In this document: positions 1 to 64,000 of the stretch, one piece after another
How positions within the stretch are numbered: the first letter of the stretch is position 1
How the letters are laid out: the number at the start of each line of letters is the position of its first letter
Source of the DNA: Chloroflexota bacterium
GTDB lineage: Bacteria > Chloroflexota > Limnocylindria > Limnocylindrales > CSP1-4
Direction of reading: 5' to 3'
Length of the DNA stretch: 64,000 nt
NCBI GenBank assembly: GCA_019637815.1
Contig: JAHBUZ010000011.1
Location: 18,758 to 82,757, forward strand
The notes under the pieces: model-generated
Database searches by the model: none
The model's input: the letters and a program-made list of their open reading frames with translations, nothing else
What the model was told of the DNA's origin: nothing
Position numbers and translations under genes: made by a program

Positions 1-53
1 CGACTCGTCCCGGTCCGGCGCGCTCGTCGCGGTGAGCGACCCGGGTGCGGTCG

Positions 54-1709
54 TCACGCGGCGACCTGCGGGCTCGGATCGGCCGATGTGGCCGCCTCGC
101 CGCCGATGACCAGCTCGCCGATGCGCGTCGCAGCATCCGGCCCGTTGTCCAGGATGCCCGCGATGTGGCCGCGCGACAGGACCACGATGCGCTCCGAGAG
201 GTCGATCAGCTCATCGAGGTCCGTGGAGATGACGATGATGCCCACGCCACGCGCGGCCAGCTCCCGGATGCGCTCGCGGACCACGCCGATGGTCCGGACG
301 TCCAGGCCGTGGGTCGGCTTGTTGAACACCACGACGCGCGGCTCGAAGGAGAGCTCCCGGGCCAGCAGCGCCTTCTGGATGTTGCCGCCGCTCAGCTTGC
401 CGATGGGGGTGTGGATGGTGGGCGTCCGGATGTCGAACCGCTCGACCAGCTCGCGCGCGTTCGCGTCGATGGCGGACCGGTCGAGCGTGCCGCGACGCCA
501 GAACGGCGGGTCGCCGATGCGCTTCAGCACGAGGTTGAGGCTCACCGGATAGCGCCGCACGACCCCCTCACCGAGTCGGTCGTCGGTGACGTAGCGCAGA
601 CCGGCTCGCTGCCGCTCCGCGACGCTCGCATCATCGATGGGTCGGCCATCGAAGCGGATCGTGCCCGCGGTCGATCGGCGCTGGCCGGCGATGACCTCGG
701 CGAGCGCGTGCTGACCACTGCCGTCCATGCCGGCCACGCCCAGGATCTCCCCGGCATGCAGCTGGAACGACGCGCCTGCCAGGCTGTGCTGGCCGCGTCC
801 GCCGGATGCAGCGACACCGTCCAGCTCGAGGATGACGGGCCGATCCGCCGCGGTCGTGCTCGTCTGTGGTGCCGGCGCGTCCGCCTCGAGATCCTCGCGC
901 AGCTCGGCGATGGCGCTCACGTCCTCGGTCTCGTCGCCGAACATGATGGCCACGATGCGTCGCTGGATGACCGCCGGATCGACGCCCCGGATGTCCTCGG
1001 GCCCCAGCGATCCGACGATGCGACCCGTCTTGAGGATGGTCACCCGGTCCCCGATGGCGATCGCCTCGTGGAGCTTGTGGGTGATGAAGATGATGGCGAG
1101 ACCGGCCGCCTTGAGACCGAGCAGCACCTTCTGGAGCTCCTCGATGCCCTGGGGCGTGAGCATCGACGTGGGCTCATCGAGGATGAGCACCTGGGAGCCC
1201 TTCCAGAGCGCCTTGATGATCTCCACGTACTGCTGCTGACCGAGCGCCAGCGCACCCACCCGGACCGTGGGGTCGATGGTCACCGCGAGCGTGGCCGCGA
1301 ACTCGTCGAACCGGCGTCGTGCGGCCGCCTCATCGAGCACCATGCGTGGCTCCGAGCCCAGCATCAGGTTCTCGAGCACGGTCAGCGTGGGGATGAGGCT
1401 GAGGTGCTGGTAGACCATGCCGATGCCCAGCTCCCGACCCGCGCGCGGCGAATCGATGCGCACCTCGCGACCCTGGACGCGGATGGTCCCCTCGTCCGGC
1501 TGGTACAGCCCGGACAGGATGCTCATGAGCGTCGACTTGCCGGCGCCGTTCTCACCCAGGAGGCACAGCACCTCGCCGCCCATCACTCGCAGGCTGATGT
1601 GGTCGTTGGCAAGGACGCCCGGGAATGCCTTGGTGATGCCGGACAGCTCGACCGCGGGGACGTCGGTCCCCGCGGTCGGATACCCCCCGGTCGGGTGCAT
1701 GTCGGTCAT
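54..1709 (-). CDS. ABC transporter ATP-binding protein with two fused ABC domains (BMP/nucleoside- or sugar-type importer ATPase)
   Basis: ORF 54..2057 minus. Walker A (GENGAGKSTL) and a second ABC half are present. The plausible start is MTDMHPTGG at 1709, downstream of the BMP-family gene; the upstream part of the track ORF overlaps that neighbour in another frame. Confidence 0.8.
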   Translation of the reverse strand: MTDMHPTGGYPTAGTDVPAVELSGITKAFPGVLANDHISLRVMGGEVLCLLGENGAGKSTLMSILSGLYQPDEGTIRVQGREVRIDSPRAGRELGIGMVYQHLSLIPTLTVLENLMLGSEPRMVLDEAAARRRFDEFAATLAVTIDPTVRVGALALGQQQYVEIIKALWKGSQVLILDEPTSMLTPQGIEELQKVLLGLKAAGLAIIFITHKLHEAIAIGDRVTILKTGRIVGSLGPEDIRGVDPAVIQRRIVAIMFGDETEDVSAIAELREDLEADAPAPQTSTTAADRPVILELDGVAASGGRGQHSLAGASFQLHAGEILGVAGMDGSGQHALAEVIAGQRRSTAGTIRFDGRPIDDASVAERQRAGLRYVTDDRLGEGVVRRYPVSLNLVLKRIGDPPFWRRGTLDRSAIDANARELVERFDIRTPTIHTPIGKLSGGNIQKALLARELSFEPRVVVFNKPTHGLDVRTIGVVRERIRELAARGVGIIVISTDLDELIDLSERIVVLSRGHIAGILDNGPDAATRIGELVIGGEAATSADPSPQVAA

Positions 1710-1767
1710 GGCGTGCGAGAGCCCCACGGACGTGATGGCCCTCGCCCGCCCACTGCGTGCTGGTGCC

Positions 1768-2823
1768 TTACTGGCCGCTGATGACCGCGTCGACCTCGGC
1801 CGGGGTGGCCGTGAGCGGCACCGTGATGGAGCCATCGGCGATCCCGGCACGAGCCGCCTCCACCGCGGCCCATGCCTCGGCGGAGATCTTGTCGGTCTGG
1901 AGCAGCTTGATGCCGCCGTTCGCCGCATCGAGCGTGTAGCCCGTGCTGCCGAACGTGCCGGCCGCGAGGTCAGCGAGCGCCTGGACGTAGCCGGGCGCGA
2001 AGTCCCACACGACCGAGGAGAGCAGCACGCCCTGCTCGTCGATGGACGTCTTGTCACCGATCACGTCGATGAACCAGACCTTCTCCGCACCTGCCGGCGG
2101 GGTGGCCGTCTCGACCGCCTGGAGCATGCCGAAGGACGAGCCGTCGCCCATCCCGAAGATGACGTCCGCGCCACCCGCGATGACCGTTTCGGTGGTGGAC
2201 CTGCCACCCGCCGCGTCGCCATAGCCGGCCGGCCCGATCTGGGCCTTGAGGATCTGGATATCCGGGTTGGTCGCCTTGGCGCCGGCCGCGAAGCCGCCGG
2301 CCTGCTTGTTCCAGTTGACGTCATCCGCCGAGATGACGATACCCACGGTGCCGGTCGTGCTGGTCAGCGCCGCGAGCACGCCCGCGAGATAGCCGCCCTC
2401 CTGGCTGTGGGTCTCGAACGCCTGGACCAGGCCAGCCGTGGTCTCGTCCGGCTGGTCCCACACGATCGACGGGATGCCGTTGTCACGTGCGAACTGGGCA
2501 GCGGTGGTCGTGTAGCCGCTCGCCTGGGCGATGATGAACTGGGCACCATCCTCCCGGAGCTGGTTGAGGATGGGTGCCGGGTCGTCATAGCCCGCGGCGT
2601 CCGCCTTGAGGAGCTCCGCGCCGATGCTCGCGGCGGCAGCCTCCGCGCCGGCCAGACCCTGCTGGTTCCAGCCGAAGTCGGTGCCTGCCTCGGGCGAGAT
2701 GTAGGCGATCTTGGTGATGGGTGCCGCATCCTGCGCGAACGCGGGCACCGTGGAGCCGGCCAGCAGCGCGGCCGTCAGGCCGACGGACCAGACGCGCAGC
2801 CGTCGCTTCGTTCCTTCCGACAT
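1768..2823 (-). CDS. BMP-family (PnrA-like) ABC transporter substrate-binding lipoprotein
   Basis: Basic-membrane-protein-type binding fold with a signal peptide (LTAALLAGSTVPAFAQD). Start is MSEGTKRRL at 2823, preceded by an AGGAGG RBS. Confidence 0.8.
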   Translation of the reverse strand: MSEGTKRRLRVWSVGLTAALLAGSTVPAFAQDAAPITKIAYISPEAGTDFGWNQQGLAGAEAAAASIGAELLKADAAGYDDPAPILNQLREDGAQFIIAQASGYTTTAAQFARDNGIPSIVWDQPDETTAGLVQAFETHSQEGGYLAGVLAALTSTTGTVGIVISADDVNWNKQAGGFAAGAKATNPDIQILKAQIGPAGYGDAAGGRSTTETVIAGGADVIFGMGDGSSFGMLQAVETATPPAGAEKVWFIDVIGDKTSIDEQGVLLSSVVWDFAPGYVQALADLAAGTFGSTGYTLDAANGGIKLLQTDKISAEAWAAVEAARAGIADGSITVPLTATPAEVDAVISGQ

Positions 2824-2956
2824 GGACGTGTACCTCCTCCTTGTTGCTGGTCGGGTGTCCGCCAACGGCGGCGTACCCTCGACGCTCGAACGTGGTGCGC
2901 TCAGTGTGGGCCGTCCTCTGCTCGGGGGCCCGCGGATGCGGCCCGGGAGGGACCCG

Positions 2957-3694
2957 TCATCCGACCACGTCCGGGGTCATCGCGCCGAAGAACAACCGCT
3001 GGCCGTTCTCGCCGAGGACCGCATCGGTGACCGGATCCGGCAGACCGCTCACGCGCACCTTCGCGAGCTCCACCGACAGATGATGGAAGGGGGCGTCGGA
3101 GCCGAACAGGACCCGGTCGGGACCCACCCGTTCCACCGCCTCGCGGATCTTGGAGTGCATCGGCATGCCCGAGGTCTCCAGGTACACCCGCGGATTGCGG
3201 GCCGCGACGTCGATCGATGCGTTGATGTAGACGATGTTGCCATGTCCCATGTGGCCCAGGATCACGGACACATCCGGGAACCGGCGGATGAGCTCCTCGA
3301 TGCTCCATGGCAGCGAGAAGATGGGATGGCCGCAGTGGATGAGGACCGGCAGCCGACGCTCCCGGAGCACCTCCATGACGGGGTGCACCATCGGGTCATC
3401 GGGGTGATAGCCGTCCAGCAGCGGGTGGAGCTTCACGCCCCGGAACCGCGAGCCCGGTTCGTCCAGGAGGTCCACGAGCGTGGTCACCGCGTCCGGCATG
3501 CGGGGGTTCACCCACACGAGCCCGTACAGACCGGGGGTCCGGCCGATGATGTCCCGCACCAGCTGATGATCCGGATGGAACACCATGCCCGTGGCGACCC
3601 CATGCTCACGCATCGTGGCGACCAGGCCATCCCGATCGATGGACACACCGAAGTACGGGAAGTCGCCGACGTGCATGTGGCTGTCGAGCACCAT
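2957..3694 (-). CDS. amidohydrolase-2 family metal-dependent hydrolase (the family includes LigI-type and sugar lactonases)
   Basis: The N-terminus MVLDSHMHVGDF carries the HxH metal motif, and the sequence has TIM-barrel amidohydrolase_2 features. The ATG at 3694 gives a 246-aa protein. Confidence 0.7.
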   Translation of the reverse strand: MVLDSHMHVGDFPYFGVSIDRDGLVATMREHGVATGMVFHPDHQLVRDIIGRTPGLYGLVWVNPRMPDAVTTLVDLLDEPGSRFRGVKLHPLLDGYHPDDPMVHPVMEVLRERRLPVLIHCGHPIFSLPWSIEELIRRFPDVSVILGHMGHGNIVYINASIDVAARNPRVYLETSGMPMHSKIREAVERVGPDRVLFGSDAPFHHLSVELAKVRVSGLPDPVTDAVLGENGQRLFFGAMTPDVVG

Positions 3695-3717
3695 CGATGT
3701 AGTATGCCGTGTGGCAG

Positions 3718-3732
3718 TGTTGACAGTCAACA
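3718..3732. promoter_or_regulatory. candidate GntR-type operator, a perfect 7-1-7 palindrome TGTTGACaGTCAACA
   Basis: Perfect inverted repeat in the 109-nt divergent region between the amidohydrolase (minus) and the GntR regulator (plus). It fits the GntR/FadR consensus NyGTNxACNy. Confidence 0.35.
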
Positions 3733-3803
3733 AGTCGAACGTGTCGGTCGCGGCCTCGGGCTGCGGGTATCCTGTCGCTGGCGAACAGAGGGAAAGGCGG
3801 GCG

Positions 3804-4532
3804 GTGGACGGCTTCGACAACAAGACGCTTCGTGAGCGTGTCTACGAGCACCTGCGGGACGGCATCCTCGGTGGCCGCATCGCGCCCGGCACCGTGCTCC
3901 AGGAGGTGCCGCTCGCGGGATCGCTCGGCGTCAGCCGGGGACCCATCCGGGAAGCGCTGGGCGACCTCGCCGCCGAGGGCCTCGTGACCATCACCCCACG
4001 CCGCGGCGCCATCGTGACCACCCTCACGCGCCATGACTTCCTCGAGGCATACCAGGTCCGCGAAGGGCTCGAGGTCCTGGCGGTCCGGCTGGCGCTCCCG
4101 ATCATCACCGACGCGACGTTCGAGATGTTCGAGCGGACCCAGGCGCGCATGATGGAGTGCGCCGCGACGGATGACTTCCTGGGCTTCTACGACGCCAACG
4201 TCGAGTTCCATGAGGGGTGGGTCATCGCCTCCGGCAACGGCAAGCTGCTGGAGGTCTATCGTCGACTGATGGGCCAGCTGGTCGTGTATCGGCGGCCGTC
4301 CGCGCTCCTCCGTGGCGGCCTCGACCGCTCCATCGCCGAGCACACCGCGATCATCGAGGCGGCGAAGGCCGGCGATACCGAGTCAGCGTCGGCGCTCATG
4401 GCACGACACATCCAGGTGCCCCAGGTGCGGGTCGAGACGATGACCGAGGAGGAGTTCGCCCAGCAGGCACAGGTCGGGCTCCAGTCCCTGGCGTCGCTGG
4501 GAGCACGCGAGCCCGCTGCTCTTCGGCGCTGA
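3804..4532 (+). CDS. GntR-family transcriptional regulator (FadR/FCD subfamily)
   Basis: N-terminal winged-HTH sequence (TLRERVYEHLRDGILGGRIAPGTVLQEVPLAGSLGVSRGPIREAL) plus a C-terminal FCD-like domain. The likely start is GTG 3804, downstream of a GGAAAGG RBS. Confidence 0.8.
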   Translation: MDGFDNKTLRERVYEHLRDGILGGRIAPGTVLQEVPLAGSLGVSRGPIREALGDLAAEGLVTITPRRGAIVTTLTRHDFLEAYQVREGLEVLAVRLALPIITDATFEMFERTQARMMECAATDDFLGFYDANVEFHEGWVIASGNGKLLEVYRRLMGQLVVYRRPSALLRGGLDRSIAEHTAIIEAAKAGDTESASALMARHIQVPQVRVETMTEEEFAQQAQVGLQSLASLGAREPAALRR

Positions 4533-4566
4533 GTCCCGGCTGGCGGCGACCGCGACGAGGGGGGTC

Positions 4567-5637
4567 ATGCCAGGACCGTCGGTGATGACCGTGACCGGCT
4601 CGGTCAGCGCATCGGATCTCGGCATCGTCCTGCCCCACGAGCACCTCGTATCGGACTGCACGCCCTACTACGTCGCCTCGCCGGATCCGGAGCGCGCCCG
4701 CATCGGTGCCGGACCCGTGGACATCACCACGCTCCACCTCCTGCGCCGTGACCTGTTCGCGATCCGCGACAACCTGCTGCTCGACGATGTCGACCTCGCC
4801 GTCACGGAGGTCGCCGCGTTCCAGGCATCGGGCGGCCGGACCATCATCGACACCACGCCACCGGACGTCGGTCGCGACCCGGTGGCCCTGCGGCGGATCG
4901 CGGAGCGGTCGGGTCTCCACCTGATCATGGGCTGCGGCCACTACGTCCATCCGGTCCACCCGCCCAGCCTCGAGCACGAGCCCGTGGAGTCGATCGCGGA
5001 CCGGCTGATCGCCGAGATCGAGGGCGGGGTGGCGGACACGGGTATCCGGCCCGGCATCATCGGGGAGCTGGGGACGTGGGACCCACTCCATCCACGCGAG
5101 GAACGCGTGCTCCGCGCCGCGGCGCGCGCCCAGCGGGCCACGGGCCTGGCCATCAGCGTCCACGTCCACATCGCTGCGCGGACCGCGCTGCGGGTGCTGG
5201 ACGTCCTCGAGGACGCAGGTGCCGACCCGACCCGCGTGATCCTCGGCCATCTCGACATCGAGCTGGGTCACCTGGACACGACCGAGGCCGAGGTCATCGA
5301 GCACCATCGTGCGGTCGCAGCGCGGGGCGCCTACGTCGAATACGACACCTGGGGGACGGAGGTGTTCGCGCCGCGGTCGCCCGTCACGCCGCCGTTCTGG
5401 ACACCGAGCGACCTCACCCGTGCCCGAGCCATCGCACGGCTCGTGGAGGACGGCTACGGTGACCGGTTGCTGCTGTCCCACGACGTGTTCACGAAGAGCC
5501 AGCTGCTGCGCTACGGCGGCTTTGGCTACGGCCACATCCTGCGCGACACCCAGTACCGCTTGCGAGAGGTGGGCCTGACCGACACGGACATCGACCGGAT
5601 GCTCATCGAGTCCCCGAGGCGCGTCCTCGCTGGCTGA
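4567..5637 (+). CDS. phosphotriesterase-family protein (PTE-like lactonase/PHP homolog), paralog 1
   Basis: HEHL metal-binding motif near the N-terminus with a TIM-barrel PTE-family signature. The gene sits 35 nt after the GntR stop. Confidence 0.8.
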   Translation: MPGPSVMTVTGSVSASDLGIVLPHEHLVSDCTPYYVASPDPERARIGAGPVDITTLHLLRRDLFAIRDNLLLDDVDLAVTEVAAFQASGGRTIIDTTPPDVGRDPVALRRIAERSGLHLIMGCGHYVHPVHPPSLEHEPVESIADRLIAEIEGGVADTGIRPGIIGELGTWDPLHPREERVLRAAARAQRATGLAISVHVHIAARTALRVLDVLEDAGADPTRVILGHLDIELGHLDTTEAEVIEHHRAVAARGAYVEYDTWGTEVFAPRSPVTPPFWTPSDLTRARAIARLVEDGYGDRLLLSHDVFTKSQLLRYGGFGYGHILRDTQYRLREVGLTDTDIDRMLIESPRRVLAG

Positions 5638-5653
5638 CGAGCGGACGACCCGT

Positions 5654-6670
5654 TCAGCCCGCGGGCGGCGCGGTCGATGCGCGAACCACCAGCTCGGGGG
5701 CATCCTCGATCATCTGATCCCGGGCAGGCACGCCGGCGACGGCGTCGAGGAGCATCCGGACCGCCTCCTCGCCCATGCGCGAGTTGGGCATCCGCACGGT
5801 CGTCAGGGCGGGTGCGGTGTGCGCCGCGAACGGATGGTCGTTGAAGGCGACGATGGACACATCCTCGGGCACCCGGCGACCCGTGGCCCGCAGCTCCGCG
5901 AGCGCACCGATGGCACTCATCAGGCTCGCCACGAAGTAGGCCGTCGGCGGGTGGGCGCCGGCACTCGCCAGCACCGAGCGCATGGCGCGTCGCCCGCCGT
6001 CCTCGGTGGGAGGCGCGGCGGCCAGCCAGCCGGGTTCGATGGGGATACCCGCACCGGTCATGGCGCGGCCATAGCCCGTCAGCCGCCGGCGCGCCGTGTC
6101 GGTGTCGGCATCGATGCCCAGGAAGCCGACCCGTCGATGTCCGAGGCCGACGAGGTGCTCCACGGCCATCCGGCTGCCACGCTCGTCATCCACGACCACC
6201 GAGCCGTGGACACCACTGGTGCGCCGATTGACGAGCACGAGCGGCATGCCCCGTTCCGCGAGCTGTGCCACGAGACCATCATCCACGGACGCGAAGGCCA
6301 CGATGAGCCCGTCCACACGCCCATCGGCGACGAGCCGCTCCGAGACGTCCTGCATCGCATCGGGCACCGCGCTCGCCTCGATGACCATGACCATCCGGCG
6401 CGCTGCGGCCGCTGCGGCCTGGATCCCGTGCGTGACATCCGCGAAGCCGAGGTTGTCGAGACTCGGGATGACCAGGCCGATGGTGTCGGTGCGTCGCGTG
6501 CGCAGGCCGCGCGCGAGCGCGTTCGGTCGATAGCGCAGCTCCCGGGCCGCATCGAGGATCCGTTCCCGGGTCTCGGGTCGGACCTGCTGGTTCGGGTCGT
6601 TGCGGAGGACCCGCGACGCCGTCGACGGGTCGACGCCCGCGCGTCGTGCGACATCCTTCAGATTGGCCAC
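5654..6670 (-). CDS. LacI-family transcriptional regulator (paralog 1)
   Basis: N-terminal HTH (MANLKDVARRAGVDPSTASRVLRN) plus a periplasmic-binding-protein-like sugar-binding domain. GTG start at 6670. Confidence 0.85.
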   Translation of the reverse strand: MANLKDVARRAGVDPSTASRVLRNDPNQQVRPETRERILDAARELRYRPNALARGLRTRRTDTIGLVIPSLDNLGFADVTHGIQAAAAAARRMVMVIEASAVPDAMQDVSERLVADGRVDGLIVAFASVDDGLVAQLAERGMPLVLVNRRTSGVHGSVVVDDERGSRMAVEHLVGLGHRRVGFLGIDADTDTARRRLTGYGRAMTGAGIPIEPGWLAAAPPTEDGGRRAMRSVLASAGAHPPTAYFVASLMSAIGALAELRATGRRVPEDVSIVAFNDHPFAAHTAPALTTVRMPNSRMGEEAVRMLLDAVAGVPARDQMIEDAPELVVRASTAPPAG

Positions 6671-6807
6671 AGCGTTCGCTCCTGCTCATCGCACCGCTCC
6701 CCGATGGCGGCCCCGCCGGGTGCAGATGGTGGCAGGGTTCGGCCCGGGATGCGAGCCCTCGATGCGATCGAGGTCAGCGGCGCCTCGCCGACGGGCACGA
6801 ACGAGCG

Positions 6808-8076
6808 TCAGCCCTCGTCCGATGCCCGGTCGTCGACGGGCGCTCCCACGAGCGACGGCCCACCGATGATGCCGGCGGCCCGCAACCGCTCCAGCTCCGC
6901 CTCCGAGCGCCCCAGCTCGTCACCCAGCACCGCTCGATTGTCCTGCCCCAGGTCGCCACCCAGGTGCCGGACACGACCGGGCGTCAGGGTCAGCCGCGGG
7001 ATGGCGTTCTGCACGCGCGTCCGACCGAGCCGCGGATCATCGACGGTCGTGATGGTGTCCCGGGCGATGTACTGGGGGTCCTTGAAGATGTCCGAGATGT
7101 CATAGATCGGCCCGACCACGGCCTGCTCGCGCTCGAAGGCCTCCAGCACCTCCGCGAGGGTGTGCTGCCCGATCCAGTCACCGATGTAGCGGTTCAGCAG
7201 GTCCTGGTGCTCCACCCGTCCGGCATGGTCTCCGAACCAGGGCTCATCCACGACCTCGGGATGGCCCACGAGTCGGAGCACCCGGTCGGCGATGGACTGG
7301 GAGCTGGCGGACAGGCCCAGCCACTTGCCGTCGCTGGTCTGGAAGGCGTTGCGGGGCGCCGTCCAGTCCGTGCTGCTGCCCGTGCGGTTCTGGATGTAGC
7401 CCAGCTGGTCGTAGACCAGCGCCTGGGGCCCCAGCAGCCAGAACAGCGGCTCGTAGATGGCGAGGTCGATGACCTGGCCAGGCCCGCCGTTCACCGTCCG
7501 ATGCCACAGCGCGAACATCGTCGCGAAGGTCCCGAACATGGACGCGACACCGTCACCGAGCGCGAAGGGCGGCAGGGTGGGTGGCCCGTCCGGCTGGCCA
7601 TTGATGTGGGCATAGCCGCTGATCGACTCCGCCACCGTACCGAAGCCCGGCCGCGGGCTGTAGGGCCCGGTCTGGCCATAGCCCGAGCAGCGCACCATGA
7701 CCAGGTCCGGGTTGATGGCGTGGAGCACGTCCGGTCCCAGGCCCCACCGCTCGAAGGTGCCGGGTCGGAACGACTCGATGAGCACGTCCGCGTCCTTGAC
7801 CAGCTCCTTGAGCAGCTCGGCGCCTTCCGGCTCCCCGAAGTCGATGGACACGAGCCGCTTGTTGCGACTCACGAACGCCCACCAGAGCGAGACGCCGTCC
7901 TTCTGCCAGCCGAGCGTCCGCAGCGCATCCCCGCGCGGATGCTCCACCTTGATGACATCCGCGCCGAAGTCCGCGAGCAGGGTGCCGATGACGGGCCCCG
8001 CGAACAGGACCGCGGCGTCGATGACCTTGAGACCGGCGAGAGGGCCGGGCGAGGTCCCGGTGTCAGGGGGCGTCAC
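6808..8076 (-). CDS. family III CoA-transferase (CaiB/BaiF, formyl-CoA-transferase-like)
   Basis: The N-terminus (GLKVIDAAVLFAGPVIGTLLADFGADVIKVEHPRGD) is the classic family-III signature. GTG start at 8076. Confidence 0.85.
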   Translation of the reverse strand: MTPPDTGTSPGPLAGLKVIDAAVLFAGPVIGTLLADFGADVIKVEHPRGDALRTLGWQKDGVSLWWAFVSRNKRLVSIDFGEPEGAELLKELVKDADVLIESFRPGTFERWGLGPDVLHAINPDLVMVRCSGYGQTGPYSPRPGFGTVAESISGYAHINGQPDGPPTLPPFALGDGVASMFGTFATMFALWHRTVNGGPGQVIDLAIYEPLFWLLGPQALVYDQLGYIQNRTGSSTDWTAPRNAFQTSDGKWLGLSASSQSIADRVLRLVGHPEVVDEPWFGDHAGRVEHQDLLNRYIGDWIGQHTLAEVLEAFEREQAVVGPIYDISDIFKDPQYIARDTITTVDDPRLGRTRVQNAIPRLTLTPGRVRHLGGDLGQDNRAVLGDELGRSEAELERLRAAGIIGGPSLVGAPVDDRASDEG

Positions 8077-8149
8077 GTCGCTGCGATCTCCGATGGCCCG
8101 CTGATGCGGGTCATCCGCCCGCCAGCGACAACGCGCATCCTAGGCCATA

Positions 8150-8163
8150 GACAATCGCTTGTC
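8150..8163. promoter_or_regulatory. candidate LacI-type operator GACAATCGCTTGTC
   Basis: Inverted repeat (arms GACAA/TTGTC around a central CG) about 75 nt upstream of the CoA-transferase start. It is near-identical to the palindrome at 40615..40632. Confidence 0.35.
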
Positions 8164-8186
8164 GAGAGGGCGATCCAGCGTACCGG

Positions 8187-8888
8187 TCAGAACCCGCCGT
8201 TGGCGGTCCAGCCGCCGTCGAGCAGAACGGCCGTGCCGGTCGCGTAGCTGAACGCGCCCCCCGCCAGCGCGACGATCGACCGCGCGATCTCGTCGGGCTG
8301 GGCGAGCCGGTCCATGGGCGTGCGACCCAGGATCGCCGCCTCCGACACCCAGCCGCCCTCGATACCCGCGACCACCATCTCGGTGGCCACGAACCCCGGG
8401 CTCACCGCGAGCACCCGGATGCCATCGGTCGCCCACTCCTGGCCCAGGACCTGGGTGAGCATCACCACCCCGGCCTTGGCAGCACAGTAGTTGGCACGAC
8501 CCGCGAACGCCCGATGTCCCGCGATCGACGCCACGTTGACGACCACGCCACGGCCGGCCCGGAGCGCGGGATACAGTGCCTGGGCACAGTAGAACGTCCC
8601 GGACAGGTCGACGTCGATGACCCGGCGCCACTGCTCCACGCGCATCGTGGCCGCGGGCGCGCGGTCGGCGATGCCCGCCGCGTTGACGAGCAGCCCGACC
8701 TCGCCCACCTCGGCTGCGGCCGCGGCGACGGAATCCGGGTCGGCCACGTCCACGCGGGTCCAGGCGATCCCGTCGAGCCGAGGCGCGCCGATGTCCCAGC
8801 CGCGCACCTCCCAGCCTGCCGCGAGGAGGGCCCGGGCCGTCGCCTCGCCGATGCCCGATGAGACACCCGTGACGACCGCGAGGCTCAC
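8187..8888 (-). CDS. SDR-family oxidoreductase
   Basis: Gly-rich NAD(P)-binding motif (VVTGVSSGIGEA) and YxxxK (YCAAK). The GTG start at 8888 overlaps the stop of the upstream SDR by GTGA. Confidence 0.75.
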   Translation of the reverse strand: MSLAVVTGVSSGIGEATARALLAAGWEVRGWDIGAPRLDGIAWTRVDVADPDSVAAAAAEVGEVGLLVNAAGIADRAPAATMRVEQWRRVIDVDLSGTFYCAQALYPALRAGRGVVVNVASIAGHRAFAGRANYCAAKAGVVMLTQVLGQEWATDGIRVLAVSPGFVATEMVVAGIEGGWVSEAAILGRTPMDRLAQPDEIARSIVALAGGAFSYATGTAVLLDGGWTANGGF

Positions 8889-9682
8889 CTGGTCTCGAGG
8901 CCGTACGCCTCGATGAGCGTCGGATCCACGGGATACACGTAGCAGCGCGCCGTCGCGCCGCCGTCCACGGGGAGGCACTGCCCGGTCACGAACGAGGCGT
9001 CCTCCGAGAGCAGGAACGACGCCACGGAGCCGACCTCGGACGCCTCGCCGACCCGGTTCATGGGATGGATGGCGGCCATGTCCCGCTCCATGCGCGCCGG
9101 GTCGGGGTCGCTGTCGATGACCCGCTGGAGGAGCTCCGTGCGCATGGCGCCAGGCTCGATGGCGTTCGCCCGGATGCCCACCGGGCCGTACTCCACCGCG
9201 ATGTAGCGGGTGAGCGCGTTGATGCCGCCCTTCGCGGTGTCATAGGCGGCCCAGCCCGTGAACGCGGCGCGCGCGTGGATGCTCGAGATATTGACGATGG
9301 CTCCTGGGCTGCGCTGCGCCACGAACTGCTGGATCGCCTCCGAGCAGCCCCAGTAGTAGCCCATGAGCGAGACCCGGAACAGCCGCTCCACCTCGTCCTG
9401 GACCGGGTCATGGAGGTTGCCCGGCAGCGGCAGCGCGGCGTTGTTCACCCAGCCACCGAGCGGCGCCAGCTCGACCGCGCGATCCCGCGCCCGTCGCAGG
9501 TCCTCCCGGGAACCGGCATCACCCGTGATGACGTCACCCGCGCCCGCGACGCTCCGCGCATCGGCGGCACGGGTCTCGTCCAGCTCCAGGCCGACCACCG
9601 CCCAGCCGTCCCGGATGAGTCGCTCGAAGATCGCCCGCCCCAGCCCGGTGCCACATCCCGTGACGACCACGCTCCGTGTCAT
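8885..9682 (-). CDS. SDR-family oxidoreductase
   Basis: MTRSVVVTGCGTGLGRA and YDTAK motifs. ATG start at 9682. Confidence 0.8.
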   Translation of the reverse strand: MTRSVVVTGCGTGLGRAIFERLIRDGWAVVGLELDETRAADARSVAGAGDVITGDAGSREDLRRARDRAVELAPLGGWVNNAALPLPGNLHDPVQDEVERLFRVSLMGYYWGCSEAIQQFVAQRSPGAIVNISSIHARAAFTGWAAYDTAKGGINALTRYIAVEYGPVGIRANAIEPGAMRTELLQRVIDSDPDPARMERDMAAIHPMNRVGEASEVGSVASFLLSEDASFVTGQCLPVDGGATARCYVYPVDPTLIEAYGLETR

Positions 9683-10665
9683 GCCTGCACCTCCCTGACC
9701 TCACCGGCGCGTGTCACGCCGTCGACCGCTCGCTCCGTCGCCTGGAACACCGCACAGGTGATCCAGGTCGCGTGGCTGCCACCTGGCTCCAGCCAACGGG
9801 CCTGGCCCCGCTCGATGGCCGCCGCAAGCCCCTGGGACGGCCACGACATCTGGGGCTCGATGGCGGTGATCCTGCTCCGACCGAACCAGGGCATGCCCGG
9901 GGTCAGCACCTCCTGCCACAGCCACGCGTGCGCGAACGTGGTGGCGTCCCATGCGAGGGCGACACCGCTGCCGCTCCGTGGGTCACGGATCGCCGCCCAG
10001 CCGGGCAGGTCCTGGAGCCACACCAGGCGATGGGCACGCCGCGGCAGGATCGGCTGTCGCAGGTCGATCGGCCGACCGTCGCGGCCCGGCAGGGTCGGCC
10101 AGGCCCCGCTCGCCCCGGGCTCCAGGTCACCGTCCTCGTCCGGGAACGCGGTCGCCGCCTCGATGCGGTGGGCGGGGATGTCCAGCACGCTCGACTCGGT
10201 CACCGCGAACGCCGGGTGATGACCCCAGATGAAGGGCACCCGCAGGTCCGACTCGTTGATGGCGCGTTCCTCGATGCGCAGCGCCGCGTGCTGCGCGTCG
10301 ATGGCCATGGTCCGCTCGAGGACCAGCGGCAATCGTGTGCCGGTGCGCATCACCACCCGATCGGCCGCCTGCTCCACGACCTCCCAGCGGGCGGTGGAGA
10401 CCTCGCCGTGGAACGGCACGGGCACGCCCATGACCTCGCATGCGTCACCGCCGTTGGGGAACAGCTCCTGCCAGTCCCCTCGATACTCGGACAGCCAGTC
10501 GAGCACCGGATCACCCCAGGTCGTGGAGCGGCTCGCCCGGAGCGGTGACAGCCAGTCACCATGGAACAGGACGTTGTGCTGCTCGTCCCGCCCGACGTGG
10601 ACGATGTCCGCCCCCCGGTCCTCGTCCACCCGCACCAGCAGCCGGTCCGTCCGCAGCTCGATCAT
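9679..10665 (-). CDS. hypothetical protein, possibly galactose-mutarotase-fold (aldose-1-epimerase-like/DUF4432-like)
   Basis: Start MIELRTDRLLVRV at 10665 overlaps the lyase stop by ATGA. The assignment rests on weak resemblance to epimerase-like proteins from sugar operons and is tentative. Confidence 0.35.
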   Translation of the reverse strand: MIELRTDRLLVRVDEDRGADIVHVGRDEQHNVLFHGDWLSPLRASRSTTWGDPVLDWLSEYRGDWQELFPNGGDACEVMGVPVPFHGEVSTARWEVVEQAADRVVMRTGTRLPLVLERTMAIDAQHAALRIEERAINESDLRVPFIWGHHPAFAVTESSVLDIPAHRIEAATAFPDEDGDLEPGASGAWPTLPGRDGRPIDLRQPILPRRAHRLVWLQDLPGWAAIRDPRSGSGVALAWDATTFAHAWLWQEVLTPGMPWFGRSRITAIEPQMSWPSQGLAAAIERGQARWLEPGGSHATWITCAVFQATERAVDGVTRAGEVREVQA

Positions 10666-12053
10666 GCGACCTCCCTCGCGTGCGCCCATCCTGCGAGCGC
10701 CGCGTCCACGATGTCCTCCGCCTCGCCCACGTAGCCCGCCGGGTCGAGGAGCGTCGCCGCATCCGGCAGCCGTGCCGCCAGGTCCGTCGGCAGGTCCGCC
10801 GCCACGACCTCGCGCAGGGAACGACCCTCGACACGAGCCCGCGCGCACAGGTCGTAGACCAGCTCATGGGCGCGAGCGCGTCCGGCGACCGGTGCGAGGG
10901 CCATCATGAGCGCCTCGGCCATCACCAGCCCACCGTCCAGCTCGAGGTTCGCACGCATCCGTGCCGGGTCCACCCGCAGCCCGTCGAGCATCTCCGCGGT
11001 GAGCGAGAGGCTGCCGGCCGCGAGGGTCATCACGCCGGGCACCACGTCCCACTCGATCTGCCACTCCCCCGCTGCCCGCTCGTGGCGCACCTGCATCGCG
11101 GTCAGCGCCGCCGGCACGAGGGTGAGTGCGATGCTGCCCATGCCCACGATCGACTCACTGAGGATCGGGTTCGCCTTCTGGGGCATCGTCGAGGATGCGC
11201 CACGGCCGTGGCTGAGGGTCTCGTGGACCTCCCCGATCTCGGTCCGTGCGAGATCCACGACCTCGCGCGCGATGCGCACGCAGCTCGATGCGAGCGACGC
11301 CCCCAGGGTGACCGCCTCCGCGACGCCGTCGCGCGCCGCGTGCCACGGCACCGCGGTATCGGCGAGTCCCAGGAGACCTGCCACGGACCGTCGGACGTCC
11401 GCGGCCCGTGGCCCCATGGCGGCCGTGGTGCCACCGGCACCGAACAGCTCCACCACCGCCACGCGCGGTCGTGCCTCGCGCAGGCGCTGCTGCTGACGGG
11501 TCAGCTCGGCGAGCCAGGTGGCCACCTTGGCACCGAACGTCGTGGGCACCGCCTGCTGGCCGTGGGTGCGTGCCGCCATCACGCTCGAGCGGTGATCCCG
11601 CGCGAGCCGCGCCACGACATCGCCCAGCTCGTCCGTGAGCGCCACCAGCCGATCGAGCGCCGCTGCCAGCTGGAGCGCGAGGCCGGTGTCCATGATGTCC
11701 TGGGTCGTGGCACCCCAGTGGAGATACGCCGCCACGTCCGCCGGGGCGTCCGCACCGATCGCGCCGATCAGCCCCACGATGGGATAACCCACGTGGCGGA
11801 TGCCGGCCGTGAGCGCGCCGTCCGGGATGACGAGCGTGTCGAGCCGCGTCACGATCGCAGCGGCTGCGTCCGGGGGGATGACCCCGAGCGACGCCTGGGC
11901 CTCGGCCAGCGCACGCTCCACCCGCAGCCACGCCTCGATCGTCGCCGACTGCGAGAACAGCCCGGTCATGACCGGGTCACCGAACGTGTCCTGGAGCATC
12001 GTCCAGGGCTGACCGACCGCCGAGCCGGGTCGGTCGCGCGCAGGGTCGGTCAT
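10662..12053 (-). CDS. class-II fumarase/aspartase-family lyase (PcaB 3-carboxymuconate cycloisomerase-like or adenylosuccinate-lyase-like)
   Basis: Carries the family signature GSSTMPQKANP. Start MTDPARD at 12053 overlaps the permease stop by ATGA. The long N-terminal extension in the track overlaps the neighbouring gene and was discarded. Confidence 0.75.
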   Translation of the reverse strand: MTDPARDRPGSAVGQPWTMLQDTFGDPVMTGLFSQSATIEAWLRVERALAEAQASLGVIPPDAAAAIVTRLDTLVIPDGALTAGIRHVGYPIVGLIGAIGADAPADVAAYLHWGATTQDIMDTGLALQLAAALDRLVALTDELGDVVARLARDHRSSVMAARTHGQQAVPTTFGAKVATWLAELTRQQQRLREARPRVAVVELFGAGGTTAAMGPRAADVRRSVAGLLGLADTAVPWHAARDGVAEAVTLGASLASSCVRIAREVVDLARTEIGEVHETLSHGRGASSTMPQKANPILSESIVGMGSIALTLVPAALTAMQVRHERAAGEWQIEWDVVPGVMTLAAGSLSLTAEMLDGLRVDPARMRANLELDGGLVMAEALMMALAPVAGRARAHELVYDLCARARVEGRSLREVVAADLPTDLAARLPDAATLLDPAGYVGEAEDIVDAALAGWAHAREVA

Positions 12054-13051
12054 CGGGTACCGCGGCTGCGCAACCGGTCGAGCGAGAGCGCCACGAGGAG
12101 CACCACGCCCACGGTGATGGTCTGGTAGAAGCTGGGCACGTTCAACAGGATGAGGCCATTGGTCATCGTGGCCAGGAACACCGCACCGAGGAGCGTCCGG
12201 AGCACGTTGCCACGCCCACCATAGATGGAGGTGCCACCCAGCACGACCGCGGTCAGGATGTCGAACTCGGCACCGGTCGCGAGGGCGGGCGCGGCGGACG
12301 CGAGCCGTCCCGCGAGGACCACGCCCGCGAGCCCCGATAGCAGACCGGCGACCGCGTAGACCTCGATGCGATGCCGCGACACGCGCACGCCCGCGATGCG
12401 CGCGGCACGCTCGGCGGACCCCACGGCGTACGTGTGGAGACCCCACGTGGTGCGTGCCATCACCCATGCCGCCACGAGATACAGGACGATCATGAGCACG
12501 ACCGGCACGGGCAGCGGACCGATGAACCCGCGACCGAGCCACTTGAGCAGCTCCCCCGACTCCCCCGCGAGCCCGACGGAGCGTCCCTCCGTGTACACGA
12601 ACGCGACACCCCGGATGACCAGCGCCGTGCCCAGCGTGGCGATGAAGGCCGGGATCCGGATCGTCTCCGCGAGCACGCCGTTGGCGAGCCCGAACAGCGC
12701 CGCGAACGCGAGCGCGACCGCGATGGCCAGCACGTCCGGACCACCCATCTGCTGGATGATGATGACCGCGGCGAGCCCCGCGAACGCCATCACGGCGCCC
12801 TGGCTGATGTCGATGCCACCCGCGATGAGGACCATCGTGGCGCCGACCGCGGCGATCGCGGTCACCGCCGACTGGCGCAGGATGTTGACCAGGTTGTCCT
12901 GGGTCAGGAAGCGATCGCTCAGGAGCACGAACACCGCGGCCATCACGAGGAGCGCCAGAAGCACCCCGTAGCGCGCCCAGAAGTCACCCCCGATACGCGA
13001 CCCGACCGATGGCGCCGGTGCCTCGGCCGGAGCGGCCGCCTCGTTCGTCAC
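12050..13051 (-). CDS. ribose-type (RbsC-like) ABC sugar permease
   Basis: Multi-pass hydrophobic protein with a typical branched/ribose permease architecture. GTG start at 13051 with a GAGGGA RBS, 13 nt after the ATPase stop. Confidence 0.8.
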   Translation of the reverse strand: MTNEAAAPAEAPAPSVGSRIGGDFWARYGVLLALLVMAAVFVLLSDRFLTQDNLVNILRQSAVTAIAAVGATMVLIAGGIDISQGAVMAFAGLAAVIIIQQMGGPDVLAIAVALAFAALFGLANGVLAETIRIPAFIATLGTALVIRGVAFVYTEGRSVGLAGESGELLKWLGRGFIGPLPVPVVLMIVLYLVAAWVMARTTWGLHTYAVGSAERAARIAGVRVSRHRIEVYAVAGLLSGLAGVVLAGRLASAAPALATGAEFDILTAVVLGGTSIYGGRGNVLRTLLGAVFLATMTNGLILLNVPSFYQTITVGVVLLVALSLDRLRSRGTR

Positions 13052-13064
13052 ACCCGTCCCTCGC

Positions 13065-14675
13065 TCATGCGGCGTGCCCCCGCCCGGCCGCCGCGCCCAC
13101 CAGGCTCGTCTCGGTCGCGTCCGCGGTATCGAACTCCGCGACCACGCGACCGTTGCGGAATACCACGATGCGGTCCGCCACGGCCACCAGCTCCGCGAGC
13201 TCGGAGCTGATGAGCAGGATGCCCTTGCCCTCCGCCGCGAGGTCCCGCAGCAGGTCCAGCAGCTCGCGCTTGGCCTTGACATCGATGCCATGGGTCGGCT
13301 CGTCGAGCACCAGCACGTCGAGCCGTTCCGCGAGCAGCCGGCCGACCACCACCTTCTGCTGGTTGCCGCCGCTCAGCTGCTCGATGAGCGCTGTGTCCGT
13401 GGGCGTCTTGATGGCCAGACGATCGATGGTCCTGCGCGCGAGCGCACGCAGCCGGGCCATGTCCAGGACGCCGCCGCGCGCCGTGTCACCGGGCGCCCGC
13501 ACGCCCACGTTGATGCGGATGGACAGCCCCGGCAGGATGCTCTCCGCCTTGCGGTCCTCCGCGAGATACGCGACCCCCTCCCGATAGCCGTCCCAGGGTG
13601 AGCGCAGACGGACGGCCTCGCCCCGCACCACGACCTCCCCGGCGTCCGGCCGGAGCGATCCGGTGAGCGCACGCGCGATGGTGCTGCGACCGGCGCCCAC
13701 CAGGCCGAACACGCCCAGGATCTCTCCGCGGTGGAGCACGAGGTCCGCCGGGCCATGACGACCGACGCGCAGGCCCCGCGCCTCCAGCACCGGCTCGCCC
13801 CGCTGCCGCAGGTCGCGAGGCTCCGCTGGGGCGTCCCGATCACCGATGCCCGGGGTCATCGCCGCGACGATGGCATCCAGCTCCGCCGCAGGCGCCCCGA
13901 AGTCGCCCACGTGCATGCCGTCGCGGATGACCGTGACCCGGTCGCACAGCGCGCCGATCTCATCGAGGCGGTGCGAGATGTAGATGATGGCCACACCGCG
14001 GGTCGCGAGGCCGCGCAGCGTCGTGAACAGGCGCTCGGTCTCCCAGGGTGTGAGCGACGAGGTGGGCTCGTCGAGGAGCATCACGCTCGCGGCGTCCCGC
14101 AGCGCTCGTGCGGCGGCCACGAGCTGGCGGTCACCGATGGACAGCGCGGAGACCCGGCGTGCCGGATCGAGCCGCAGCCCGACCGCGTCGAGCAGGGGTG
14201 CCGCGGCACGCGCCATGGACGCCCGGTCGAGGCGCCAGGTGCTACCCGGGAATCGATGCTCCTCGCCCAGGAACAGGTTCTCCGCGACGGTCAGGTCCGG
14301 CACGAGGTCCAGCTCCTGGCGGACCACGCCGATGCCCAGGGCCTGGGCGTCGCGGACGCTCGTGAGGTGCACCGGCTCGCCGGCGATCCGCACCTCGCCG
14401 GCATCCGGCGCAAGGTCGCCCGTCAGGATCCGGATGAGCGTCGACTTGCCCGCGCCGTTCGCGCCCACGAGGCCGAGGATCTCGCCCCGCGCGACGGACA
14501 GCGAGACGCCCCGGAGCGCGCGCACCGCGCCGAACGACCGATGGACGTCGAGCGCGGCGAGCGCGGGCACGCCGTCCGGTGTCACCACCGGCGATGGCGT
14601 GGCCAGCACAGCGGCGACCGGGAGCGGGTCGAGCCCACTCCCGGTCAGGACCGGTCCGTTGCCGGCCAGGGTCAC
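13065..14675 (-). CDS. sugar ABC transporter ATP-binding protein with duplicated ABC domains (RbsA/MglA-like)
   Basis: Two Walker A sites (GANGAGKSTL and GLVGAGRST), a signature motif LSGGNQQKVVV and Walker B. Start at 14675 overlaps the SBP stop by ATGA. Confidence 0.85.
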   Translation of the reverse strand: MTLAGNGPVLTGSGLDPLPVAAVLATPSPVVTPDGVPALAALDVHRSFGAVRALRGVSLSVARGEILGLVGANGAGKSTLIRILTGDLAPDAGEVRIAGEPVHLTSVRDAQALGIGVVRQELDLVPDLTVAENLFLGEEHRFPGSTWRLDRASMARAAAPLLDAVGLRLDPARRVSALSIGDRQLVAAARALRDAASVMLLDEPTSSLTPWETERLFTTLRGLATRGVAIIYISHRLDEIGALCDRVTVIRDGMHVGDFGAPAAELDAIVAAMTPGIGDRDAPAEPRDLRQRGEPVLEARGLRVGRHGPADLVLHRGEILGVFGLVGAGRSTIARALTGSLRPDAGEVVVRGEAVRLRSPWDGYREGVAYLAEDRKAESILPGLSIRINVGVRAPGDTARGGVLDMARLRALARRTIDRLAIKTPTDTALIEQLSGGNQQKVVVGRLLAERLDVLVLDEPTHGIDVKAKRELLDLLRDLAAEGKGILLISSELAELVAVADRIVVFRNGRVVAEFDTADATETSLVGAAAGRGHAA

Positions 14676-15664
14676 TGGGCGGGATACAGCAGGTCGATGT
14701 AGGCCTGCGCGTTCTCCTGCGTGATGAGCACCGGCGGGACGTCGATCTGCGTCTCGACCGTGCCACCGCTGGCGAGCGTGATGAGCGCCTGCGCGATCAT
14801 CCGACCCGTGTTCACCGGCTCCGGGCTCACCGAGGCCGGGAAGTCACCGCTGAGCACGCCCTCGAGGACGCGTCGATCGATGCCCAGGCCGCCCACGATG
14901 ACGTCCGTGTTGAGGGCCTTGCCGGCCGACTGGACCGCTGACCGCGCACCCAGCGACCCCGGGTCGTTGACGGTCATGATGAGGTCCAGGTCAGGATGCC
15001 CCTGGAGGATGGTCTCCACCGCGGACAGCGCGGTGTCCTCCGCCCATGCCTCGACATCCGAGACGATCTCGTAGTTGGTCACCGACTCCTGGAGACCGTC
15101 GATGAGCCCCTGCTTGCGGTCGAGCAGCCCCGAGCCCAGCGAATCGGCGTTGAGGACCGCGACCTTGTAGGTCTCCACGCCCGGCTTGAGCGCCAGCAGC
15201 GCCTGGCCGTTCGCCTGGCCCTGGAGCCGGCCGAACTCGTGCTCCGGGAGACCGACGTACGCGTCGGCACCCTCGAACGTCGAGACCTGGGAGACGACCG
15301 GGATGCTCGCGGCGTGGGCCGCCTCGACGGCGGTCGTGATGGCGATCGGGTCGATGGACACGATGCCCACCCCCTGGACGCCCGCGGTGATGAGGTTCTC
15401 GATGCCCGACACCTGGGCCGCCGCATCGTTGTTGGGATCATCGATGACCAGCTCGATGCCGCAGGCGTCCGTGATCTCGCGCATGCCCTGCGCCGTGAAC
15501 TGGAAGTAGTCGAAGCCCATCAGCAGCGGCGAGTAGCCCAGCTTCTGGATGTCGGTGCCGCAATCGACACCCTCGGGGGTCGACGGGGACTGTGCGAGGG
15601 CCGCCGAGCCCAGGACCAGGGCGCCCACCACGGCACCCAGCGATGCGACGCGCATCGACCTCAT
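14672..15664 (-). CDS. ribose-type sugar ABC transporter substrate-binding protein
   Basis: Periplasmic-binding-protein type I fold with a signal peptide (MRVASLGAVVGALVLGSAALAQ). Start ATG around 15664 (alternates at 15670 and 15655), with a GAGGAGG RBS. Confidence 0.8.
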   Translation of the reverse strand: MRSMRVASLGAVVGALVLGSAALAQSPSTPEGVDCGTDIQKLGYSPLLMGFDYFQFTAQGMREITDACGIELVIDDPNNDAAAQVSGIENLITAGVQGVGIVSIDPIAITTAVEAAHAASIPVVSQVSTFEGADAYVGLPEHEFGRLQGQANGQALLALKPGVETYKVAVLNADSLGSGLLDRKQGLIDGLQESVTNYEIVSDVEAWAEDTALSAVETILQGHPDLDLIMTVNDPGSLGARSAVQSAGKALNTDVIVGGLGIDRRVLEGVLSGDFPASVSPEPVNTGRMIAQALITLASGGTVETQIDVPPVLITQENAQAYIDLLYPAQ

Positions 15665-15763
15665 GACCATCCTCCTCGTCCATCCGCGGCAGCAGTCAAA
15701 CGATTTCCTGCCTGCCCTGTCGGGCAGTGTGGCGCGCTGGCACCGTCGGTGTCAAGTGGGCAG

Positions 15764-15781
15764 CGGACCGGTAGCGGTCCG
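15764..15781. other. hairpin-forming inverted repeat CGGACCG-gtag-CGGTCCG between LacI-2 and the SBP
   Basis: 7-bp perfect arms with a 4-nt loop, in the 162-nt gap between the LacI stop and the SBP start. It could be an attenuator/terminator or a protein-binding site. Confidence 0.25.
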
Positions 15782-15826
15782 GTGGCAGAAGTCGCGCGCG
15801 TGGCGGGGTCATCGCCGCACGACCGG

Positions 15827-16954
15827 TCATCGCCGACGGGCGGGTGCCTCGACGAGCGGACGCGTGGAGCCGCGGACCAGGAGCCGGGGCGGGTCCGCGA
15901 GCAGCACGTCGCGGGGCGCGCCACCGCCAAGGCGTTCCAGCACCAGCTCCACGGACGCCCGACCCAACGCCTCCAGGGGCAGCTGCACGGTGGTCAGCGG
16001 CGGCTCGAAGAACTCGGCCACCGGGGAATCGTGGAGCGCCACCACGGACAGGTCCTCGGGGACACGACGACCACGCTCGCGGGCGGCCCGGATGACCCCG
16101 ATCGCGGCCATGATGTTGGCCACGAACAGGGCCGTCGTGGCACGCTCCCGGAGCGCCTGTGCTGCCACCGCATGACCCGAGGTGGCATCCCAGCCACGCC
16201 CCGCCACGATGCGCGGCGACAGACCCGCCTCGGTCATGGCCGCCTCGTACCCCGCCTGGCGACGCGCGGTGGTATCCATGGCCGGCGGGCCCGAGACGTG
16301 GACGATCCGACGATGCCCCAGCTCGATGAGATGCCGGGTCGCGAGATGGGCGCCGGCCGCGTCATCGACCACGATGGAGCCCACGGCGCCCGCGATGCGC
16401 CGATTGACCGCGATGACCGGGGCGGCACCCCGGGAGAGCGTGCGCAGCAGCTCGTCCTCGACCGTGGCGGAGGCGACGAGCAGTGCATCCACGCGGCCCT
16501 CATGGAGCAGCCGGGCGAACGACGCCTCGGTGGTCGCGGCATCCGAGCCGCTGCCCAGGATGAGCACATAGCCCGCCTCCGCCGCGCGGCGCTCGGCACC
16601 CACGACGATGGGCCCATACACGGGGTTGGAGACCTCCGGCAGCACCAGGCCGAGGGCGGATGTGGTGGCCATCCGCAGACCTCGCGCGAGCGCGTTGGGG
16701 CGGTATCCCAGCTGCTGGACCACGGCGAGCACCCGTTCCCGGGTCGCGTCGGTGATCTTGAGCGTGGGGTCGGCGTTGAGCACCCGCGACACGACGCTCG
16801 GGTCCACACCGACCCGCGCCGCCACGTCCCGGAGCGTGGGCGGGCGCGTCCCATCGGTCGACCGGCGCGAGCTCACGGATGGCTGACGCGTCGCGATGCC
16901 GGACCCAGCGGGTCCCCGGTCACGCGGGCAGGGTCGGATAGTGGAGTGGCGCAC
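15827..16954 (-). CDS. LacI-family transcriptional regulator (paralog 2)
   Basis: HTH sequence TLRDVAARVGVDPSVVSRVLN plus a sugar-binding domain. It has an N-terminal extension similar to LacI paralog 3. The start is uncertain, between 16954 and about 16876. Confidence 0.8.
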   Translation of the reverse strand: MRHSTIRPCPRDRGPAGSGIATRQPSVSSRRSTDGTRPPTLRDVAARVGVDPSVVSRVLNADPTLKITDATRERVLAVVQQLGYRPNALARGLRMATTSALGLVLPEVSNPVYGPIVVGAERRAAEAGYVLILGSGSDAATTEASFARLLHEGRVDALLVASATVEDELLRTLSRGAAPVIAVNRRIAGAVGSIVVDDAAGAHLATRHLIELGHRRIVHVSGPPAMDTTARRQAGYEAAMTEAGLSPRIVAGRGWDATSGHAVAAQALRERATTALFVANIMAAIGVIRAARERGRRVPEDLSVVALHDSPVAEFFEPPLTTVQLPLEALGRASVELVLERLGGGAPRDVLLADPPRLLVRGSTRPLVEAPARRR

Positions 16955-17762
16955 CTGCGGGCGCGCCCTCGATCTCCGCGAGATGCTGGAATCCGATGTT
17001 GGCGGTCGCCAGGCGGGTCAGGGCCTCGCCGAAGAACGCGATGTTGGTCGGGGCACAGAGGGTGAGCCCGGTCCAGTCGTCGATGAGCGTGGTGACCTCG
17101 TGGCCGTCCCACACCAGCACCGCGTCCGGCCGGAAGCAGGAGATGAGCAGGCGACCATCGGCCGTGAACGCGAGGCCGTCGGGCACCGTGCGAGGCAGCT
17201 CCGTGACGAGCTCCCGGGGACCCAGCGAGCCGTCGGCCAGGATGGGCAGTCGCGCCAGCGCCGGCCCGGATGTCTCGGCGACGTACAGGTACCCGCCCGC
17301 AGCGTCGATGGCGACGCCGTTCGCGAAGTCACGCGTCTCGGTCGAGCCGACATGCGTCGTGCCGTCCGGCTCGATGATGAACAGCGCGCCGTCGCGATCC
17401 GGCCACGACCCCGACTCCGACACGTACAGTCGACCCTGGGCATCGAACACGAGGGCGTTGGGGACGCGCATGGGCGTGTCCGGCGCGCCCCGACTCCATG
17501 CGTCATGGATCCCGGTGGCGGGGTCATAGCGCATGACCGCGTGGTGGACCTGGTCGCACCAGAAGATGCGTCCGCGAGCGTCGATGGCGATGCCCAGCAC
17601 GAAGCCACCCGTCTGGGCGATGGTCGTGAGGGTGCCCGTCGTGATGTCCACCCGGTACAGCTGGCCGGCCTCGCCACCTGCCACGATGGTGCCCGTCGTC
17701 GGGTCCCACGCAAGGCCCTCCGGGTGGTCCAGCCCACCCGCCAGCACGCGTCCGCTCGCCAT
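16920..17762 (-). CDS. SMP-30/gluconolactonase/LRE-family protein (six-bladed beta-propeller lactonase), paralog 1
   Basis: SGL-family repeats. Strong RBS GAGGAGG 5 nt before the ATG at 17762. Confidence 0.8.
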   Translation of the reverse strand: MASGRVLAGGLDHPEGLAWDPTTGTIVAGGEAGQLYRVDITTGTLTTIAQTGGFVLGIAIDARGRIFWCDQVHHAVMRYDPATGIHDAWSRGAPDTPMRVPNALVFDAQGRLYVSESGSWPDRDGALFIIEPDGTTHVGSTETRDFANGVAIDAAGGYLYVAETSGPALARLPILADGSLGPRELVTELPRTVPDGLAFTADGRLLISCFRPDAVLVWDGHEVTTLIDDWTGLTLCAPTNIAFFGEALTRLATANIGFQHLAEIEGAPAGAPLHYPTLPA

Positions 17763-17853
17763 GTCCGCCTCCTCGTCCCATCAGGAAATCGTGTGTCCAC
17801 GGGAGGCTAGAGGGCCCAGGCCCACCCCGTCAACGTCGGGTCCCGATCGTGGG

Positions 17854-18930
17854 TCAGCCCGGGGTCAGGGTCAGGATGCGCGCCGGCGTGTCGGTCGTGA
17901 TGGTCCGGATGGCCGCCTCGTCGAGACCACGCTCGCGGAGGAGCGGCACCATGTGGCTCAGCACGTGCCCGTAGCCCCAGCCGCCGTAGCGGACGTAGTC
18001 GGTCTTGAGCGCGGTGTCCATGGACAGGATGATCCGGTCGCCGTGGCCCTCCGCGACGAGCGTCGCCACCGCGTCGGCGGTCTCCCAGTCGCGGGCGGGG
18101 AAGCGGCCCGGCCGCTGGACGATGTCATAGCCGCACAGGTCGTACCCCAGCACGGCGCCACGCTCGGCGATGGCGCGGTGGTAGGCCACGTCCGGCAGGG
18201 TCGGGTTGAGGTGACCGATGACCACCCGTGACAGGTCCGCACCGGCGTCCTCGAGGATGTCCACGACATCGAGGCCCGCCGTCGCCCATGGGTCGGTATG
18301 GACCATGAGGCCCATGCCCGTCGCACGCATCGCGATCACGCTCGCGCGGAGCGAGCGCTCCTCGAAGGGCATCACGGGCGCGCTGGTGCCCACCTCCCCC
18401 AGGAAGCCGGCGCGCACCCCGCTCGTGCCGAGACCCTCGCGGTGCTCACGGATGAGCACCTCCGCGAGCTCGTCGACGCTGCGCTCGAGATGCTCCGCCG
18501 CGGTGAGCGCCTCCACGAAGAACGCCGTGCTGGCCACGATGTGGACACCCGACCGTCGTGACAGCTCCAGCAGCTCCCGCGCGTCGTGGCGCAGTCCGAT
18601 CGCCGAGACCTCGGCGATGGTGCCACCGCCGACCTCCCGGTAGCGCGCCAGCTCCTCCGCGCGCAGCTCGATCGGCCCCTGGTCGATGTTGTCCTTCGAG
18701 AGCATCCCCTCGCGGGACCAGAGGATCTCGCCCAGGTGCTCCAGGGTCACCGGCTGGTGGTACAGCCGACGGGCCTCGGGGTCCTCGGGCTCCGGGACCA
18801 TGCGCTCGATGTCATTGAGCAGGTGCTCGTGCAGCAGCGCGGGTCCCGCCTCGGCGGGGTCGATGGGACCCAGGACCGTGAGGATCCGCCCGGCCAGGTC
18901 CTGCGTGTCGTTCGTGCCCGTGTCGGTCAT
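17854..18930 (-). CDS. phosphotriesterase-family protein (PTE-like lactonase), paralog 2
   Basis: PALLHEHLL metal motif and a PTE-family C-terminus (GYGHVLS). The ATG at 18930 overlaps the stop of the upstream isomerase-like gene by ATGA. Confidence 0.8.
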   Translation of the reverse strand: MTDTGTNDTQDLAGRILTVLGPIDPAEAGPALLHEHLLNDIERMVPEPEDPEARRLYHQPVTLEHLGEILWSREGMLSKDNIDQGPIELRAEELARYREVGGGTIAEVSAIGLRHDARELLELSRRSGVHIVASTAFFVEALTAAEHLERSVDELAEVLIREHREGLGTSGVRAGFLGEVGTSAPVMPFEERSLRASVIAMRATGMGLMVHTDPWATAGLDVVDILEDAGADLSRVVIGHLNPTLPDVAYHRAIAERGAVLGYDLCGYDIVQRPGRFPARDWETADAVATLVAEGHGDRIILSMDTALKTDYVRYGGWGYGHVLSHMVPLLRERGLDEAAIRTITTDTPARILTLTPG

Positions 18931-20357
18931 GCCACCCTCCCCTGCGGTCCGATCTCGAGGTACTCGATGCCCAGGAACCGGCTCGCGGCACGCAGCTCGG
19001 GGCGCCGGTCGCCCCGCATGAGCGCGAGGTGGTGCGCCGGCGCCGCGTCGATCCAGGCCGCGCTCGCGCCGGGCATCAGCGGGTCATCGAAGTCGACGGT
19101 GCCACTCGGCCCGTTGAGGTGCTCGAATCCCCGCCCGCTCAGGGCGCCCGCGGAGACCACCAGCCGATGCGGCATCGTCGACGTGCCGGGGCCGAACGCG
19201 GCGATGGTCGCGGGACCCGCGGCGAAGTCGAAGCGGGTCGCGATGCCCATCCCGTGACGCCCGGGGTAGAGCTCGTTGGGGCACAGGCGCGCTGGTGCCG
19301 AGCCGGCCAGCGACAGGTCCGCCATGCCGCACGAGGACACCACCAGCTCGCCCGTGGCGCTCTCCACGAGGTAGCCCTCGCTGTACTGCGCCGCGCCCGC
19401 GACCCGCGCCCCGAGCATCAGCGCGATGGCCGTGACACCGTCGCCGGTGCACGCCACGGGGACGCCCGATGACCATAGCAACGACGACCCGAGACACGCC
19501 ACGACCCCGAGATGCTCGCCCCAGCGGAGCACGTCCGAGTGGCAGTTCAGGGCGATCGCATCCAGCTCCGTCTCCGCCGCGACGGCTTCCAGGAAGCGGT
19601 GGGTGCGCAGGCTGCGCTCCAGCAGCGGCGCCACGCCGTCCATCAGCCGGACACCGGCGGGCAGGCTCGCGAGGGGGACGCCGGACGCCCGCTCGAGCGC
19701 CACGTCCACGACGGGACCATCGATGGTCACGAGCTCGACGCCCAGCGCCTCCGCGTGGGACGGCTCGAGGATGACATCGCCGTACCCCGCGACCGCACCA
19801 CCCAGGAGACCGAGTCGTGCGCCCCGCACGGCATCCGCGGCCGCCGCGCCCCGGACCGCGCGGACCACCGGCTCCGCGTCACCATCCGTGGTCACGGTCA
19901 GGGATCGCCGGCCCTCCCGGGACAGGACGTTCGTGAGCATCACCGAGCCGAGCATGCTCGAGGCACGGGTCGCCTCCACCTCGTCGACGTCCGTGGCGAG
20001 ATGGGCGGTCCGCCGGTCATCCCAGACCACGATGGGCCCCCGGAAGTCGGCGAGCGCGGACGCGCCGAAGGTGGGTGGCGCGGCCATCGTCGCGGCAACG
20101 ACCACGACCCGAACGTCGGCATCCGCGAAGCGCTGGCGCGCGATCGCGGCCGCGGGCTCGCCGTCCAGCAACCCCGAGCGGGTCACCTCGAGACCGTGTG
20201 CCTCCAGGGCCGCCGCGAGCCGCCCGGTGTATGCCTCCTGGGAGGGTCGGTAGTCGGCCGGGAAGTGATCATCGAAGAACGCCCAGTAGGGCGTCAGGAG
20301 GCCGACGCGGATGGGACCCGTGAAGCGCGTGGTGCGCTCGGTGGGTCGACCGGTCAC
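18927..20357 (-). CDS. L-fucose/L-arabinose isomerase-family protein
   Basis: About 476 aa from GTG 20357, overlapping the RidA stop by GTGA. Overall resemblance to the L-arabinose/L-fucose isomerase family. The 5' 170 codons of the track ORF overlap RidA in another frame and were trimmed. Confidence 0.5.
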   Translation of the reverse strand: MTGRPTERTTRFTGPIRVGLLTPYWAFFDDHFPADYRPSQEAYTGRLAAALEAHGLEVTRSGLLDGEPAAAIARQRFADADVRVVVVAATMAAPPTFGASALADFRGPIVVWDDRRTAHLATDVDEVEATRASSMLGSVMLTNVLSREGRRSLTVTTDGDAEPVVRAVRGAAAADAVRGARLGLLGGAVAGYGDVILEPSHAEALGVELVTIDGPVVDVALERASGVPLASLPAGVRLMDGVAPLLERSLRTHRFLEAVAAETELDAIALNCHSDVLRWGEHLGVVACLGSSLLWSSGVPVACTGDGVTAIALMLGARVAGAAQYSEGYLVESATGELVVSSCGMADLSLAGSAPARLCPNELYPGRHGMGIATRFDFAAGPATIAAFGPGTSTMPHRLVVSAGALSGRGFEHLNGPSGTVDFDDPLMPGASAAWIDAAPAHHLALMRGDRRPELRAASRFLGIEYLEIGPQGRVA

Positions 20358-20689
20358 GCGGCGGATGCCTCGACCTCGATCTCGATGAGCATGCCCGGCT
20401 CCACGAGCGCGGTGATGCCCACCGCGGTCGATGGCGGGCAGTGCTCGCCGAAGAACGCGTCGATCTCCTCGCGAGCCTCGGGCCACTGGCGCATGTCGGT
20501 GAGGAAGAAGCGGCAGCGCACGATGTGCGAGCGGTCCCGACCCTCGCCGGCGAGGACCTCCTCGATGCGCTCGAGACAGCGGCGTGTCTGCGGACGGATG
20601 CCGCCCTCCACCACCGGACCCTCGGGCGTGCGCCCGACCATCCCGTTGACGAACAGCAGGTCGCCGGCGCGCCGGACCATGTCGAACAT
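20354..20689 (-). CDS. RidA/YjgF-family enamine/imine deaminase
   Basis: 111 aa with the typical RidA length and motifs (VNGMVGRTPEG, ITALVEPGMLIEIEV). Confidence 0.8.
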   Translation of the reverse strand: MFDMVRRAGDLLFVNGMVGRTPEGPVVEGGIRPQTRRCLERIEEVLAGEGRDRSHIVRCRFFLTDMRQWPEAREEIDAFFGEHCPPSTAVGITALVEPGMLIEIEVEASAA

Positions 20690-20727
20690 GTGCGGACCTC
20701 CGTGGCGCCGGGCCGCCCGGCGCCGGC

Positions 20728-21525
20728 TCAGGGGTTGTAGGAGAACGCCTTGTTGAGGCAGTACATGCCGCCATCGACGAGCAGGTCGGTGCCCGTGATG
20801 AAGGATGCCTTGGACGAGGCCAGGAACACGACCGCGTTCGCGATCTCCTCGGGCCTGCCGAGACGACGCAGCGGCATCCGCTCATCGTAGGCGCCCAGCT
20901 CCTCCTTGCGTCGCTCGGGCGTCAACGCGTCGAGGTAGACCTGGACCACCGGCGTGGCCGTGAAGCCGGGCGACACCGAGCAGACGCGGATGCCCATCGG
21001 TCCCAGCTCCAGGGCGAAGCCCCGGGTGAGTGCCACGACCGCGGCCTTGGCCGCCGAGTACGCCGCGTTCTGGGGGATGGTCACGTATGCGTTGAGCGAT
21101 GCGATGCTCACGATGACCCCGCCGCCCAGGCGCTGCATGCCGGGCAGCGCGGCCTTCATCGTGTGGAACATCGCGGTGACGTCGACGTTGAAGTTCCGCT
21201 CGAAGCTCTCGACGGTCTGCTGGCTCGGGTTGATGAACTCGTACCACGCGGCGTTGTTGACGACGACGCCCACGGTGCCGAGCTCCGCCTCCGCCCGCGC
21301 GAACATCGCCTCCACCTGCGCCCTGACGCCGATGTCGGCGCCGATGCCGATGGCCGTGCCACCGGCCGCGCGCACGGCCTCCACGGTCTCGGCGGTCTTC
21401 GCCTCATCCAGGTCGTTCACCACGACCTGGTCGCCCTCGGCCGCGAAGCCGAGACAGATCGCCCGACCGATGCCGTGGGCGGCGCCCGTCACGAGGACGG
21501 TGCGAGGGGACGGGGGTTCAGCCAT
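20728..21525 (-). CDS. SDR-family oxidoreductase
   Basis: VLVTGAAHGIGRA Rossmann motif, NNAA and YSAAK motifs. Confidence 0.8.
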   Translation of the reverse strand: MAEPPSPRTVLVTGAAHGIGRAICLGFAAEGDQVVVNDLDEAKTAETVEAVRAAGGTAIGIGADIGVRAQVEAMFARAEAELGTVGVVVNNAAWYEFINPSQQTVESFERNFNVDVTAMFHTMKAALPGMQRLGGGVIVSIASLNAYVTIPQNAAYSAAKAAVVALTRGFALELGPMGIRVCSVSPGFTATPVVQVYLDALTPERRKEELGAYDERMPLRRLGRPEEIANAVVFLASSKASFITGTDLLVDGGMYCLNKAFSYNP

Positions 21526-21594
21526 GGTTCCAGCTCCAGTGATGGGTGGCGCGATCGCGGCAGCTGCCGCGATCGCCCCGGTTCGGGTCCGGGA

Positions 21595-22629
21595 TCAGCC
21601 CTGGACCTCGCAATCGAACGCGTTGAAGTACTTGGAGACCTCCGGGTCGTCCATGTTCTCCTGGGTCACGACCACGAACGGGTCCGCGATGACGGTCCGC
21701 TCGTCGGACTTCTCGCGGGTGCCCGCGAGGAACTCGAGGATGCTGGTCACGCCCTGGTAGCCCAGCTCGTAGGGCTTCTGCCCGACCAGCGCGTAGACAT
21801 CACCGTTGCGCAGCCACTCGATCTCGTTGGGCAGCGTGTCCGGCGCCATGACGGTCACCTGGTCGGAGAGCCCGGCCTCCTTGAGCGCCGTGATGACACC
21901 CTGGACGCCGTACAGGTTGGTCCCCCAGACACCCTTGAGGTCCGGATGGGCCTGGAGCACGCCCGAGAACACCTGGGCTGCTGCTGCCGGGTCGTCGCCC
22001 GTGTAATCGGAACCCACGAACTCGATGTTCGGATGGTCGGCGAGGACCTCCCGGAAGCCCGTCAGACGGCCGTCCGTGCTGGGCACGCCGGCCTGGAAGT
22101 CGATGACATAGACCTTGCCGGCGTCACCGATGCGCTCGAACAGGATCTCCGCGGCCATGCGGCCCATGGCCACCTGGTCGGACATCAGCGTGGCGATCTG
22201 GCCGGTGGTCTCCAGCGGCTCCTCGATGATGGACACCGGGATGCCCGCGTCGATGAGCTCCTGGACGATGGGCCCGGCCTCCACCGCGAACACGGCGTCG
22301 ATGACCAGGCCGTCCGGCCCGACCGCGGCCGCCGCCTGGATGACCTGGTTCTGGAGGGTCGCGTCGAACTGGGCTGGTGCCTGGATGTCGATGGTGGCAC
22401 CGGTGTCGCGCCCGGCCACACGTGCGCCGCACTCCATGGAGGCGAAGTAGGGGTTGTTCTGGACACCGCTCACGAGCGTGATGTGCTTGCCCGTGCCGTC
22501 CACGCCGGTCCCCCCGGATGTGTCGGGCGAGGCGGCCGGGGACTGCGCGAGCGCGGCCGGGGCGGCGAGCAGGGTGGCCGCCAGGGCGACGGCTCCTGTG
22601 CCGATGAACGAACGTTTGACCAGATGCAT
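21595..22629 (-). CDS. ribose-type sugar ABC transporter substrate-binding protein
   Basis: Start MHLVKRSFIG at 22629 with a GAGGAGG RBS. Signal peptide ending AALAQS and a PBP type I fold. The track ORF 21595..23916 fuses this gene with the out-of-frame 5' region. Confidence 0.8.
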   Translation of the reverse strand: MHLVKRSFIGTGAVALAATLLAAPAALAQSPAASPDTSGGTGVDGTGKHITLVSGVQNNPYFASMECGARVAGRDTGATIDIQAPAQFDATLQNQVIQAAAAVGPDGLVIDAVFAVEAGPIVQELIDAGIPVSIIEEPLETTGQIATLMSDQVAMGRMAAEILFERIGDAGKVYVIDFQAGVPSTDGRLTGFREVLADHPNIEFVGSDYTGDDPAAAAQVFSGVLQAHPDLKGVWGTNLYGVQGVITALKEAGLSDQVTVMAPDTLPNEIEWLRNGDVYALVGQKPYELGYQGVTSILEFLAGTREKSDERTVIADPFVVVTQENMDDPEVSKYFNAFDCEVQG

Positions 22630-22655
22630 CGGTGCCTCCTCTGCGTGATGCTGGA

Positions 22656-23795
22656 TCAGTCTGGACCGGGCCCGCCGGCAGGCGCCGACGACTCCCCGGG
22701 GATCCCTGGATCGGTGGGTGGTGTCGGCTCGGGAGCCGGACCACCGGTCAGCCCGCGGGAGATGCGCTCCCGCTGGAGCTGGTCGAAGGCGACCGCGACG
22801 ATCAGCATCGTCCCGATCACGATGTTCTGCCAGAAGGGGTCGACGCGGAGGATCACCAGGCCGCTCAGGAGCACCACCGGGATGCTGGTACCGACCACGG
22901 TGCCCGTGATCGTCCCCCGACCGCCGAACAGGCTGGTGCCGCCGATGATCACCGCGGCGATGGCGGCAAGCGCGGTGTTCGTGTATCCCGCGACCGACAC
23001 GGTCGTGAAGCGGGACATGTCGATGATGGCCGCGATGCCCGCGCAGACCCCCACGATCGCGAACACGAGGATCATGAGGCGCCCGATGGGCAGGCCCGCT
23101 CGCCGCGCGGCCTCCCGGTTGGAGCCGACCGCGTAGCAGGCGAGGCCGAGGGTCGTCTGCGACAGCACCACCCAGCCCACGAACGCCACGCTGATGGCGA
23201 TCACGGCCGGCCACGGCACGATGCCCAGCAACGCACCGCGGCCGATGGTGTCGTTCATGGCGCCCGGGACCTGCTGAGACAGCGGGCCGACCGAGATGAG
23301 CTGGGCGATGCCCAGCGCGATGCTGAGCGTGCCCAGGGTCACGATGAACGACGGGATCCGGAGACGGACGGTGATGAGACCGTTGACGACGCCGCACGCG
23401 AGCCCGACGAGCAGCACCACGAGGCAGCCCACGGCGATGGCGACCGCGTCCCCGAGACCCGCATCCACGAGGCTGGTCATGACCTTGATGCCCACGACCC
23501 CCGAGAGCACCAGCACCGAGCCGATGGACAGGTCGAGCTGTCCCGCGATGAGCACGAACGTGACGCCGACCGCCACGACCAGCACGCTCGATGCGGCGAG
23601 GATCATCGCGCGCACGTTCAGGGACGACAGGAAGGCACCGTTGGGTGAGGCGAGCCAGAACGCCACGATGAGCACCACGAGCGCGACGAAGATGGCGCCG
23701 TTGGAGCCGATGAGGAACCGGTCGAGCAGGGCGCGCACGCTTCGGGGCGCCTGCGTGGCGGTCGGGCGGCCCACGGGCACGGCGGGTCCGGTCAT
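22656..23795 (-). CDS. ABC sugar permease (ribose/branched type)
   Basis: Multi-pass membrane protein. The ATG at 23795 overlaps the ATPase stop by ATGA. Confidence 0.8.
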   Translation of the reverse strand: MTGPAVPVGRPTATQAPRSVRALLDRFLIGSNGAIFVALVVLIVAFWLASPNGAFLSSLNVRAMILAASSVLVVAVGVTFVLIAGQLDLSIGSVLVLSGVVGIKVMTSLVDAGLGDAVAIAVGCLVVLLVGLACGVVNGLITVRLRIPSFIVTLGTLSIALGIAQLISVGPLSQQVPGAMNDTIGRGALLGIVPWPAVIAISVAFVGWVVLSQTTLGLACYAVGSNREAARRAGLPIGRLMILVFAIVGVCAGIAAIIDMSRFTTVSVAGYTNTALAAIAAVIIGGTSLFGGRGTITGTVVGTSIPVVLLSGLVILRVDPFWQNIVIGTMLIVAVAFDQLQRERISRGLTGGPAPEPTPPTDPGIPGESSAPAGGPGPD

Positions 23796-24553
23796 GCGGC
23801 GCGGGAGCCGGTGATGGCAGCGACCAGGTCGTCTGCCGTGGCCTCGGCGGTGTGGAAGGTGGCGGCGACGGACCCGAGCCGCATCGCGACCACGCGGTCG
23901 GTGAGCGCGAGGACATCCGCCATGTTGTGGCTGATGAGGACCACGGTCACGCCCTGGTCCCGCACCCGTCGGATGACGTCGTGGACCATCCGCGACTGAC
24001 GCACACCCAGCGCGGCGGTGGGCTCGTCGAGCAGCAGCAGGCGACGCGCCCAGATGAGCGCGCGGGCGATGGCCACCGCCTGCCGCTGACCGCCGGACAG
24101 GTACGAGACCGGGCGGTCGAGACGGGGCAGGTCGATGCCCAGCTGGGTCAGTCGGGTCGCGGCCTCCCGGCGCATGGCGCCCCGGTCCGCGAATCGGAGC
24201 CGGCCGAGGATGCCCGGGCGCACGATCTCGCGTCCCAGGTACAGGTTGATGGCGGGCTCCAGGTCGGGCGCCAGGGCCAGGTCCTGGTACACCGTCTCGA
24301 TGCCATGCGCGCGGGCGTCGTGGGGCCCCTCGAACGTCACGTCCTGCCCATCGACGATGATGGAGCCCGTGTCGGGTCGGATGACCCCGCTTAGGCAGCC
24401 GATGAGGGTGGACTTGCCAGCGCCGTTGTCACCGATGAGGCCGAGGATCTCCCCTTCGTGGATCCGGAGGTCCACGCCCCGCAGCGCCTGGACGTGGCCG
24501 AACGCCTTGCGAAGACCCGTGGCCGTCAGCAGGGTCGCCTCGTGCACATCCAT
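23792..24553 (-). CDS. ABC transporter ATP-binding protein (single ABC domain)
   Basis: Walker A GDNGAGKST, signature LSGGQRQ and Walker B LLLDEPT. Confidence 0.85.
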   Translation of the reverse strand: MDVHEATLLTATGLRKAFGHVQALRGVDLRIHEGEILGLIGDNGAGKSTLIGCLSGVIRPDTGSIIVDGQDVTFEGPHDARAHGIETVYQDLALAPDLEPAINLYLGREIVRPGILGRLRFADRGAMRREAATRLTQLGIDLPRLDRPVSYLSGGQRQAVAIARALIWARRLLLLDEPTAALGVRQSRMVHDVIRRVRDQGVTVVLISHNMADVLALTDRVVAMRLGSVAATFHTAEATADDLVAAITGSRAA

Positions 24554-24575
24554 CCTCTACACTGCGGATCGGGGA

Positions 24576-24593
24576 TGACCAAACGTTTGACCA
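24576..24593. promoter_or_regulatory. candidate LacI operator containing the perfect palindrome CAAACGTTTG
   Basis: The sequence TGACCAAACGTTTGACCA lies in the 57-nt divergent region between the ABC ATPase (minus) and LacI-3 (plus). The central CG palindrome is typical of LacI/GalR operators. Confidence 0.4.
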
Positions 24594-24610
24594 AGGCTAC
24601 GAGGTCGAGT

Positions 24611-25762
24611 ATGGCGCCGTCAAGAGGAAAGACGGGTCAGACCAGTGTCGATCAGGATGCCAGCGTGTCCTCGACCGGCGGATCGCGTCCCGCCACGCTG
24701 CGGGACGTGGCAGCCCATGCGGACGTGGACGTGAGCGTCGTGTCACGGGTCGTCAACGGCGACCCTCGGCTGCGCGTCTCGGACGCGACGAGGGAGCGGG
24801 TCGAACGGTCCCTGCGGATCCTCGACTATCGGCCCAACGTCCAGGCCCGGGGTCTGCGCCTTGCGCGCACCTGGACCATCGGCTTCGTCCTGCCCGACCT
24901 GATGAACCCCTTCTACGCACCGATCGTGGAGGGCGCGGAGCAACGGGCCTCCGAGCTCGGCTACATGGTGGTCATCGTGCGCGAGCTCGATCGGGCGCGG
25001 GCGGACGACCCGGAGCTGGCCTTCGCGCGCCTGCTCCACGAGGACCGCGTGGATGGGCTGCTCGTGGCGTCGGGGCGTGTGGATGACGACGTCCTGCGGA
25101 CGCTCGACCGGGGTCGGCGACCGCTCGTCATCGTCAACCGGCGGGTGCCGGGGGTGGCCGGCAGCGTGGTCGTCGATGACCAGGCCGCCGCAGAGGTCGC
25201 CACGTCGCATCTCATCGACCTCGGCCATCGGCGCCTCGGACATGTGGCCGGACCGTCGGGCATCGACAACACGCTCCGGCGGCACGCAGGGGTGGCTGCC
25301 GCAGCGGCGCGGGGCGGGGCGATGCTCGTCACGGCCCATGGCGAGGGATGGGACCCGGAGTCCGGCCACACCGCGGCACTGCGACTCCTCGCCACACACG
25401 ATGTCACGGGTGTCGTCGCCACCAACATCATCGTGGCCGCCGGCGTCGTCGGCGCGGCGCAGGAGCTCGGTCGACGCGTGCCGGAGGACCTGAGCGTGGT
25501 GGCACTCCACGACTTCCCGGTCGCACCGTTCCTGCGACCATCGCTCACCACCGTCGTCCTGCCCCTGGAGGAGCTGGGACGCCAAGCCGTGGACGAGCTG
25601 ATGTGGCGCCTCGCGGGGAATGCCCGCCGCGAGATCACGATCGCCGGCAGACCGCGACTCGTGCTGCGCGACTCGGCCGGGCCGCCACGCGACGAGGGCG
25701 TCCCGGCGCGCGACCCAGGCGCACGAGCCCTCGATGGCCGACGGGTCAGACCGCGGGGATGA
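24611..25762 (+). CDS. LacI-family transcriptional regulator (paralog 3)
   Basis: HTH sequence TLRDVAAHADVDVSVVSRVVNG plus a sugar-binding domain. ATG at 24611. It converges on the PTE-3 gene with a 17-nt 3' overlap. Confidence 0.8.
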   Translation: MAPSRGKTGQTSVDQDASVSSTGGSRPATLRDVAAHADVDVSVVSRVVNGDPRLRVSDATRERVERSLRILDYRPNVQARGLRLARTWTIGFVLPDLMNPFYAPIVEGAEQRASELGYMVVIVRELDRARADDPELAFARLLHEDRVDGLLVASGRVDDDVLRTLDRGRRPLVIVNRRVPGVAGSVVVDDQAAAEVATSHLIDLGHRRLGHVAGPSGIDNTLRRHAGVAAAAARGGAMLVTAHGEGWDPESGHTAALRLLATHDVTGVVATNIIVAAGVVGAAQELGRRVPEDLSVVALHDFPVAPFLRPSLTTVVLPLEELGRQAVDELMWRLAGNARREITIAGRPRLVLRDSAGPPRDEGVPARDPGARALDGRRVRPRG

Positions 25763-26699
25763 TCGCCCGTCGCGGCTGCTCGATGACGAGGCCGCGCAGC
25801 TCCTCGTCCGTGAGACCGCGCTCCCGGAGCATGCCCATGAAGTCCCGCGGCAGGTAGTCGTAGCCGGTGCCGCCGTAGGCGCGCAGCATCGACAGGGCGC
25901 ACACGTCGTGGGACAGCAGCACCCGGTCCAGGAATCCCCGCCGTCGCGCCTCCAGCAGGTAGCGTACCCGGCGCTCGGGGACGAGCGGCACCCGACCCCG
26001 GATGCAGTCGTACTGGACCCACGCGCCGCGGCGGGCGATCGCCTCGTGGTAGTCCAGGTCGGGATCGGTGTCCGTGTGGCCCACGATGATGCGCTCGGGC
26101 CGGACACCGGCATCCTCGAGGATGTCCAGCTGCGCGATGCCGACCTGGCCGAACCGGGCGTGGAGCGTGATGGGCAGTCCGGTCCGGGCGTGCGCGATGG
26201 CCGCCGCCCGGAGCGTGCGCTCCTCGGCCGGGCTCACGAAGTCGCGGTCCGCGCCCAGCTCCCCGATGATGCCCGGTCGGATGCCGGTGCCATCGACCCC
26301 CTGCTCGATCTCCGCGGTCAGCAGCTCGGCCAGCCCGCGCGTGCTGCGCTCCGCGAACCCCGGCTCGTACCACGGCTCGCGATACCGGCCGCAACCCATG
26401 ACCACGGGCAGGTCGAGCGACTCGGAGACCCGTCGCAGGAACAGCGGGTCCCGGCCCATCCGTGCATCGGTGGTGACATCCACGATCCAGGGACTGCCGG
26501 GCCACCCGGCAGCCTGGACCGCGTCCCGGAACAGGCGCACCTCATCGGTCTGGAGCTCCTCGTCGATGAGCTGGAAGTCGAACGCGAGCATCGCGGCCGG
26601 GAAGACGCTGATGAGGTCGATGCGCAGGTGCTCGTGGGGCAGGCCGAAGCCCAGGGTCGAAGCATCGACGGGCCCCCGGACCGTCATGACCTGGTCCAT
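25746..26699 (-). CDS. phosphotriesterase-family protein (PTE-like lactonase), paralog 3
   Basis: GFGLPHEHL metal motif with a PTE-family core (GIIGELG and others). Confidence 0.8.
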   Translation of the reverse strand: MDQVMTVRGPVDASTLGFGLPHEHLRIDLISVFPAAMLAFDFQLIDEELQTDEVRLFRDAVQAAGWPGSPWIVDVTTDARMGRDPLFLRRVSESLDLPVVMGCGRYREPWYEPGFAERSTRGLAELLTAEIEQGVDGTGIRPGIIGELGADRDFVSPAEERTLRAAAIAHARTGLPITLHARFGQVGIAQLDILEDAGVRPERIIVGHTDTDPDLDYHEAIARRGAWVQYDCIRGRVPLVPERRVRYLLEARRRGFLDRVLLSHDVCALSMLRAYGGTGYDYLPRDFMGMLRERGLTDEELRGLVIEQPRRAIIPAV

Positions 26700-26708
26700 G
26701 GTGCTGCC

Positions 26709-27185
26709 CTACTCGTTGGGCGTGCCGTCGAAGGCCTGCTTCGACGTGATGAACTCCACCCGGATGCCGTCAGGGTCGATCATGTACACCGCGCGGCCAC
26801 CGGTGTTGGGCCCGATGGTCGGCGTGACGGGCGGGTTGACCGATCGGACGCCCTTGGCCACGAGCTCCTCGTACAGGGCGTCACAGTCATCCGTGAAGAA
26901 CGCGAGATGCGCGGTGCCGGGGTTCGCGGTCCGGGTGTCGACGGGCGTCTTCTCGACGTTGCGGTATTCGAGGATCTCCAGGAACACGCCGGTGTCCGCG
27001 GGCATCCGCAGGACCGCCGCGTGGATGTCCGCGTCGGGGTAGCCCACGATGGTCCGGATGTACTCCGCCTGCGGGTTCCACTGGAACACCACCTCGAAGC
27101 CGAGGATGTCGCGATAGAAGGCCAGCGACCGTTCGAGGTCGGCGACCTGGATACCCATGTGATGCGGGCGCGTGATGGTGGGCAT
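26709..27185 (-). CDS. VOC-family protein (glyoxalase/bleomycin-resistance/dioxygenase fold)
   Basis: Start MPTITRPHHMGIQVADLERSLAFYRDILGFEV at 27185 with a GGAGG RBS. The N-terminal 92 codons in the track are out-of-context extension. Confidence 0.7.
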   Translation of the reverse strand: MPTITRPHHMGIQVADLERSLAFYRDILGFEVVFQWNPQAEYIRTIVGYPDADIHAAVLRMPADTGVFLEILEYRNVEKTPVDTRTANPGTAHLAFFTDDCDALYEELVAKGVRSVNPPVTPTIGPNTGGRAVYMIDPDGIRVEFITSKQAFDGTPNE

Positions 27186-27249
27186 CGGGAACCTCCGGAG
27201 TGACGCGACAAGGATGGGAGCGGGAGCGGCGACTGCGGTCGAGGGTGGG

Positions 27250-28398
27250 CTACAGGTCGTCCAGCAGGCCCTGGGTATCGGTGACCTGCGACTGCCGGGC
27301 GATCCACGCAGGGTCGACCAGCACGCCGAAGCCGGGCAGGTCCGGCAGCGGGTCCATGAGGCCATCGCGCACGACGGGCTGCACGAGCGGATCGTCCATG
27401 GGGTGGACGCCCGTGTACGGCACGCCCCATTCGATGGGCACGTCGGTGTGCCCGAGGGCACCCATCACCTGGCTGTGGATGTGGGGATACATGTGGGTCG
27501 AGAGCTGGTTGCCGTGCGCCTTGACCTGCTGGGCGATGCCCCGCAGCCGGGTGATGCCACCGTTGGTGGTGGCGTCCACCCGATTGACGTCCACGGCATC
27601 GAACCTCAGCAGCGCCTGGGGATGGTAGGAACCACCCTGCTCGTCACCCATGGCGACGGGGGTGCTGATGCCCTCGCGGATCTCGCGCACCATCTGGGCG
27701 TCCCCGGGGGGCACGATGTCCTCGAACCAGCCGATGTCCAGCCCGTCCAGCCGCTTCCCGAACTCGATGGCATCCGCGGACGTCTTGTGCAGGAAGTTGG
27801 CGTCGATGCCCAGCCACGCCTCCGGGTACGCCTCGCGGGCCGCCTGGAGCCGGGCGATCGATTCGTCACGCGTGGGCCCGATGGGCAGCTTGAAGCGCCG
27901 CCATCCCTGGTCCCAGAGCGCTGTGATCTGGTCCACGGTCGCCTGCGGGCTGATGCTCGGGGGATAGCCCACGATGCCCGTCACGGGCATGCGCTCCCGA
28001 CCACCCCCCAGATACGCGGTGATGTTCTGACCCGCTGCCTTCGCGGCGAGGTCCCAGGCAGCGCAATCCACGACCGACAGGGCGCGCATGCCGATGCCCG
28101 CCGCGTGGACCGAGTTGTTCGACCAGAGGGCCTTGTGGAACACGGCCTCCGGGTCGGTGATCGGCTCGCCGACGTACTGGGGCGCGATGGTGCGCTCCAC
28201 GATCGCGGCGATGGGGCCATCCCGGGTCAGACCGTAGGCGAAGCCCGTGAGCCCGCTCTCGGCGTCGATGCGCACGAGGAAGAACTCGCGGTGGCGCATG
28301 ATCCAGGTGCCGAAGACGATGGGCACCTCGAGCTCATGCAGGATGGTGACAGCGCGGACACGGACGATGCGATCGACGTCGGGCAACGGGACCTCCAC
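27250..28398 (-). CDS. enolase-superfamily protein (mandelate racemase/muconate-lactonizing-enzyme family; probable sugar-acid dehydratase), paralog 1
   Basis: MR/MLE architecture (N-terminal capping domain, KLPIG motif, metal-binding D/E residues). GTG start at 28398. It is co-linear with paralog 2. Confidence 0.8.
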   Translation of the reverse strand: MEVPLPDVDRIVRVRAVTILHELEVPIVFGTWIMRHREFFLVRIDAESGLTGFAYGLTRDGPIAAIVERTIAPQYVGEPITDPEAVFHKALWSNNSVHAAGIGMRALSVVDCAAWDLAAKAAGQNITAYLGGGRERMPVTGIVGYPPSISPQATVDQITALWDQGWRRFKLPIGPTRDESIARLQAAREAYPEAWLGIDANFLHKTSADAIEFGKRLDGLDIGWFEDIVPPGDAQMVREIREGISTPVAMGDEQGGSYHPQALLRFDAVDVNRVDATTNGGITRLRGIAQQVKAHGNQLSTHMYPHIHSQVMGALGHTDVPIEWGVPYTGVHPMDDPLVQPVVRDGLMDPLPDLPGFGVLVDPAWIARQSQVTDTQGLLDDL

Positions 28399-28439
28399 TT
28401 CACTGGCCTGACCAGTCTAACGACCGGCGGCACCGAGGG

Positions 28440-29258
28440 TCATGCGACGAGATAGCCGTCGTCGCACATGAGCGTATGACCGGTCACCAGCTCCGCGGCA
28501 TCGCTCGCCAGGAAGATCGCGGCGCCCACGAGCTCCCGGGGCAGCCCCAGACGTGGCCGGAGCATCCGCGCCTTGATCCAGTCCGCGGTGATGGAGCTGC
28601 GCTGTGCGGCGGCACGCGTGAGCGGCGAGTCCATGAGCGTGGGGCCGATGCCGTTGACCCGCACCCCACGGTCGCGCCACTCGAGCGCCAGCGCCCGGGT
28701 GACGCCCAGGACCCCGCCCTTCGAGGCGAGATAGGCGCTCGCCCAGGGGTAGGCGATGAACGAGCCGATGGATGCGAGGTTGATGATGCTGCCCTTGCCC
28801 TGGGCAAGCATCTGGCGACCGAATCCCTGGCAGCACAGATAGGTGCCCTTGAGGTTGAGGTCGAGGATGAAGTCGAAGCGATCCTCCGGGAAGTCCTCGG
28901 CCGGGGAGCGGAACGCCGAGCCCGCCGAGTTCACGAGGATGTCCACGCGGCCGTGGTCCTGCACCACGCGGTCGGCGAGTGCGTCCACCTGCTCCTTCGA
29001 GGTGACGTCCAGATGGCTCGCGATCGCGCTGCCACCCTGGGCGGCGATGGTCGCGACCGTCTCCGCGACGCCGTCATCGTTCACATCGGCAACGATGACC
29101 GTGACACCCGCTTGGGCATACCCGACGGAGATGGCCCTGCCGAGCCCGGAGCCACCGCCCGTGACGACCGCCACGCGACCGGCCAGGTCGAACAGGCCCT
29201 GGACATAGCCCGCCGGGATGGTCAGCTCCTCGTCATCCACCGGGCGTTGCTCGGTCAC
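28440..29258 (-). CDS. SDR-family oxidoreductase
   Basis: VAVVTGGGSGLGRA and YLASK motifs. GTG start at 29258 with an AGGAGG RBS 7 nt upstream. Confidence 0.8.
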   Translation of the reverse strand: MTEQRPVDDEELTIPAGYVQGLFDLAGRVAVVTGGGSGLGRAISVGYAQAGVTVIVADVNDDGVAETVATIAAQGGSAIASHLDVTSKEQVDALADRVVQDHGRVDILVNSAGSAFRSPAEDFPEDRFDFILDLNLKGTYLCCQGFGRQMLAQGKGSIINLASIGSFIAYPWASAYLASKGGVLGVTRALALEWRDRGVRVNGIGPTLMDSPLTRAAAQRSSITADWIKARMLRPRLGLPRELVGAAIFLASDAAELVTGHTLMCDDGYLVA

Positions 29259-29560
29259 CGCGACACCTCCTGGTCGGCCCAGCTGGCGGGGTCGTTGGGA
29301 TGGGCGGCGAGCGGATGCACCGTCGCCACGAGATGCGGGAACATGGGCAGCGAGGCGAGCGCGGTGTGCAGCTCGGTCGCGTCCGCCGCGTGCCAGATGC
29401 CCCAGTTGGCGCGCTGGCCGGGGATACGCCAGAGACGCTTGAGCGTGCCGCTCGCGCCGAGCTCGCGGGCGCGCTGACCCTCCGCGGCGATCAGCCGCTG
29501 CTGCTCCTCGGGCGTGATGCCCGCCGGCCAGGTGAACGTGATGTGCACCAGGAAGTCCAT
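29255..29560 (-). CDS. muconolactone delta-isomerase-like small protein
   Basis: About 101 aa. The sequence MDFLVHITFTW...ATELHTALASLPMFPHLVATVHPLAAHP resembles the CatC/MIase fold. ATG at 29560 with a GAGGAG RBS. It overlaps the SDR start by GTGA. Confidence 0.5.
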   Translation of the reverse strand: MDFLVHITFTWPAGITPEEQQRLIAAEGQRARELGASGTLKRLWRIPGQRANWGIWHAADATELHTALASLPMFPHLVATVHPLAAHPNDPASWADQEVSR

Positions 29561-29585
29561 CGATCGTGCTCCTCGTTCGTCGTCG

Positions 29586-30485
29586 TCAGCCGATGCGACC
29601 GGTCCAGGTCGGCAGGCCCGGCTCGCCCAGGGGGATCCGCCACACCTGGCCACCGTAGGATGCGTCCGATGAGTCGGCCAGGACACCCGCATCGGTCATG
29701 ATCAGGTCGGTGCCCTGGAACACGCAGTTGGTGGGGATGACCCCGGCCTTGATGAAGCGGTCATAGCGACCGTCCGGGTGCAGGACATCGATACCGCCGC
29801 CGTTGACGGTCGTCACATACAGCCGGCCGTCCGCGCCCACGGCCAGGCCATCCGCGACGGGCTGCTCACCGGGCAGTCGCGCGATGTCCTCGATGACGCC
29901 CGTGTCGAGGCGCAGCCTGCGGACCATGCCCGTGTACGACTCGGCCCACACCACGCTGCCGTCCGCCTCGATGGCGATGCCGTTCGGGAAGGTCGGCGGA
30001 TCGAGCTCTGCGAGGAGGCTGCCGGACCCATCGGCCTCCAGCACGAACAGGTACGAGGGCTCGGGGTCCGCGGGTCGGTAGGTGCCCGGATCGGTGAAGT
30101 AGAGCCGACCGTCCGGCCCGAACACCAGGTCGTTGGGGCCATGGAACCGCTTGCCATCCAGCTCCGTGGCGATGATGCGTGCCGGGCCACCTTCCGCCTC
30201 GATGACCTGGATCGAGGGCACCGACATCTCCTCCGCACGCCACGGCCCCACCGTGCCCCCGTTCTGGCACACGTACATCGTGCTGCCATCGCCCCGGACG
30301 CACGAGTTGGGTCCGCCGGCCGTGTACGCGTAGCGACTGACGCCCCGACCGCGCTCCCAGACGGAGACCTGGCTGCGATAGCTCTCCACGAAGCAGATCC
30401 GGCCGTCCGGCAGGACGGTCGGGCCCTCCGCCCAGCCGAGCCCCTCGGCGAGCAGCTCATGGGTGACGGGATCGGGTTCGCTCAT
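29586..30485 (-). CDS. SMP-30/gluconolactonase/LRE-family protein, paralog 2
   Basis: Start MSEPDPVTHELLAEGLGWAEGP at 30485, overlapping the permease stop by ATGA. Beta-propeller SGL repeats. Confidence 0.8.
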   Translation of the reverse strand: MSEPDPVTHELLAEGLGWAEGPTVLPDGRICFVESYRSQVSVWERGRGVSRYAYTAGGPNSCVRGDGSTMYVCQNGGTVGPWRAEEMSVPSIQVIEAEGGPARIIATELDGKRFHGPNDLVFGPDGRLYFTDPGTYRPADPEPSYLFVLEADGSGSLLAELDPPTFPNGIAIEADGSVVWAESYTGMVRRLRLDTGVIEDIARLPGEQPVADGLAVGADGRLYVTTVNGGGIDVLHPDGRYDRFIKAGVIPTNCVFQGTDLIMTDAGVLADSSDASYGGQVWRIPLGEPGLPTWTGRIG

Positions 30486-31315
30486 TTCACGGCTCCTGCG
30501 GTGATGCCACGCACGATGTAGCGCTGCACGAACAGCGAGAACACGAAGATGGGGATGATGGTCACGACGCCCACCGTGGCGGCCACGTTCCAGTCGATGG
30601 GTCGCTGCGCGGAGATGAGCCCGGCGGCGCCGAGCGGGATCGTCTTGAGGCTCTGCGAGTTGACGATGTACATGCCGACCAGGAACTCGTTCCAGATGAA
30701 GATGGCCGCGAAGATCGAGGACACGATGAGCCCCGGCCGCACGAGCGGCAGCATGACCGAGGTGAGGACACGGAAGCGGCTGCACCCGTCCACCATCGCG
30801 GCATCATCCAGCTCCCGGGGGATCTCGTCGAAGAAGCCGATGAGGATCCAGATCACGAGCGGCAGGCTGAACGCCACGTACGGGATCACGAGGCCCGGCA
30901 GGGTGTCGTCGAGGTCCAGGAACCGCATCATCAGCAGGATCGGGATGGCCACGGCCACCGCGGGCATGAAGCGCAGGCTCAGGACCGTGTTCGCCCAGCC
31001 GTCCCGACGTCGGAACGGGATGCGCGAGAAGGCATAGGCGGCCGGGGTCGCGACCAGGAGCGCCACGATGACCGTGAGCGTCGTCACCACGATGGAGTTC
31101 AGGGTGTACCCCAGGAATCCCCGGTCGATGAGCACGTTCCGGTAGTTCGAGACGATCTGGTCGATGTCGAAGTCCAGGGTGGGCGGCACCTGGAGGATCT
31201 CGATGCGCGCCTTGGTGGAGAGCAGCAGGATGACCACGAACGGTGCGAACCCGATGATGCCGATGAGCACGAGGAGCAGGTACGCGAACGCCCGCTCGAT
31301 GCGACGCGTGATCAT
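30482..31315 (-). CDS. CUT1-type ABC sugar permease (MalG/UgpE-like)
   Basis: EAA-loop-type permease with six TM helices. The ATG at 31315 overlaps the upstream permease stop by ATGA. The track ORF's 146 N-terminal codons lie in the neighbour gene's other frame. Confidence 0.8.
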   Translation of the reverse strand: MITRRIERAFAYLLLVLIGIIGFAPFVVILLLSTKARIEILQVPPTLDFDIDQIVSNYRNVLIDRGFLGYTLNSIVVTTLTVIVALLVATPAAYAFSRIPFRRRDGWANTVLSLRFMPAVAVAIPILLMMRFLDLDDTLPGLVIPYVAFSLPLVIWILIGFFDEIPRELDDAAMVDGCSRFRVLTSVMLPLVRPGLIVSSIFAAIFIWNEFLVGMYIVNSQSLKTIPLGAAGLISAQRPIDWNVAATVGVVTIIPIFVFSLFVQRYIVRGITAGAVK

Positions 31316-32220
31316 CGAGCGTCCGCCCGGCGCAGCGCGAGACGTGCCGCGAGGACCATGAACGCGACCGTCGCCACGATGACCATCACGTACGAGATCG
31401 CCGACGCGTAGCCGTAGCGCGTGAAGCTGAAGCCGGTCTCCCAGGCGTAGAAGCTGAGCGTGGTGGTGAGCCGGCCCGGACCGCCGTACGTGAGTCCGAA
31501 CACCACGTCGAACGAGCGGAACGCATCGATGGAGCGGAACACGGCCGCGAACGCGATGGCCGGCGCCAGCAGCGGCAGGGTCACCTGGCGCAGGGTCGCG
31601 ATGCGTCCTGCGCCGTCCACGGCGGACGCCTCGAACACGTCGCGGGGCAGCGCCTGGAGTCGTGCGAACACGATGACCATGATGAATGGCGTCCACTGCC
31701 ACGAATCCACGAGGACCAGCGTGACGAGGGCCAGCTTCGGGTCCGCGGTCCACAGTGGCTTGGGCAGGCCCAGCTCGCCCAGCAGCCAGTTGACCATGCC
31801 CCAGTCAGGGTTGAGCAGCGCCCGCCACATGAGCCCCACCACGACCGGGGTCAGCAGCATCGGCAGGATGAGCACGCCCCGCACGAACCACGATCCGCGC
31901 AGGTGGAGGTCGAAGAACAGCGCGAGCGCCGTGCCCAGGACCACCTGGATGGCGATGGACGCGACGACGAGGATGCCGGTGTTGACCGCGGCCTGCCAGA
32001 ACACCGCGTCGCGGGCGAGCATCGCGTAGTTGTCCAGCCCCACGAACGTGAACGAGCTCGTGGTCGGGCTCCAGTCGAAGAAGCTGATGCCCAGGCTGTA
32101 GACGAGCGGGAAGACGGAGAACAGGACGAGATAGGCCGCGGCCGGCGAGATGAGCAGCAGGATGTCCCGCCGCGTGTGCAGCGGGTGCGCGGTGCGCATC
32201 GGTGGGGTCGTGGTCGTCAC
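31312..32220 (-). CDS. CUT1-type ABC sugar permease (MalF/UgpA-like)
   Basis: Typical MalF-type topology and motifs (ALPRDVFEASAVDGAG). Confidence 0.8.
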   Translation of the reverse strand: MTTTTPPMRTAHPLHTRRDILLLISPAAAYLVLFSVFPLVYSLGISFFDWSPTTSSFTFVGLDNYAMLARDAVFWQAAVNTGILVVASIAIQVVLGTALALFFDLHLRGSWFVRGVLILPMLLTPVVVGLMWRALLNPDWGMVNWLLGELGLPKPLWTADPKLALVTLVLVDSWQWTPFIMVIVFARLQALPRDVFEASAVDGAGRIATLRQVTLPLLAPAIAFAAVFRSIDAFRSFDVVFGLTYGGPGRLTTTLSFYAWETGFSFTRYGYASAISYVMVIVATVAFMVLAARLALRRADAR

Positions 32221-32307
32221 GGTCCTGTCGTGCCGGCTCGGTCGACGTGTGAGGCGGTGGCCGCGTGGGCCACCGCCTCGTGAAGGTCCGCTATCGGTGG
32301 TCCCTGG

Positions 32308-33777
32308 TCACTCGGCCAGGTGGCCACCCGCCTTGAGGATCGTCTCGGCCGCGGCCTGGGCGTTGGCCATCGCCGTCTCGGCGTCCTGGGCACCCGTGAG
32401 CGCGAGGTTGATCTCCCGGGCCACGGCACCCACGACCTCGAAGGCCTCGGGGATGGTCGCGACCTCCAGGATCTGGGCGCTCTCGATGGCACCGACGGCC
32501 GCGGGGATGTACGGCAGCGCCGCGACGATCTCCGGGTCCGAGCCGGTGGAGATGCGGTTCGGGTCCGTCTGGTAGGTCATGACCTGGTACTTCTCGAACT
32601 CCTTCGAGGTGATCTGGGTCAGGAGCAGCCAGGCGCAGTCCTTGTTCTCCTGGGGCAGGTTCTTCGCGATGCCCAGGCCCCAGCCACCGCGGACACCCCG
32701 CGGGTTGCCGTCCTCGGCAGGCATCGGCGCCACCGCGACGGTGTCCTTGACCGGGGAGTCGGGACCGTACAGCGCGCCTGCGATGGTCGCCCACGCCGGC
32801 CACATCGCGACACGACCGGTCATGAACGCGTCCATGGCCTCCGTGAAGCCGTAGCTGGTCACCGCGGCCGGCGAGGACGGCAGCAGGTCGATCATGTTCT
32901 GGAGCGCCGCGACGGCCTCCGGGCTGGTGAGGTTGGTGTTGAGCGTCTGGTCCGCCTTGCTGCCCGTGGTCAGCTGGCCGCCCATGGTGATGAAGCGGCT
33001 GTACCAGTCCACCAGGAAGCCGGAGACATCGTTGGCGCCCACCATGGCGCTGCCGGCGACGTCATCGGTCGTCAGCTGCTGCGCGGTCGCGAGGTACTCC
33101 GCCCAGGTCGTGGGCACGGGCGGCTGGCCCTCACCACCCAGCAGGTCGCTGCGATAGAACAGCAGCACGGAGCCGCTGTGGATGCCCGGGATGAGGTACA
33201 GCTGGTCACCGCCGAACTCACCGGACTCGACATCGAAGTAGCCGGTGTACTCCAGCTGGCCGGCCGGGAAGTCCGCGAAGTCGTAGTCCGCGGGGGTCTT
33301 GGACGCGTCGTTCAGGTACGGCGTCAGCTCCTCGAGGAGCCCGGCGCCCGCCGTCCCCGCCACGTTGAAGCCGATGGTGTGGATGATGTCGAACGCCGAC
33401 TCCGGCGCACGCAGGTTCTGGGCGAGCGACTCGTTCAGCTGGCCGAGCGCCATCGTGGTGAGCTGGATGTCGATGCCGGTCGCGGCCTCGATCTCCGCCT
33501 CCTTGTCGCGCAGGCCGAAGTCGTCCCGCTCGCCATCCACGAGGGCGATACGCACGACCTTGCCGGCGCACGCCATGGGGTCGAACGTGCCACCGGACTG
33601 GGCGCTCACGGTGGCGAACGACAGGCTGGAAGCGGCCACGACGCCGCCGATGCCCAGCGCGCTCAACCGTGCCACGGAGGAACGGCGACGCCGTCCCCCC
33701 GACACCCGATGGCGAGCTGGCGAGCGTCCGGCCCCGCTGGCCGGGGTCACGTGATCCACGACGAGTTCCTCCTCCAT
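32308..33777 (-). CDS. CUT1 extracellular solute-binding protein (family 1)
   Basis: Twin-arginine/Sec-type signal (RRRRSSVARLSALGIGGVVAASSLSFATVSAQS) followed by SBP_bac_1-like domains. Start at ATG 33777 is uncertain. Confidence 0.75.
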   Translation of the reverse strand: MEEELVVDHVTPASGAGRSPARHRVSGGRRRRSSVARLSALGIGGVVAASSLSFATVSAQSGGTFDPMACAGKVVRIALVDGERDDFGLRDKEAEIEAATGIDIQLTTMALGQLNESLAQNLRAPESAFDIIHTIGFNVAGTAGAGLLEELTPYLNDASKTPADYDFADFPAGQLEYTGYFDVESGEFGGDQLYLIPGIHSGSVLLFYRSDLLGGEGQPPVPTTWAEYLATAQQLTTDDVAGSAMVGANDVSGFLVDWYSRFITMGGQLTTGSKADQTLNTNLTSPEAVAALQNMIDLLPSSPAAVTSYGFTEAMDAFMTGRVAMWPAWATIAGALYGPDSPVKDTVAVAPMPAEDGNPRGVRGGWGLGIAKNLPQENKDCAWLLLTQITSKEFEKYQVMTYQTDPNRISTGSDPEIVAALPYIPAAVGAIESAQILEVATIPEAFEVVGAVAREINLALTGAQDAETAMANAQAAAETILKAGGHLAE

Positions 33778-33852
33778 GGGATCGCGCGGCGGTCGAGGGT
33801 GCATCACCCGACCGCGTCGATGGCGCGACCGTACCGCAACGATCGGGCCCAT

Positions 33853-33869
33853 GTCAACAATCGGTTGCG
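33853..33869. promoter_or_regulatory. imperfect palindrome TGTCAACAATCGGTTGC related to the GACAATCGATTGTC motif
   Basis: Arms CAAC/GTTG around an AATCG core, about 80 nt upstream of the SBP start at 33777. It matches 10 of 14 positions with the 40615 palindrome. Confidence 0.25.
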
Positions 33870-33921
33870 CGATGTCGCGGACCCCGGACCATCCCGGCCG
33901 ATGCCAGCCGCGCGCGTGGCG

Positions 33922-34431
33922 TCAGGGTGCGCCGATCCTCGCGGGTCGGCGCGCGACCGGGCGATCCACCTCGTCGACGACCGCGACCACGCGCCCGGTC
34001 TGATCGAGGCCGGTGATGGTCCGCGTCACCAGCCCGACGTCCGCCCGGGGGCCCTCGCGGACCACCTCGATGCGCGACTCGGCGACCAGGGTGTCGCCCG
34101 CCACCACGGGACCCGTCAGTCGGATCGATCGCCAGCCCGTGGCCCGCGTCGCGGCGGCCACCGATGGCGGCGGCACGGCGGGCTCGGCGAGCCCGATGAC
34201 GATCGCGGCGGTCAGCGCACCCAGCACGAGCGGCTCCCCGAACGCTCCCTGCGCGGCGGCATGCCGGTCGCCGTGGACGTCGCTCACGTTGTGGGTGACC
34301 CAGGCGAGCCAGACATGCTCCGAGTCATCGAGCGTCCGGCCATGCGCATGACGGATGACCACCCCCGGGACGGCGTCCTCGAACCACCAGCCGGTGTCGG
34401 CGCCCGCGATCACACGAGTCCCTGGCGCCAT
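33922..34431 (-). CDS. MaoC-like (hot-dog fold) dehydratase/hydratase, paralog 2
   Basis: Clear paralog of the MaoC protein at 43103..43669 (shared blocks GWWFEDAV..., VAGDTLVAESRIEVV). Start at ATG 34431 (alternative TTG 34455). Confidence 0.7.
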   Translation of the reverse strand: MAPGTRVIAGADTGWWFEDAVPGVVIRHAHGRTLDDSEHVWLAWVTHNVSDVHGDRHAAAQGAFGEPLVLGALTAAIVIGLAEPAVPPPSVAAATRATGWRSIRLTGPVVAGDTLVAESRIEVVREGPRADVGLVTRTITGLDQTGRVVAVVDEVDRPVARRPARIGAP

Positions 34432-34447
34432 CGCCGACCCGTCCGGG

Positions 34448-35587
34448 TCAGCCAAGGTCCGCGAGGATCCCGACCGGGTCGTCGTGGGGCTGGCTGCGCA
34501 CCCAGTCGATATCGACCATGTGACCGAAGCCCGGCAGCTCGGGGAGTGGCGCCATCAGCCCGCCATCGAGGATCACGGGCTGGGGCAAGGGGTCGTCCAT
34601 CGGGTGGACACCCGTGTCCGGGATACCCCACTCGATGGGTCGGTCGGCGTATCCCAGCGCAGCGAGGACCTGGCTGTGGACGTGCGGGAACATGTGGGGC
34701 GCGAAATCGAGACCCGCAGCGAGCGCCTGGTCGATGACCCGCCGACCGCGCGTCAGACCGCCCATGCAGGTGAGGTCGACCCGCACGACATCCACGGCGC
34801 CGGCCGCGATGAGGGCCTCCGGGAAGTAGCTGCCGCCCTGCTCATCGCCCATCGCGATGGGCACCTCGATGCGGTCGCGGAGCTGTCGCAGGATCCCCGC
34901 GTCCCCGGGCGGGAAGATGTCCTCGAACCAGCCCAGGCCCACGTCCGGGATGGACTCGATGAAGCTGGCCGCCGTCTCCACGTCCTCGTAGACCCACGCG
35001 GCGTCCATGCCCAGCCACGCGTCGGGTGCTGCGGCACGTGCCGCCCGCAGGCGCGCGGCGCTCCGCTCGGCGGCACCACCGATGGGTGCCTTGAAGCGGC
35101 GCCAGCCGGCCGCATACAGCACCGCGGTCTGGGCGCCGGTCTCCTCGGGCCCCATGGTGCCCGGCGGGTAGCCGATGATCGCGGTCGCTGGCATCGGCTC
35201 GTTGTGACCGCCGAGCAGGCCCGCGATGGACAGGTCACGCAGCTTCGCAGCGGCATCCCAGCAGGCGAGGTCCACGATGGACAGGGCACGCAGCCCGATG
35301 CCCGCCGCGTGCGATGCCAGGCTCCGACGCCATGCGACCGTGAACGTCCGCTCCCGGTCATCGATGGTCGTGCCCACGTACAGCGCCGCGATCGTCTTGC
35401 GGATCTGCTCCGCGACCGCGCCGTCACGGGTGAGCGTGTACATCAGGCCATCGACGCCCCGGTCGGTGCGCACCCGCACGAGCGCGAACTCGCGAGAGCG
35501 CATGATCCACTCGCCGAAGATGACCGGCGCGGGGAGCTGGGCCTGGATGGTCATCACGTCCACGGACGTGATGGTCGCGCTGGTCAT
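34448..35587 (-). CDS. enolase-superfamily protein (MR/MLE family; probable sugar-acid dehydratase), paralog 2
   Basis: Start MTSATITSVDVMT at 35587 with a GGAGGA RBS. Co-linear with paralog 1 (FGEWIMRSREF, KAPIG, MGDEQGGSY). Confidence 0.8.
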   Translation of the reverse strand: MTSATITSVDVMTIQAQLPAPVIFGEWIMRSREFALVRVRTDRGVDGLMYTLTRDGAVAEQIRKTIAALYVGTTIDDRERTFTVAWRRSLASHAAGIGLRALSIVDLACWDAAAKLRDLSIAGLLGGHNEPMPATAIIGYPPGTMGPEETGAQTAVLYAAGWRRFKAPIGGAAERSAARLRAARAAAPDAWLGMDAAWVYEDVETAASFIESIPDVGLGWFEDIFPPGDAGILRQLRDRIEVPIAMGDEQGGSYFPEALIAAGAVDVVRVDLTCMGGLTRGRRVIDQALAAGLDFAPHMFPHVHSQVLAALGYADRPIEWGIPDTGVHPMDDPLPQPVILDGGLMAPLPELPGFGHMVDIDWVRSQPHDDPVGILADLG

Positions 35588-35621
35588 GGGTCCTCCGGAG
35601 ACAGCGGGTGACGGAGCGCGC

Positions 35622-36449
35622 TCAGGCGCCCTCGTGGATCTGGGTCGAGCCGGCGCTGCTGGCCCAGGCGCCCTGGGCCAGGAAGCCACCATCGACGGCG
35701 AGATAGCCGCCGGTCATGAAGCTGGAGCGGTCGCTGGCCAGGAACAGCGTGGCCTGCGCGATGTCCTCCGGCAGGCCGAGACGGCCGAGCGGGTGGAAGG
35801 CGCCATAGCGTGCGAGCGTCGCATCGAGGTCGCCGCCCTCCGCGCGCGCCGCGGTCCGGACCATCTCCGAGTCCATGGTGCCCGGACAGATGGCGTTCAC
35901 ACGGATGCCGTCCCGCGCATAGTCGAGGGCCATGTTGCGGGTGAGCGAGAGCACGCCGCCCTTGCTCGCCGCGTACGAGGGGACGCCGGGCATCGACTGG
36001 ACACCCTGGACGCTCGCCATATTGATGACCGAGCCACCCGGTCCCTGCGCCCGGATGTGGGGCAGGGCGTACTTGGACATCAGGAACTGGCCCTTCAGGT
36101 TGACCCCCAGGATGCGATCCCAGACCTCCTCGGGGGTGTCCTCGACGCGGAAGTACCAGTCGACGGGCTGGATGCCCGCGTTGTTGACGAGCACGTCGAG
36201 CCGACCGAAGGCGGTGACCGTCTCGGCCACCATCCGCTGGGCATCCCCGGACGACGAGACATCGCCGATGGTCGCGATGGCTCGCACGCCGCCCGCTGCC
36301 AGCTCTGCCGCCAGGCGCTCCGCGGCGGCCCGGTCCACGTCCGCGATGGCGACCGACGCGCCTTCGCGCGCGAACGCTCGCACGATGCCCTGGCCGATGC
36401 CCAGGGCTCCACCGGTCACCAGGACGGCCCGGCCGTCGAACTCTCCCAT
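35622..36449 (-). CDS. SDR-family oxidoreductase
   Basis: AVLVTGGALGIGQG and YAASK motifs. ATG at 36449 with a GGAGG RBS. Confidence 0.8.
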   Translation of the reverse strand: MGEFDGRAVLVTGGALGIGQGIVRAFAREGASVAIADVDRAAAERLAAELAAGGVRAIATIGDVSSSGDAQRMVAETVTAFGRLDVLVNNAGIQPVDWYFRVEDTPEEVWDRILGVNLKGQFLMSKYALPHIRAQGPGGSVINMASVQGVQSMPGVPSYAASKGGVLSLTRNMALDYARDGIRVNAICPGTMDSEMVRTAARAEGGDLDATLARYGAFHPLGRLGLPEDIAQATLFLASDRSSFMTGGYLAVDGGFLAQGAWASSAGSTQIHEGA

Positions 36450-36469
36450 GTCAGCCTCCGGCGCCATGT

Positions 36470-37411
36470 TCAGTCTCCGATCTCGTCACGGGTGGGGTGG
36501 AAGAGCGGCTTGCCGACGAGCCCGGGGACCCGGAACCGGGTCACGTGCCAGCGCCCGATGTTGGGGGTCAGGATGACGTCCCGGTCGGGACCTGCGAACA
36601 CCACGTTGGTGGGTGCGGCCAGTGCGGTCCCCTCGGGGTCGTGGGCCAGCACCTGGAGCCCCAGGTCCGCACGCCAGCGATACACGACATCGGGCCGGTA
36701 GCACGCGATGACCACCGAGCCGTCCGTGGCGAAGGCGACGCCGTCGGGCACCGTGCCCGGCAGCTCCACCAGGAGCCGCCGTGGCCCCGCCGAGCCATCG
36801 GGCAGGATGTCGAACGCGACCAGCGCCCCGGGCGTGGACTCGAGGACCCATATCTCCTGGCCGTTCGGGTGGACCGCGAGACCGTTCGGGAAGTCCCGGC
36901 TCTCCCGGGTCCAGACGCTGGTGCGCTCCGTGGCAGGGCCGGCACCCGGCCGCACCACGATCACGCTGCCGTCCGGCTGCTTCCAGTGACCGGAGTCGGT
37001 GACATAGAAGCTGCCATCGGGCCCGAACGCGCCCCAGTTGGGTGTCACGAACGGGATGCCGGGTGCGCCGCTGGTCCAGGGAACGGGGTCCCCGCCACCG
37101 GGTGTCCAGCGCATGACCGCGCCGCGCTTGGGGTCACAGGCGTAGACACGCCCCTCCCCGTCCGTGGCGAGGCCCAGGGTCCAGCCGCCGGTCGTGGTCA
37201 CCTCGTGCGCGGTGCCGTCCTCGTCCACCCGGTAGATCTGGCCCTGCTCGCCGCTGACGTAGATGGTGCCGTCGGGCGCGACGCAGATCCCCTCCGCATG
37301 GTCGATACCCGCGGCGATCTGCTCCAGTGCGTCGAGCGCGATGATCGGCTCCATGGCTCCTCCCACCCGCCACCCGGGCTCGGCTGCGCGGTCCACGACG
37401 TGGCGACTCAT
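36470..37411 (-). CDS. SMP-30/gluconolactonase/LRE-family protein, paralog 3
   Basis: SGL beta-propeller repeats. The ATG at 37411 overlaps the permease stop by ATGA (alternative start MEPIIALD at 37354). Confidence 0.8.
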   Translation of the reverse strand: MSRHVVDRAAEPGWRVGGAMEPIIALDALEQIAAGIDHAEGICVAPDGTIYVSGEQGQIYRVDEDGTAHEVTTTGGWTLGLATDGEGRVYACDPKRGAVMRWTPGGGDPVPWTSGAPGIPFVTPNWGAFGPDGSFYVTDSGHWKQPDGSVIVVRPGAGPATERTSVWTRESRDFPNGLAVHPNGQEIWVLESTPGALVAFDILPDGSAGPRRLLVELPGTVPDGVAFATDGSVVIACYRPDVVYRWRADLGLQVLAHDPEGTALAAPTNVVFAGPDRDVILTPNIGRWHVTRFRVPGLVGKPLFHPTRDEIGD

Positions 37412-38241
37412 TGCTTGACCGCCCCCTCCGCCACGCCACGCTCGAACTGGCGGTGGAGCACCAGGTACAGGATGAACACAGGCACGGCCGCCATCAACAC
37501 CGCAGCGGCCACCAACTCGTGGGGCGTGCTGTACTGACCGATGAACTGGGCGATGCCGACCGGCAGGGTATACGTGCCCGCATCACGGAGCAGCACCAGC
37601 GCCAGGAAGTAGTCGTTCCAGCAGAACAGGAACGTCAGGATCGCGACCGTCGCGATCGGTGCCTTCGCGAGCGGCACGACGACGCCCAGGAGGATCCAGC
37701 GCTCCGAGGCCCCATCGATGCGGGCCGCCTCCAGGAGCTCCCGTGGGATCCCCGCGAAGAAGCTCCGCAGGATGAGGATGGACAGCGGCAGGCCGAACGC
37801 GACATAGACCAGGGACAGGCCGACGTGCGTGTCGTAGAGGCCCATCGTCCGGATCTCCACGAACAGCGGGATGATGACCGCCGCGGGCGGGATCATGAGC
37901 CCCAGGAGGATGAGCAGGAACAGCACCTCCGACCCCCGGAACCGGAGCCGGGCGAAGCCGTAGGCGGCGAGGACGCTCAGGGTGACCACGACGGCGACGG
38001 AGAGGCCCGTCACGACGATGCTGTTGAGGAACAGGCGCGCGAGACCGAACTGGCCCCATGCATCGGAGAAGTTCTCCGGCCGGAACGTGCCCGGGATGAC
38101 CGCCCGTGAGTAGACGTCCGCGCCGGTCCGGAGGGCGAGGCCCACGATCCACAGGATGGGCGCCATCGCCACCATCGCCGAAGCCAGCAGGAACGCGGAG
38201 ACACCGACCCGCCACGCCGGGTGCGTATAGCGGTCGATCAT
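37408..38241 (-). CDS. CUT1-type ABC sugar permease (MalG-like)
   Basis: EAA loop (RIDGASERW) with six TM helices. Confidence 0.8.
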   Translation of the reverse strand: MIDRYTHPAWRVGVSAFLLASAMVAMAPILWIVGLALRTGADVYSRAVIPGTFRPENFSDAWGQFGLARLFLNSIVVTGLSVAVVVTLSVLAAYGFARLRFRGSEVLFLLILLGLMIPPAAVIIPLFVEIRTMGLYDTHVGLSLVYVAFGLPLSILILRSFFAGIPRELLEAARIDGASERWILLGVVVPLAKAPIATVAILTFLFCWNDYFLALVLLRDAGTYTLPVGIAQFIGQYSTPHELVAAAVLMAAVPVFILYLVLHRQFERGVAEGAVKQ

Positions 38242-38283
38242 GGGTGGATCTCCGGCGGTTCGGCACGGCCACCCACGCGATGG

Positions 38284-39210
38284 TCATTCATGGAGACGCG
38301 ACCCCCAGCGGATGCGCAGCACGGCCGCGCCCACCGACAACGCCACGATGACCAGCGCGATGGCCGATGCGTAGCCCATGTCGCTGAACTTGAAGGCCTG
38401 CTCGTACATGTAGGTCGCCAGCACCTCCGTGCTCCGGTTGGGTCCGCCGCGGGTCATGACGTACACCAGGTCGAACACGCGCAGACCACCGATGACGTTG
38501 AGCAGGATTGCGGTGCCGATGACCGGATACAGACCGGGCACGACCACGTGGCGGATGCTGGCACGGGCGCCCGCCCCGTCGATGGATGCCGCCTCGAGCT
38601 GGTCGCGTGGCAGGTTCTGGAGACCGGCGTAATAGAGCAGCATGTTGTAGCCCGTGAACTGCCACACCGTGGCCACGATCACGGACGTCAGCGCGAGGTC
38701 AGGGTCACCCAGGAACAGCGTCGGTCGGGCCGTGGGGCTCACGAGCGAGATGAGCTGGTTGACGGCCCCGAACGCATCCAGGATGCGGGTCCACATGAGC
38801 GCCACGATCACGGGTGACAGGAGGACCGGCAGGAACAGCACGGACTTCACCAGGCCGCTGCCACGCACCCGCGACGCGATGAGCAGCGCGTAGAGGAAGC
38901 CCGTGATGTTCAGGAGCACCGTGGTCGCCACGGTGAACAGGATCGTGTGTGTGAACGAGCGCCAGAACACCGGGTCCGCGGCGGCCTTCTGGAACTTGGC
39001 GAGGCCCACGAAGGTCCAGTCGCCGATGCGGAAGCCCGCCCACTCCAGGAACGCGATGCCCGCTACCGCGAACACCGGCACCATCAGGAACAGGCAGAAG
39101 ATGATGACGCTGGGCAGCACGAAGGCGAGCCCGAGCCGGCCGGGTGTGACCGACCGACGAGGACTCGCGATCGACGCGGTCACGGATGGTCGCGGTGATG
39201 CGGCTGCCAT
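38284..39210 (-). CDS. CUT1-type ABC sugar permease (MalF-like)
   Basis: MalF-type topology (NLPRDQLEAASIDGAG). Confidence 0.8.
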   Translation of the reverse strand: MAAASPRPSVTASIASPRRSVTPGRLGLAFVLPSVIIFCLFLMVPVFAVAGIAFLEWAGFRIGDWTFVGLAKFQKAAADPVFWRSFTHTILFTVATTVLLNITGFLYALLIASRVRGSGLVKSVLFLPVLLSPVIVALMWTRILDAFGAVNQLISLVSPTARPTLFLGDPDLALTSVIVATVWQFTGYNMLLYYAGLQNLPRDQLEAASIDGAGARASIRHVVVPGLYPVIGTAILLNVIGGLRVFDLVYVMTRGGPNRSTEVLATYMYEQAFKFSDMGYASAIALVIVALSVGAAVLRIRWGSRLHE

Positions 39211-39243
39211 CCGGATACCGGTGTGGTGGTCGGTGGCGGATGC

Positions 39244-40539
39244 CTACTGCGCGCCGGCCGAGACCATCGCCTCGATGACCGTGCTGCCGGGCTGTCCGTC
39301 CATGACGCCCTGCATCGCGTTCAGCAGCTCCGCGTAGACCTGCGTCGTGTAGATGACGCGGCTGTTGGCGGTGGCCTGCGCGGTCACCATGTTGTTGTAC
39401 AGCTCGCTCTTGTCCGCGGGCACCGGGAAGTCCCAGGACGGGATGAAGTCGTTGGCGACGAGCGCGGCGCCGCCGCCATCGTCCACGAGGTAGCGCAGGA
39501 ACTCGATCGCCTCCTCCTGGTGGGCGCAGTCAGCCGTGACCACGAACATCTCGGCGATGCCGCCCGTGGCCCGGTTGTCGAGCGTGCTGCCGTCCGGCTT
39601 GGGGAACGGGAACAGACTCCACTCGAAGGCATCGCCCACCTTGTCCGCGACGCCCGCCGTGACGAAGTTGCCGACCGGGTACATCATCCCGGCGGCTCCG
39701 CTTGCGAACAGGTCGAGGTTGCCCACGAACGCGTCCATGGAGTTGGCGCCGGGCGCGAAGATGCCACTCGCGACCATGGCGGCCACGTTGTCCGCCGCGG
39801 CAGCGAAGGCCGGGTCATCCCAGCCGACCTCGCCGGCATCCGCCTGCGCGAGCTTGCTGTTGGTGCCGTCCGTGTAGGCCACCTGGGCGAAGAACAGGTC
39901 GCCCGCGGACCACCGGTCCCGGGTGCCCATGGCGATGCCGAACAGGCCCTGCTCACCCAGCGCATCCACGGCGGCCTGGAGCTCACCCTGTGTCTGGGGG
40001 ACCTCCAGGCCCAGCTCGTCGAACCGGGTCTTGTTGTAGGCGATCTGGAGCGTGTTCACGTCCAGGGGGATCGCCCAGACCTCGCCGCCGATGCTCACCG
40101 CGTCCACGATGGGCTCGAAGAACGCCGGGAAACCGGTGGTGATCGCCTGGGTCAACGGGATCAGCTCGCCACTGTTCACGAAGTCCCGGAACTCGCCGGC
40201 CCACGGGATCTGGGCGATGCAGGGTGGCTCATCCGCCGCGATCGCGGCTCGGAACCGCGTCAGGTAGTCGGTGAAGCTCAGGTAGATGACGCCGCATGCG
40301 TCACCACAGTTCGACTGGCCACGCTTCACCGTGACGCCCGGATGGTCCGCCTCGAAACGCACGATGGCGTCCTCGTGGACCAGGGGGTACGCGCCTTCGT
40401 TGTTCCAGGACCACATCTCCAGCTCGATGGGGTCCTGCGCGTTCGCCGCGGGGGTCACGGCCAAGGTCCCCACCAGGACCGTGCCCATGACGAATGCCGA
40501 CCGCCGCCGGGTCGTACTGCCGTGTGTCCGCCTTGCCAT
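39244..40539 (-). CDS. CUT1 extracellular solute-binding protein (family 1)
   Basis: Start MARRTHGSTTRRRSAFVMGTVLVGTLAVTPAANAQD at 40539 with a GAGGAGG RBS 7 nt upstream. Signal peptide plus an SBP_bac_1-like domain. Confidence 0.8.
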   Translation of the reverse strand: MARRTHGSTTRRRSAFVMGTVLVGTLAVTPAANAQDPIELEMWSWNNEGAYPLVHEDAIVRFEADHPGVTVKRGQSNCGDACGVIYLSFTDYLTRFRAAIAADEPPCIAQIPWAGEFRDFVNSGELIPLTQAITTGFPAFFEPIVDAVSIGGEVWAIPLDVNTLQIAYNKTRFDELGLEVPQTQGELQAAVDALGEQGLFGIAMGTRDRWSAGDLFFAQVAYTDGTNSKLAQADAGEVGWDDPAFAAAADNVAAMVASGIFAPGANSMDAFVGNLDLFASGAAGMMYPVGNFVTAGVADKVGDAFEWSLFPFPKPDGSTLDNRATGGIAEMFVVTADCAHQEEAIEFLRYLVDDGGGAALVANDFIPSWDFPVPADKSELYNNMVTAQATANSRVIYTTQVYAELLNAMQGVMDGQPGSTVIEAMVSAGAQ

Positions 40540-40614
40540 CCGGCGTCCTCCTCGGTGCCCGTCCGCGGCGCGCCAAGGGCCGCCGTCAGCGGGTTCGGGC
40601 AGGAGGTTGATCCC

Positions 40615-40632
40615 TTGACAATCGATTGTCAA
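40615..40632. promoter_or_regulatory. perfect 18-bp palindrome TTGACAATCGATTGTCAA (candidate LacI-type operator)
   Basis: Perfect inverted repeat with a central CG, 76 nt upstream of the CUT1 SBP start (minus strand) and about 177 nt upstream of the plus-strand lipoyl gene. The same core occurs at 8150..8163. Confidence 0.4.
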
Positions 40633-40808
40633 TATGGGATCGTTCGCCCGGGACGGCATCGACGGCTCGGCGAGCGGGAACGATCCCGGCCTGGCAGCCG
40701 CATGCCCGATCCGGGTCGGAGGCGACGCCGGTATCATCCGGGAACGCGTGCTCCGATGGTGCGACACGCGCCCGCGACGACCCCACCCGAGGCCCACAGG
40801 AGGTTCCC

Positions 40809-41054
40809 ATGGCACGTATCCCGATCGAGATGCCCCGCATGGGCTACGACATGGAGACCGGCACCATCGCCGCCTGGGTGAAGCAGGTCGGTGACAGCGT
40901 GTCGCGCGGCGATGTGCTCGCGGAGATCGAGACCGAGAAGTCCACCGTGGAGATGGAGGCGCTCGCCGCCGGCACCCTCGTGGAGCAGACGCTGGCCCCC
41001 GGCCAGGAGGTCCCGGTGGGCACGGTCATCGGCTATCTCGACGACGGCCAGTAG
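40809..41054 (+). CDS. stand-alone lipoyl-attachment domain protein (81 aa)
   Basis: Sequence MARIPIEMPRMGYDMETGTIAAWVKQVGDSVSRGDVLAEIETEKSTVEMEA is a canonical lipoyl domain with the lipoyl-lysine in ETEKS. It ends at a TAG stop. A CAGGAGG RBS precedes the ATG. Confidence 0.75.
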   Translation: MARIPIEMPRMGYDMETGTIAAWVKQVGDSVSRGDVLAEIETEKSTVEMEALAAGTLVEQTLAPGQEVPVGTVIGYLDDGQ

Positions 41055-41070
41055 GATCCACGAACCGACG

Positions 41071-41808
41071 ATGGCGGACGGACGACACCCGGTCACCTTC
41101 TCCCGGATGCGCGAGGCGATCGCGCGACGGATGGTCCAGAGCAAGACCCAGGCACCCCACTTCTATGTCTCCCGCGATCTGGCGATGGACGCGGCGCTCG
41201 ATGCGCTCGCGACCCTCAACGCTGACCGACCGAAGGAGCAGCGGGCGAGCGTCACCGCGCTGCTGTTGCGGGCCATGGCCTCGACGCTCGCCGCGGCGCC
41301 CGCGTTCAACGCGGTCTGGGAGGGCGACACGCTGGTGCGCGTGGATGCCATCAACCTGGGGGTCGCGATCGACCTCGGCGAGGGCGGCCTGATCGCACCC
41401 GCGCTGCTCGATTGCGGCAGCAAGTCGGTGGACCAGCTGGGCAGCGAGCTGCGGGACCTCGCGGAGCGGGCTCGCGCGGGCAAGCTGCGCGCCCCGGAGA
41501 TCGCCGAGGGCACGTTCACGCTCACCAACCTGGGCATGTTCGGGGTGACCAGCTTCACGGCCATCATCACGCCGCCCCAGGTGGCCACGCTCGCCACGGG
41601 CGCCACGGAGGCACGCCCGGTGGTCCGGGATGGCGCCGTGGTGGTCCGCTGGATGATGACCGCGACGCTCTCCGCCGACCATCGCGCGGTGGACGGCGCC
41701 GGGGCTGCGCGGCTGCTCGCCGATCTCCAGGCACGCCTCGATGACGCGGCCGGCTGGGTGGGCGCGACCTCGGACGCCTTCGCCGCGGATGCGGCGGGGC
41801 CGACGTGA
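41071..41808 (+). CDS. stand-alone 2-oxoacid dehydrogenase acyltransferase (E2) catalytic-domain protein
   Basis: Start MADGRHPVTFSRMREAIARRM, 16 nt after the lipoyl gene stop. E2 catalytic core with the active-site DHRAVDG. No peripheral subunit-binding domain is encoded between or within the two genes. Confidence 0.75.
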   Translation: MADGRHPVTFSRMREAIARRMVQSKTQAPHFYVSRDLAMDAALDALATLNADRPKEQRASVTALLLRAMASTLAAAPAFNAVWEGDTLVRVDAINLGVAIDLGEGGLIAPALLDCGSKSVDQLGSELRDLAERARAGKLRAPEIAEGTFTLTNLGMFGVTSFTAIITPPQVATLATGATEARPVVRDGAVVVRWMMTATLSADHRAVDGAGAARLLADLQARLDDAAGWVGATSDAFAADAAGPT

Positions 41809-43106
41809 GCAGCGCGGACGGACGCCCGCTGCCGGACCTCGACGCCGCGGTCGCGCTCGCTGACGCACGCAACCGGGCCCTGCGCGAGGAGCTGGCACCC
41901 CGCCAGGCACGTCTGCCGCTCCGCTACTGGCGACAGCAGGCGCATTTCACGACGCCTGCGGAGGCCGCCATGGCCCGCAAGGCCGTGGAGGGCGGCACCG
42001 CGCCCATGGCGCGCATCCTCGAGCGCTTCGAGGTCGGTCCGGCGATGCTCGCCGACCGGCTCGGCGTGGGCGTGGACGCGATCGAGCGGCTGCTGGCGGC
42101 TCCCCGGCGCGCGCCCATGGTGATGCTCGATGCGGAGGACGCCCTCGCGCTCACGGACGCGGCTGCCGCCCAGGCGCGTCTGGATGCCGCGGATATCCTC
42201 GCGACGGCCGACTGGAGTGGCGGCGGACCACCCAGCCTGCGCTTCTACCGGCCACCGGGCCTGGCGCTGGGCTCCACGGCCCGCGAGCTGTACGGGCTCC
42301 TGTGGCGGCTCGTGGAGGCATCTCCGGACGGTCGGATCCCGCTCGACGGCATCGTGTTCCCCAAGATCGAGCATCCCGAGGAGGTGGACCTGGTCCACGG
42401 CATGCTCACGGAGGCCGAGCGCTCGCTGGGGCTGCCGGTCGGCGGCATCCGGGTCGCGTACCTGGTGGAGTCGGGATGGGCGGCGGCCCAGCTGGCGGAC
42501 CTCGCGCAGCGCGCCGCCGATCGGCTGTGTGCCCTCGTCTTCGGGCTCGCGGACTACTCCGCGGACGTCGGCCTGCCGTCCATCGCCAACGAGCATCCGC
42601 TCGCGGACTGGGCCCGCGCCACGATCGTGGACGTCGCCGGCGCGGTGGGCGTGCCCGCCATCGATGGCATGACCCTCGACTACCCGGTCGCCGACCCGGC
42701 ACTCGATGGTCCGGCCAATCGTGTCCGGTTCCTCGATCGGATGCAGCTCGTCTACCGCGATGCCGTCCGGGCCCGGGACTTCGGCATGCTCGGCAAGTGG
42801 GTGGGTCATCCGGCCCAGCTGTTCGCGGTGCTGCTGGCGTACGAGACGGGCTTCACGGACGCTGCGCTGGAGGCGGAGGCGGCCAAGCTGGCCGCGTACG
42901 ACACCGCGGTCCACCAGGAGGGCAGGGGCGCCACGATGATCGCGGGTGTCATGTCCGACCGGGCGACCGACCGCCACGCGCGGGTGGTCCTCCGCCAGGC
43001 GACGGCGCTGGGGCGGTTCGACCCGGCCCGGGCGCTCGCCCTCGGGGTCATCGATGCCGATGAGCTGGCCGACGCACAGGACGCATGGCGAGGTGGACCC
43101 GCATGA
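41805..43106 (+). CDS. HpcH/HpaI-aldolase/CitE-family acyl-CoA lyase (malyl-CoA/citramalyl-CoA-lyase-like)
   Basis: GTG start overlaps the E2 stop by GTGA. Carries the CitE-family MLDAEDA motif and is about 430 aa long. Confidence 0.8.
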   Translation: MSSADGRPLPDLDAAVALADARNRALREELAPRQARLPLRYWRQQAHFTTPAEAAMARKAVEGGTAPMARILERFEVGPAMLADRLGVGVDAIERLLAAPRRAPMVMLDAEDALALTDAAAAQARLDAADILATADWSGGGPPSLRFYRPPGLALGSTARELYGLLWRLVEASPDGRIPLDGIVFPKIEHPEEVDLVHGMLTEAERSLGLPVGGIRVAYLVESGWAAAQLADLAQRAADRLCALVFGLADYSADVGLPSIANEHPLADWARATIVDVAGAVGVPAIDGMTLDYPVADPALDGPANRVRFLDRMQLVYRDAVRARDFGMLGKWVGHPAQLFAVLLAYETGFTDAALEAEAAKLAAYDTAVHQEGRGATMIAGVMSDRATDRHARVVLRQATALGRFDPARALALGVIDADELADAQDAWRGGPA

Positions 43107-43669
43107 CCGACGAGCCCGGGGCGGACGTCCCGACCACCCAGGACGGCGCCGCGGCATCGGACGGTCCCACCGCCCCGGATGCCCCGGCGACCCGGCGTGT
43201 GGTCGGCTGGGAGGGCCGCTTCCTCGATGACTTCCAGGTCGGCGACGTGTACCGCCACTCGCACGGCCGGACCATCACCCAGACGGACAACACCTGGTTC
43301 ACGCTGCTCACCAACAACACCCACGACGTCCACTACAACGTGGACTACGCATCCCGGACCGAGTTCGGCAAGCCGCTCGTGGTGTCCACCCTGACACTGG
43401 CCATCGTCACGGGTCTGTCCGTGGAGGACGTCAGCCGCAACGCGGTCGCCAACCTCGGCTGGGAGCAGGTCCGCTGCCCGGCACCCGTATTCGCCGGTGA
43501 CACCCTGTATGCCGAGACGGAGGTCCTGGACGTCCGACCGTCGCGGTCCCGGCCCGGCCAGGGCATCGTGCGGGTGCGCACCCGAGGGCTCAACCAGGAC
43601 GGCACGGTCGTCATGGAGTTCGAGCGGAGCGTCCTCGTCTACAGCCGGGCGTCCCGGCCCGGCGCCTGA
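43103..43669 (+). CDS. MaoC-like enoyl-CoA hydratase/dehydratase (hot-dog fold), paralog 1
   Basis: ATG overlaps the CitE stop by ATGA. MaoC-dehydratase fold blocks (AGDTLYAETEVLDVRPS). Confidence 0.8.
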   Translation: MTDEPGADVPTTQDGAAASDGPTAPDAPATRRVVGWEGRFLDDFQVGDVYRHSHGRTITQTDNTWFTLLTNNTHDVHYNVDYASRTEFGKPLVVSTLTLAIVTGLSVEDVSRNAVANLGWEQVRCPAPVFAGDTLYAETEVLDVRPSRSRPGQGIVRVRTRGLNQDGTVVMEFERSVLVYSRASRPGA

Positions 43670-43678
43670 CCTCCGGCG

Positions 43679-44611
43679 ATGGGCGGGCGCATCGTCGTCG
43701 GCGGTGAGAGCCTCGTCGATCGCATCCGGACCGTCGACGGGAGCGTCCGGGACGTGCCCGGGGGCGGGCCCTACAACACCGCTCGGGCCCTTGGTCGCCT
43801 GGGGCTCGGGACGGCGTTCCTGGGCTGCATCTCGACCGATGCGCTGGGTGGGACGCTGCTCACGGGTCTCATCGATGACGGCGTGATCACGGACCTGGTG
43901 ACCCGGACGGATGCGCCGACCACGCTCGCCCTCGCCGACCTCGATGCGTCGGGCACGGCGCGCTACACCTTCCTCGTGGACGGCACGGCGGCACCCCGGG
44001 TGACCCGGGAGGACGCCCTCCGGGCGCTGGATGGCGAGGTCGCGGCGATCCACGTGGGGACCCTGGGGCTCGTGTTCCAGCCCGTGTCGGACAGCCTCGA
44101 GGCGCTCGTCGCGGCGGCACCCCCGGACACGCTCGTGATGCTCGACCCGAACGCCCGACCGTCGGCGACCCCGGATCTCGCCGCGTGGCGCGCACGCGTC
44201 GGCCGACTCGCTCGCCGGGCGGACATCATCCGCGCGAGCACCGACGACCTCACCACCCTCGACGACCGCCGGGACCCCGTCGCCGTCGCTCGCGGCCTCG
44301 CCATGGATGGAGCGCTGGTGCTCCTCACGGACGGCGGGCGACCCATCAGGCTCGTGTCGCGGGCGTTCCCGCCGACGGAGCTGCCACTCCTGGGGGGCCC
44401 CGTCGTGGACACGGTCGGGGCGGGGGATTCGTTCGGCGCCGCGTTCCTCGGCTGGCTGCTGGACCACGGCCTCGATCGTGGCGCCCTCGAGGACCCGGGC
44501 CCGGTCCACGGCGCGGCTCGCGTGGCGCTCGCTGCCGCCGCGATCACCTGTTCCCGACGCGGCGCCGACCCGCCGACCCGCGCCGAGCTCGACGCGGCGT
44601 GGCACGCCTGA
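43679..44611 (+). CDS. PfkB-family carbohydrate kinase (fructokinase/2-keto-3-deoxygluconate-kinase-like)
   Basis: Ribokinase-superfamily motifs including the C-terminal DTVGAGDSF anion-hole. Confidence 0.8.
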   Translation: MGGRIVVGGESLVDRIRTVDGSVRDVPGGGPYNTARALGRLGLGTAFLGCISTDALGGTLLTGLIDDGVITDLVTRTDAPTTLALADLDASGTARYTFLVDGTAAPRVTREDALRALDGEVAAIHVGTLGLVFQPVSDSLEALVAAAPPDTLVMLDPNARPSATPDLAAWRARVGRLARRADIIRASTDDLTTLDDRRDPVAVARGLAMDGALVLLTDGGRPIRLVSRAFPPTELPLLGGPVVDTVGAGDSFGAAFLGWLLDHGLDRGALEDPGPVHGAARVALAAAAITCSRRGADPPTRAELDAAWHA

Positions 44612-44635
44612 GGCGGACGGACCCCAGCCCTCGCG

Positions 44636-47038
44636 TCAGGCGGCCGCCGTTGCGCGTCCCTGGCCCAGCTCCTCGTGGGGCACCACCCGTGTCCCGATGC
44701 CCAGCAGGCGCTCGACCGCCGTCGGATCGATGGGCGGCGAGAACAGATAGCCCTGCCCGTGCCCGCAGCCCATCGCCCGGAGCTGGTGGAGCTGCCCGGG
44801 TCGCTCGATCCCCTCCGCGATGACCTGGAGGCCGAGACCATCCGCCATGCCCACGATGGCCCGGGTGAGCACCCACCCGGGATCATCGGCATCACCCGAC
44901 ACGAACGCGCGGTCGATCTTGAGGGCGTCGACCGGGAATCGCTGGAGATAGCTGAGCGAGCTGTAGCCGGTGCCGAAGTCATCGATGGCGACGCTCACGC
45001 CCGACGCGCGCAGCTCCGCCAGGACATCGATGGTCCGCTGCGTGTGCTGCATCAGGACGCTCTCGGTGATCTCGACCTGGAGCGCGCCCGGCGCGATCCG
45101 GGTGCGACCGAGCGTCTGGGCGAGCGTGCGACCCAGCGCAGGATCCTGGAACTGGCGTGCGGACAGATTGACGCTGATCCGCAGGTCCGGGCGGTCTGCC
45201 GCCTCCTGCCATTCGCGGAGCTGCCGACAGGCCTCCTCGATGACCCACCGACCGATGGACACGATGGCACCGTTCTCCTCGGACATCGCGATGAAGTCCG
45301 AGGGCATTCGCCGCTGGACACCGGGGGCGTCCCAGCGGACGAGCGCCTCCAGCCCGGTCACGACGCCGTCCCGGAAGCGCACGATGGGCTGGTACTGGAG
45401 TCGCAGCTCATCGCGCGCGGCGGCCCCCCGCAGCGATCGCTTGAGGACACGCCGTTCCTGGACGCTGCGTCGGAGCGCGGGGTCGAAGACGACGACCCGT
45501 GCCTTCCCGGTCGCCTTGGCGCGATACATCGCGGTGTCCGCGTCCCGCAGCAACACGTCCGCGGTCGCGGCGTCCGCGCTGCTGAACGCGATGCCGATGC
45601 TGATGCCGACCGTCACCTGGGTCTCGCCGAGCAGGATCGGCTCCCGGACGGCCTCCACGACGCGTCGCGCCACGTGCTCCGCCTCTGCGGGGTCGAGCTG
45701 GTCCTCCAGGAGCACCGCGAACTCGTCACCACCCAGCCGAGCCACGGTGTCCGCGGCGCGCACACAGCCACCGATCCGCTCGGCCACGGCGATCAGCACC
45801 TGGTCGCCCCGCACGTGGCCCAGCTGGTCGTTGACGGCCTTGAGGCCATCGATGTCGAGGAACAGCACGGCCACGCGGCCCGGTCCACGGCCGGCACGGG
45901 TCAGCGCATGACCTAGACGGTCGGTGAACAGGGCCCGGTTGGCGAGGCGGGTGAGCCCGTCCTCGAACGCCTGGCGACGCAGCTCCTGGTGGAGGCGCGC
46001 GTTCTCAAGCGCCATGACCGCCTCCGCAGCGATGCTGCTCGCGAGCGTCACGGCGTCCGCATCGAACGGCGCGCCGGTCCGGCTGATCTCGGCGATGCCC
46101 ATGGTCTGGCCACGCACCACCAGCGGCACCATGAGCAGCGAGTCCACGCCATGGGCGCGCAGGATGGCGACCTCTGCGGCATCCGCGGTCGGGTCGGCCA
46201 CGGAGACCGTCGTGGGTCGTTGCGCCACCACGACCTCGCGGGTCAGGGGGTAGTCGTCGAGCGCGTATCCCTCCTCGTGCCTCGATGATGCCTCGGGCGG
46301 CCACGCGGCGAAGGTGATGACCTGGTCCCGGTCCGGGAGGTACGCCAGGACGACGCACGCATCCGCGCGGGTCGCCTCCTGCAGGTGTCGCGCGAGTCGT
46401 CCAGCCACCTGGGTCAGGTCCAGCGATCCGGAGAGGTCCCGCGAGAGATCGACGAGACGCGCCATCTCGCGACTCGACGAGACGAGGCGGGTCCGGACGT
46501 CCGCGAGGAGATACAGCAGCACCGCCATGATGAGGCCGGTGTCGATGAGCAGCAGCAGGTCCGCAAGGTCCAGACCGCCAACGGGACGCCCCGCCAGCGT
46601 GCCCATGGTGACGATGCTGACCGAGGCGAGCCAGCAGGCGACCGCCAGACGACGCATCGCGGTATCGGGCAGGCTGGGCAGCGCGAGCAGCAAGGCGACC
46701 ATGGGCGCCACGATGAGGACGCCTGCGGACGCGGGTGCCACGAACACCAGGCCGAAGATCACGCACAGGGTGACGATGACGAGGCGACTGGCCACCCATG
46801 TGCCGCTGCCCCCGGGGATCCGACGACGCGCCCACTCGGTCCAGATGGCCACGCCCAGGAAGAGGGCGGTGGGGAGCAGCAACTGCGGTCGGCCGGCGAG
46901 CAGCGCGACCGCGAGCGCCTCGGCCGCCAGGCCGAGCGTCAGCCACGTGATGACTCGGATGACCCGGGACAGCCGCCCGCCGTCGACGGACGACGGGACC
47001 CCGGGGCTGGATGGTGAGGGATGGAGGATGCGCCCCAC
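44636..47038 (-). CDS. membrane-anchored GAF-GGDEF-EAL signalling protein (c-di-GMP cyclase/phosphodiesterase)
   Basis: N-terminal TM segments, a GAF-like region, GGDEF (RLGGDEFAV) and EAL (EALVRW...) domains. GTG start near 47038 is uncertain. Confidence 0.8.
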   Translation of the reverse strand: MGRILHPSPSSPGVPSSVDGGRLSRVIRVITWLTLGLAAEALAVALLAGRPQLLLPTALFLGVAIWTEWARRRIPGGSGTWVASRLVIVTLCVIFGLVFVAPASAGVLIVAPMVALLLALPSLPDTAMRRLAVACWLASVSIVTMGTLAGRPVGGLDLADLLLLIDTGLIMAVLLYLLADVRTRLVSSSREMARLVDLSRDLSGSLDLTQVAGRLARHLQEATRADACVVLAYLPDRDQVITFAAWPPEASSRHEEGYALDDYPLTREVVVAQRPTTVSVADPTADAAEVAILRAHGVDSLLMVPLVVRGQTMGIAEISRTGAPFDADAVTLASSIAAEAVMALENARLHQELRRQAFEDGLTRLANRALFTDRLGHALTRAGRGPGRVAVLFLDIDGLKAVNDQLGHVRGDQVLIAVAERIGGCVRAADTVARLGGDEFAVLLEDQLDPAEAEHVARRVVEAVREPILLGETQVTVGISIGIAFSSADAATADVLLRDADTAMYRAKATGKARVVVFDPALRRSVQERRVLKRSLRGAAARDELRLQYQPIVRFRDGVVTGLEALVRWDAPGVQRRMPSDFIAMSEENGAIVSIGRWVIEEACRQLREWQEAADRPDLRISVNLSARQFQDPALGRTLAQTLGRTRIAPGALQVEITESVLMQHTQRTIDVLAELRASGVSVAIDDFGTGYSSLSYLQRFPVDALKIDRAFVSGDADDPGWVLTRAIVGMADGLGLQVIAEGIERPGQLHQLRAMGCGHGQGYLFSPPIDPTAVERLLGIGTRVVPHEELGQGRATAAA

Positions 47039-47135
47039 GCTGCCTCATCTGGCTGCCGCGGTCTTGGCCCCATGTGCGACAGGGCGTGCATGGTGCGCGC
47101 CCGCGCCACCCACTGGACACCCGACGAAAGTACCG

Positions 47136-49904
47136 TCAGCCGGTGCTCTGGACCCCCGCCGCGACCCCGCTCACGGTGAGGAACACGAGGCGCTCCAGCT
47201 CGCGTCGCTCGGGCGCCTCCGGGGGCAGCGCCCGGGCGCGTGCAAGGAGCCGGACCTGGAGCTCGGAGAGCGAGTCGACATAGGGATTGCGCAGCTCGAT
47301 GGAGCGCTGGAGCACGGGCATCGCGTCCATGATCCGGGGTCGCCCCGTGACCGCGAGGATGCCATCCCGCGTGAGTCGGTACTCGCGCCGGATGCGCCGC
47401 CACACACGCCTCGACTCCGGCGTCGGGGCGAGACCGGCGTATCGCCGGGCCACCTGCATGTCCGCCTTGGCGAGGCTCATCTCCGCCGTGTCGATGACAC
47501 CCGCCAGGAAGGGCCACGTCCGATACAGAACGCGGAGTCGCTCCAGCCCTGCCTCGCCGTGTGCCGCCACGTGGTCCGCGATGGCGCTGCCCACGCCGTA
47601 CCAGCCGGGCAGGTTGGCACGCGACTGTGACCACGCGAAGACCCATGGGATAGCCCGCAGCTGCTCGAGGGTGCGGGGTGCGCCGCCGGCGGCACGGGCG
47701 GATGGGCGGGAGCCGATGGCCATGCCCGCGAGCTCGTCGATGGGCGTGGCCGCCCGGAAGTACTCCTCGAACCGGGGGTCTTCCCAGACCAGCGAGCGGT
47801 ACGCGCGACGGGAGCTCGCCGCGAGCGCATCCATGACCGCCGCACCCTCCGCGCCCACGGCGCGGGTCCGTTCCGCGTGCGCGGGGGCCGATGCCAGCAG
47901 GACCGCGCTCGTGAGCTGCTCCAGGTGACGCTGCGCGATGACCGGGTTGGCATAGCGATCGGCGATCACCTCGCCCTGCTCGGTGAGCTTGAGGCGTCCG
48001 TCGACCGACCCCGGTGGGCCAGCCAGGATGGCCTGGCTCATGGGCCCGCCACCCCGGCCGATGGCACCACCCCGGCCGTGGAACAGGGTGAGCGTCACGC
48101 CATGGCGCCGACCGGCTGCGGTCAGCTGCTCCTGGGCGCGGTACAGCATCCAGGCCGCCGCGAGCGGTCCGGACTCCTTGGTGGAATCGGAATAGCCGAG
48201 CATCACCTCCTGCCGGTCGCCCCGGGTGGCGAGGTGGGCGCGATATGCCGGGTCGGTGAGCAGGGCATCGACGATGGCACCGCTCCCCTCGAGCGCGTCG
48301 GCCGACTCGAACAGGGGCACCACGTCCAGCGCGACCCCACCCGCCCGGTCCGCGAGCGCCAGCACGTCGAGGATGTCCTGGGCGCCACGTGTGAAGCTGA
48401 TGACATAGCGATGACAGGCACGCTCCCCGAACGATACCTGGATGTGCGCGATGGCCCGGAACGTGTCCAGGACCTCCACCGCGACACCGCTGGATGGGAC
48501 GAGGGCACCCGGCTCATCGCGGGCCAGCTCCGCGAGCGCGCGGGCATGCACCTCGCTGTGCTGCCGGACCTCCAGCCCGAGAGCGTGGAAGCCGAAGGTC
48601 TCGACCTGCCACCGGAAGTCCTGGAGGTCACCCCACGCGACCCGCGCCATGCCCTGCGCCAGGAGCGCCTCACGCAGGGTGTCGAGCGCGGCCAGCAGCT
48701 CACCCGGATGTCGATAGCCGACCGGGTCGTCCAGCCCGTCCACGAGTCGCGCCCGGGTCCGTCGAAGTCGCTCACCCATCGCCGTGAACGCCTGTCGCCA
48801 GGGCTCGCCCGGGAACCGTCGCTGTGCCTCGGCCATGGTGGCCGGCAGCTCTCGCGCATCGAGGGACAGCTGCGCGCGGAGCGCGCCGGGCAGCTCGTCC
48901 GTCGGCGTCGTCGCCGCGATGGTCTGGGCGAGACGTGACGCGACGGCCTCGTAGCCGTGGAGCACGTGGTCGGCGTGGATACGCATCGCCTCGCGGGTGA
49001 CGGCGGCGGTCACGGAGGGATGCCCGTCCCGGTCACCACCGACCCACGAGCCCCATTCGAGGTACGCGGTCACGCGTGGTGGCCGGGTGCCCGTGCGACC
49101 CGTGTCACGAGCCGCGCCCAGGGCCACCTCGGGCATGTCATCGAGCGCCCCGTCGAGCGCACGGTAGAGCCGCGGCGCGACCACGAACAGCGATTCATCG
49201 AAGAACGCCATCACGCTCCGCACCTCGTCGAGGGGCGAGGGCGCCTGCACCCGGAGTGGCGAGGTGTGCCAGAGCAGGGTGATCTCCTGCCGCAGACGAC
49301 GCCGGATGGCGGCGTCCTCGTCGGGTGTCAGGCGGGGATCGTCCAGCTGGTCGAGCGCGCGGTAGCACCGACGGAGCGCGATGAGCATGGTCCGGCGCCG
49401 GGCCTCGGTCGGGTGCGCCGTGAGGACGAGGCCCACGGACAGCCGCTCGATCGTGGCACGCCACCGGCTGCGGGGCACCCCGGCACGACGCAGCCGGTCC
49501 ACGGCATCCGCGACCGAGCCGTCCACGACGCCTCGTGGCGATGTCCTGGCCCGTCGTCGTAGCCGACGCACCCGCTCCTTCTCCTCGGCGAGGTTGGCGA
49601 GCTGGAAGTACAGGCCGAACGCCCGGATGAGCACCTCGGCACGCGGCGCGTCGATGCCGTCCAGCTCCGCGGCGAGCGCCCGACGCTCATCCACGCTGTC
49701 GGTCCGACGGAGCGCGATGGCGGCGCGTCGGATGCGCTCCACCAGGTCGAGCAGCTCCTCCCCCTCCTGCTCCACGATGACCTCGCCCAGCAGCGCGCCG
49801 AGCAGCTTGACCTCGCGGGCCAGCGGATCGCGCGCGCCGGACGTACCGATGCCCCGCGGCTCGGCGCGGACGGCGGCGTTGGGACGGGGATCACGGGCGG
49901 CCAT
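47136..49904 (-). CDS. ppc: phosphoenolpyruvate carboxylase
   Basis: PEPC signatures VLTAHPTE and GYSDSTKESG at about 920 aa. Start at ATG 49904 is uncertain. Confidence 0.85.
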   Translation of the reverse strand: MAARDPRPNAAVRAEPRGIGTSGARDPLAREVKLLGALLGEVIVEQEGEELLDLVERIRRAAIALRRTDSVDERRALAAELDGIDAPRAEVLIRAFGLYFQLANLAEEKERVRRLRRRARTSPRGVVDGSVADAVDRLRRAGVPRSRWRATIERLSVGLVLTAHPTEARRRTMLIALRRCYRALDQLDDPRLTPDEDAAIRRRLRQEITLLWHTSPLRVQAPSPLDEVRSVMAFFDESLFVVAPRLYRALDGALDDMPEVALGAARDTGRTGTRPPRVTAYLEWGSWVGGDRDGHPSVTAAVTREAMRIHADHVLHGYEAVASRLAQTIAATTPTDELPGALRAQLSLDARELPATMAEAQRRFPGEPWRQAFTAMGERLRRTRARLVDGLDDPVGYRHPGELLAALDTLREALLAQGMARVAWGDLQDFRWQVETFGFHALGLEVRQHSEVHARALAELARDEPGALVPSSGVAVEVLDTFRAIAHIQVSFGERACHRYVISFTRGAQDILDVLALADRAGGVALDVVPLFESADALEGSGAIVDALLTDPAYRAHLATRGDRQEVMLGYSDSTKESGPLAAAWMLYRAQEQLTAAGRRHGVTLTLFHGRGGAIGRGGGPMSQAILAGPPGSVDGRLKLTEQGEVIADRYANPVIAQRHLEQLTSAVLLASAPAHAERTRAVGAEGAAVMDALAASSRRAYRSLVWEDPRFEEYFRAATPIDELAGMAIGSRPSARAAGGAPRTLEQLRAIPWVFAWSQSRANLPGWYGVGSAIADHVAAHGEAGLERLRVLYRTWPFLAGVIDTAEMSLAKADMQVARRYAGLAPTPESRRVWRRIRREYRLTRDGILAVTGRPRIMDAMPVLQRSIELRNPYVDSLSELQVRLLARARALPPEAPERRELERLVFLTVSGVAAGVQSTG

Positions 49905-49999
49905 CGGGGTGCAGGCTACCCTGCCACGCCGCGTGGCGGGGCCCATCGCGTGCAGGATGGCAACCATCTGGGACATCATGCGCATCCACCGACGACGCG

Positions 50000-50584
50000 A
50001 TGTGGAGGATCCTGGGCGTGATGACACCATCCCCGCGCTGGGTGCGACCCCTGGCTGCTGCTGGCTCCATCCTGCTGCTGGCAGGATGTGTCCGACTCTC
50101 GTCGGTCGGCTCCAGCCCCGTCCCCACGAGCGATCCCAGCGTGGTGCCCGTGCCGAGCGTCACGGTCCCGGTGCCGACCCCCAGCCCCACGCCTCGCATC
50201 ACGCTCGCGCCCACCCCGTCGCCGACGCCGGCACCCACACCGACCCCGGACGACGGCGCCCAGGTGGTGGAGGTCTCGCTCCTCGACACGCTGGTCATCG
50301 AGCCCACGCGGATCACGGTGCGGTCGGGCACGCCGGTCCGTTTCGTGGTCACCAACGACGGGGGTCTGCCGCATGACTTCTTCATCGGCACCGACCGGGA
50401 GCAGAAGCAGCGCGAGAGCGCCGAGGCCGAGCCGGGTCCCGATCGGTACATCGAGGTGCCGCCGGGTGAGACGCGGACCCTCACGATGACCTTCCCGGAG
50501 GCGACCCGGACCATCGCGGGATGTGTCGTGCCCGGCCACTACAGCGCGGGCATGCGCTCCACGGTCGTCGTCCGGGAGCCGTAG
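50000..50584 (+). CDS. cupredoxin-domain lipoprotein (type-1 copper site H-C-H-M)
   Basis: Lipobox (LLAGC), a Pro/Thr-rich linker, then a cupredoxin fold with ligands LPHDFFI...CVVPGHYSAGM. Confidence 0.6.
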   Translation: MWRILGVMTPSPRWVRPLAAAGSILLLAGCVRLSSVGSSPVPTSDPSVVPVPSVTVPVPTPSPTPRITLAPTPSPTPAPTPTPDDGAQVVEVSLLDTLVIEPTRITVRSGTPVRFVVTNDGGLPHDFFIGTDREQKQRESAEAEPGPDRYIEVPPGETRTLTMTFPEATRTIAGCVVPGHYSAGMRSTVVVREP

Positions 50585-50707
50585 GCCATGGCACGGAACG
50601 GCCCACCGTCACCGAGCGGCTCGCCCACGTCACGAACGGGTGCCTCGCGGCACCGGAGGGGTGATCCGGGGGATGACCCCCGGTACCTTCGGTCGTATGC
50701 TGCGCAC

Positions 50708-51181
50708 ATGTCACGCATCGCCTCGCCCCTGCTGAGCCTGCTGGCCGTCCTCGGCCTCGTCCTCGTGCTGCCGGTCGCCGCGGTGGCCGCCGACGCCTGC
50801 ACCGTGACCGTGTCGCCGCGCACCGGTGAGCCCGGCACCCGGTTCGTGATCCGGGGACAGGGCTTCACGCCCAGCACCATCACGCTCACCCGGGGTGACG
50901 AGGAGCCACGGACCATCGACGTCTCGGGTGACCAGGACTCGTTCCGGGTGGGCCTCATCGCCGCCGAGGCGGACACGGGTCGCTGGCGCGTCCGCGCCGA
51001 GGGGTGCTCCGACACCGCCAGCCTCCGGGTCACGCTGCCGCCGACGGCCACCGAGAGCGTCGTCACGGGCGAGCAGGACCGCACCACCGAGCTCGCCGCA
51101 GCCGTCCTCCTGGCCGTGCTGTTCCTGGGCTCCACGGCACTCCTGCTGCCTCGCCTGACGAGAGCCGCCCGCTCGCGTTAG
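50708..51181 (+). CDS. hypothetical secreted protein with a C-terminal membrane anchor
   Basis: Start MSRIASPLLSLLAVLGLVLVLPVAAVAADA is a signal peptide. The C-terminal hydrophobic segment LAAAVLLAVLFLGSTALLLP is followed by basic residues. Function unknown. Confidence 0.4.
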   Translation: MSRIASPLLSLLAVLGLVLVLPVAAVAADACTVTVSPRTGEPGTRFVIRGQGFTPSTITLTRGDEEPRTIDVSGDQDSFRVGLIAAEADTGRWRVRAEGCSDTASLRVTLPPTATESVVTGEQDRTTELAAAVLLAVLFLGSTALLLPRLTRAARSR

Positions 51182-51193
51182 CCTGAGGGGGAG

Positions 51194-52897
51194 GTGCAGA
51201 CCCAGCTCCCTGTCATCCGCACGTACACCGGGCCGGACCGCGCGTCCGCCCAGGAGGCCTATCGCCGCGACGCGCAGCAGGCGCGCCAGACCGGCTGGCA
51301 TGCGGTCGCCCATCGTTGGCGCGTGGTCGATGGTCAGCAGGAGCTGGCCGTCGTGTTCCAGCCGGCAGCCTCCACGGTCGACGAGCCCGAGACGGTCGAC
51401 GCACCGTTCGCTGCTGTGCCCGAGGCGCCCCTCGAGGCGACCATGAACGAGGCGGATGTCGGAGCCGAGGCGGAGGCCGAGACGCCCGTGGGCGCCGTCG
51501 AGGCCGAGGCGGCGGATGTCGGAGCCGAGGCGGAGGCCGAGACGCCCGTGGGCGCCGTCGAGGCCGAGGCGGCGGATGCGGCCGAGGCGGAGGCCGAGAC
51601 GCCCGTGGGCGCCGTCGAGGCCGAGGCGGCGGATGCGGCCGAGGAGGAGGCCGTCAGCGCCGAGGAGGCCGTCGGGGCGGATGCGGAGCCTGTCGGGGCC
51701 GGGGAGCCCAGTGCGGCCGCCGTCGACGACGACCCACCGGCTGCGACATCCCCCACGGTCGACGAGCCCGACACGGCCGCGGAGCCGGAGCCCAGGGAGC
51801 GCCCGACCACGCCCAGCCAGCCCGCGAGCGGCGCCCGCGCCCATGCCCGGATGGTCATCGAGACCATCGACCTGCATGCCGGCGGTGAACCGCTCCGGCT
51901 CATCCGCTCGGGCTATCCGCGGGTCCCCAGCGCGCCCATCCTGGAGCGACGACGCTGGGTGCGGGAGCACGCGGACGCCGTGCGTCGGGCGATCATCCAC
52001 GAGCCGCGCGGCCACCGGGACATGTATGGCGCGGTGCTCCTGCCGGCACACCGACCAGATGCGGATATCGCGGTGCTGTTCCTCCACAACGAGGGATACA
52101 GCACGATGTGCGGGCACGGCATCATCGCGCTCGCCACGGGACTCCTGGAGGAGGGCCTGTATCCGGCCACGGCCCCCACCACGACCATCCGCTGGGAGAC
52201 GCCGGCTGGCCTGGTCACGTCCACCAGCGAGGTGTCGCTCGGCCCGGGCGGGCGCGTCGCGGTGTCCGGTGTCCGGTTCCGCAACGTGCCGGGCTATCTC
52301 CACGCCCGAGACCTGCTGGTGCCACTCGGCACGCTCGGTCCGCCGGGTGTCGCGGCGGCACGAGCCCACCTGGCCTTCGGTGGCGCGTACTACGGCATCG
52401 TGGATGCCGCGGATCTCGGCGTGCGCGTGACGCGTGACGCGGTGCCTGCGCTCCGCACCCTGGGCACCACCCTCACGGCACGGCTCCGCGAGGACCACGC
52501 GCCGACCCACCCCACCGATCCGGACCTCGGCTTCGTGTACGGCACGATCATCGTGGATCACGATCCGGCGAGCCTCTCGGATGGCCTGGCGCCGGATGCC
52601 GATCTGCGCTCCATCACGGTGTTCGCGGACGCGGAGGTCGATCGATCGCCCTGCGGCTCGGGGACGAGCGCCCTGCTCGCGTGGCTGCACGCGACCGGCC
52701 GACGTGCCGTCGGCGACCACGTGCGGAACGCGAGCGTGACCGGGGCCGTGTTCGACGGACGGATCGAGGAGACCGCGACCGTCGGCGACCGGGACGGCGT
52801 CGTGACGAGCATCGCGGGCACGGGCTACGTGACGGGCTACCACACGTTCGTGGTGGATGAGCGCGATCCGCTGGGAGACGGCTTCCTGCTGGCCTGA
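51194..52897 (+). CDS. proline-racemase-family enzyme (4-hydroxyproline epimerase/proline racemase type, both catalytic Cys present) fused to an N-terminal domain and an acidic tandem-repeat linker
   Basis: The C-terminal roughly 350 aa (from MVIETIDLHAGGEPLRLIRSG at 51851) carry MCGHG and SPCGSGTSA. The N-terminal 219 codons are continuous in frame with strongly GC-rich third positions. GTG start at 51194 after a GGGGGAGG RBS. The enzyme could alternatively initiate at 51851. Confidence 0.65.
   Translation: MQTQLPVIRTYTGPDRASAQEAYRRDAQQARQTGWHAVAHRWRVVDGQQELAVVFQPAASTVDEPETVDAPFAAVPEAPLEATMNEADVGAEAEAETPVGAVEAEAADVGAEAEAETPVGAVEAEAADAAEAEAETPVGAVEAEAADAAEEEAVSAEEAVGADAEPVGAGEPSAAAVDDDPPAATSPTVDEPDTAAEPEPRERPTTPSQPASGARAHARMVIETIDLHAGGEPLRLIRSGYPRVPSAPILERRRWVREHADAVRRAIIHEPRGHRDMYGAVLLPAHRPDADIAVLFLHNEGYSTMCGHGIIALATGLLEEGLYPATAPTTTIRWETPAGLVTSTSEVSLGPGGRVAVSGVRFRNVPGYLHARDLLVPLGTLGPPGVAAARAHLAFGGAYYGIVDAADLGVRVTRDAVPALRTLGTTLTARLREDHAPTHPTDPDLGFVYGTIIVDHDPASLSDGLAPDADLRSITVFADAEVDRSPCGSGTSALLAWLHATGRRAVGDHVRNASVTGAVFDGRIEETATVGDRDGVVTSIAGTGYVTGYHTFVVDERDPLGDGFLLA
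51455..51631 (+). repeat. three tandem direct repeats (60, 60 and 57 bp) encoding the acidic peptide repeat D(V/A)(G/A)AEAEAETPVGAVEAEAA
   Basis: Unit GATGTCGGAGCCGAGGCGGAGGCCGAGACGCCCGTGGGCGCCGTCGAGGCCGAGGCGGCG is repeated exactly at 51455 and 51515. A 57-bp variant follows at 51575, and degenerate copies come after that. Confidence 0.75.
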
Positions 52898-52962
52898 GCC
52901 GGTCTGCGGCCGACCGACGGGACGGCTGCAACCGCTGGGCCCCGGGCCGTGTTCCTGTCAGC

Positions 52963-53532
52963 GTGTGCATCGAATGCCCCGCCGCGCTGGCGACCGACCC
53001 CCGGGCCGCGTTCCCGACGTTCGTGCGTCATCACCAGGACCTGGTCTACGGGCTCGCCCGGCGGTGGACCCGTGACGCCGCCGATGCCGAGGACGTGGCC
53101 CAGGATTCGTTCCTGCGCGCCTGGCGAGCCATCGAGCGCTATCCGCCGGAACGCATCCGGGAGCTCCACACACGAGGCTGGCTGGCACGCATCGTGCGCA
53201 ACGTCGCCCACAACCGTGCCCGGGACGCCGCACCGGCACACGCGACCCTCGAGGATGCCCCCGAGCCGGTCGATCCGGAGGCCCGCACGCCCGTGGCGAC
53301 GCTGATGCGTCGCGAATCGGCACGTACCTGGGCGGCACGCCTGGCGCAGCTGCCGGACCGGCAACGGATCGCCGTGGAGCTGCGCCATGTGCACGGCCTG
53401 TCCTACGCGGAGATGACGGAGGCGCTGGAGCGTCCCGTCAACACCATCAAGTCGGATGTCCACCGGGGCATCCGCACGCTCCGTGCCTCGATGGAGGCCG
53501 CGGACGACCTGGAGCTGGAGGTGGCGCGGTGA
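52963..53532 (+). CDS. ECF (sigma-70 family) RNA polymerase sigma factor
   Basis: Region 2 (DAEDVAQDSFLRAWRAIERY) and region 4 (LPDRQRIAVELRHVHGLSYAEMTEALERPVNTIKSDVHRG). GTG start at 52963. Confidence 0.75.
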   Translation: MCIECPAALATDPRAAFPTFVRHHQDLVYGLARRWTRDAADAEDVAQDSFLRAWRAIERYPPERIRELHTRGWLARIVRNVAHNRARDAAPAHATLEDAPEPVDPEARTPVATLMRRESARTWAARLAQLPDRQRIAVELRHVHGLSYAEMTEALERPVNTIKSDVHRGIRTLRASMEAADDLELEVAR

Positions 53533-54344
53533 ACCGGCCACGGACCCTGGAGGAGGCACGCACCATGGTGAAGGCGATGCGCGAGACGGCGGAGCGGGCA
53601 CCCGATGGTCTCGCGGACGCGGTGCTCGCGGAGCTGGGCATGGCCGATGGCTATGCGGAGGTGGACGGGCCGGTCGACCGGCTGTACGTCGCGTGGGGCC
53701 CCGACGGCGTCACGGCAGTGGAGCGCGTGGGCGATCCCATGGGCTTCGAGACGGAGGTCCAGCTGCGCACCGGTCGACCCGTCCGGCGCATGGAGCGACT
53801 GCCGGCGCGCCTGGCGCGACAGGTCGACCGCCAGCTCGCCGGTGACCGGCAGCGGGACCTGCCCGTGGACCTCGGCACGCTCACCTCGTTCGAGCAGCAG
53901 GTGCTCCGGACGGTCATGGGCATCCCGTGGGGCGAGGTCCGCTCCTACGCGTGGGTGGCTCGGGAGATCGGTCGGCCACGGGCGGTGCGGGCCGTGGGCT
54001 CGGCGCTCGCCGGCAACCCCATCCCGTTCGTCATCCCCTGCCACCGGGTGGTCCGCACGGACGGCCACATCGGTGAGTACGGGGCCGGTGGCCCGGAGGC
54101 GAAGCGGGAGGTGCTGCGCACGGAGGGCATCGACCCTGACGAGCTGGAGGCGCTCGCCGACCGGGGCATCCGCTATCTGGGCAGCGACACCACGGGCATC
54201 TATTGCTGGCCCTCGTGCCACCACGCGCGCCGCATCACCGACGCCCATCGCGTGACCTTCCGGACCGCGGAGCAGGCACGCGTCTCGGGGTTCCGGCCAT
54301 GCACCGCGTGTCGGCCCCTGGAAGGGGCCGTGTTCGCGGCCTGA
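53529..54344 (+). CDS. O6-alkylguanine-DNA alkyltransferase (Ogt/MGMT) fused to a C-terminal Ada-type zinc-finger (methylphosphotriester-sensing) domain
   Basis: The ATG overlaps the sigma-factor stop by ATGA. The MGMT DNA-binding domain has the PCHRV active site (NPIPFVIPCHRVV). The C-terminus TGIYCWPSC...GFRPCTACRP matches the Ada N-terminal Zn-binding Cys4 motif. Confidence 0.7.
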   Translation: MNRPRTLEEARTMVKAMRETAERAPDGLADAVLAELGMADGYAEVDGPVDRLYVAWGPDGVTAVERVGDPMGFETEVQLRTGRPVRRMERLPARLARQVDRQLAGDRQRDLPVDLGTLTSFEQQVLRTVMGIPWGEVRSYAWVAREIGRPRAVRAVGSALAGNPIPFVIPCHRVVRTDGHIGEYGAGGPEAKREVLRTEGIDPDELEALADRGIRYLGSDTTGIYCWPSCHHARRITDAHRVTFRTAEQARVSGFRPCTACRPLEGAVFAA

Positions 54345-54412
54345 TCCGTCCGTCGAGCCCAGCGATCGGCCGGGCGATCGGCCGACCACCGTCGGTCGAC
54401 CGATGCCGTCGG

Positions 54413-55264
54413 TCAGGCGGGTCGCCGGGCGACCACCGAGACGAGCGGTGTGCGCCAGTGGAAGGCCTCGGGAGGCAACGCTGACAGGCGACGCTGGGCG
54501 ATGTCCACGAGTCGATGGGCGTCCTCGTCGGACAGCCATCGGAAGAGCGCCGTCTCGTCGTAGCGGATCTTGAACGCCAGGTAGCTCGCCAGCGTCCAGT
54601 CGAACGCGAGCGTGGTCTCGCGGGCGCTCACGCGCACGAACCCGGCGCGTCGGACCTCGTCCGCGGCGCTCCGGACGCTCCGCAGGTCACCCGCGACCGG
54701 CGCCTCGTCCTCGGCTGGCTCCGGCTCCTCGACACCCAGGTCCAGGACCGCCTCATCGAACTCCTCGGCGGGCGGGAACGGCTCGCCCCGGTCGAGCCAT
54801 GTGATGAACGCGAGCTGGCCACCCGGTCGGAGGACGCGCCGCGCCTCGGCGAGCGCGGCAGGTCGGTCGGGCACCAGCTGGAGCGCGAAGGAGCTGACCA
54901 CGAGGTCGACGGACGCGTCCGGGATCGGCATCGCCGCGGCGGGGGCCGTGATCCAGCGCACCCGGTCGTCATCCAGGGCCGCACGCTCGGCGCGCCGCGC
55001 CGCCATCCCCAGCATGCCCCGCGACGGGTCGACGCCCAGCACGAGGGCGTCGGGCCAGCGCGCCGCGGCATCGATGGCCAGCACCCCCGAGCCGGTCCCC
55101 ACGTCCGCGACGATGGGTCGTGTCGACGGGTGGCTCGCGATCGGCGCGCCGACCCGGTCGAGCAGCCCGCGGGCGCTCGCATCGAGCACCGGCGCCCACC
55201 AAGTCTCGTAGTCCTCGGCATCGTGGTCGTATCGCTCGACGAGCGTGCACACGGTCGTATCCAT
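54413..55264 (-). CDS. class I SAM-dependent methyltransferase
   Basis: Motif I (VADVGTGSGVLA), post-I acidic residue and motif II (LRPGGQLAF). Confidence 0.75.
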   Translation of the reverse strand: MDTTVCTLVERYDHDAEDYETWWAPVLDASARGLLDRVGAPIASHPSTRPIVADVGTGSGVLAIDAAARWPDALVLGVDPSRGMLGMAARRAERAALDDDRVRWITAPAAAMPIPDASVDLVVSSFALQLVPDRPAALAEARRVLRPGGQLAFITWLDRGEPFPPAEEFDEAVLDLGVEEPEPAEDEAPVAGDLRSVRSAADEVRRAGFVRVSARETTLAFDWTLASYLAFKIRYDETALFRWLSDEDAHRLVDIAQRRLSALPPEAFHWRTPLVSVVARRPA

Positions 55265-55296
55265 GGATCCGGACCCGGACGGCCGAGCCGGGACGA

Positions 55297-57681
55297 CTAC
55301 TTCTTCGGCCTGCCCACGAGGTGGTAGATACCGCCACCCTGCGAGAGCACGTACAGCTCGCCCTCGTCATCCTCGCCCATGGACACGAACAGTGAGTCGT
55401 TCTTGCGGATCAGGCGCTTGATGGGGAGGTTCGCGCCCGGCTTGGCCTTGCTCGCGTCGATGGCATAGATGCTCTTGGAGCAGTAGTCGGTGAACAGGTA
55501 GGCGCCCTCGAGGAGCGGTGACTGGGTGCCACGGTAGACGTAGCCGCCGATCACCGAGCAGCCCTTCGCGCCGTGCTGGTACTCCGCGACGGGCATGGTC
55601 ATGCCCCTCGTGGAGCAGTTGGCGTTCCGATGACAACGCGATCCTTCCAGCACGGACCAGCCGAAGTTGGCACCGCCCTTGCCGGCACGCTGGATGTCGA
55701 TCTCCTCGATGCGGTCCTGGCCGACATCGCCGATCCAGAGGTCACCCGTCTTGCGGTCGAAGCTCGCTCGCCACGGGTTGCGCAGGCCATAGTTCCAGAG
55801 CTCCTTGCGGCCGCCGCCGTCCCGGAACGGGTTGTCCCGCGGGATCGAATAGGGGTTCCCCCGGTCGACGTCGATGCGCAGGATGCTGCCGAACAGGTCG
55901 TTGCGGTCCTGGCCGTTGCCGAACGGGTCCCCCGGTGAGTTGCCACCACCATCACCCGATGCGATGTACAGGTAGCCGTCCGGCCCGAACCCGATCCAGC
56001 CGCCGTTGTGGTTCCACTCCGGCCGCGCGAAGTCGAGCAGCGTCCGGCCCGATCCCGCCCCGACCTCTCGACCGACCCTGCGCTGCCGGTACTCCACGAT
56101 GCGCGTGTTGCCGGCAGGCGTGTTGTAGTGGACGTAGAACTTGCCGTTCCGCGCGAACCTGGGATGGAACGCCAGGCCCAGGAGACCCCGTTCACTGCGC
56201 TCCTGCATGCCCACCCGACCCCGCAGGTCCAGGAGGGTGCCGCGCGTCCGGCCCCGCTTGTCCATGATCCGGATGAGACCGTTCCGCTGGACCACGTACA
56301 GCCGTCCCTCGCCCGTGCCGTCACCGGTCAGGTAGATGGGGAACGCGTTGAGGCCCAGGTCGGCCACCGGCTCGAGTCGCAGCCTGACCTTGCCGGCGCG
56401 GAAGCCGGTCGACCCCGTGCCCGGCGATCGCGTGGGCGCAGGGCTCGTCGCCGGGGAAACGGATGGTTCGGGCGATGCCGGCGGCTCGGTCGGCTCGACC
56501 CCGGTGATGGTGGCCGTGACCCGCAGGATCCGCCCGCCGAGATCCACCGCGTACAGCTCGCCCGCCTCGTCCTCGCCGAAGGCGGACAGGCTCCCCTCCA
56601 TCTGCCCCACGAGCTCCGGGGTGGCCGTCCCGCTCGCCACCGCGTCCGCGGCGGACAGCAGCCACAGCTTGCCGGAGCAGTAGTCACCGTAGATGTAGGC
56701 GCCATCCAGACCCGGCAGGGCCGTGCCGCGATAGACATGGCCACCCACGATGGTGCAGTCATCCCCGCTCGCATGGCTGTAGGCGGCGACCGGCAGCGTG
56801 AGCCCGGTGCGGTCGCACTCGCTCGCCTCGTAGCAGTCGGGGCCCTCCATGATCGACCAGCCGAAGTCCAGGCCCCCCTGGCCTGCCGGCAGCACGTCCA
56901 CCTCTTCCCAGGCGCCCTGGCCGACGTCCCCGATGAACACATCGCCGGTCGTCCGGTCCACGCTGAAGCGCCACGGGTTGCGCAGGCCGGAGGCCCGGAT
57001 CTCGGGGCGCGCGTCGGGGCCCAGGCGCGCCTCCGGGTCGTTCACGGGGATGCCGTAGGGGTCGCCGCTGTCCACGTCGATGCGCAGCAGCTTGCCCAGC
57101 AGCTGGGTGTCGTCCTGGCCGTTGCCCTGCGGGTCGCCGCCACCGCCGCCGTCACCGGTGCCGATGAGCAGCATCCCCTCATGGTCGAAGGCGAGCATGC
57201 CCCCGTTGTGGTTGCCCGCGAAGTCCGGCATCTCGAGCAGGATCCGCTCCGACGCGGGATCGGCGACGCCATCCGCGGCATGGAGCTCACTGACCACCTG
57301 GACGGCGCCGCCCTGGCCGGTGTAGTAGGCGAACAGGCGGCCGTTGGTGGCATGGTCTGGGTGGAAGGCGAGGCCCAGCAGACCCTGCTCGCCACCCGAG
57401 GTGACACGATCGGTGATGTCCAGGAAGGGCGTCGGTGACACGCTGCCGTCAGGCGCGATCGCCCGGATCGTGCCGCCCTGCTCCACCGCGTACAGGGTGC
57501 CCGATCCCGTCCCGTCCGGCACCAGCGCGACCGGGGCCGCGAGGCCCTCCGCGAACGGCTCGAGACCCAGGGTCACGGTGCCCGGCACATAGCCGGGGGT
57601 GGTGTCCGGTGTCTGCGCGGTGGCCGCCACCGCGGGCAGGCTCAGGACGACGGCGATGAGGAGCGAGATGGTTCGGCGCAC
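55297..57681 (-). CDS. secreted tandem-duplicated PQQ-dependent soluble sugar (glucose/sorbosone) dehydrogenase-like beta-propeller protein
   Basis: Two GSDH-like halves (repeated blocks GLLGLAFHP, NHNGG, GDGG, GLRNPWR, DVGQ) separated by a Pro/Ser/Thr linker. The GTG start at 57681 gives an ideal signal peptide (RRTISLLIAVVLSLPAVAATAQT). The longer track ORF would overlap aceE. Confidence 0.7.
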   Translation of the reverse strand: MRRTISLLIAVVLSLPAVAATAQTPDTTPGYVPGTVTLGLEPFAEGLAAPVALVPDGTGSGTLYAVEQGGTIRAIAPDGSVSPTPFLDITDRVTSGGEQGLLGLAFHPDHATNGRLFAYYTGQGGAVQVVSELHAADGVADPASERILLEMPDFAGNHNGGMLAFDHEGMLLIGTGDGGGGGDPQGNGQDDTQLLGKLLRIDVDSGDPYGIPVNDPEARLGPDARPEIRASGLRNPWRFSVDRTTGDVFIGDVGQGAWEEVDVLPAGQGGLDFGWSIMEGPDCYEASECDRTGLTLPVAAYSHASGDDCTIVGGHVYRGTALPGLDGAYIYGDYCSGKLWLLSAADAVASGTATPELVGQMEGSLSAFGEDEAGELYAVDLGGRILRVTATITGVEPTEPPASPEPSVSPATSPAPTRSPGTGSTGFRAGKVRLRLEPVADLGLNAFPIYLTGDGTGEGRLYVVQRNGLIRIMDKRGRTRGTLLDLRGRVGMQERSERGLLGLAFHPRFARNGKFYVHYNTPAGNTRIVEYRQRRVGREVGAGSGRTLLDFARPEWNHNGGWIGFGPDGYLYIASGDGGGNSPGDPFGNGQDRNDLFGSILRIDVDRGNPYSIPRDNPFRDGGGRKELWNYGLRNPWRASFDRKTGDLWIGDVGQDRIEEIDIQRAGKGGANFGWSVLEGSRCHRNANCSTRGMTMPVAEYQHGAKGCSVIGGYVYRGTQSPLLEGAYLFTDYCSKSIYAIDASKAKPGANLPIKRLIRKNDSLFVSMGEDDEGELYVLSQGGGIYHLVGRPKK

Positions 57682-57742
57682 CGCGACAGGATAGCCCAGG
57701 ACCGGCCGGGGACCCCGGACGGGACCTGCGTGGGAGGGGTCG

Positions 57743-60448
57743 TCAGTGCTCCAGCGCGAAGGGCGCATCCGGGTCCACACCGAGCGTCCGGATGGCATCC
57801 CGTGCCTCCTCCGCCGGCAGCCCGCCGCAACGTGCGAGGCCCGCCAGGGTGGCGGCCACGATGTGCTCCGTATCGACGCCGAAGAAGCGTCGGAGCGCCT
57901 CGCGCGTGTCGCTGCGCCCGAACCCATCGGTGCCCAGGCTGGTCCATGCCTCCGGCGCGACCCAGCGGCTGACCATGTCCGGCCACGCCCGGATCCAGTC
58001 GCTGACCGCGATCACGGGACCGCGCCCGGCCGGCTCGGCGAGGAGCTGCGCGACCACCGGGACGCGCCGCGGCTCACCCGGATGGAGCAGGTTCCAGTGC
58101 TCCGCCGCGAGCGCCTCGTTGCGCAGCAGCTGGTAGGACGTGGCGCTCCAGATGTCCGCCGCGACGCCGAAGCGCTCGGCCAGGACGGTCTGGGCACGCA
58201 GCGCCTGCTGCATGATCGACCCACCCGACAGGATGGTGGCGCGAGGTGCGTTGGCGGGCAGCCCGCTCGCCTCGCGGAAGCGGTAGAGACCACGCACGAT
58301 GTCCGCGTCCGTGACCCCGTCGGGCCGGGCGGGCATCACGTGGTTCTCGTTGTACAGCGCGAGGTAGTACAGCAGGTCCTCCGGCTGGTCCCCGTACATC
58401 CGCTCGATGCCGTCGTGGATGATGGCCGCGGTCTCGTACGCGAAGGCCGGGTCATAGGCGCGCATCGTGGGGATGGTCGAGGCGAGGACCAGGCTGTGAC
58501 CGTCCTCGTGCTGGAGCCCTTCCCCATTGAGCGTCGTGCGACCGGCCGTCCCGCCAAGCAGGAAGCCACGGGCACGTGCGTCCGCCAGCAACCAGATCTG
58601 GTCGCCCGTCCGCTGGAAGCCGAACATGGAATAGAAGATGTAGAACGGGATCATCGGTTCCGCGTGGGTCGCGTACGAGGTGCTGGCGGCCTGGAGCGAT
58701 GCGGTGGATCCCGCCTCGGTGATGCCCTCCTCGAGCACCTGGCCGTCGGTCGCCTCCCGGTAGGACAGCACCAGGTTGGAGTCCACGGGCTCGTAGCGCT
58801 GCCCCAGCGGCGCGTAGATGCCCACCTCCTTGAACAGGGGGTCGAGGCCGAACGTGCGTGCCTCGTCCGGGATGATGGGCACCACGCGCTTGCCCACGCC
58901 CGGGTCGCGGATGAGATCACGCAGGAGCCGTGCGAAGGCCATCGTGGTGGACGCCTCCTGCGTCCCCGACCCGGCGTCGAAGGCACCGAACACCTTGGCG
59001 GGCGGCAACTCCAGCGGGCTGGACACCACCACCCGACGGGGGGTCGGGCCACCAAGGGCGGCGCGCCGCTCCAGCAGGTAGCGGATCTCCGGGGCGTCGT
59101 CGGCGGGCCGGTAGTACGGCGCCTCCTTGAGCTGCGCATCGGGGATGGGCAGCTGGAGCCGATCGCGGAAGACGCGCAGCTCCTGCTCGTTGAGCTTCTT
59201 GGCCTGGTGGGTGATGTTGCGTGCCTCGATGCCCGGACCGAGCATCCAGCCCTTGACGGTCTGGGCGAGGATCACCGTCGGTCGACCCTGTTCCTGGGTC
59301 GCCGCCCGATACGCCGCGTACAGCTTCCGGTAGTCGTGGCCGCCCCGCCGGAGCGACTTGATCTGGTCGTCCGTGAGATCCTCGACGAGCGACAGCAGCC
59401 GCGGGTCCCGGCCGAAGAAGTGCTCCCGGATGTACGCCCCCGATTCGACGGTGTACTTCTGGGATTCGCCATCGAGGACGTCACCCATGCGCTGCACGAG
59501 CACGCCGTCCACGTCCCGCGCCAGGAGCGCATCCCACTCGCGACCCCAGATCACCTTGATGACGTTCCAGCCGGCGCCCCGGAAGATCGACTCCAGCTCC
59601 TGGACGATCTTGCCGTTGCCGCGGACCGGGCCATCGAGCCGCTGGAGGTTGCAGTTGACGACGAAGGTCAGGTTGTCCAGCTGGTCGCGGGCCGCCAGCG
59701 AGAGCGCGCCGGTCGACTCCGGCTCGTCCATCTCGCCATCGCCCAGGAACGCCCAGACCCGGCTGCCACTGGTGTCCTTGATGCCCCGCTGGTGGAGATA
59801 GCGGTTGAAGCGTGCTTGGTAGATGGCCGCCAGGGGCCCGAGCCCCATCGAGACCGTGGGGAACTCCCAGAAGTCGGGCATGAGGCGGGGGTGCGGGTAC
59901 GAGCTGAGCCCTTCGCCCGGCACCACCTCCTGGCGGAAGTGGTCGAGCTGGTCCTCCGTGAGCCGACCCTCCAGGAAGGCGCGCGCATAGATGCCGGGTG
60001 CTGCGTGGCCCTGGAAGAAGACCTGGTCGCCCATGCCGGGTGCGTCCTTGCCCCGGAAAAAGTGGTTGAAACCGACCTCGTACAGGCTCGCCGCGCTCGC
60101 GTAGGTCGCGAGGTGGCCACCGATGCCCGGCGAGACCGCGTTGGCCCGCAGGACCATGGCCACCGCGTTCCAGCGGACCATGCGTCGGATGCGCAGCTCC
60201 ATCTCCTCGTCACCCGGGAACAGTGGCTCCTGCTCGGGCGAGATGGTGTTGATGTAGCGCGTCTGGGTGAGCGCGGGCAGGCCGATGTCCAGCTGTCGCG
60301 CCCGCTTGAGCAGGCGGTACAGCACGAACCGGGCACGGCCGATGCCGTCGTTCTGGACGAGGGACTCGAGCGAGGCGATCCAGTCCTCGGTCTCGGCAGG
60401 GTCGCGGTCAGGGAGCTGCCGCTTGAAGTCGGCGTCGTGGTCGATCAT
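57743..60448 (-). CDS. aceE: pyruvate dehydrogenase E1 component, homodimeric type
   Basis: About 900 aa with strong similarity to AceE throughout (MIDHDADFKRQLPDRDPAETEDWIASLESL...). ATG at 60448. Confidence 0.9.
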   Translation of the reverse strand: MIDHDADFKRQLPDRDPAETEDWIASLESLVQNDGIGRARFVLYRLLKRARQLDIGLPALTQTRYINTISPEQEPLFPGDEEMELRIRRMVRWNAVAMVLRANAVSPGIGGHLATYASAASLYEVGFNHFFRGKDAPGMGDQVFFQGHAAPGIYARAFLEGRLTEDQLDHFRQEVVPGEGLSSYPHPRLMPDFWEFPTVSMGLGPLAAIYQARFNRYLHQRGIKDTSGSRVWAFLGDGEMDEPESTGALSLAARDQLDNLTFVVNCNLQRLDGPVRGNGKIVQELESIFRGAGWNVIKVIWGREWDALLARDVDGVLVQRMGDVLDGESQKYTVESGAYIREHFFGRDPRLLSLVEDLTDDQIKSLRRGGHDYRKLYAAYRAATQEQGRPTVILAQTVKGWMLGPGIEARNITHQAKKLNEQELRVFRDRLQLPIPDAQLKEAPYYRPADDAPEIRYLLERRAALGGPTPRRVVVSSPLELPPAKVFGAFDAGSGTQEASTTMAFARLLRDLIRDPGVGKRVVPIIPDEARTFGLDPLFKEVGIYAPLGQRYEPVDSNLVLSYREATDGQVLEEGITEAGSTASLQAASTSYATHAEPMIPFYIFYSMFGFQRTGDQIWLLADARARGFLLGGTAGRTTLNGEGLQHEDGHSLVLASTIPTMRAYDPAFAYETAAIIHDGIERMYGDQPEDLLYYLALYNENHVMPARPDGVTDADIVRGLYRFREASGLPANAPRATILSGGSIMQQALRAQTVLAERFGVAADIWSATSYQLLRNEALAAEHWNLLHPGEPRRVPVVAQLLAEPAGRGPVIAVSDWIRAWPDMVSRWVAPEAWTSLGTDGFGRSDTREALRRFFGVDTEHIVAATLAGLARCGGLPAEEARDAIRTLGVDPDAPFALEH

Positions 60449-60491
60449 GTCGGCCGATAGTCTAGGGCCGAGGCGCGTTGCGGGCTGGTTT

Positions 60492-60506
60492 CGATCACGG
60501 TGATCG
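60492..60506. promoter_or_regulatory. perfect 15-bp palindrome CGATCACgGTGATCG in the aceE-ppgK divergent region
   Basis: Lies within the 155-nt divergent intergenic region. Additional CGATC repeats follow downstream. Confidence 0.3.
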
Positions 60507-60603
60507 ACGGGACCGATCGCAACGCCATGCCTCGATCGGCGGAGGACCAGCCTGGCGCGGCTGGCGGACGACGCCACCCGGTCCACGTCGTATCCTCCGC
60601 GCC

Positions 60604-61542
60604 ATGGCTGATGCAGGAGCGGAACGCAAGCGGACACGTCGTCGGGTGGTGGCCCTGGACCCGAACGCCGACCCCGGCGCGGACCCGGCCATGCCCGACC
60701 CGGACCAGCGACTCTCCGGCCTGGCCATCGGCATCGACGTGGGCGGCACGGGTGTCAAGGCGGCGCTCGTCGACCTCGCGACGGCGAAGCTCGTGAGTCC
60801 GCGGGTGCGTGAGAAGACGCCCCAGCCATCGACCCCGGAGGCGGTGGCCGTGACCATCGCGTCGGTCGTGCGCCGGACGCTGGAGGGCATCGAGGTGCCC
60901 GAGGTGGTGCCGGTGGGCTGCGGCCTGCCGGGCATCGTCAAGGCGGGACGTCTCGCGAGCGCCGCGAACATCGACCCGGGCTGGGTCGGCTGGCCGGCGA
61001 CGGAGAACATCGGCGCGGCGGTCGGCCGGCCGGTCCACATCGTCAACGACGCCGACGCGGCCGGGCTCGCCGAGCTGGCCTTCGGGGCGGCACGAGGCCG
61101 GGACGGCACGGTGCTGCTCCTGACCCTGGGCACGGGCATCGGCAGCGCCCTGTTCGTGGACGGTCGGCTGGTCCCCAACACCGAGTTCGGGCACCTGGAG
61201 TTCCACGGCCAGGATGCCGAGACCCTCATCAGCGGGGCGGCGCGGGAGCGACGCGGACTCGGCTGGAAGGCGTGGGCGAAGCAGTTCAACCTGTATCTCG
61301 CTCGGGTCGAGCTCTACTTCTCGCCGGACCTCATCATCTTCGGCGGGGGGGTCAGCAAGGAGTGGGCCAAGTGGGGCAAGCTCATCAAGACCCGCTGTGA
61401 GGTCGTGACCGCGACCTTCCTCAACACCTCGGGCATCATCGGCGCGGCATACGCGGCGGGCGCACAGGCTCGCACCGAGGCACAGGTCCGTCCCGAGGCC
61501 CCGGTCCGCCCCGAGGCCCCGGCCATCGACCAGGGCGCCTGA
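60604..61542 (+). CDS. ppgK: ROK-family polyphosphate/ATP glucokinase
   Basis: Motifs GIDVGGTGVKAALVDL and KTPQPSTP, with a ROK-family core. Start is ATG 60604 (alternative 60682). The earlier part of the track ORF is a likely noncoding extension. Confidence 0.75.
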   Translation: MADAGAERKRTRRRVVALDPNADPGADPAMPDPDQRLSGLAIGIDVGGTGVKAALVDLATAKLVSPRVREKTPQPSTPEAVAVTIASVVRRTLEGIEVPEVVPVGCGLPGIVKAGRLASAANIDPGWVGWPATENIGAAVGRPVHIVNDADAAGLAELAFGAARGRDGTVLLLTLGTGIGSALFVDGRLVPNTEFGHLEFHGQDAETLISGAARERRGLGWKAWAKQFNLYLARVELYFSPDLIIFGGGVSKEWAKWGKLIKTRCEVVTATFLNTSGIIGAAYAAGAQARTEAQVRPEAPVRPEAPAIDQGA

Positions 61543-61550
61543 GCTCGCGC

Positions 61551-62438
61551 ATGGGCGTCCAGCTCCATCTCCTGGACGCCACGTACGAGTTGTTCCGCGC
61601 GCACTTCGGCCGGCCGCCCCATGCCGCCGCGGACGGCACTCCCGTGGGAGCCACGGTGGGGGTCATCGAGAGCACCCTGTCACTGCTGCGCGAGGACGGC
61701 GTCACGCACCTCGGCTGTGCCACGGACCACGTCATCCGCTCGTGGCGCAACGACCGGTTCGCCGGGTACAAGACGGACGAAGGCATGCCACCAGAGCTGC
61801 TCGCCCAGTTCCCCCTCGCGGAGGAGGCGCTCGCCGCGCTGGGTGTGGTGCTGTGGCCGATGGTCGAGTTCGAGGCCGATGACGCGCTGGGGGCCGCAGC
61901 GGCACGGTTCGCTGACGATCCCGCGGTCGAGCGGGTGGTCATCCTGTCACCGGACAAGGACATGGCCCAGTGCGTGCGCGAGGATGGCCGGGTGGTGACC
62001 TACGACCGGCGCAAGCGGGCGTTCATGGACGCGGACGGCGTGCGTGCCAAGTTCGGCGTGTCGCCAGCGAGCATTCCCGACTTCCTGGCCCTCGTAGGCG
62101 ACTCCTCCGATGGCTATCCCGGGGTGCCCGGCTGGGGTGCCGTGTCCACGGCCGCGGTCCTGCATCGATATCCGCATCTCGAGGACATCCCGGACACGAT
62201 CGCGCGCTGGGACGTCACGGTGCGGGGTGGTGCCAGCCTCGCGACCTCGTTGCGCGAACGACGCGACGAGGCGCTGCTCTACCGGGAGTTGGCACGGCTC
62301 AGCCTGGACGCACCGATCCCCCAGCGGTCCGTGGAGGAGCTGCGCTGGCAGGGTGTGCCACGCGGACCGTTCGAGGCGCTGGTGGAGCGGCTCGCGGCAC
62401 CGTCGCTGCTGGGTCGCGTGCCCCGCTGGCGCGACTGA
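61551..62438 (+). CDS. 5'-3' exonuclease (FEN/Pol I N-terminal-domain family)
   Basis: Motifs LLDATYELFRAHF, FEADDALG and VGDSSDGYPGVPGWG (the H3TH motif). Confidence 0.75.
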   Translation: MGVQLHLLDATYELFRAHFGRPPHAAADGTPVGATVGVIESTLSLLREDGVTHLGCATDHVIRSWRNDRFAGYKTDEGMPPELLAQFPLAEEALAALGVVLWPMVEFEADDALGAAAARFADDPAVERVVILSPDKDMAQCVREDGRVVTYDRRKRAFMDADGVRAKFGVSPASIPDFLALVGDSSDGYPGVPGWGAVSTAAVLHRYPHLEDIPDTIARWDVTVRGGASLATSLRERRDEALLYRELARLSLDAPIPQRSVEELRWQGVPRGPFEALVERLAAPSLLGRVPRWRD

Positions 62439-62468
62439 TCGGGCCGGTCCAGCCCGATCGACACGCGG

Positions 62469-63335
62469 TCAGGCGCGCAAGAGCGCCGACAGCGTCGCAT
62501 GATGGGGAGGTGGCGCTGCCACGATGCCCGTCGCGCGCGTCGGCCGGGTGAGATCGAACCAGGGACCGCCATCCACGGCGGTCACGGTCGCGCCTCCCTC
62601 CTGCGCGATGAGCCCGGCGGCGGCGATGTCCCAGAGCGACAGGCCCCGCCACTGGACGAAGGCACCGAACCGACCACTGGCGACCCACGTCAGACCGAGG
62701 GCGGCCGAGCCCATCGAGCGGGGCACACGGACCGCCTTCCGGATGGCCAGCTCCCGTCGCGCGAACCCGGAGGGTGGCAACGCCAGCGAGATGACGGCGT
62801 CCCCGAGGTCCGCCCCTGGGGCGTGGATAGGTCGACCGTCCAGATGCGCGCCGTGTCCGGCGACCGCGCTGAAGACCTCGTCCCGCATCGGGTCGAGGAC
62901 CACGCCCACGGCGGGGCGACCTCCGACGATGAGTCCGATGGACACGCAGAAGTGGGGGATGCCCGCCGCGTAGTTGACGGTGCCATCGAGCGGGTCGATG
63001 ACCCAGATCCGATGGTCGGCAGCGACCGGCGCACGCGCCCCGGCGCCATCCTGCGGCCCATCGGCCCGCTGCGCGTCCGAGTGCCCTGACTCCTCGGCGA
63101 GCACCGAGTCTGCCGGGAACGCGGCACGGAGCGCCACGATGATCGCCTCCTCGGACCGATGGTCGGCCTCGGTCACGACGTCGCGGGCGCTCTTCTTGAC
63201 GACGTGCTCGAGCCGCTCGTAGCGCTCGACCTGGATGGCCGCCGCCGCGCGGGCGGCCGCGATGGCGACCTCCAGCTCGCGGGCGTGGCTGGGCGCGCGG
63301 GACGCGCTGGACGGATGGGCGACGGACGTGGACAC
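62469..63335 (-). CDS. inositol monophosphatase-family protein (SuhB/ImpA-like)
   Basis: Motifs WVIDPLDGT and ASGRFGAF. GTG start at 63335. Confidence 0.8.
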   Translation of the reverse strand: MSTSVAHPSSASRAPSHARELEVAIAAARAAAAIQVERYERLEHVVKKSARDVVTEADHRSEEAIIVALRAAFPADSVLAEESGHSDAQRADGPQDGAGARAPVAADHRIWVIDPLDGTVNYAAGIPHFCVSIGLIVGGRPAVGVVLDPMRDEVFSAVAGHGAHLDGRPIHAPGADLGDAVISLALPPSGFARRELAIRKAVRVPRSMGSAALGLTWVASGRFGAFVQWRGLSLWDIAAAGLIAQEGGATVTAVDGGPWFDLTRPTRATGIVAAPPPHHATLSALLRA

Positions 63336-63382
63336 GCACCCGATGCTACCGGGACCGGGCGGGTGGCGCGTACCATCGGTCG

Positions 63383-64000
63383 ATGCCCAGCGCCTCCGGG
63401 ACGTCCGCTCGCTGGATCCTGGTCGCGGTCGTGCTCGCGTCCGGGATCGTGTTCCTGGACTCGACCGTGGTCAACGTGGCGCTGCCACGCATCGGACAGG
63501 AGCTGCCGTCGTCGGTCCTCGGCACGCTCGAGGCACAGGCGTACATCACGAGCGGCTATCTCGCGATGCTGTCCGCGTCGCTCATCATCGCGGGGGCGCT
63601 CGCGGACCGGTACGGCCGACGGCGCATCTTCATCATCGGTCTGGTGGCCTTCGGGGCCACGTCCGCGCTGTGCGGCATCGCCCCGACCATGGAGCTGCTG
63701 GTCGTGGCGCGGCTCCTCCAGGGCGCCGCGGGTGCGCTCCTCGTGCCCGGCCCGCTGTCCATCATCACGGCCAGCTTCGAGGGTTCCGCGCGCGCCCGGG
63801 CGATCGGCATCTGGTCCGCCGCCACATCGGCGCTCACCATCCTCGGCCCGCTCGTGGGCGGTCTGCTGGTGGACTCGTTCAGCTGGCGCATCGCGTTCCT
63901 CGTGAACGTGCCGCTCGTCCTGGTCGGTCTCTACGCGGCGATCCGCCATGTGCCCGAGTCGCGCGATCCCGATGCGCCGCGCCGGCTCGACTGGCTGGGC
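63383..64000 (+). CDS. MFS transporter (DHA2/EmrB-like), 5' portion; gene runs off the window end
   Basis: ATG at 63383, then MPSASGTSARWILVAVVLASGIVFLDSTVVNVALPRIGQELP... with motif A (ADRYGRRR) and successive TM helices. It is not in the ORF track because no stop falls within the window. Confidence 0.7.
   Translation, partial: MPSASGTSARWILVAVVLASGIVFLDSTVVNVALPRIGQELPSSVLGTLEAQAYITSGYLAMLSASLIIAGALADRYGRRRIFIIGLVAFGATSALCGIAPTMELLVVARLLQGAAGALLVPGPLSIITASFEGSARARAIGIWSAATSALTILGPLVGGLLVDSFSWRIAFLVNVPLVLVGLYAAIRHVPESRDPDAPRRLDWLG

Follow-up and report, generated by a model that had tools for sequence, protein, structure and literature searches.

The window, a 64-kb stretch of DNA that was analysed as a whole, belongs to a Chloroflexota bacterium (Limnocylindrales CSP1-4; assembly GCA_019637815.1, contig JAHBUZ010000011.1). 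Five same-strand genes were found between positions 40809 and 44611:

40809..41054, plus strand: LIP, a free-standing lipoyl carrier protein (81 aa)
41071..41808, plus strand: E2c, an E2 catalytic core alone (245 aa), without lipoyl domain, linker or E1/E3 docking domain (PSBD)
41805..43106, plus strand: LYA, a CoA-ester C-C lyase of the CitE / malyl-CoA lyase / malate synthase superfamily (433 aa, GTG start)
43103..43669, plus strand: a MaoC-fold (R)-specific enoyl-CoA hydratase with a MaoC/MC_hydratase match (188 aa, ATG start)
43679..44611, plus strand: a PfkB-family sugar kinase, the final gene of the string (310 aa; PF00294, 106.5 bits)

The E2 of a 2-oxoacid dehydrogenase is normally one chain. 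Here LIP and E2c are 16 nt apart and in different frames, and an AGGAGG ribosome-binding site precedes LIP by 7 nt. A GTGA overlap joins the E2c stop to the LYA start (41805-41808), an ATGA overlap joins the LYA stop to the MaoC start (43103-43106), and the PfkB start follows the MaoC stop by 9 nt. A sequence-only reading of this DNA had described separate lipoyl and core genes at this spacing, coupled by such overlaps to a lyase and a hydratase, and all of its sequence-level statements hold.

PF00364 (57.5 bits) was the sole domain in LIP to pass the Pfam cut-off, the GCV_H match falling under its own. K44 of the motif E41-T-E-K44-S is the predicted lipoyl-lysine and is kept in 62 of 63 distinct LIP family members. 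LIP scores highest against the lipoyl domains that AcoC, PDH E1beta and E2 carry. The only match in E2c was to PF00198 (229.8 bits), over profile positions 7-228. Residues 203-209 of E2c form the motif DHRAVDG, with H204 and D208 as the catalytic residues; in its family the catalytic columns are invariant and TFTL[ST]NLG retains its oxyanion Thr/Ser. Every one of the best 120 homologues of E2c is 194-312 aa long with PF00198 alone. The split family is monophyletic beside canonical PSBD-bearing E2s, to which it is 42-52% identical. E2c itself is closest to the mitochondrial/alpha-proteobacterial-type PDH E2, and the fold predicted for it by AF2 resembles E2 cores. The hydrophobic C-terminal inter-trimer 'knob', which assembles E2 cores, is degenerate in E2c, and a C-terminal run of at least three hydrophobic residues occurs in 63 of 89 canonical E2s versus 2 of 142 split-family sequences. 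Judged by its sequence, E2c has probably lost the inter-trimer contacts.

The gene structure was seen again in two independent Logan assemblies, an NCBI MAG record holds a lyase 100% identical to LYA, and an assembly error is excluded for the LIP/E2c split. A LIP reading frame lies immediately 5′ of E2c in 74 of 77 loci, nearly all of class Limnocylindria and from many species, and the invariant unit is LIP plus E2c. Neither protein matched PF02817/PSBD at E <= 0.1. A PSBD profile made from canonical relatives, which as a control detects the PSBDs of canonical E2 genes, was run against the 64-kb window and 88 related loci, each translated in all six frames, and scored no significant hit. The earlier claims that no PSBD is encoded and that the pair is not a frameshifted E2 are thus borne out. 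A decaying remnant of a normal E2, or an assembly or gene-calling artefact, does have a parallel in P0287, a seemingly 'core-only' protein that comes from a canonical E2 gene, either miscalled or frameshifted, whose lipoyl domain and PSBD lie immediately 5′ of it. Such an origin is exceedingly improbable for the window's pair given the agreeing assemblies, the high coding-potential scores and the recurrence of the split; it is effectively refuted by the multi-locus conservation, the intact catalytic residues and lipoyl-lysine, and the lack of a PSBD in any frame.

LYA is of the DUF6986 type, with an N-terminal extension of about 95 aa and matches to HpcH_HpaI, DUF6986 and the malate-synthase TIM barrel, and its motifs LDAEDA, VESG, GLADYSA and GKWVGHPAQ align with malyl-CoA lyase. 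The top PDB matches to its AF2 model (pLDDT 91.5) are malyl-CoA lyases, CLYBL and malate synthases; the predicted fold neighbours are CoA-ester enzymes throughout, and no HpcH/HpaI pyruvate aldolase is among the best 50. The label 'CitE' used earlier is right for the superfamily, but by both sequence and predicted fold LYA is closer to malyl-/citramalyl-/beta-methylmalyl-CoA lyases than to citrate lyase beta. The MaoC protein is nearest to itaconyl-CoA hydratase (RipB/Ich; RipB_Ich 207 bits against a cut-off of 340) and mesaconyl-CoA hydratase, and scored 125.8 bits against the beta-methylmalyl-CoA dehydratase 8hgn. Orthologues of it with 68% (L102) and 62% (L100) identity lie within operons of E1 alpha/beta (E1ab), LIP and E2c, and at several loci the LIP/E2c pair is fully translationally coupled to such orthologues. 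Co-directional CoA-ester enzyme genes follow LIP-E2c in 27 of the 58 loci with enough downstream sequence, and E2c is the sole CoA-thioester-forming enzyme in the window's LIP operon. PfkB reaches no NCBIfam equivalog. Apart from the window itself, the gene was found in just two duplicate assemblies of that stretch and a single close relative (L008); it is a lineage-specific add-on outside the conserved module. The coupled CoA-ester unit proposed earlier therefore stands for lyase and hydratase, but not for the kinase.

Upstream of LIP the following features were located, the genes of the divergent operon being assigned by domain:

40615..40632, unstranded: perfect 18-bp palindrome TTGACAATCGATTGTCAA in the divergent promoter region between a sugar-uptake/oxidation operon and the LIP operon
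33922..40539, minus strand: the divergent operon, with transporter, sugar-oxidation genes and a second MaoC
39244-40539, minus strand: CUT1-type sugar-binding protein
38284-39210 and 37408-38241, minus strand: two permeases
36470-37411, minus strand: SGL-type lactonase
35622-36467, minus strand: SDR sugar dehydrogenase
34448-35587, minus strand: enolase-superfamily acid-sugar dehydratase
33922-34413, minus strand: second MaoC paralogue
6808-8076, minus strand: family III CoA-transferase; the intergenic stretch preceding it contains a copy of the palindrome with three mismatches (8148-8165)
5654-6670: LacI-family regulator just downstream of the CoA-transferase gene

The palindrome, for which chance expectation is zero matches, looks like a candidate LacI-family operator. 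It is kept with at most four mismatches 5′ of LIP in L013, L011, L066 and L008, compared with 5 of 2000 random segments. Because it is common to the LIP operon and the CoA-transferase and is kept in relatives, the two may be co-regulated. The divergent operon, whose arrangement is shared by L013 and L066, is probably linked functionally to the LIP operon. Dehydratases of these operons resemble acid-sugar dehydratases, and those of the window are 50-56% identical to both dehydratases of L094, where one copy lies between E2c and E1a. The CoA-transferase (cluster 52) shares its family with the CoA_transf_3 gene in L005 and scored 221.2 bits against succinyl-CoA:mesaconate CoA-transferase; in L073 and L076 a LacI / CoA-transferase / glyoxalase / MR_MLE block adjoins the LIP operon.

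The only E1 gene of the window is placed as follows:

57743..60448, minus strand: aceE, a homodimeric-type PDH E1 (901 aa; TIGR00759 1336.6 bits, PDH_E1_M 286.8 bits)

It lies 13.1 kb past the operon with no E2 or E3 alongside, and a validated Lpd query found no E3 in the 64-kb window, as had been stated before. The free LIP might alternatively serve AceE. In a freshwater, derived Limnocylindrus-type clade (30 loci) LIP-E2c occurs without lyase, hydratase or sugar genes nearby, and in these streamlined loci the pair adjoins PdxH and a peptide ABC transporter, which are housekeeping-like genes; this context counts against a sugar-acid reading. Both observations would suit a general housekeeping E2 serving AceE or other E1s, its proximity to lyase and hydratase being a convenience with no metabolic hand-over. 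In principle, several E1s could draw on a single free lipoyl protein, and corynebacterial OdhA, which uses E2p lipoyl domains in trans, is a precedent. We regard this as distinctly unlikely, since aceE was not found in any of the 87 other split-E2 loci, the overlaps and co-directional linkage tie the pair to CoA-ester genes, and the housekeeping-like setting is a single derived clade, the earliest-branching members of the split family being found in E1ab/MaoC/dehydratase operons.

An E1 of another type is associated with the pair in related genomes. The gene order is E1a-E1b-LIP-E2c in L087, MaoC-LIP-E2c-E1a-E1b with overlapping genes in L102 and LIP-E2c-MR_MLE-E1a-E1b in L094; in L005, L024, L026, L063 and L083 the E1ab genes diverge from LIP-E2c or lie close to it, and in three long-read MAGs (L047, L067, L077) an E1beta orthologue lies on the same contig, 39-49 kb from the pair. 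No canonical E2 was found in the 26 metagenome loci with an E1beta of at least 55% identity (L088-L113), and a lipoyl plus PSBD E2 gene is present in 22 of 54 loci with a more distant E1beta (42-51%), a few of these E2 genes being cut at a contig end. Translational coupling joins E1a-E1b-MR_MLE at 10 or more loci, and in L169-L171 the operon runs on into glyoxalase, lactonase, SDR and ABC transporter genes; no aldolase was found in these three sugar-oxidation operons. The E1 clade is PDH/acetoin-like (PDH E1 alpha 'y' type, 334.6 bits; PDH E1 beta, 298.6 bits), and the JGI names of the E1beta orthologues switch between PDH and acetoin.

From these gene contexts the split system is probably not E1-less, and the E1ab clade presumably supplies the partner in the window's own genome. 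Two counts weigh against an untethered dehydrogenase: E1ab lies within 10 kb in only 6 of 82 E2c-centred loci, and the 64-kb window encodes neither E1 alpha/beta nor E3, AceE being its sole E1. The sequence-only reading had proposed a dedicated lipoyl-carrier/acyltransferase shuttle in place of a classical complex. Because the split is conserved, CoA-ester genes share its operons and MaoC is coupled to it, a dedicated catabolic role does fit better than a tethered PDH/OGDH. Independence from E1 was not supported, since linkage to E1ab in operons, nearby or on the same contig makes the system look like a real untethered 2-oxoacid dehydrogenase. In an E1-independent shuttle, E2c would run in reverse or exchange mode with no decarboxylase, shuttling acyl groups from CoA to free dihydrolipoyl-LIP or back, possibly buffering or reducing the acyl group from the lyase. 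The E2 reaction is freely reversible, and E1ab and E3 are missing from the window and from most loci; such a shuttle is nevertheless very unlikely given the matching E1ab clade, which is physically linked to the pair at no fewer than 10 loci and shares a contig with it in three further genomes. The operon shows no apparent reductase or other acyl-lipoyl consumer, and we know of no precedent for such a role.

The explanation that we favour, with chances of about even, is that LIP and E2c form the E2 of an untethered 2-oxoacid dehydrogenase whose acyl-CoA product, derived from a sugar acid, would go on to MaoC and LYA. The free LIP would be the swinging arm and E2c a bare acyltransferase. A ThDP-dependent E1, in related genomes the E1ab clade and here encoded outside the window, would decarboxylate a 2-oxoacid and reductively acylate K44; E2c would pass the acyl group to CoA by means of H204, D208 and the oxyanion Thr/Ser; and an E3 encoded elsewhere would reoxidise dihydrolipoyl-LIP. 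Gene context suggests that the neighbouring ABC transporter, SDR, lactonase and dehydratase convert a sugar to a 2-keto-3-deoxy sugar acid, which would go straight to E1 with no aldolase, and that the hydroxyacyl-CoA may be turned by MaoC and the malyl-CoA-lyase-like enzyme into acetyl-CoA and a carbonyl compound, the CoA-transferase belonging to the same regulon. Substrate identity and direction of flow are what we infer. Against this flow, CitE-superfamily lyases normally release glyoxylate, pyruvate or oxaloacetate, all of them 2-oxoacids. No 2-oxoacid would come from a simple deoxy-aldonyl-CoA, and the scheme would therefore require additional reactions or a sugar acid that is dicarboxylic. 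The recurrent CoA-transferase could also by itself supply the lyase and hydratase with substrates, the E2 being unneeded.

The best scores of LIP, E2c and E1ab are to PDH/acetoin families, which a plain acetyl-transferring enzyme would fit equally. In that case a PDH/acetoin-type enzyme with a split E2 would stand at the end of a route in which the CoA-transferase activates a C4/C5 dicarboxylate and MaoC and the lyase form acetyl-CoA and pyruvate, as in itaconate/mesaconate degradation; E1, LIP and E2c would make acetyl-CoA by oxidising this pyruvate or pyruvate released when a sugar acid is cleaved. The top families (PDH E2, TIGR01349, 196.6 bits, and the two PDH E1 types) agree with this, as do the alternating JGI names, the likenesses of MaoC to RipB/Ich, of the CoA-transferase to the succinyl-CoA:mesaconate type and of LYA to its lyases, and the recurrence of CoA-transferase genes near the module, one of them with the window's palindrome. 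We still find it somewhat unlikely. All of these family scores fall under the NCBIfam equivalog cut-offs, an acid-sugar dehydratase is translationally coupled to E1ab in operons that have no pyruvate-making aldolase, and a CoA-transferase lies within 10 kb in 4 of 53 loci, most LIP-E2c-(P8)-LYA-MaoC operons being without one. Nor is there a clear reason for coupling a pyruvate-specific E2 to a hydratase instead of to central metabolism. As far as its sequence goes, this split E2 without a docking domain points to an undescribed, 'unassembled' variant of the textbook complex.

Five co-directional genes make up the operon, in which a free-standing lipoyl protein (LIP) and a bare E2 catalytic core (E2c) are followed by a CoA-ester lyase, a MaoC hydratase and a PfkB kinase:

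40809-41054, + strand: LIP, 81 aa, Biotin_lipoyl as sole Pfam domain
41071-41808, + strand: E2c, 245 aa, 2-oxoacid_dh as sole Pfam domain, from profile position 7
41805-43106, + strand: lyase, 433 aa
43103-43669, + strand: MaoC hydratase, MaoC fold, PF01575 69 bits
43679-44611, + strand: PfkB kinase, PF00294 106.5 bits over residues 5-299

Gene calls and clusters were our own and were checked against third-party calls. The five genes were called alike by a codon-usage caller trained on the data and by third-party calls, in two independent Logan assemblies, and the lyase was 100% identical to KF809_10110 [Chloroflexi bacterium]. The gene string, the 16-nt gap between LIP and E2c, the GTGA and ATGA overlaps and the 9 nt before PfkB were all as described in the sequence-only reading. 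The G+C content of the window is about 71%, and scanning 40300-44800 for sigma-70 promoters and intrinsic terminators, which is uninformative at 71% GC in Chloroflexota, returned nothing.

E2c has the catalytic domain of a 2-oxoacid dehydrogenase E2 (PF00198, 229.8 bits). H204, D208 and the motif TFTL[ST]NLG were invariant in 24 members of the E2c family, and the AF2 monomer model (pLDDT 76) matched E2 cores at TM 0.64-0.70. No lipoyl domain is found on the same chain; it is encoded by LIP, upstream and in another frame. By sequence LIP is an E2-type lipoyl domain (PF00364, 57.5 bits) in which K44, within the motif ET[ED]K[SA]T, was kept in 62 of 63 distinct sequences and is predicted to be lipoylated. 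Against the glycine-cleavage H protein family GCV_H (PF01597) it scored 18.4 bits, under the cut-off of 22.2, and an identity of LIP as GcvH or as a biotin carrier was rejected from the Pfam and NCBIfam scores and the conservation of the motif.

The best 120 E2c homologues in the database were 61-93% identical to E2c, and every one of them was 194-312 aa long with PF00198 only. When one genome per species was scanned, 225 relatives of E2c were obtained, and the best 80 came nearly all from Limnocylindria (Chloroflexota), a class of bacteria found in abundance in lakes and soils, together with one Acidimicrobiia MAG. The related loci cover +/-10 kb around each match. Directly upstream of E2c and on the same strand, a lipoyl ORF of about 80 aa was present in 74 of 77 loci, with a gap of -4 to 68 nt (median 8), these and the other counts referring to phylogenetically related loci and not to independent events. 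The three loci lacking it look like local gene-calling or assembly problems. In an exhaustive search the next-nearest proteins were full-length E2s of 389-595 aa with 42-52% identity. A PSBD (peripheral-subunit-binding domain) profile was built from the nearest full-length E2 representatives, 118 of 150 of which carry this domain. Searched in six frames against the window and 88 related loci the profile gave nothing significant; the same profile detected the PSBD in canonical E2 genes beside more distant E1 genes and in locus L168. LIP and E2c themselves had no Pfam E3_binding match at E <= 0.1, as had been anticipated, and a PSBD hidden elsewhere, whether as a short ORF of its own or within a fusion, was rejected from the empty six-frame searches.

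The claim that this is not a simple frameshifted E2 thus stands, as the split was kept in 74/77 loci and a PSBD was found in no frame. A frameshifted or pseudogenised E2 was rejected from the lengths of the homologues, the independent assemblies, the invariant residues, the linkage to LIP and the missing PSBD, and that the pair is an artefact is practically inconceivable. A split conserved in the family, with no PSBD in any frame, argues that the split, PSBD-less state is, as judged from the sequences, a conserved character of a monophyletic family and neither decay nor error.

A different case was met in P0287, a 241-aa protein listed in the database as a 'core-only' E2 (L168:4998-6726), which is a miscalled or frameshifted canonical E2. 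Just upstream of it, in frames that overlap, are a lipoyl domain and a PSBD; lpd, lipB and lipA lie downstream. It serves as a warning that short E2 database entries are not all true split E2s.

In E2 cores a hydrophobic C-terminal 'knob' is part of the knob-and-socket contact between trimers (bioRxiv 10.1101/2020.07.24.212647). The tails of the canonical relatives have a hydrophobic run such as -LRLLL or -ITMLL, and a run of at least three LIVMF residues was present in 63 of 89 canonical tails versus 2 of 142 tails in the split family, where a single conserved Trp is followed by Ala or polar residues and the length varies. The actinobacterial-type three-residue insertion, sought in E2c as the cause of a reduced core, was absent. 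Because the knob run is degenerate, the E2c core may be limited to trimers, with no higher assembly.

Clustering of all genes in the loci identified LIP and E2c as the constant unit. The downstream context was counted in the 58 loci with enough downstream sequence. The lyase followed the pair in 27 of these, together with MaoC and P8, a 487-aa protein, in 19, with MaoC as in the window in 5 and with P8 in 2; the remaining locus was without P8, and its MaoC-cluster gene escaped the scan of four downstream genes. Another 23 loci were of the Limnocylindrus type, in which PdxH and a peptide transporter follow the pair, and 8 had other contexts. As for LIP and E2c serving as a shared housekeeping E2, we consider this distinctly improbable; in the neighbour-joining tree the PdxH type formed a single derived clade, and members in E1 operons were located on the deepest branches.

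The PfkB gene, assigned to the coupled unit in the sequence-only reading, does not belong there. It was confined to the window, duplicate assemblies of it and one close relative, and was rejected as a part of the module. Its product is a PfkB-family protein by PF00294 that reached no equivalog, the best being fructokinase at 86.1 bits with a cut-off of 450.

Several other neighbours were recorded. In about 22 loci (for example L003:881-2344; also L002, L009-L011, L016 and others) P8 separates E2c from the lyase; it is absent from the window and resembles solely the neutral ceramidase N-terminal domain, in a faint match below the cut-off. At L013:8411-10618, P8 and E2c were read as one 735-aa ORF, by fusion or by a frameshift at the 4-nt overlap. 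Of the 48 loci not of the Limnocylindrus type in which a gene was called just upstream of LIP, 22 have a divergent gene of the muconolactone isomerase family (about 100 aa, PF02426 104.9 bits) as LIP's immediate neighbour (e.g. L002:3309-3611); the copy in the window is at 29255-29560, 11 kb from LIP. Adjoining this gene upstream of LIP, at L074:8053-9180 and in 14 other loci, is P27, a Cys-rich protein of 375 aa with no Pfam, NCBIfam or PDB match, which also occurs beside E1 alpha/beta genes in the metagenome contigs L105, L106 and L113. By precomputed Pfam, a SufB homologue at L002:16106-18535 is split by an intein carrying a LAGLIDADG endonuclease domain.

The lyase belongs to the CitE/malyl-CoA lyase/malate synthase superfamily (PF03328 58.8, PF22484 69.7 and PF01274 40.4 bits), and its motifs LDAEDA, VESG, GLADYSA and GKWVGHPAQ align with malyl-CoA lyase. 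The AF2 model (pLDDT 91.5) had malyl-CoA lyases, CLYBL, the trifunctional Chloroflexus/Roseiflexus Mcl and malate synthases as fold neighbours, with TM normalised to target of 0.73-0.81 in the five best matches. None of the equivalogs was reached: malyl-CoA lyase (Halo) scored 69.4 bits with a cut-off of 500, RipC 59.6 with 375 and citE (TIGR01588) 38.5 with 443. The earlier label 'CitE-family' fits the superfamily, on Pfam, motifs and fold, and does not extend to citE itself. The lyase is a distinct, uncharacterised subfamily of the DUF6986 type, and a literature search on DUF6986 found none. An HpcH/HpaI pyruvate aldolase acting on free 2-keto-3-deoxy acids was rejected; there was no NCBIfam aldolase match, and the fold neighbours were all CoA-ester enzymes, with no such aldolase in the top 50.

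The MaoC hydratase scored 207 bits against RipB/Ich (NF038241) over positions 14-169 of 175, short of the equivalog cut-off of 340, and its nearest structures were mesaconyl-CoA hydratase. Orthologues were found inside E1/E2 operons in L102 (68% identity) and L100 (62%). No CoA-transferase is present in the five-gene operon of the window; near the module, one of family III that is similar to mesaconate CoA-transferase is met repeatedly. For annotation, the consequence falls on the E2 and citrate-lyase-beta labels of these genes: the current 'pyruvate dehydrogenase E2' and 'citrate lyase beta' are probably misleading.

The E1 of the window is located at a distance from the pair, next to a sugar-dehydrogenase-type gene:

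57743-60448, - strand: aceE, homodimeric type, lone, without aceF or lpd alongside
55297-57681, - strand: 794-aa protein with a glucose/sorbosone dehydrogenase (GSDH) domain, adjoining aceE

This aceE was confirmed as the only E1 in the window, and in none of the other split-E2 loci was aceE found as a conserved neighbour. The window was also, as claimed, without an E3. With an Lpd query that detects E3 in control loci, the split-E2 loci yielded no E3, and none was found near E1ab, a clade of PDH/acetoin-like E1 alpha/beta genes.

Outside the window, E1 alpha/beta genes of the heterotetramer type were linked to the pair in at least ten related loci, and were on the same contig in three genomes. 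The order is E1a-E1b-LIP-E2c in L087, MaoC-LIP-E2c-E1a-E1b with overlapping genes in L102 and LIP-E2c-dehydratase-E1a-E1b in L094; in L005, L024, L026, L063 and L083 the E1ab genes are close to LIP-E2c or divergent from it. The sequence-only reading had proposed a dedicated lipoyl-carrier/acyltransferase shuttle that feeds or drains an acyl-CoA lyase pathway. With E1 alpha/beta linked to the pair in related loci, an E1-free acyl shuttle is rated highly improbable.

When metagenomes were scanned with E1beta, the 26 loci at 55% identity or more (L088-L113) contained no canonical E2, and had the usual order E1a-E1b-MR_MLE, translationally coupled, where MR_MLE is an enolase-superfamily acid-sugar dehydratase. 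At 42-51% identity an E2 gene with lipoyl domain and PSBD was present in 22 of 54 loci, a few of which were cut at the contig end. E1beta orthologues were also located about 39-49 kb from the split-E2 loci L047, L067 and L077 on the same long contigs, in the operon LacI< E1a> E1b> MR_MLE> glyoxalase-fold> SGL lactonase> SDR> ABC transporter, and no aldolase was found within the E1ab operons of these contigs. In L112, E1b and MR_MLE are read as a single 731-aa ORF, through a genuine fusion or through an indel where the genes usually overlap by ATGA. Corrinoid methyltransferase genes (URO-D/MtaA-like, B12-binding, pterin-binding, RACo activase) were observed beside the E1ab operon at L170:3098-7607 and L171:2296-7565 and near LIP operons in L016, L022, L039 and L054 (clusters 46, 47, 38 and 39); they may be tied to the demethylation of some methylated compound.

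In the window, sugar genes of similar kind are divergent from LIP, and a CoA-transferase gene and a regulator gene lie at lower coordinates:

33922-40539, - strand: divergent sugar operon; binding protein, two permeases, SGL lactonase, SDR, enolase-superfamily dehydratase and second MaoC
33922-34413, - strand: second MaoC paralogue, at the end of this sugar dehydrogenase/lactonase/dehydratase operon
6808-8076, - strand: family III CoA-transferase gene
5654-6670: LacI-family regulator gene, beside a palindrome copy at 8148-8165

The second MaoC was 38-41% identical to orthologues of the MaoC in the LIP operon and scored 76.4 bits for RipB/Ich. Unusual in a sugar pathway, it is a hint of CoA-ester intermediates. 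The dehydratases of the window were 50-56% identical to both dehydratases of L094. A perfect 18-bp LacI-type palindrome, TTGACAATCGATTGTCAA, is located at 40615-40632 between the sugar operon and LIP, and a copy with three mismatches is found 32 kb away at 8148-8165, upstream of the family III CoA-transferase gene, with a chance expectation of none. The palindrome was kept upstream of LIP in four relatives with the same divergent layout (L013, L011, L066 and L008). The palindromes are likely a shared operator. Because they are common to the LIP/sugar promoter region and the region upstream of the CoA-transferase gene, and conserved in relatives, this suggests that the LIP operon, the sugar operon and the CoA-transferase gene form one regulon. 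By our own clustering, positions 1-40000 of the window hold three LacI-family regulators, six SDRs, three SGL-type lactonases, two enolase-superfamily dehydratases and several ABC sugar transporters, and represent a large sugar-catabolic island.

The evidence throughout is comparative, and we give about even chances to the best reading of it as a whole, in which an untethered E1, LIP and E2c would act on the dehydratase product and pass an acyl-CoA to MaoC and the lyase. The E1, which in relatives would be E1ab, would load an acyl group on the lipoyl group of free LIP, E2c would hand it from LIP to CoA and a distant E3 would recycle LIP, all three steps proceeding without docking. The favoured substrate of E1 is what the dehydratase makes, either a 2-keto-3-deoxy sugar acid or a hydroxy-oxo-diacid related to it, because E1ab is coupled to an acid-sugar dehydratase in aldolase-free operons and E2c is the sole thioester-former in the operon of the window. 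The hydroxyacyl-CoA would pass to the MaoC hydratase and the lyase. As an illustration only, a pentaric acid could be converted through 4-hydroxy-2-oxoglutarate to malyl-CoA and then to acetyl-CoA and glyoxylate, which would suit the nearest relatives of the lyase.

In the main rival reading, an ordinary acetyl-transferring system would oxidise pyruvate coming from a CoA-transferase/hydratase/lyase route of the Ict/Ich/Ccl type. The E1ab proteins score as PDH/acetoin-like (PDH E1alpha 'y' 334.6 bits and PDH E1beta 298.6 bits, both under the cut-offs), JGI names the E1beta orthologues PDH and acetoin oxidoreductase by turns, and the recurrent CoA-transferase also speaks for this rival. We regard it as rather unlikely.

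2-Oxoacid dehydrogenases are the textbook tethered multienzyme machine, in which E2 is both scaffold and swinging arm. With the canonical E2 of PDH, BCKDH and OGDH complexes, above all that of the mitochondrial/alpha-proteobacterial-type PDH, whose E1 alpha/beta is heterotetrameric, the split pair shares the lipoyl and CAT-like folds, the His, Asp and Ser/Thr residues and the ETxK hairpin. In contrast to it, the pair consists of two polypeptides without flexible linker or PSBD, and the knob for 24- and 60-mers is degenerate; the known docking mode of E1 and E3 is therefore impossible. By its sequence the pair would be E2-like in its working and departs from E2 in two defining features of architecture, the single chain and the PSBD, with the assembly helix doubtful.

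The closest precedents for the split pair are the actinobacterial trimeric E2p and OdhA, with a further one in the bkd-citE-MaoC region of Mycobacterium tuberculosis. The actinobacterial E2p is trimeric with a Phe-containing insertion, and OdhA joins E1o to an E2-like domain and relies on lipoyl domains supplied in trans (bioRxiv 10.1101/2020.07.24.212647; PMC10415282). They are precedents for a core below the 24/60-mer and for catalysis with an unattached lipoyl domain. The actinobacterial E2p, however, has its lipoyl domains and PSBD on one chain and a 3-residue insertion that blocks assembly, whereas the split pair has a separate LIP and no insertion. In M. tuberculosis, the Rv2495c-Rv2499c region has bkdABC beside citE/Rv2498c and the MaoC-like Rv2499c. 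Rv2498c is a beta-hydroxyacyl-CoA lyase (PMC6689899). There, too, 2-oxoacid dehydrogenase genes lie beside a CitE-family lyase and MaoC, and the acyl-CoA made by E2 ends there. The region differs in its canonical E2, in the acyl-CoA dehydrogenase and carboxylase acting between E2 and hydratase and in its CitE of about 270 aa in a leucine/itaconate context, as opposed to a 433-aa DUF6986-type lyase in a context of sugar oxidation.

Among CoA-ester routes, the nearest are the itaconate route (Ict-Ich-Ccl / RipABC) and, in the 3-hydroxypropionate bi-cycle and the methylaspartate cycle, the steps catalysed by mesaconyl-CoA hydratase and malyl-CoA lyase. They are alike in that MaoC is near Ich/Mch, the lyase near malyl-, citramalyl- and beta-methylmalyl-CoA lyases, and a mesaconate CoA-transferase-like gene of family III recurs nearby. 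Compared with these routes, no score reaches its equivalog cut-off, the lyase is extended by an additional N-terminal region and the CoA-transferase is usually outside the operon, its place being taken by LIP and E2c. GcvH and GcvH-like proteins are likewise small, separately encoded lipoylated carriers that visit several enzymes, but LIP belongs to the E2-type Biotin_lipoyl family and not to GCV_H. The searchable literature gave no account of a split PSBD-less E2 or of stand-alone lipoyl/E2 proteins of this kind, nothing relevant on PDH in Limnocylindria, and no 2-oxoacid-dehydrogenase branch of oxidative sugar catabolism or decarboxylation of 2-keto-3-deoxy sugar acids.

Non-phosphorylative sugar pathways proceed by a sugar dehydrogenase, a lactonase and an acid-sugar dehydratase, and then by an aldolase, by a dehydratase and dehydrogenase or by a C4-dehydrogenase and hydrolase. 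The same upstream set is found here: ABC transporter, SDR, SGL or Amidohydro_2 lactonase and enolase-superfamily dehydratase. The E1ab operons differ in being without an aldolase or KdgD-type enzyme and in the coupling of a ThDP-dependent E1 alpha/beta to the dehydratase. Tentatively, and at somewhat less than even odds, we propose that 2-keto-3-deoxy sugar acids have a CoA-dependent fourth fate in Limnocylindria and a few other lineages, via a non-assembled dehydrogenase. A dehydratase-coupled E1 alpha/beta, free LIP and a PSBD-less, probably trimeric E2c would convert the dehydratase product by oxidative decarboxylation straight to a hydroxyacyl-CoA, which the MaoC hydratase and a new malyl-CoA-lyase-like enzyme would cleave in replacement of the aldolase.

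Shrinkage of the scaffold is known from actinobacteria, and the class Limnocylindria seems further along, with a separate arm, no docking domain and a degenerate assembly motif. A class-wide untethered E2 would surprise structural enzymologists of these complexes. If the parts really cooperate, they would be a natural test of the importance of tethering and channelling, a minimal modular pair of E2 and lipoyl carrier for engineering and perhaps an unrecognised route from sugar acid to acetyl-CoA through CoA thioesters. The fourth fate, if true, would mean that a 2-oxoacid dehydrogenase is able to work as freely diffusing parts.

Follow-up and report, generated by a model that had tools for sequence, protein, structure and literature searches.

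The window, a 64,000-nucleotide stretch of contig JAHBUZ010000011.1 from the Chloroflexota assembly GCA_019637815.1, carries on its forward strand an open reading frame at 51194-52897 which, read from the sequence, starts at GTG and encodes a single 567-aa protein in three parts: a small N-terminal module, a long acidic linker and a proline-racemase-family enzyme domain (Table 1). The protein is already held at NCBI as MBX3030511.1 ('proline racemase family protein', exact match). Upstream and co-oriented lies a gene (50588-51181) for a C-terminally membrane-anchored protein with a conserved predicted cytoplasmic tail, LPRLTRAARSR (tail peptide LLPRLTRAARSR). GTG 51194 is the only start able to include the N-terminal module; a GTG occupies the homologous position in 13/13 loci, and the layout TAGCCTGA-G-rich-GTG is conserved in 12 related loci. 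A scan of 49800-55400 found no promoters or terminators. The neighbours encode a PEP carboxylase, a cupredoxin, a TIG-like membrane protein, an ECF sigma factor, an MGMT/Ada protein, a methyltransferase, GSDH and PDH E1, among others, and none of the pathway partners looked for (D-proline reductase; cHyp oxidase, Pyr4H2C deaminase or KGSA dehydrogenase; Pyr2C reductase) is found within about 10 genes on either side. As synteny is conserved over the whole region, the neighbourhood is uninformative on partner or pathway.

Table 1. Features of the fusion gene and its start region (positions in the window).
Feature	Position	Strand	Basis
Shine-Dalgarno-like element, G-rich, GAGGGGGAG	51185..51193	+	In the 12-nt gap from the upstream TAG (51179-51181) to GTG; read from sequence
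GTG start codon of the fusion protein	51194..51196	+	First start after in-frame stop
N-terminal orphan module, aa 6-57	51209..51364	+	AF2, gapless homologue alignments, dN/dS
Disordered acidic Ala/Glu/Pro-rich linker, aa 59-214	51368..51835	+	pLDDT, composition
Tandem repeat inside linker, peptide unit DVGAEAEAETPVGAVEAEAA	51455..51653	+	TRF and direct comparison
Basic lead-in R-A-H-A-R, aa 215-219, directly before the enzyme's first strand	51836..51850	+	Conservation
Proline-racemase-family catalytic domain, aa 220-567, and stop codon	51851..52897	+	PF05544, PDB alignments, AF2
Catalytic Cys306 codon, motif STMCGHG	52109..52111	+	Invariant in 89 homologues; aligns with first catalytic Cys of solved members
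Catalytic Cys487 codon, motif DRSPCGSG	52652..52654	+	Invariant in 89 homologues

According to the initial annotation, the 219 codons upstream of aa 220, which contain zero stops and share the frame of the enzyme, belong to the protein. A stop-free run of this length is by itself unremarkable at 72-80% GC. GC1/GC2/GC3 values were 0.79/0.51/0.87 for the N-terminal module, 0.95/0.57/0.90 for the repeats, 0.84/0.66/0.90 for the remaining linker and 0.74/0.53/0.87 for the racemase domain, the coding-type composition of the extension (GC3 0.87-0.90 throughout) being that of the enzyme domain. The dN/dS of the N-terminal module (0.03-0.39) was similar to that of the racemase domain (0.17-0.37), and substitutions in the linker were saturated (dN approximately equal to dS). 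Codon-position bias, purifying selection on the N-terminal module and its conservation across more than 115 homologues together identify the extension as real coding sequence and, at the level of sequence, confirm its translation as part of one polypeptide, in agreement with the original proposal.

The Pfam model Pro_racemase (PF05544) matched the C-terminal part over aa 225-564 with 309.6 bits (cutoff 27, E 3e-92), the alignment spanning positions 2-324 of the 325 in the model. Four solved structures, 6r76, 7qpo, 7pb3 and 1w61, can be aligned with aa 220-566. The AlphaFold2 (AF2) model is confident between aa 219 and about aa 558 (pLDDT mostly >90) and, together with these alignments, fits the pseudo-symmetric two-lobe fold of the family, in which the active site lies between the lobes. 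The Cys/Cys pair is present in 119 of the 120 database matches. In ProR and 4HypE the two Cys serve as acid/base, and the second is a Thr in t3HypD (PMC4113996). The position of Cys487 is occupied by Thr in 6r76 and 7qpo, the closest solved structures, and by Cys in ProR 7pb3. Scores against the NCBIfam equivalogs for ProR/4HypE (NF010576, NF010578, NF052296 and NF010577) fell below the cutoffs (253.9/556, 235.4/376, 145.1/450 and 142.1/442, respectively, with the ProR equivalog at 253.9 against 556 and the 4HypE equivalog at 235.4 against 376), as did those against the t3HypD equivalogs (NF045511, 303.6 against 540; NF047722, 176.6 against 550); no equivalog cutoff is reached, so these scores assign no substrate specificity. 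From family knowledge we infer that the enzyme domain carries out two-base (Cys/Cys) 1,1-proton transfer at the C-alpha of proline or a hydroxyproline, which indicates a racemase or 2-epimerase and not a classical Cys/Thr trans-3-hydroxyproline dehydratase.

The N-terminal module comprises about 55 aa and is predicted by AF2 to adopt a beta-alpha-beta-beta fold (pLDDT 88.7; beta1 7-13, alpha 16-32, beta2 35-45 and beta3 48-57), with identical elements in the full-length model. It aligns without gaps in sets of 35 and 89 homologues, with R9, Y11, A30, W42, L51 and V53 invariant. Strand alternation combined with per-column conservation places the conserved R9, Y11, G13, W35, P37, A39, R41, V54 and E56, some of them small, on the sheet face not covered by the helix. 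The net charge of the module in this protein is about +2.

The search for known domains in the N terminus, suggested with the initial annotation, gave no match for the module in Pfam, NCBIfam, PHROGs, PDB sequences or PDB profiles, Pfam having been tried with one sequence and then with 35 members (E up to 10). The best sequence match, a 24-26-residue helix of a macro-domain protein (E 0.21-0.27), was judged not credible. Run exhaustively against 1.84 billion representatives, phmmer returned 17 matches, each a fusion or a piece of one and none a module outside the fusion, and a profile search with the module returned fragments only. The module occurs once per locus, and no paralogous copies were found elsewhere in the window or the loci. 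It is thus shown, on the predicted structure and these searches, to be a module that would fold independently and has no detectable relatives outside the racemase fusion, and it defines a new family of small beta-alpha-beta-beta domains of about 55 aa.

Several apparent stand-alone module genes were examined and rejected as frameshift-broken genes or short-read fragments. P0131 and P0140, short matches on long contigs, are fusions disrupted by frameshifts, their racemase part being spread over three frames. P0136 and P0142 (101 aa), which have no contig record, are fragments from short reads in the Soil Reference Catalog (SRC). Two candidate split genes, P0038/L004 and P0057/L016, were likewise discarded as frameshifts in or near the linker; on the L016 contig a neighbouring gene is also broken.

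Module, variable linker and racemase are found together in at least 115 of the best 120 database matches (402-702 aa, all from Chloroflexota-type metagenome-assembled genomes, MAGs), which answers positively whether related racemases carry the extension. All 13 species-representative loci are from Chloroflexota MAGs and have module, linker and racemase on one strand, and in 12/13 the frame is intact from module to enzyme with no stop between. These loci come from a DNA-level profile scan of genome contigs, the profile having been built from 9 closer sequences and sampling one subfamily pattern only, GWx[PA]VAHRW. MAGs of the clade are labelled Limnocylindrales, 'Chloroflexia' or Anaerolineae. 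Comparison of the encoded proteins shows the predicted three-part polypeptide to be conserved across a Chloroflexota clade. The architecture is described by none of Pfam, NCBIfam, PHROGs and PDB sequences, and a literature search on N-terminal extensions of Chloroflexi proline racemases found nothing relevant. The claim of a new architecture therefore holds in that it was undescribed in these resources, but not as a one-off, given its recurrence in the database homologues and in 13 species-representative genomes: the architecture is not private to the source genome, and it adds a genuine, if modest, new variation to a well-known enzyme family.

The linker of about 155 aa is strongly acidic in this protein (43 D+E against 2 K+R), and aa 61-214 have pLDDT <50 in the full-length AF2 model, in line with the earlier description of a small conserved-looking module followed by an acidic repeat linker that could be disordered. 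TRF detected a repeat of period 57 nt (3.3 copies, 96% matches, 51464-51653), and direct comparison resolved two identical 60-mers (51455-51514 and 51515-51574), then a third unit of 57 nt (51575-51631) and a fourth that has degenerated. The three near-perfect repeats reported before are thus present (60/60/57 nt), but as a conserved feature they did not survive comparison: the repeat is not present in the closest relatives P0002 and P0003, and the three near-perfect copies are private to the source genome. Linkers of relatives cannot be aligned with one another. Among the homologues in which it could be measured, linker length ranges from 43 to 177 aa, and it is longer in homologues of 693-702 aa. 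The linkers are mostly acidic, but in some lineages they are neutral (L012 and L013, 3 D+E against 5 K+R). Judged from these comparisons, linker length, sequence and repeats are lineage-specific, and the sole conserved aspect is a variable low-complexity linker. Length and sequence turn over fast, partly via replication-slippage repeats like the 60/60/57-nt array. The linker is a clean natural example of a segment whose presence is under selection and whose sequence is not.

We favour, with somewhat less than an even chance of being right, a translated three-part protein in which a Cys/Cys racemase/epimerase is tethered by an N-terminal protein-protein interaction domain and not governed by an allosteric sensor. 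Solved members of the proline racemase family are soluble dimers; the N-terminal module would self-associate or dock to a partner, and the dimeric racemase would be held by it on a flexible tether. An allosteric sensor is disfavoured because module and frame are selected and linker length and sequence are unconstrained, a drift that rigid allosteric coupling would not tolerate. The open sheet face of the predicted fold, with small residues among its conserved ones, is as would be expected of a buried interface. Conservation patterns and the linker argument are what the interaction role draws on. Among the roles listed for the extension in the initial annotation, a tether or disordered spacer fits best, and no evidence points to any specific function in regulation or localisation.

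Other readings of the extension begin with the start codon. ATG 51851 stands exactly at the canonical family start, and at 72-80% GC long frames often lack stops, so that the racemase could in principle start there, with the 657 nt upstream untranslated or encoding a separate product. This start is scarcely credible: Met220 is found in only 6/89 homologues, Ala being the commonest residue there, and the conserved R215 (84/89) and R219 (88/89) lie upstream of it. The N-terminal module is moreover under purifying selection in frame, the extension has the coding-type GC3 given above, no stop separates module from enzyme in 12/13 loci, and both genes that look 'split' result from frameshifts, with L016 lying on a contig that has another broken gene; the alternative start is thereby effectively excluded. 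Membrane tethering via the upstream protein 50588-51181, by read-through of its TAG or by binding of the N-terminal module to the tail LPRLTRAARSR, is very improbable. TAG and GTG are in frame and 12-15 nt apart in the window and in the loci keeping the upstream gene (L003-L011 and L014), and the transmembrane helix and LPRLT(R/G)xARSR tail are kept even in L004-L006, where the upstream protein is otherwise different; the topology would also fit, tail and racemase both being presumably cytoplasmic. Against this, bacterial stop read-through is normally very low and no sign of TAG suppression was seen, the in-frame layout is inherited among homologous loci and amounts to roughly one observation, the in-frame upstream ORF of L012 and L013 is not the TIG-like gene, and conservation of the tail may just reflect an overlapping ribosome-binding region.

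Two further readings concern what the module binds. It may be a truncated ACT-like small-molecule sensor through which an amino acid or other metabolite modulates the racemase on binding, a reading we consider unlikely. ACT domains are common regulators of amino-acid-metabolising enzymes, the top Foldseek matches in the PDB are ACT/ACT-like domains and the NikR C-terminal domain, and the conserved G-x-D-R at the beta1-alpha1 turn is reminiscent of the ACT ligand loop; yet no match has E <0.05, the fold is beta-alpha-beta-beta only, no Pfam ACT match was found in 35 members, and a highly variable disordered linker (43-177 aa or more) makes a poor allosteric conduit. Against the interaction role, these best fold matches allow for a ligand-sensing function, and the conserved Arg, Trp and Tyr could equally bind nucleic acid or small molecules. 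Binding of nucleic acid or another polyanion, as a moonlighting or localisation function with the acidic linker as intramolecular mimic or entropic bristle, is quite improbable. The conserved sheet residues R9, Y11, R16, W35, H40, R41 and W42, a modestly positive module beside a linker with 43 D+E against 2 K+R, and a weak likeness to the S10/NusE fold (TM 0.61-0.69) are consistent with it, but the net charge of the module is only about +2, the neutral linkers of L012 and L013 indicate that acid mimicry is not conserved, and no significant structural or sequence match connects the module to any nucleic-acid-binding family.

Tethering by an interaction domain can be taken further. The N-terminal module might found a docking-domain family that recruits a cytoplasmic proline/hydroxyproline racemase/epimerase on a long leash to a specific structure, such as the upstream LPRLTRAARSR tail or a higher-order self-assembly, an extension that we regard as distinctly unlikely; were it true, D-proline/D-hydroxyproline production would be spatially organised and not freely cytosolic. 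The solved structures matched here consist essentially of the catalytic domain alone, and the lineage-wide variant adds to it an orphan domain on a fast-evolving disordered tether, implying that the enzyme in abundant soil/freshwater Chloroflexota may be assembled, localised or partnered in an unprecedented way. The N-terminal module could enter domain databases as a new small family. The practical effect is modest, in that the long start is the one for annotation pipelines to retain, and the understanding of the catalytic mechanism is unchanged.

Compared with the proline racemase superfamily, the last 348 aa fit the family model over its whole length and keep both SxMCGHG and DRSPCGSG, whereas the N-terminal addition of about 220 aa is a region absent from the solved members matched and covered by no Pfam model. 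The Cys/Thr dehydratases 6r76 and 7qpo are nearest by overall sequence, yet the protein keeps Cys/Cys. With respect to the N-terminal module, the best Foldseek matches in the PDB were ACT/ACT-like domains and the NikR C-terminal metal-binding domain (prob 0.9-0.99, TM 0.45-0.58), none at E <0.05 (best E 0.06-0.15). The ACT/ACT-like domains (1zpv; ACT of 3obi and 1psd; prob 0.97-0.99, TM 0.50-0.58) are small alpha/beta sandwiches that likewise begin beta-alpha-beta-beta, but a complete ACT domain is beta-alpha-beta-beta-alpha-beta and the predicted module is without the second helix and fourth strand; no Pfam ACT match was obtained in the 35 module members at E up to 10, and Foldseek E was 0.06 or worse. 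Both are attached to amino-acid-metabolising enzymes, although the module is predicted here to sit on a long disordered linker and not to pack against the enzyme.

The best superpositions overall were with DUF1737/Cse60-like small proteins of phages and Firmicutes (BFVD predicted structures; TM 0.66-0.73, rmsd 1.0-1.5 Å over 51-57 residues), which are of about the same size and also beta-alpha-beta-beta, but identity is 5-15%, E is 4e-3 or worse, there is no Pfam match, and the fold is too simple to infer homology; as the function of DUF1737/Cse60 is itself undescribed, the resemblance gives no mechanism. Dodecin has a similar topology, but TM was 0.28-0.37 and prob 0.2-0.54 against 2vxa, 3onr, 2vkf and 6ri3, with no Pfam match. 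Fold resemblance to S10/NusE is weak, at the TM values given above. Tethered-domain enzymes with flexible Ala/Pro/Glu-rich linkers are well established, and although the lipoyl, PSBD, L12 and dockerin domains show no homology to the N-terminal module, making the analogy one of design and not of family, the 2-oxoacid dehydrogenase E2 lipoyl/PSBD linkers, the ribosomal L7/L12 hinge and dockerin-linker-enzyme proteins share with the protein described here a common design of a small folded interaction domain (a putative one here), a variable Ala/Pro/acidic linker and a catalytic domain.

The sole Pfam domain of the fusion protein, which is identical to NCBI MBX3030511.1 ('MAG: proline racemase family protein [Chloroflexi bacterium]'), is Pro_racemase (PF05544, aa 225-564, E 3e-92, 309.6 bits). 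Its two catalytic cysteines, C306 (motif STMCGHG) and C487 (motif DRSPCGSG), are retained without variation; two such cysteines form the acid/base pair in proline racemase (ProR) and 4-hydroxyproline 2-epimerase, whereas the second is replaced by Thr in trans-3-hydroxyproline dehydratases (PMC4113996). Among solved structures, 6r76 and 7qpo score closest; both are of the Thr type, unlike the fusion protein, while ProR 7pb3 has Cys at the second position, as the fusion protein does. No NCBIfam equivalog threshold was reached, and no proline or hydroxyproline pathway gene was found within about ten genes either side. Given the Cys/Cys pair and these two results, we provisionally assign a two-base reaction of the racemase/2-epimerase type, with proline or a hydroxyproline as substrate, naming no single one.

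Solved family members align with aa 220 to 566, so that 219 codons precede the usual family start point. Because local GC is 72-81%, a stop-free stretch alone proves nothing. By codon position, GC3 and GC2 are 0.87 and 0.51 in the N module (the folded N-terminal domain), 0.90 and 0.57 in the repeats, 0.90 and 0.66 in the rest of the linker, and 0.87 and 0.53 in the racemase domain; the extension is composed as genuine coding sequence in the ORF frame, matching the racemase domain, and was correctly described as such in the initial annotation. Past the in-frame stop, GTG 51194 is the first start, and no other can take in the N module; each of the 13 genome loci has a GTG at the homologous position, preceded by a G-rich element and lying 9-15 nt past the TAG of the upstream gene. 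The alternative start raised earlier, ATG 51851 (Met220), proved unconserved (Met in 6 and Ala in 45 of 89 homologues), so most relatives lack a separate start codon for the enzyme domain there. Immediately before it, R215 and R219 hardly vary. A local scan detected no sigma-70-type promoter or intrinsic terminator around the gene. Codon alignments with seven related loci gave dN/dS of 0.03-0.39 for the N module and 0.17-0.37 for the enzyme domain, with dN close to dS and saturated in the linker. On these comparisons the extension is translated and under selection. That this is a real, conserved tripartite protein is almost certain; an untranslated extension, or one forming a separate product, is scarcely credible.

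Coordinates of the fusion gene, its repeats and neighbouring genes in the window
Feature	Position	Strand	Remarks
2-oxoacid dehydrogenase acyltransferase	40891-41805	+	305 aa; catalytic domain alone, lipoyl domain undetected
HpcH/malate-synthase-like/DUF6986 lyase	41805-43106		
MaoC/mesaconyl-CoA hydratase-like protein	43085-43669		
PEP carboxylase	47136-50030	-	start overlaps divergent cupredoxin start by ~30 nt, taking both longest ORFs
Cupredoxin lipoprotein	50000-50584	+	plastocyanin/azurin-like; lipobox LLLAGC; Pro/Thr/Ser-rich linker
TIG-like protein	50588-51181		signal peptide; C-terminal TM helix (membrane anchor); basic tail
Fusion protein	51194-52897	+	GTG start; 567 aa
Repeat units	51455-51514, 51515-51574	+	identical 60-mers, followed by a third copy of 57 nt and a degenerate fourth
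ECF sigma factor	52963-53532		some loci only
MGMT(DNA_binding_1)+Ada_Zn_binding protein	53529-54344		4-nt overlap (GTGA) with sigma gene
Methyltransferase		-	
Double GSDH protein	55297-57927	-	876 aa; two tandem glucose/sorbosone dehydrogenase beta-propeller halves

The N module opens at least 115 of the 120 best database matches, the exceptions being truncated or mis-started; all 120 are 402-702 aa long. Scanning one genome per species at the DNA level gave the 13 loci, all in Chloroflexota MAGs labelled Limnocylindrales, 'Chloroflexia', Anaerolineaceae or Chloroflexota. In every one a single N module is followed on the same strand by the racemase domain, and the frame is open throughout in 12, the exception (L004) having one frameshift in the linker. 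Exhaustive phmmer against 1.84 billion cluster representatives with the N module yielded 17 proteins, all fusions or fusion fragments, and a profile search added fragments only. At the sensitivity available, the N module thus exists solely at the N-terminal end of racemases of this clade. What looked like stand-alone copies proved to be frameshifted assemblies or short-read fragments; the split in locus L016 reflects two frameshifts, and PEP carboxylase is broken on the same contig. In several metagenome and MAG contigs with this locus (L001, L002, L016), neighbouring genes for the racemase, sigma factor, MGMT and PEP carboxylase are frameshifted more than once; this gives rise in databases to false N-module ORFs that seem to stand alone and to racemase annotations cut short at the N-terminus.

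The N module (consensus PVIRTYxGxDRxxAExAYRxDxxQAAxxGWxPVAHRWRxxGxxHELxVVFE, ~55 residues) aligns without gaps among homologues, with R9, Y11, A30, W42, L51 and V53 invariant. AlphaFold2 with a 35-sequence alignment predicted beta1 (7-13), a helix (16-32), beta2 (35-45) and beta3 (48-57) at pLDDT 88.7; the full-length model retains these elements, falls below 50 at residues 61-214 and is confident from 219. No sequence match was found in Pfam (all 35 members, E up to 10), NCBIfam, PHROGs or PDB profiles, and Foldseek against the PDB gave none at E < 0.05. The weak top Foldseek matches were ACT or ACT-like domains and the NikR C-terminal domain (TM ~0.45-0.58); dodecins scored lower (TM 0.28-0.37), and the best superpositions were on predicted viral structures of DUF1737- or Cse60-like small proteins (TM 0.66-0.73, E 4e-3 or worse), whose function is unknown. 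As modelled, the N module is a generic beta-alpha-beta-beta half-sandwich; it does not qualify as an ACT, NikR or dodecin domain, and its fold is too simple to imply homology with DUF1737 or Cse60.

The linker holds 43 Asp+Glu, 2 Lys+Arg, 46 Ala and 18 Pro. In relatives it spans 43-177 aa (the subset with both landmarks located), reaching ~290 aa in 693-702 aa homologues, and is mostly acidic, though neutral in some lineages (L012, L013); linkers of different relatives cannot be aligned with each other. The tandem repeats noted initially are present (TRF: 57-nt period, 3.3 copies, 96% matches) but not conserved: the closest relatives, P0002 and P0003, lack them, so they are a private, recent slippage product. 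Other lineage-specific repeats occur in L009, L013, L014 and P0067. In some homologues (P0059, 702 aa; P0067, 693 aa; P0062, 611 aa) linkers approach 300 aa and have repeats of their own, such as AGPAGEYA three times in P0067; the P0062 linker also has a charged stretch rich in Arg and Glu, EREERERREAEA. Linkers have therefore expanded repeatedly, in a lineage-specific way.

Gene order around the fusion gene is conserved across loci and, since the whole region is syntenic in the clade, tells little about function. The upstream protein's terminus (...LPRLTRAARSR-TAG) is strongly conserved in the window, L003-L011 and L014, its TAG lying in frame with the fusion GTG, 12-15 nt apart; the TM helix and tail persist in L004-L006, where the rest of that protein differs or is shorter. 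For the sigma gene (window; loci L007-L011, L014), no copy was detected in about half of the related loci; in those, the match to the window's MGMT/Ada protein begins only at its residue 25-41, so its first ~25-40 residues are missing or diverged. This hints at a link between that N-terminal part and the sigma factor, perhaps with an anti-sigma-like role. The GSDH halves are ~43-46% identical (tblastn cross-matches) and appear as two separate matches in some loci. The acyltransferase, lyase and hydratase-like genes may form an unusual acyl-CoA C-C lyase cluster.

A single polypeptide combines an N-terminal domain that is folded and under constraint, a linker that is disordered, and a family domain with the Cys/Cys pair; the linker is maintained in presence but not in sequence or length. 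We tentatively propose that the N module is a putative domain for protein-protein interaction, which by self-association or by docking would tether the racemase through the flexible linker; this is plausible, though somewhat short of an even chance. Linkers that vary so much in length and composition would suit a leash but not rigid allosteric transmission. By strand alternation, I8, T10, V38, H40, W42, L51, V53 and F55 would pack on the helix, while the other sheet face (V7, R9, Y11, G13, W35, P37, A39, R41, A52, V54, E56), with small residues among them, is conserved at least as strongly, which indirectly suggests a buried interface. An ACT-like ligand sensor, towards which the weak fold matches point, is unlikely. 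Less likely again is binding of a polyanion or nucleic acid, and membrane tethering of the racemase through the upstream protein is very improbable. Among the roles first suggested for the extension, a tether or spacer is best supported.

The initial description is correct, and searching the literature turned up no account of this architecture, which merits a domain-database entry. It is not as singular as first thought, being a clade-wide trait already present, unremarked, in public databases. Compared with known systems, it joins a known enzyme family, by way of a disordered tether, to an orphan domain not described before, and is not a new kind of system.

Follow-up and report, generated by a model that had tools for sequence, protein, structure and literature searches.

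We describe here a pair of overlapping genes, found in a window of 64 kb of DNA, which probably forms a self-inducing switch for alkylation damage. As judged from sequence, the repair enzyme coded by the second gene would act as an anti-sigma factor for the ECF sigma factor coded by the first one, and self-alkylation of the enzyme would release the sigma factor. To a wider proposal we give about even chances: a suicide repair enzyme would serve as anti-sigma factor, each lesion consuming one inhibitor and freeing one sigma factor. Such a stoichiometric "damage counter" would be an adaptive response independent of Ada, widespread in Chloroflexota, Actinomycetota, Dormibacterota and other phyla, with the zinc-binding anti-sigma domain present in all states, from complete to a two-helix remnant.

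Organization of the gene pair

The sigma factor gene is found on the forward strand in positions 52963–53532. It has a GTG start and codes for 189 amino acids. The second gene, on the same strand (53529–54344), codes for a putative anti-sigma/repair fusion of 271 amino acids: a two-helix module is followed by the Ogt N-domain, the Ogt C-domain and an Ada-type zinc finger. Both reading frames are present where the initial annotation had placed them. They overlap by 4 nt, the GTG start at 53529 sharing its letters with the TGA stop at 53530–53532. An ATGA overlap had been described: the 4-nt overlap of start and stop is correct, the letters are GTGA. Such ATGA/GTGA overlaps are the commonest junction among related loci.

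The sequence also reads a Shine-Dalgarno-like GGAGG (53517–53521, forward strand), within the last codons of the sigma gene and 7 nt 5' of the GTG. The second gene has an alternative start, the ATG at 53565, which gives a form with 259 amino acids and is the one chosen by gene callers elsewhere. The GTG is preferred as the start, though not proven, because homologues conserve the residues coded between both starts, TLEEAR, and the GGAGG precedes it by 7 nt. No intrinsic terminator was found in a scan of 52700–54700. Thus organized, the two proteins come, with strong support, from a single transcript and a coupled production; the protein of the second gene is the sole candidate regulator within the operon. 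The host is a metagenome-assembled genome (MAG) of Chloroflexota.

In the sigma factor Pfam detects region 2 (Sigma70_r2, amino acids 20–89, E = 5.8e-19, 68.1 bits) and region 4 (Sigma70_r4_2, amino acids 125–173, E = 8.9e-13, 48.1 bits), while regions 1.1 and 3 are absent in the same search. The protein also matches the NCBIfam profile TIGR02937 (sigma70-ECF) with 88.6 bits, the cut-off being 42.9. Since only these two regions are present and the ECF profile is matched above its cut-off, by its domain content the product of 52963–53532 is a member of the ECF (group 4) branch of the sigma-70 family. Its N-terminus reads MCIECP, a CxxC which is conserved in the close clade only.

The alkyltransferase and its zinc finger

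The core of the second protein is an O6-alkylguanine-DNA alkyltransferase (53643–54131, forward strand), with an N-domain in amino acids ~39–115 and a C-domain in 121–201. The string PCHRV, from which the initial annotation had recognized this enzyme, is present, and the C-domain matches Pfam DNA_binding_1/Ogt (PF01035, amino acids 121–201) far above the cut-off: 6.4e-30, 103 bits against 27. The N-domain is also found, both by Foldseek and in the alignment with 1sfe (amino acids 39–200). The best PDB matches by sequence are 1sfe (E. coli Ada-C, 1.3e-20) and 1adn (1.9e-5). The active-site PCHR is coded in 54036–54047 (forward strand); from the sequence, Cys171 (codon 54039–54041) is the predicted suicide alkyl acceptor. 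This PCHR is found in 80 of 80 related loci. Residues Y140, R154, N163, PCHR 170–173, Y184 and E199, which cover the active site with its His-Glu network, the arginine finger, the Asn hinge and the Tyr residues expected of an AGT, align with those of hAGT and Ada-C; all of them are invariant in 70 family members, except Y184, which is either Y or F.

Foldseek matches the model of the protein to 4bhb, 1sfe and 1yfh (E ~1e-9) and also to 1u8b. The AF2 monomer is moderately confident (pLDDT 76, pTM 0.42). Its N-terminal helices have values of ~68–75, and the active-site stretch, amino acids 166–172, falls below 50.

The C-terminal finger, of the Cys4 type found in the N-terminal part of Ada, is coded in 54174–54317 (forward strand, amino acids 216–263). 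The strings TGIYCWPSC and GFRPCTACRP had led to its initial recognition, and the formal search agrees: Ada_Zn_binding (PF02805) gives 7.9e-11 and 42.2 bits, with a cut-off of 23. The match spans positions 18–64 of the 65 in the profile, so that the first N-Ada helix is missing. In phmmer alignments with 1adn, 1u8b and 1zgw, Cys226, Cys230, Cys258 and Cys261 correspond to Cys38, Cys42, Cys69 and Cys72 of E. coli Ada. Each ligand is kept in 56–57 of the 57 finger-bearing sequences. The alignment makes Cys226 (54204–54206) the equivalent of Cys38, the acceptor from methylphosphotriesters. The domain positions also bear out the proposed order, Ogt and then finger with no HTH: Pfam gives no match to HTH_AraC or HTH_18, and the protein ends, with an FAA tail, 8 residues past the finger. 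With the NCBIfam Ada equivalog it scores 111 bits, below the threshold of 345.

There is strong support for the prediction that the second gene codes for a suicide alkyltransferase with an intact catalytic site. As the catalytic residues and all four zinc ligands are conserved, the sensor could be alkylated.

Relatives and their distribution

The pair had been expected to be conserved in related genomes, and it is. Among the Ogt+Ada_Zn loci, 57 reach far enough upstream to be judged, and in 52 of these a sigma gene comes directly before, on the same strand; this set may be enriched in sigma-linked members, as the loci were retrieved by peptide patterns including the N-terminus. Sigma-less Ogt+Ada_Zn enzymes are found in L012, L015, L049, L052 and L061. 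Sigma-linked loci are found in about eight phyla: Chloroflexota, Dormibacterota, Actinomycetota, Ktedonobacteria, Entotheonella, Methylomirabilota, Eremiobacterota and Acidobacteriota. The actinobacterial setting assumed at first did not hold; an actinobacterial origin is ruled out, as the nearest relatives are Chloroflexota MAGs with 90% identity. Among the carriers which have been cultured are Thermogemmatispora, Pseudonocardia acaciae DSM 45401, Saccharothrix and Actinokineospora. Two apparent natural fusions of sigma factor and Ogt were rejected: L039 is a frameshift artefact and P0185 a deletion chimera.

Some sigma-linked relatives have no Ada finger (L064, L067 and L069 types). By this comparison of sequences the finger is dispensable for the coupling to sigma. 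The common denominator of the sigma-linked members is the N-terminal helices plus a catalytically intact Ogt domain; the finger therefore cannot be the essential switch, and it is ruled out as a universal one.

Promoter and putative regulon

Upstream of the sigma gene we find a putative ECF-type promoter of the operon (52926–52955, forward strand), with the conserved motif GCAAC-N18-GTT. The –35 element is TGCAACC (GCAAC in 52928–52932) and the –10 element GTGTTC (GTGTT in 52949–52953). As the –10 element ends 9 nt before the GTG of the sigma gene, the transcript probably has no leader, or almost none. Of 59 loci, drawn from several phyla, 46–47 have the pattern GCAAC-N14-19-GKGTT in front of the sigma gene, and 39 of 46 share the same spacer. 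In the 64 kb of the window its single match is that of the operon itself, 0.19 being expected. A weight matrix for the promoter gives 26.1 bits at the operon; the next best match in the window has 13.7 bits and shuffled sequence reaches 19.1 at most. All other matches (13.7 bits or less) are thus inside the noise of shuffling, and no further regulon member was found in the window. A scan of 52700–54700 for promoters of the sigma-70 type found none. In the aligned promoters, judged by eye, there is no second conserved motif resembling an ada box upstream of –35.

The motif is also found 5' of a gene for an AlkB-like oxygenase (PF09859) in four other genomes (L043, L046, L047 and L053), and a PF09859 gene adjoins the pair in L029 and L066 as well. 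No PF09859 homologue was found in the window. From these sequence motifs, the apparent regulon is one of alkylation repair: the operon itself and, elsewhere, the PF09859 oxygenase. An autoregulatory promoter of this kind requires a co-expressed inhibitor, since positive feedback would otherwise run away.

The N-terminal module

The first 38 amino acids of the second protein form a module of their own (53529–53642, forward strand), with helices predicted in amino acids 7–20 and 28–35 and a motif L-x2-L-x4-5-AP-x2-L-x3-VL. Among the members with a linked sigma gene 50 of 60 have this motif, among the sigma-less ones none of 8 (Fisher p = 6e-6), a post hoc value, as the pattern was composed after the data were seen and the sequences are not phylogenetically independent. 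Two close relatives, L012 and L015, retain the same upstream neighbour but have lost both module and sigma gene.

The initial annotation had found no recognizable anti-sigma factor in the pair. It is right in that no Pfam anti-sigma domain is present, and probably wrong for the first ~38 residues, which align with a segment of the zf-HC2 domain. When the module was compared by hhalign with the N-termini of 15 more diverse members of the same family which bear a ZAS domain, a probability of 86% was obtained (E = 4.9e-6, 33 columns). With seven ZAS–Ogt N-termini of low diversity there was no match (probability 0.5%). The aligned segment is the part of zf-HC2 past the CxxC: the end of helix 3 and helix 4. 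The window protein itself has neither a Pfam match to zf-HC2 nor an HxxxCxxC in its sequence, and in its AF2 model merely two helices precede the Ogt N-domain, whereas a class I (ZAS) domain has four.

Other members of the family retain the whole domain. P0160 (27.2 bits) and P0178 (24.3 bits) exceed the zf-HC2 cut-off of 22.2, and so does L079, which is an Ogt-only form. P0160 overlaps by 4 nt an upstream reading frame with sigma region 4. In class I anti-sigma factors it is helix 4 which binds region 2 of sigma, and 12 of the 14 top co-evolving contacts are found there (PMC7406223). We infer that the module is a minimal anti-sigma element, the counterpart of helix 4 in class I together with the end of the helix 3 before it. 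It is short, with neither helices 1–2 nor the zinc ligands, and alone it might bind weakly.

Proposed mechanism and alternatives

The switch which we consider probable would work as follows. In an undamaged cell the N-terminal helices would keep the sigma factor inactive: the equivalent of helix 4 would sit on sigma region 2, and the Ogt N-domain or the zinc finger might help. Repair of O6-alkylguanine or O4-alkylthymine through Cys171, or of a methylphosphotriester through Cys226, would leave the enzyme irreversibly alkylated. Alkylation is known to open and destabilize AGT, and methylation neutralizes the charge of the N-Ada zinc centre (PMC10779285). In the alkylated protein such an opening or destabilization, with loss of the negative charge of Zn(Cys)4, would break the contact with sigma or expose the protein to proteolysis, so that one repair event would free about one molecule of sigma. 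Free sigma would then transcribe its own operon, the consumed enzyme would be replaced and repression restored. In other genomes the PF09859 AlkB-like dioxygenase would be transcribed as well. The whole would be an Ada-like adaptive response, with a separate sigma factor in place of the AraC DNA-binding output.

It is unlikely, in our opinion, that the alkyltransferase is mere cargo, an output of a sigma factor whose activity is set elsewhere: through transcription under another regulator, through the CxxC at its N-terminus, or by an anti-sigma factor which is not linked to it. In its favour, group ECF122 has been listed among those "without anti-sigma factor" (PMC8999054), the window protein matches no anti-sigma domain of Pfam, and the sigma-less loci (L012, L015, L049, L052, L061) show that the core can be a free-standing repair enzyme. 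Nevertheless the N-terminal module is found in sigma-linked members alone and is probably a homologue of one part of an anti-sigma domain, which is complete in some members of the family; L012 and L015 have lost module and sigma gene jointly, and without a linked inhibitor a promoter which activates itself would run out of control.

Two other readings keep a regulatory role for the protein and differ in the signal or in its sign. The N18-GTT geometry found here may resemble that of SigR and SigH promoters; the ZAS site HxxxCxxC is present in relatives, the window protein has its Zn(Cys)4 centre and sigma factors of the close clade begin with CxxC. These features would agree with an anti-sigma factor triggered, like RsrA, by thiol oxidation or by electrophile attack on a zinc-bound Cys, with Ogt as a passenger or an output. 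We also find this improbable, to a similar degree as the cargo: L064 and L067 are linked to sigma but have neither ZAS site nor Ada finger, the catalytic and DNA-binding residues of Ogt are all invariant, and the one other gene found behind the motif codes for a predicted oxygenase which dealkylates DNA/RNA, and is no thiol-redox gene. Still less credible is a positive co-factor, in which the alkylated protein would gain affinity for DNA and recruit or stabilize the sigma-RNAP holoenzyme at its target promoters. Methylation of the equivalent Cys38 in E. coli Ada does raise its DNA affinity and activate transcription (PMC10779285), and most members keep the finger. Against it, the module is probably related to an inhibitory domain, finger-less members retain their linkage to sigma, and by eye the aligned promoters have no ada-box-like motif upstream of –35. 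Release of sigma by self-alkylation of its inhibitor is the reading which we favour.

Comparison with known systems

E. coli Ada has both sensor/repair domains in common with the window protein, as well as all four zinc ligands, the PCHR site and irreversible self-methylation as the presumed signal. The Ada gene is autoinduced together with an oxidative dealkylase, AlkB; in the family studied here the sensor gene would likewise be autoinduced, with PF09859 as the dealkylase. The order of domains is different: N-Ada finger, AraC and Ogt in Ada, Ogt and then finger in the window protein, which has no AraC/HTH and no first N-Ada helix. The output also differs, a gain of DNA binding in Ada and a separate ECF sigma factor, with a proposed release from inhibition, in the window. 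M. tuberculosis AdaA-AlkA/Ogt is another shuffling of the Ada modules; it keeps an AraC-type activator and has no sigma factor, and the same is true of B. subtilis AdaA/AdaB. Both systems show how freely bacteria recombine the Ada finger and Ogt modules; the B. subtilis split is described in PMC10779285.

Among anti-sigma factors, those of the ZAS pairs RsrA-SigR, RshA-SigH and ChrR-RpoE are also cytoplasmic, and their genes are downstream of an autoregulated ECF sigma gene and overlap it. They are inactivated by covalent modification of Cys, as we propose for the window protein, and relatives of the latter carry the HxxxCxxC domain. The window protein differs in having neither helices 1–2 nor HxxxCxxC. 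Furthermore, in ZAS factors it is the anti-sigma domain itself which is oxidized; here the active site of a repair enzyme would take over an alkyl group from damaged DNA. Class II CnrY (and short factors of the NepR type) also have a sigma-binding element of about two helices, one of them on sigma-2 like helix 4 of the ASD (PMC7406223). CnrY is membrane-associated and part of a metal-sensing complex, whereas in the window protein the helices belong to a soluble enzyme.

The initial annotation had considered the architecture uncharacterized. This is correct for the mechanism, but the neighbourhood of sigma and Ogt is already listed: group ECF122 (Casas-Pastor et al. 2021; model WP_057211282.1, Cellulomonas sp. 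Root930) has a 6-O-methylguanine DNA methyltransferase as neighbour and an "unknown mechanism" (PMC8999054). An ECF sigma factor, this conserved neighbour and the lack of a recognized anti-sigma factor are shared with the window. By its neighbourhood, a PF01035-positive gene with no Pfam anti-sigma domain, the window sigma factor is a candidate member of ECF122. Neither the text of that review (PMC8999054) nor the main text of the paper on the classification mentions the Ada finger, the remnant helices, the ZAS relatives, the promoter motif or the PF09859 target; among the papers searched, ECF122 itself was found in the review only and is absent from that main text. Our literature search found no paper joining ECF sigma factors with alkyltransferases, and nothing on PF09859; a 2023 review on DNA alkyltransferases mentions no link with sigma factors (PMC10779285). 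This kind of pair is catalogued and, as far as this search goes, not characterized.

If the proposed switch is true, bacteria would have a second, mechanistically distinct adaptive response to alkylation, in which Ada sensor chemistry acts by freeing a sigma factor from inhibition and not through an AraC-type activator. The "orphan" group ECF122 would gain a regulator and a signal. Consumption of an enzyme would join proteolysis, partner switching and oxidation as a route of anti-sigma inactivation. Promoter, sigma factor and sensor take up 1.4 kb; they are predicted to be orthogonal and might be used as a genotoxin biosensor.

Organization of the operon

Two open reading frames on the same strand occupy positions 52963..54344. 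The first (52963..53532, +, 189 aa, GTG start) encodes an ECF sigma factor, whose only Pfam domains are Sigma70_r2 and Sigma70_r4_2 and which scores over the threshold of the NCBIfam ECF superfamily model. The second (53529..54344, +, 271 aa, GTG start) encodes an Ogt alkyltransferase with a C-terminal Ada-type Cys4 finger. Both identifications, made in the initial annotation, are confirmed. DNA_binding_1 scores 103 bits over aa 121-201 of the fusion protein and Ada_Zn_binding 42 bits over aa 216-263, where it spans profile positions 18-64 of 65; both are well over the curated cut-offs. E. coli Ada-C (1sfe) aligns to residues 39-200 (1.3e-20) and the N-Ada structures 1adn, 1u8b and 1zgw to the C-terminus, where C226, C230, C258 and C261 correspond to Ada C38, C42, C69 and C72. 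As had been described, the order found by Pfam and the alignments, Ogt and then finger, is the reverse of that in Ada, and there is no AraC part. An AF2 model (pLDDT 76, pTM 0.42) has two helices in the N-terminus, at aa 7-20 and 28-35, followed by Ogt in two domains and by a zinc finger modelled with confidence; with this model Foldseek retrieves Ogt/AGT structures and methylated N-Ada.

The genes do share a 4-nt start-stop overlap. The sigma stop codon is made of the last two bases of the fusion-gene GTG and the following base, so that the overlap is GTGA and not the ATGA first reported. A Shine-Dalgarno-like GGAGG (53517..53521, +) lies 7 nt 5' of this GTG. Coupled expression of the two proteins is strongly supported by this arrangement. 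Other gene callers start the second gene at an ATG (53565), giving 259 aa. We prefer the GTG as the probable true start, because homologues conserve the TLEEAR peptide between both codons and the more distant ones lack a Met where the ATG lies.

Both proteins have peculiar ends in the Chloroflexota clade of the window. The sigma factor starts with MC(I/A/T)(E/D/S)CP (52963..52980; also in the related loci L001-L011 and L054). Sigma homologues from other phyla lack this CxxC pair, which might have a redox or metal-binding role, or might simply reflect a nucleotide constraint at a leaderless start. The fusion proteins end in a nearly invariant (P/V)FAA (54333..54341), with F269, A270 and A271 each at 90% or more. 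Distant members do not conserve this tail, which is similar to ClpXP tags of the ssrA or RseA type and could mark the protein for a protease.

Distribution of the gene pair

The PF01035+PF02805 architecture is found in at least 4507 database proteins, and an exhaustive HMMER search of 50%-identity representatives gave 197 clusters at E <= 1e-30. We searched 80 genomic loci by tblastn with the window sigma factor and with a sigma HMM made from the loci. Upstream sequence of 700 nt or more was available for 57 Ogt+Ada_Zn loci, and in 52 of them a homologue of the ECF sigma gene, in the same orientation as the second gene, ends within a few bases of its start. The loci were retrieved with peptide patterns of the window protein, N-terminus included, which may enrich sigma-linked forms. 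The commonest junction is the 4-nt overlap. The pair is a conserved unit.

A test of such linkage had been suggested for actinobacterial genomes; it extends over several phyla. The nearest loci are not actinobacterial, they are Chloroflexota MAGs (Limnocylindrales and one labelled 'Anaerolineaceae') with 90-76% identity. Other carriers are Ktedonobacteria (Thermogemmatispora), Dormibacterota, Entotheonella, Methylomirabilota, Eremiobacterota and Acidobacteriota, together with Actinomycetota (Pseudonocardia, Saccharothrix, Actinokineospora, Actinosynnema and Acidimicrobiia).

Origin of the N-terminal region

Ahead of the Ogt N-domain the fusion protein has about 38 residues with the motif L-x2-L-x4-5-(A/P)P-x2-L-x3-V(L). 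This motif occurs in 50 of 60 sigma-linked proteins and in none of the 8 sigma-less ones (Fisher p = 6e-6, for a post hoc regular expression and non-independent sequences). The 10 exceptions are mostly forms with a zinc-binding class I anti-sigma domain (ZAS), which the expression misses. In two Chloroflexota MAGs the sigma gene and the first 35-40 or so codons of the fusion gene have gone together, a natural joint deletion which leaves the Ogt+Ada_Zn gene directly after the proline-racemase-like gene that is the upstream neighbour in the window too (L012:3929-4699 and L015:4028-4735).

More distant sigma-linked Ogt proteins (L069-type, L079) open with the anti-sigma zinc motif HxxxCxxC, and L079 is over the zf-HC2 cut-off. 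Among members of the Ogt+Ada_Zn family with a long N-terminus zf-HC2 is found in the representatives P0160 (27.2 bits) and P0178 (24.3 bits; cut-off 22.2), and HxxxCxxC is seen by eye in at least 13 representatives. The gene of P0160 has a 4-nt overlap with a preceding ORF encoding sigma region 4. An alignment of window-type N-termini matches one of ZAS-type N-termini from the same family with a probability of 86% (E = 4.9e-6), and places window aa 8-38 on the part that follows CxxC, namely helix 4 and the end of helix 3. Helix 4 of class I anti-sigma domains binds sigma regions 2.1/2.2, and of the 14 top-ranked co-evolving contacts with sigma it provides 12; CnrY is a precedent for a two-helix anti-sigma factor (PMC7406223). 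Homology of the window N-terminus with part of an anti-sigma domain is likely rather than certain, because an earlier comparison with a small redundant ZAS alignment gave no match. The statement that the second gene encodes no recognisable anti-sigma factor thus holds for Pfam alone.

The N-terminus can be a complete ZAS domain, a non-zinc form of greater length (L051, P0148) or, as in the window, the two-helix remnant; a fourth state, in sigma-less proteins, is its absence. Triple fusions of ZAS, Ogt and Ada finger have about 290-320 aa (L060:3773-4648; P0160, P0178, P0137, P0145, P0179 and others); we found no description of this architecture in the literature searched. Two apparent sigma–Ogt fusions in a single ORF were rejected: L039:3350-4741 is a frameshifted MAG sequence, and P0185 is a chimera in which an in-frame deletion has joined sigma aa 1-~125 to the Ogt C-domain. 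P0255 (453 aa) has a SAM-dependent methyltransferase domain (MTS/PrmA-like) N-terminal to Ogt+Ada_Zn, an odd pairing of a methyl donor enzyme with an acceptor of methyl damage. In P0130, a giant repeat protein of low-GC style (2299 aa), 38 stretches match aa ~200-258 of the fusion protein; the repeat unit ...PEQALQAGFKPAQL... resembles the Ada-finger helix without cysteine ligands, a likeness which is probably incidental.

Conservation of the Ogt core

Y140, R154, N163, PCHR and E199 are kept in 70 of 70 aligned members, and each finger cysteine in 56-57 of 57 where the finger exists. Such conservation indicates that purifying selection maintains the protein as a functional alkyl acceptor, and strongly supports an intact suicide enzyme. 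Either the finger or the active-site Cys had been proposed as the sensor. The Ogt core is constant; most sigma-linked proteins also have the finger, but L064, L067 and the L069/L079 types are without it and sigma-linked nonetheless. The universal partner of the putative sigma-binding helices is the Ogt domain and not the finger, which is accessory in these sequences.

Promoter and apparent regulon

Directly 5' of the sigma gene there is an ECF-type promoter motif, TGCAACC-N-GTGTTC (GCAAC-N18-GTT; 52926..52955, +). Elsewhere in the 64-kb window there is no match (0.19 expected); the motif scores 26.1 bits, the next best site 13.7, and shuffled sequence never more than 19.1. A scan of 52700..54700 found neither a sigma-70-type promoter nor an intrinsic terminator. 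Of 59 loci from several phyla, 46-47 have the motif 5' of their sigma gene, and the spacer is identical in 39 of 46. Its distance from the start codon is either about 35 nt, as in the window, which implies a putative leaderless mRNA, or larger, and a Shine-Dalgarno sequence is then present. An autoregulatory promoter is strongly supported.

Over both strands, 1.27 Mb in all, the 80 loci contain only 17 other matches. Just 3' of four of these is a gene of about 233 aa with a strong match (about 1e-76) to PF09859 'Oxygenase-NA', an AlkB-like 2OG-Fe(II) oxygenase with a predicted role in nucleic-acid dealkylation. The four genes belong to Actinomycetota and Eremiobacterota (L046:2587-3285; L047:5171-5842 (-); L043:7891-8553 (-); L053:2445-3128). 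Such a gene also adjoins the operon at L029:5216-5857 and L066:~4830-5511; none lies within the 64-kb window. From these motif positions, the apparent regulon is the operon itself and, where present, another direct-reversal repair enzyme.

A possible alkylation switch

The initial annotation of an alkylation-responsive sigma system is partly supported: the observation is confirmed and its interpretation can be sharpened. We propose, and consider rather probable, that the fusion protein is an anti-sigma factor switched by alkylation. The unmodified protein would sequester the sigma factor. Alkyl transfer to Cys171, and likewise methyl transfer to Cys226 where the finger is present, would alter it and release sigma; we infer this release from the opening of AGT on alkylation and its degradation in several organisms, and from the negative charge that the N-Ada zinc centre loses when methylated (PMC10779285). 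The freed sigma factor would re-induce the operon, replace the consumed enzyme and so bring repression back. The promoter also argues for an inhibitory role, since self-activation would be unstable if no inhibitor were made together with the sigma factor.

The repair enzyme might instead be mere cargo of the sigma factor, but this is unlikely: the N-terminus is probably anti-sigma-derived, its motif co-occurs with sigma, both are lost jointly and relatives carry the full domain. An RsrA-like sensor whose zinc cysteines respond to redox state or electrophiles seems equally improbable given the zinc-free sigma-linked members and the repair-type regulon. RsrA-type ZAS factors do have the same gene organisation, but in the window the putative anti-sigma domain is truncated and its proposed modification is enzymatic. 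E. coli Ada uses the same sensor chemistry; it differs from the window protein, which has reversed domain order, no AraC output and a separate sigma factor as output. Positive co-activation by the fusion protein, as in Ada, is very improbable in view of the inhibitory ancestry suggested for its N-terminus.

The neighbourhood of sigma and Ogt is that listed for ECF122, to which the window sigma factor may belong; a 2022 review counts ECF122 among the ECF groups that have no anti-sigma factor, and gives its mechanism as unknown (PMC8999054). A 2023 alkyltransferase review does not mention sigma factors (PMC10779285), and no paper characterising the system was found in the literature searched. 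We propose that the alkylation switch is a sigma/anti-sigma pair, catalogued but not understood, whose sensor is new and consumes itself.

Neighbouring genes

A class I SAM-dependent methyltransferase gene (54413..55264, -; Methyltransf_25/11, about 1e-22) is convergent with the fusion gene and ends 69 nt from its stop; no terminator-like structure was found between them. Upstream lies a proline racemase family gene (51194..52897, +; Pfam 3e-92, aa 225-564), which is also the upstream neighbour in L001-L009, L012 and L015. It has an unusual N-terminal extension of about 220 aa with a 57-nt tandem repeat at 51464..51653 (3.3 copies, 96% matches), which encodes acidic AEAEAETPVGAVEAEAAD units.
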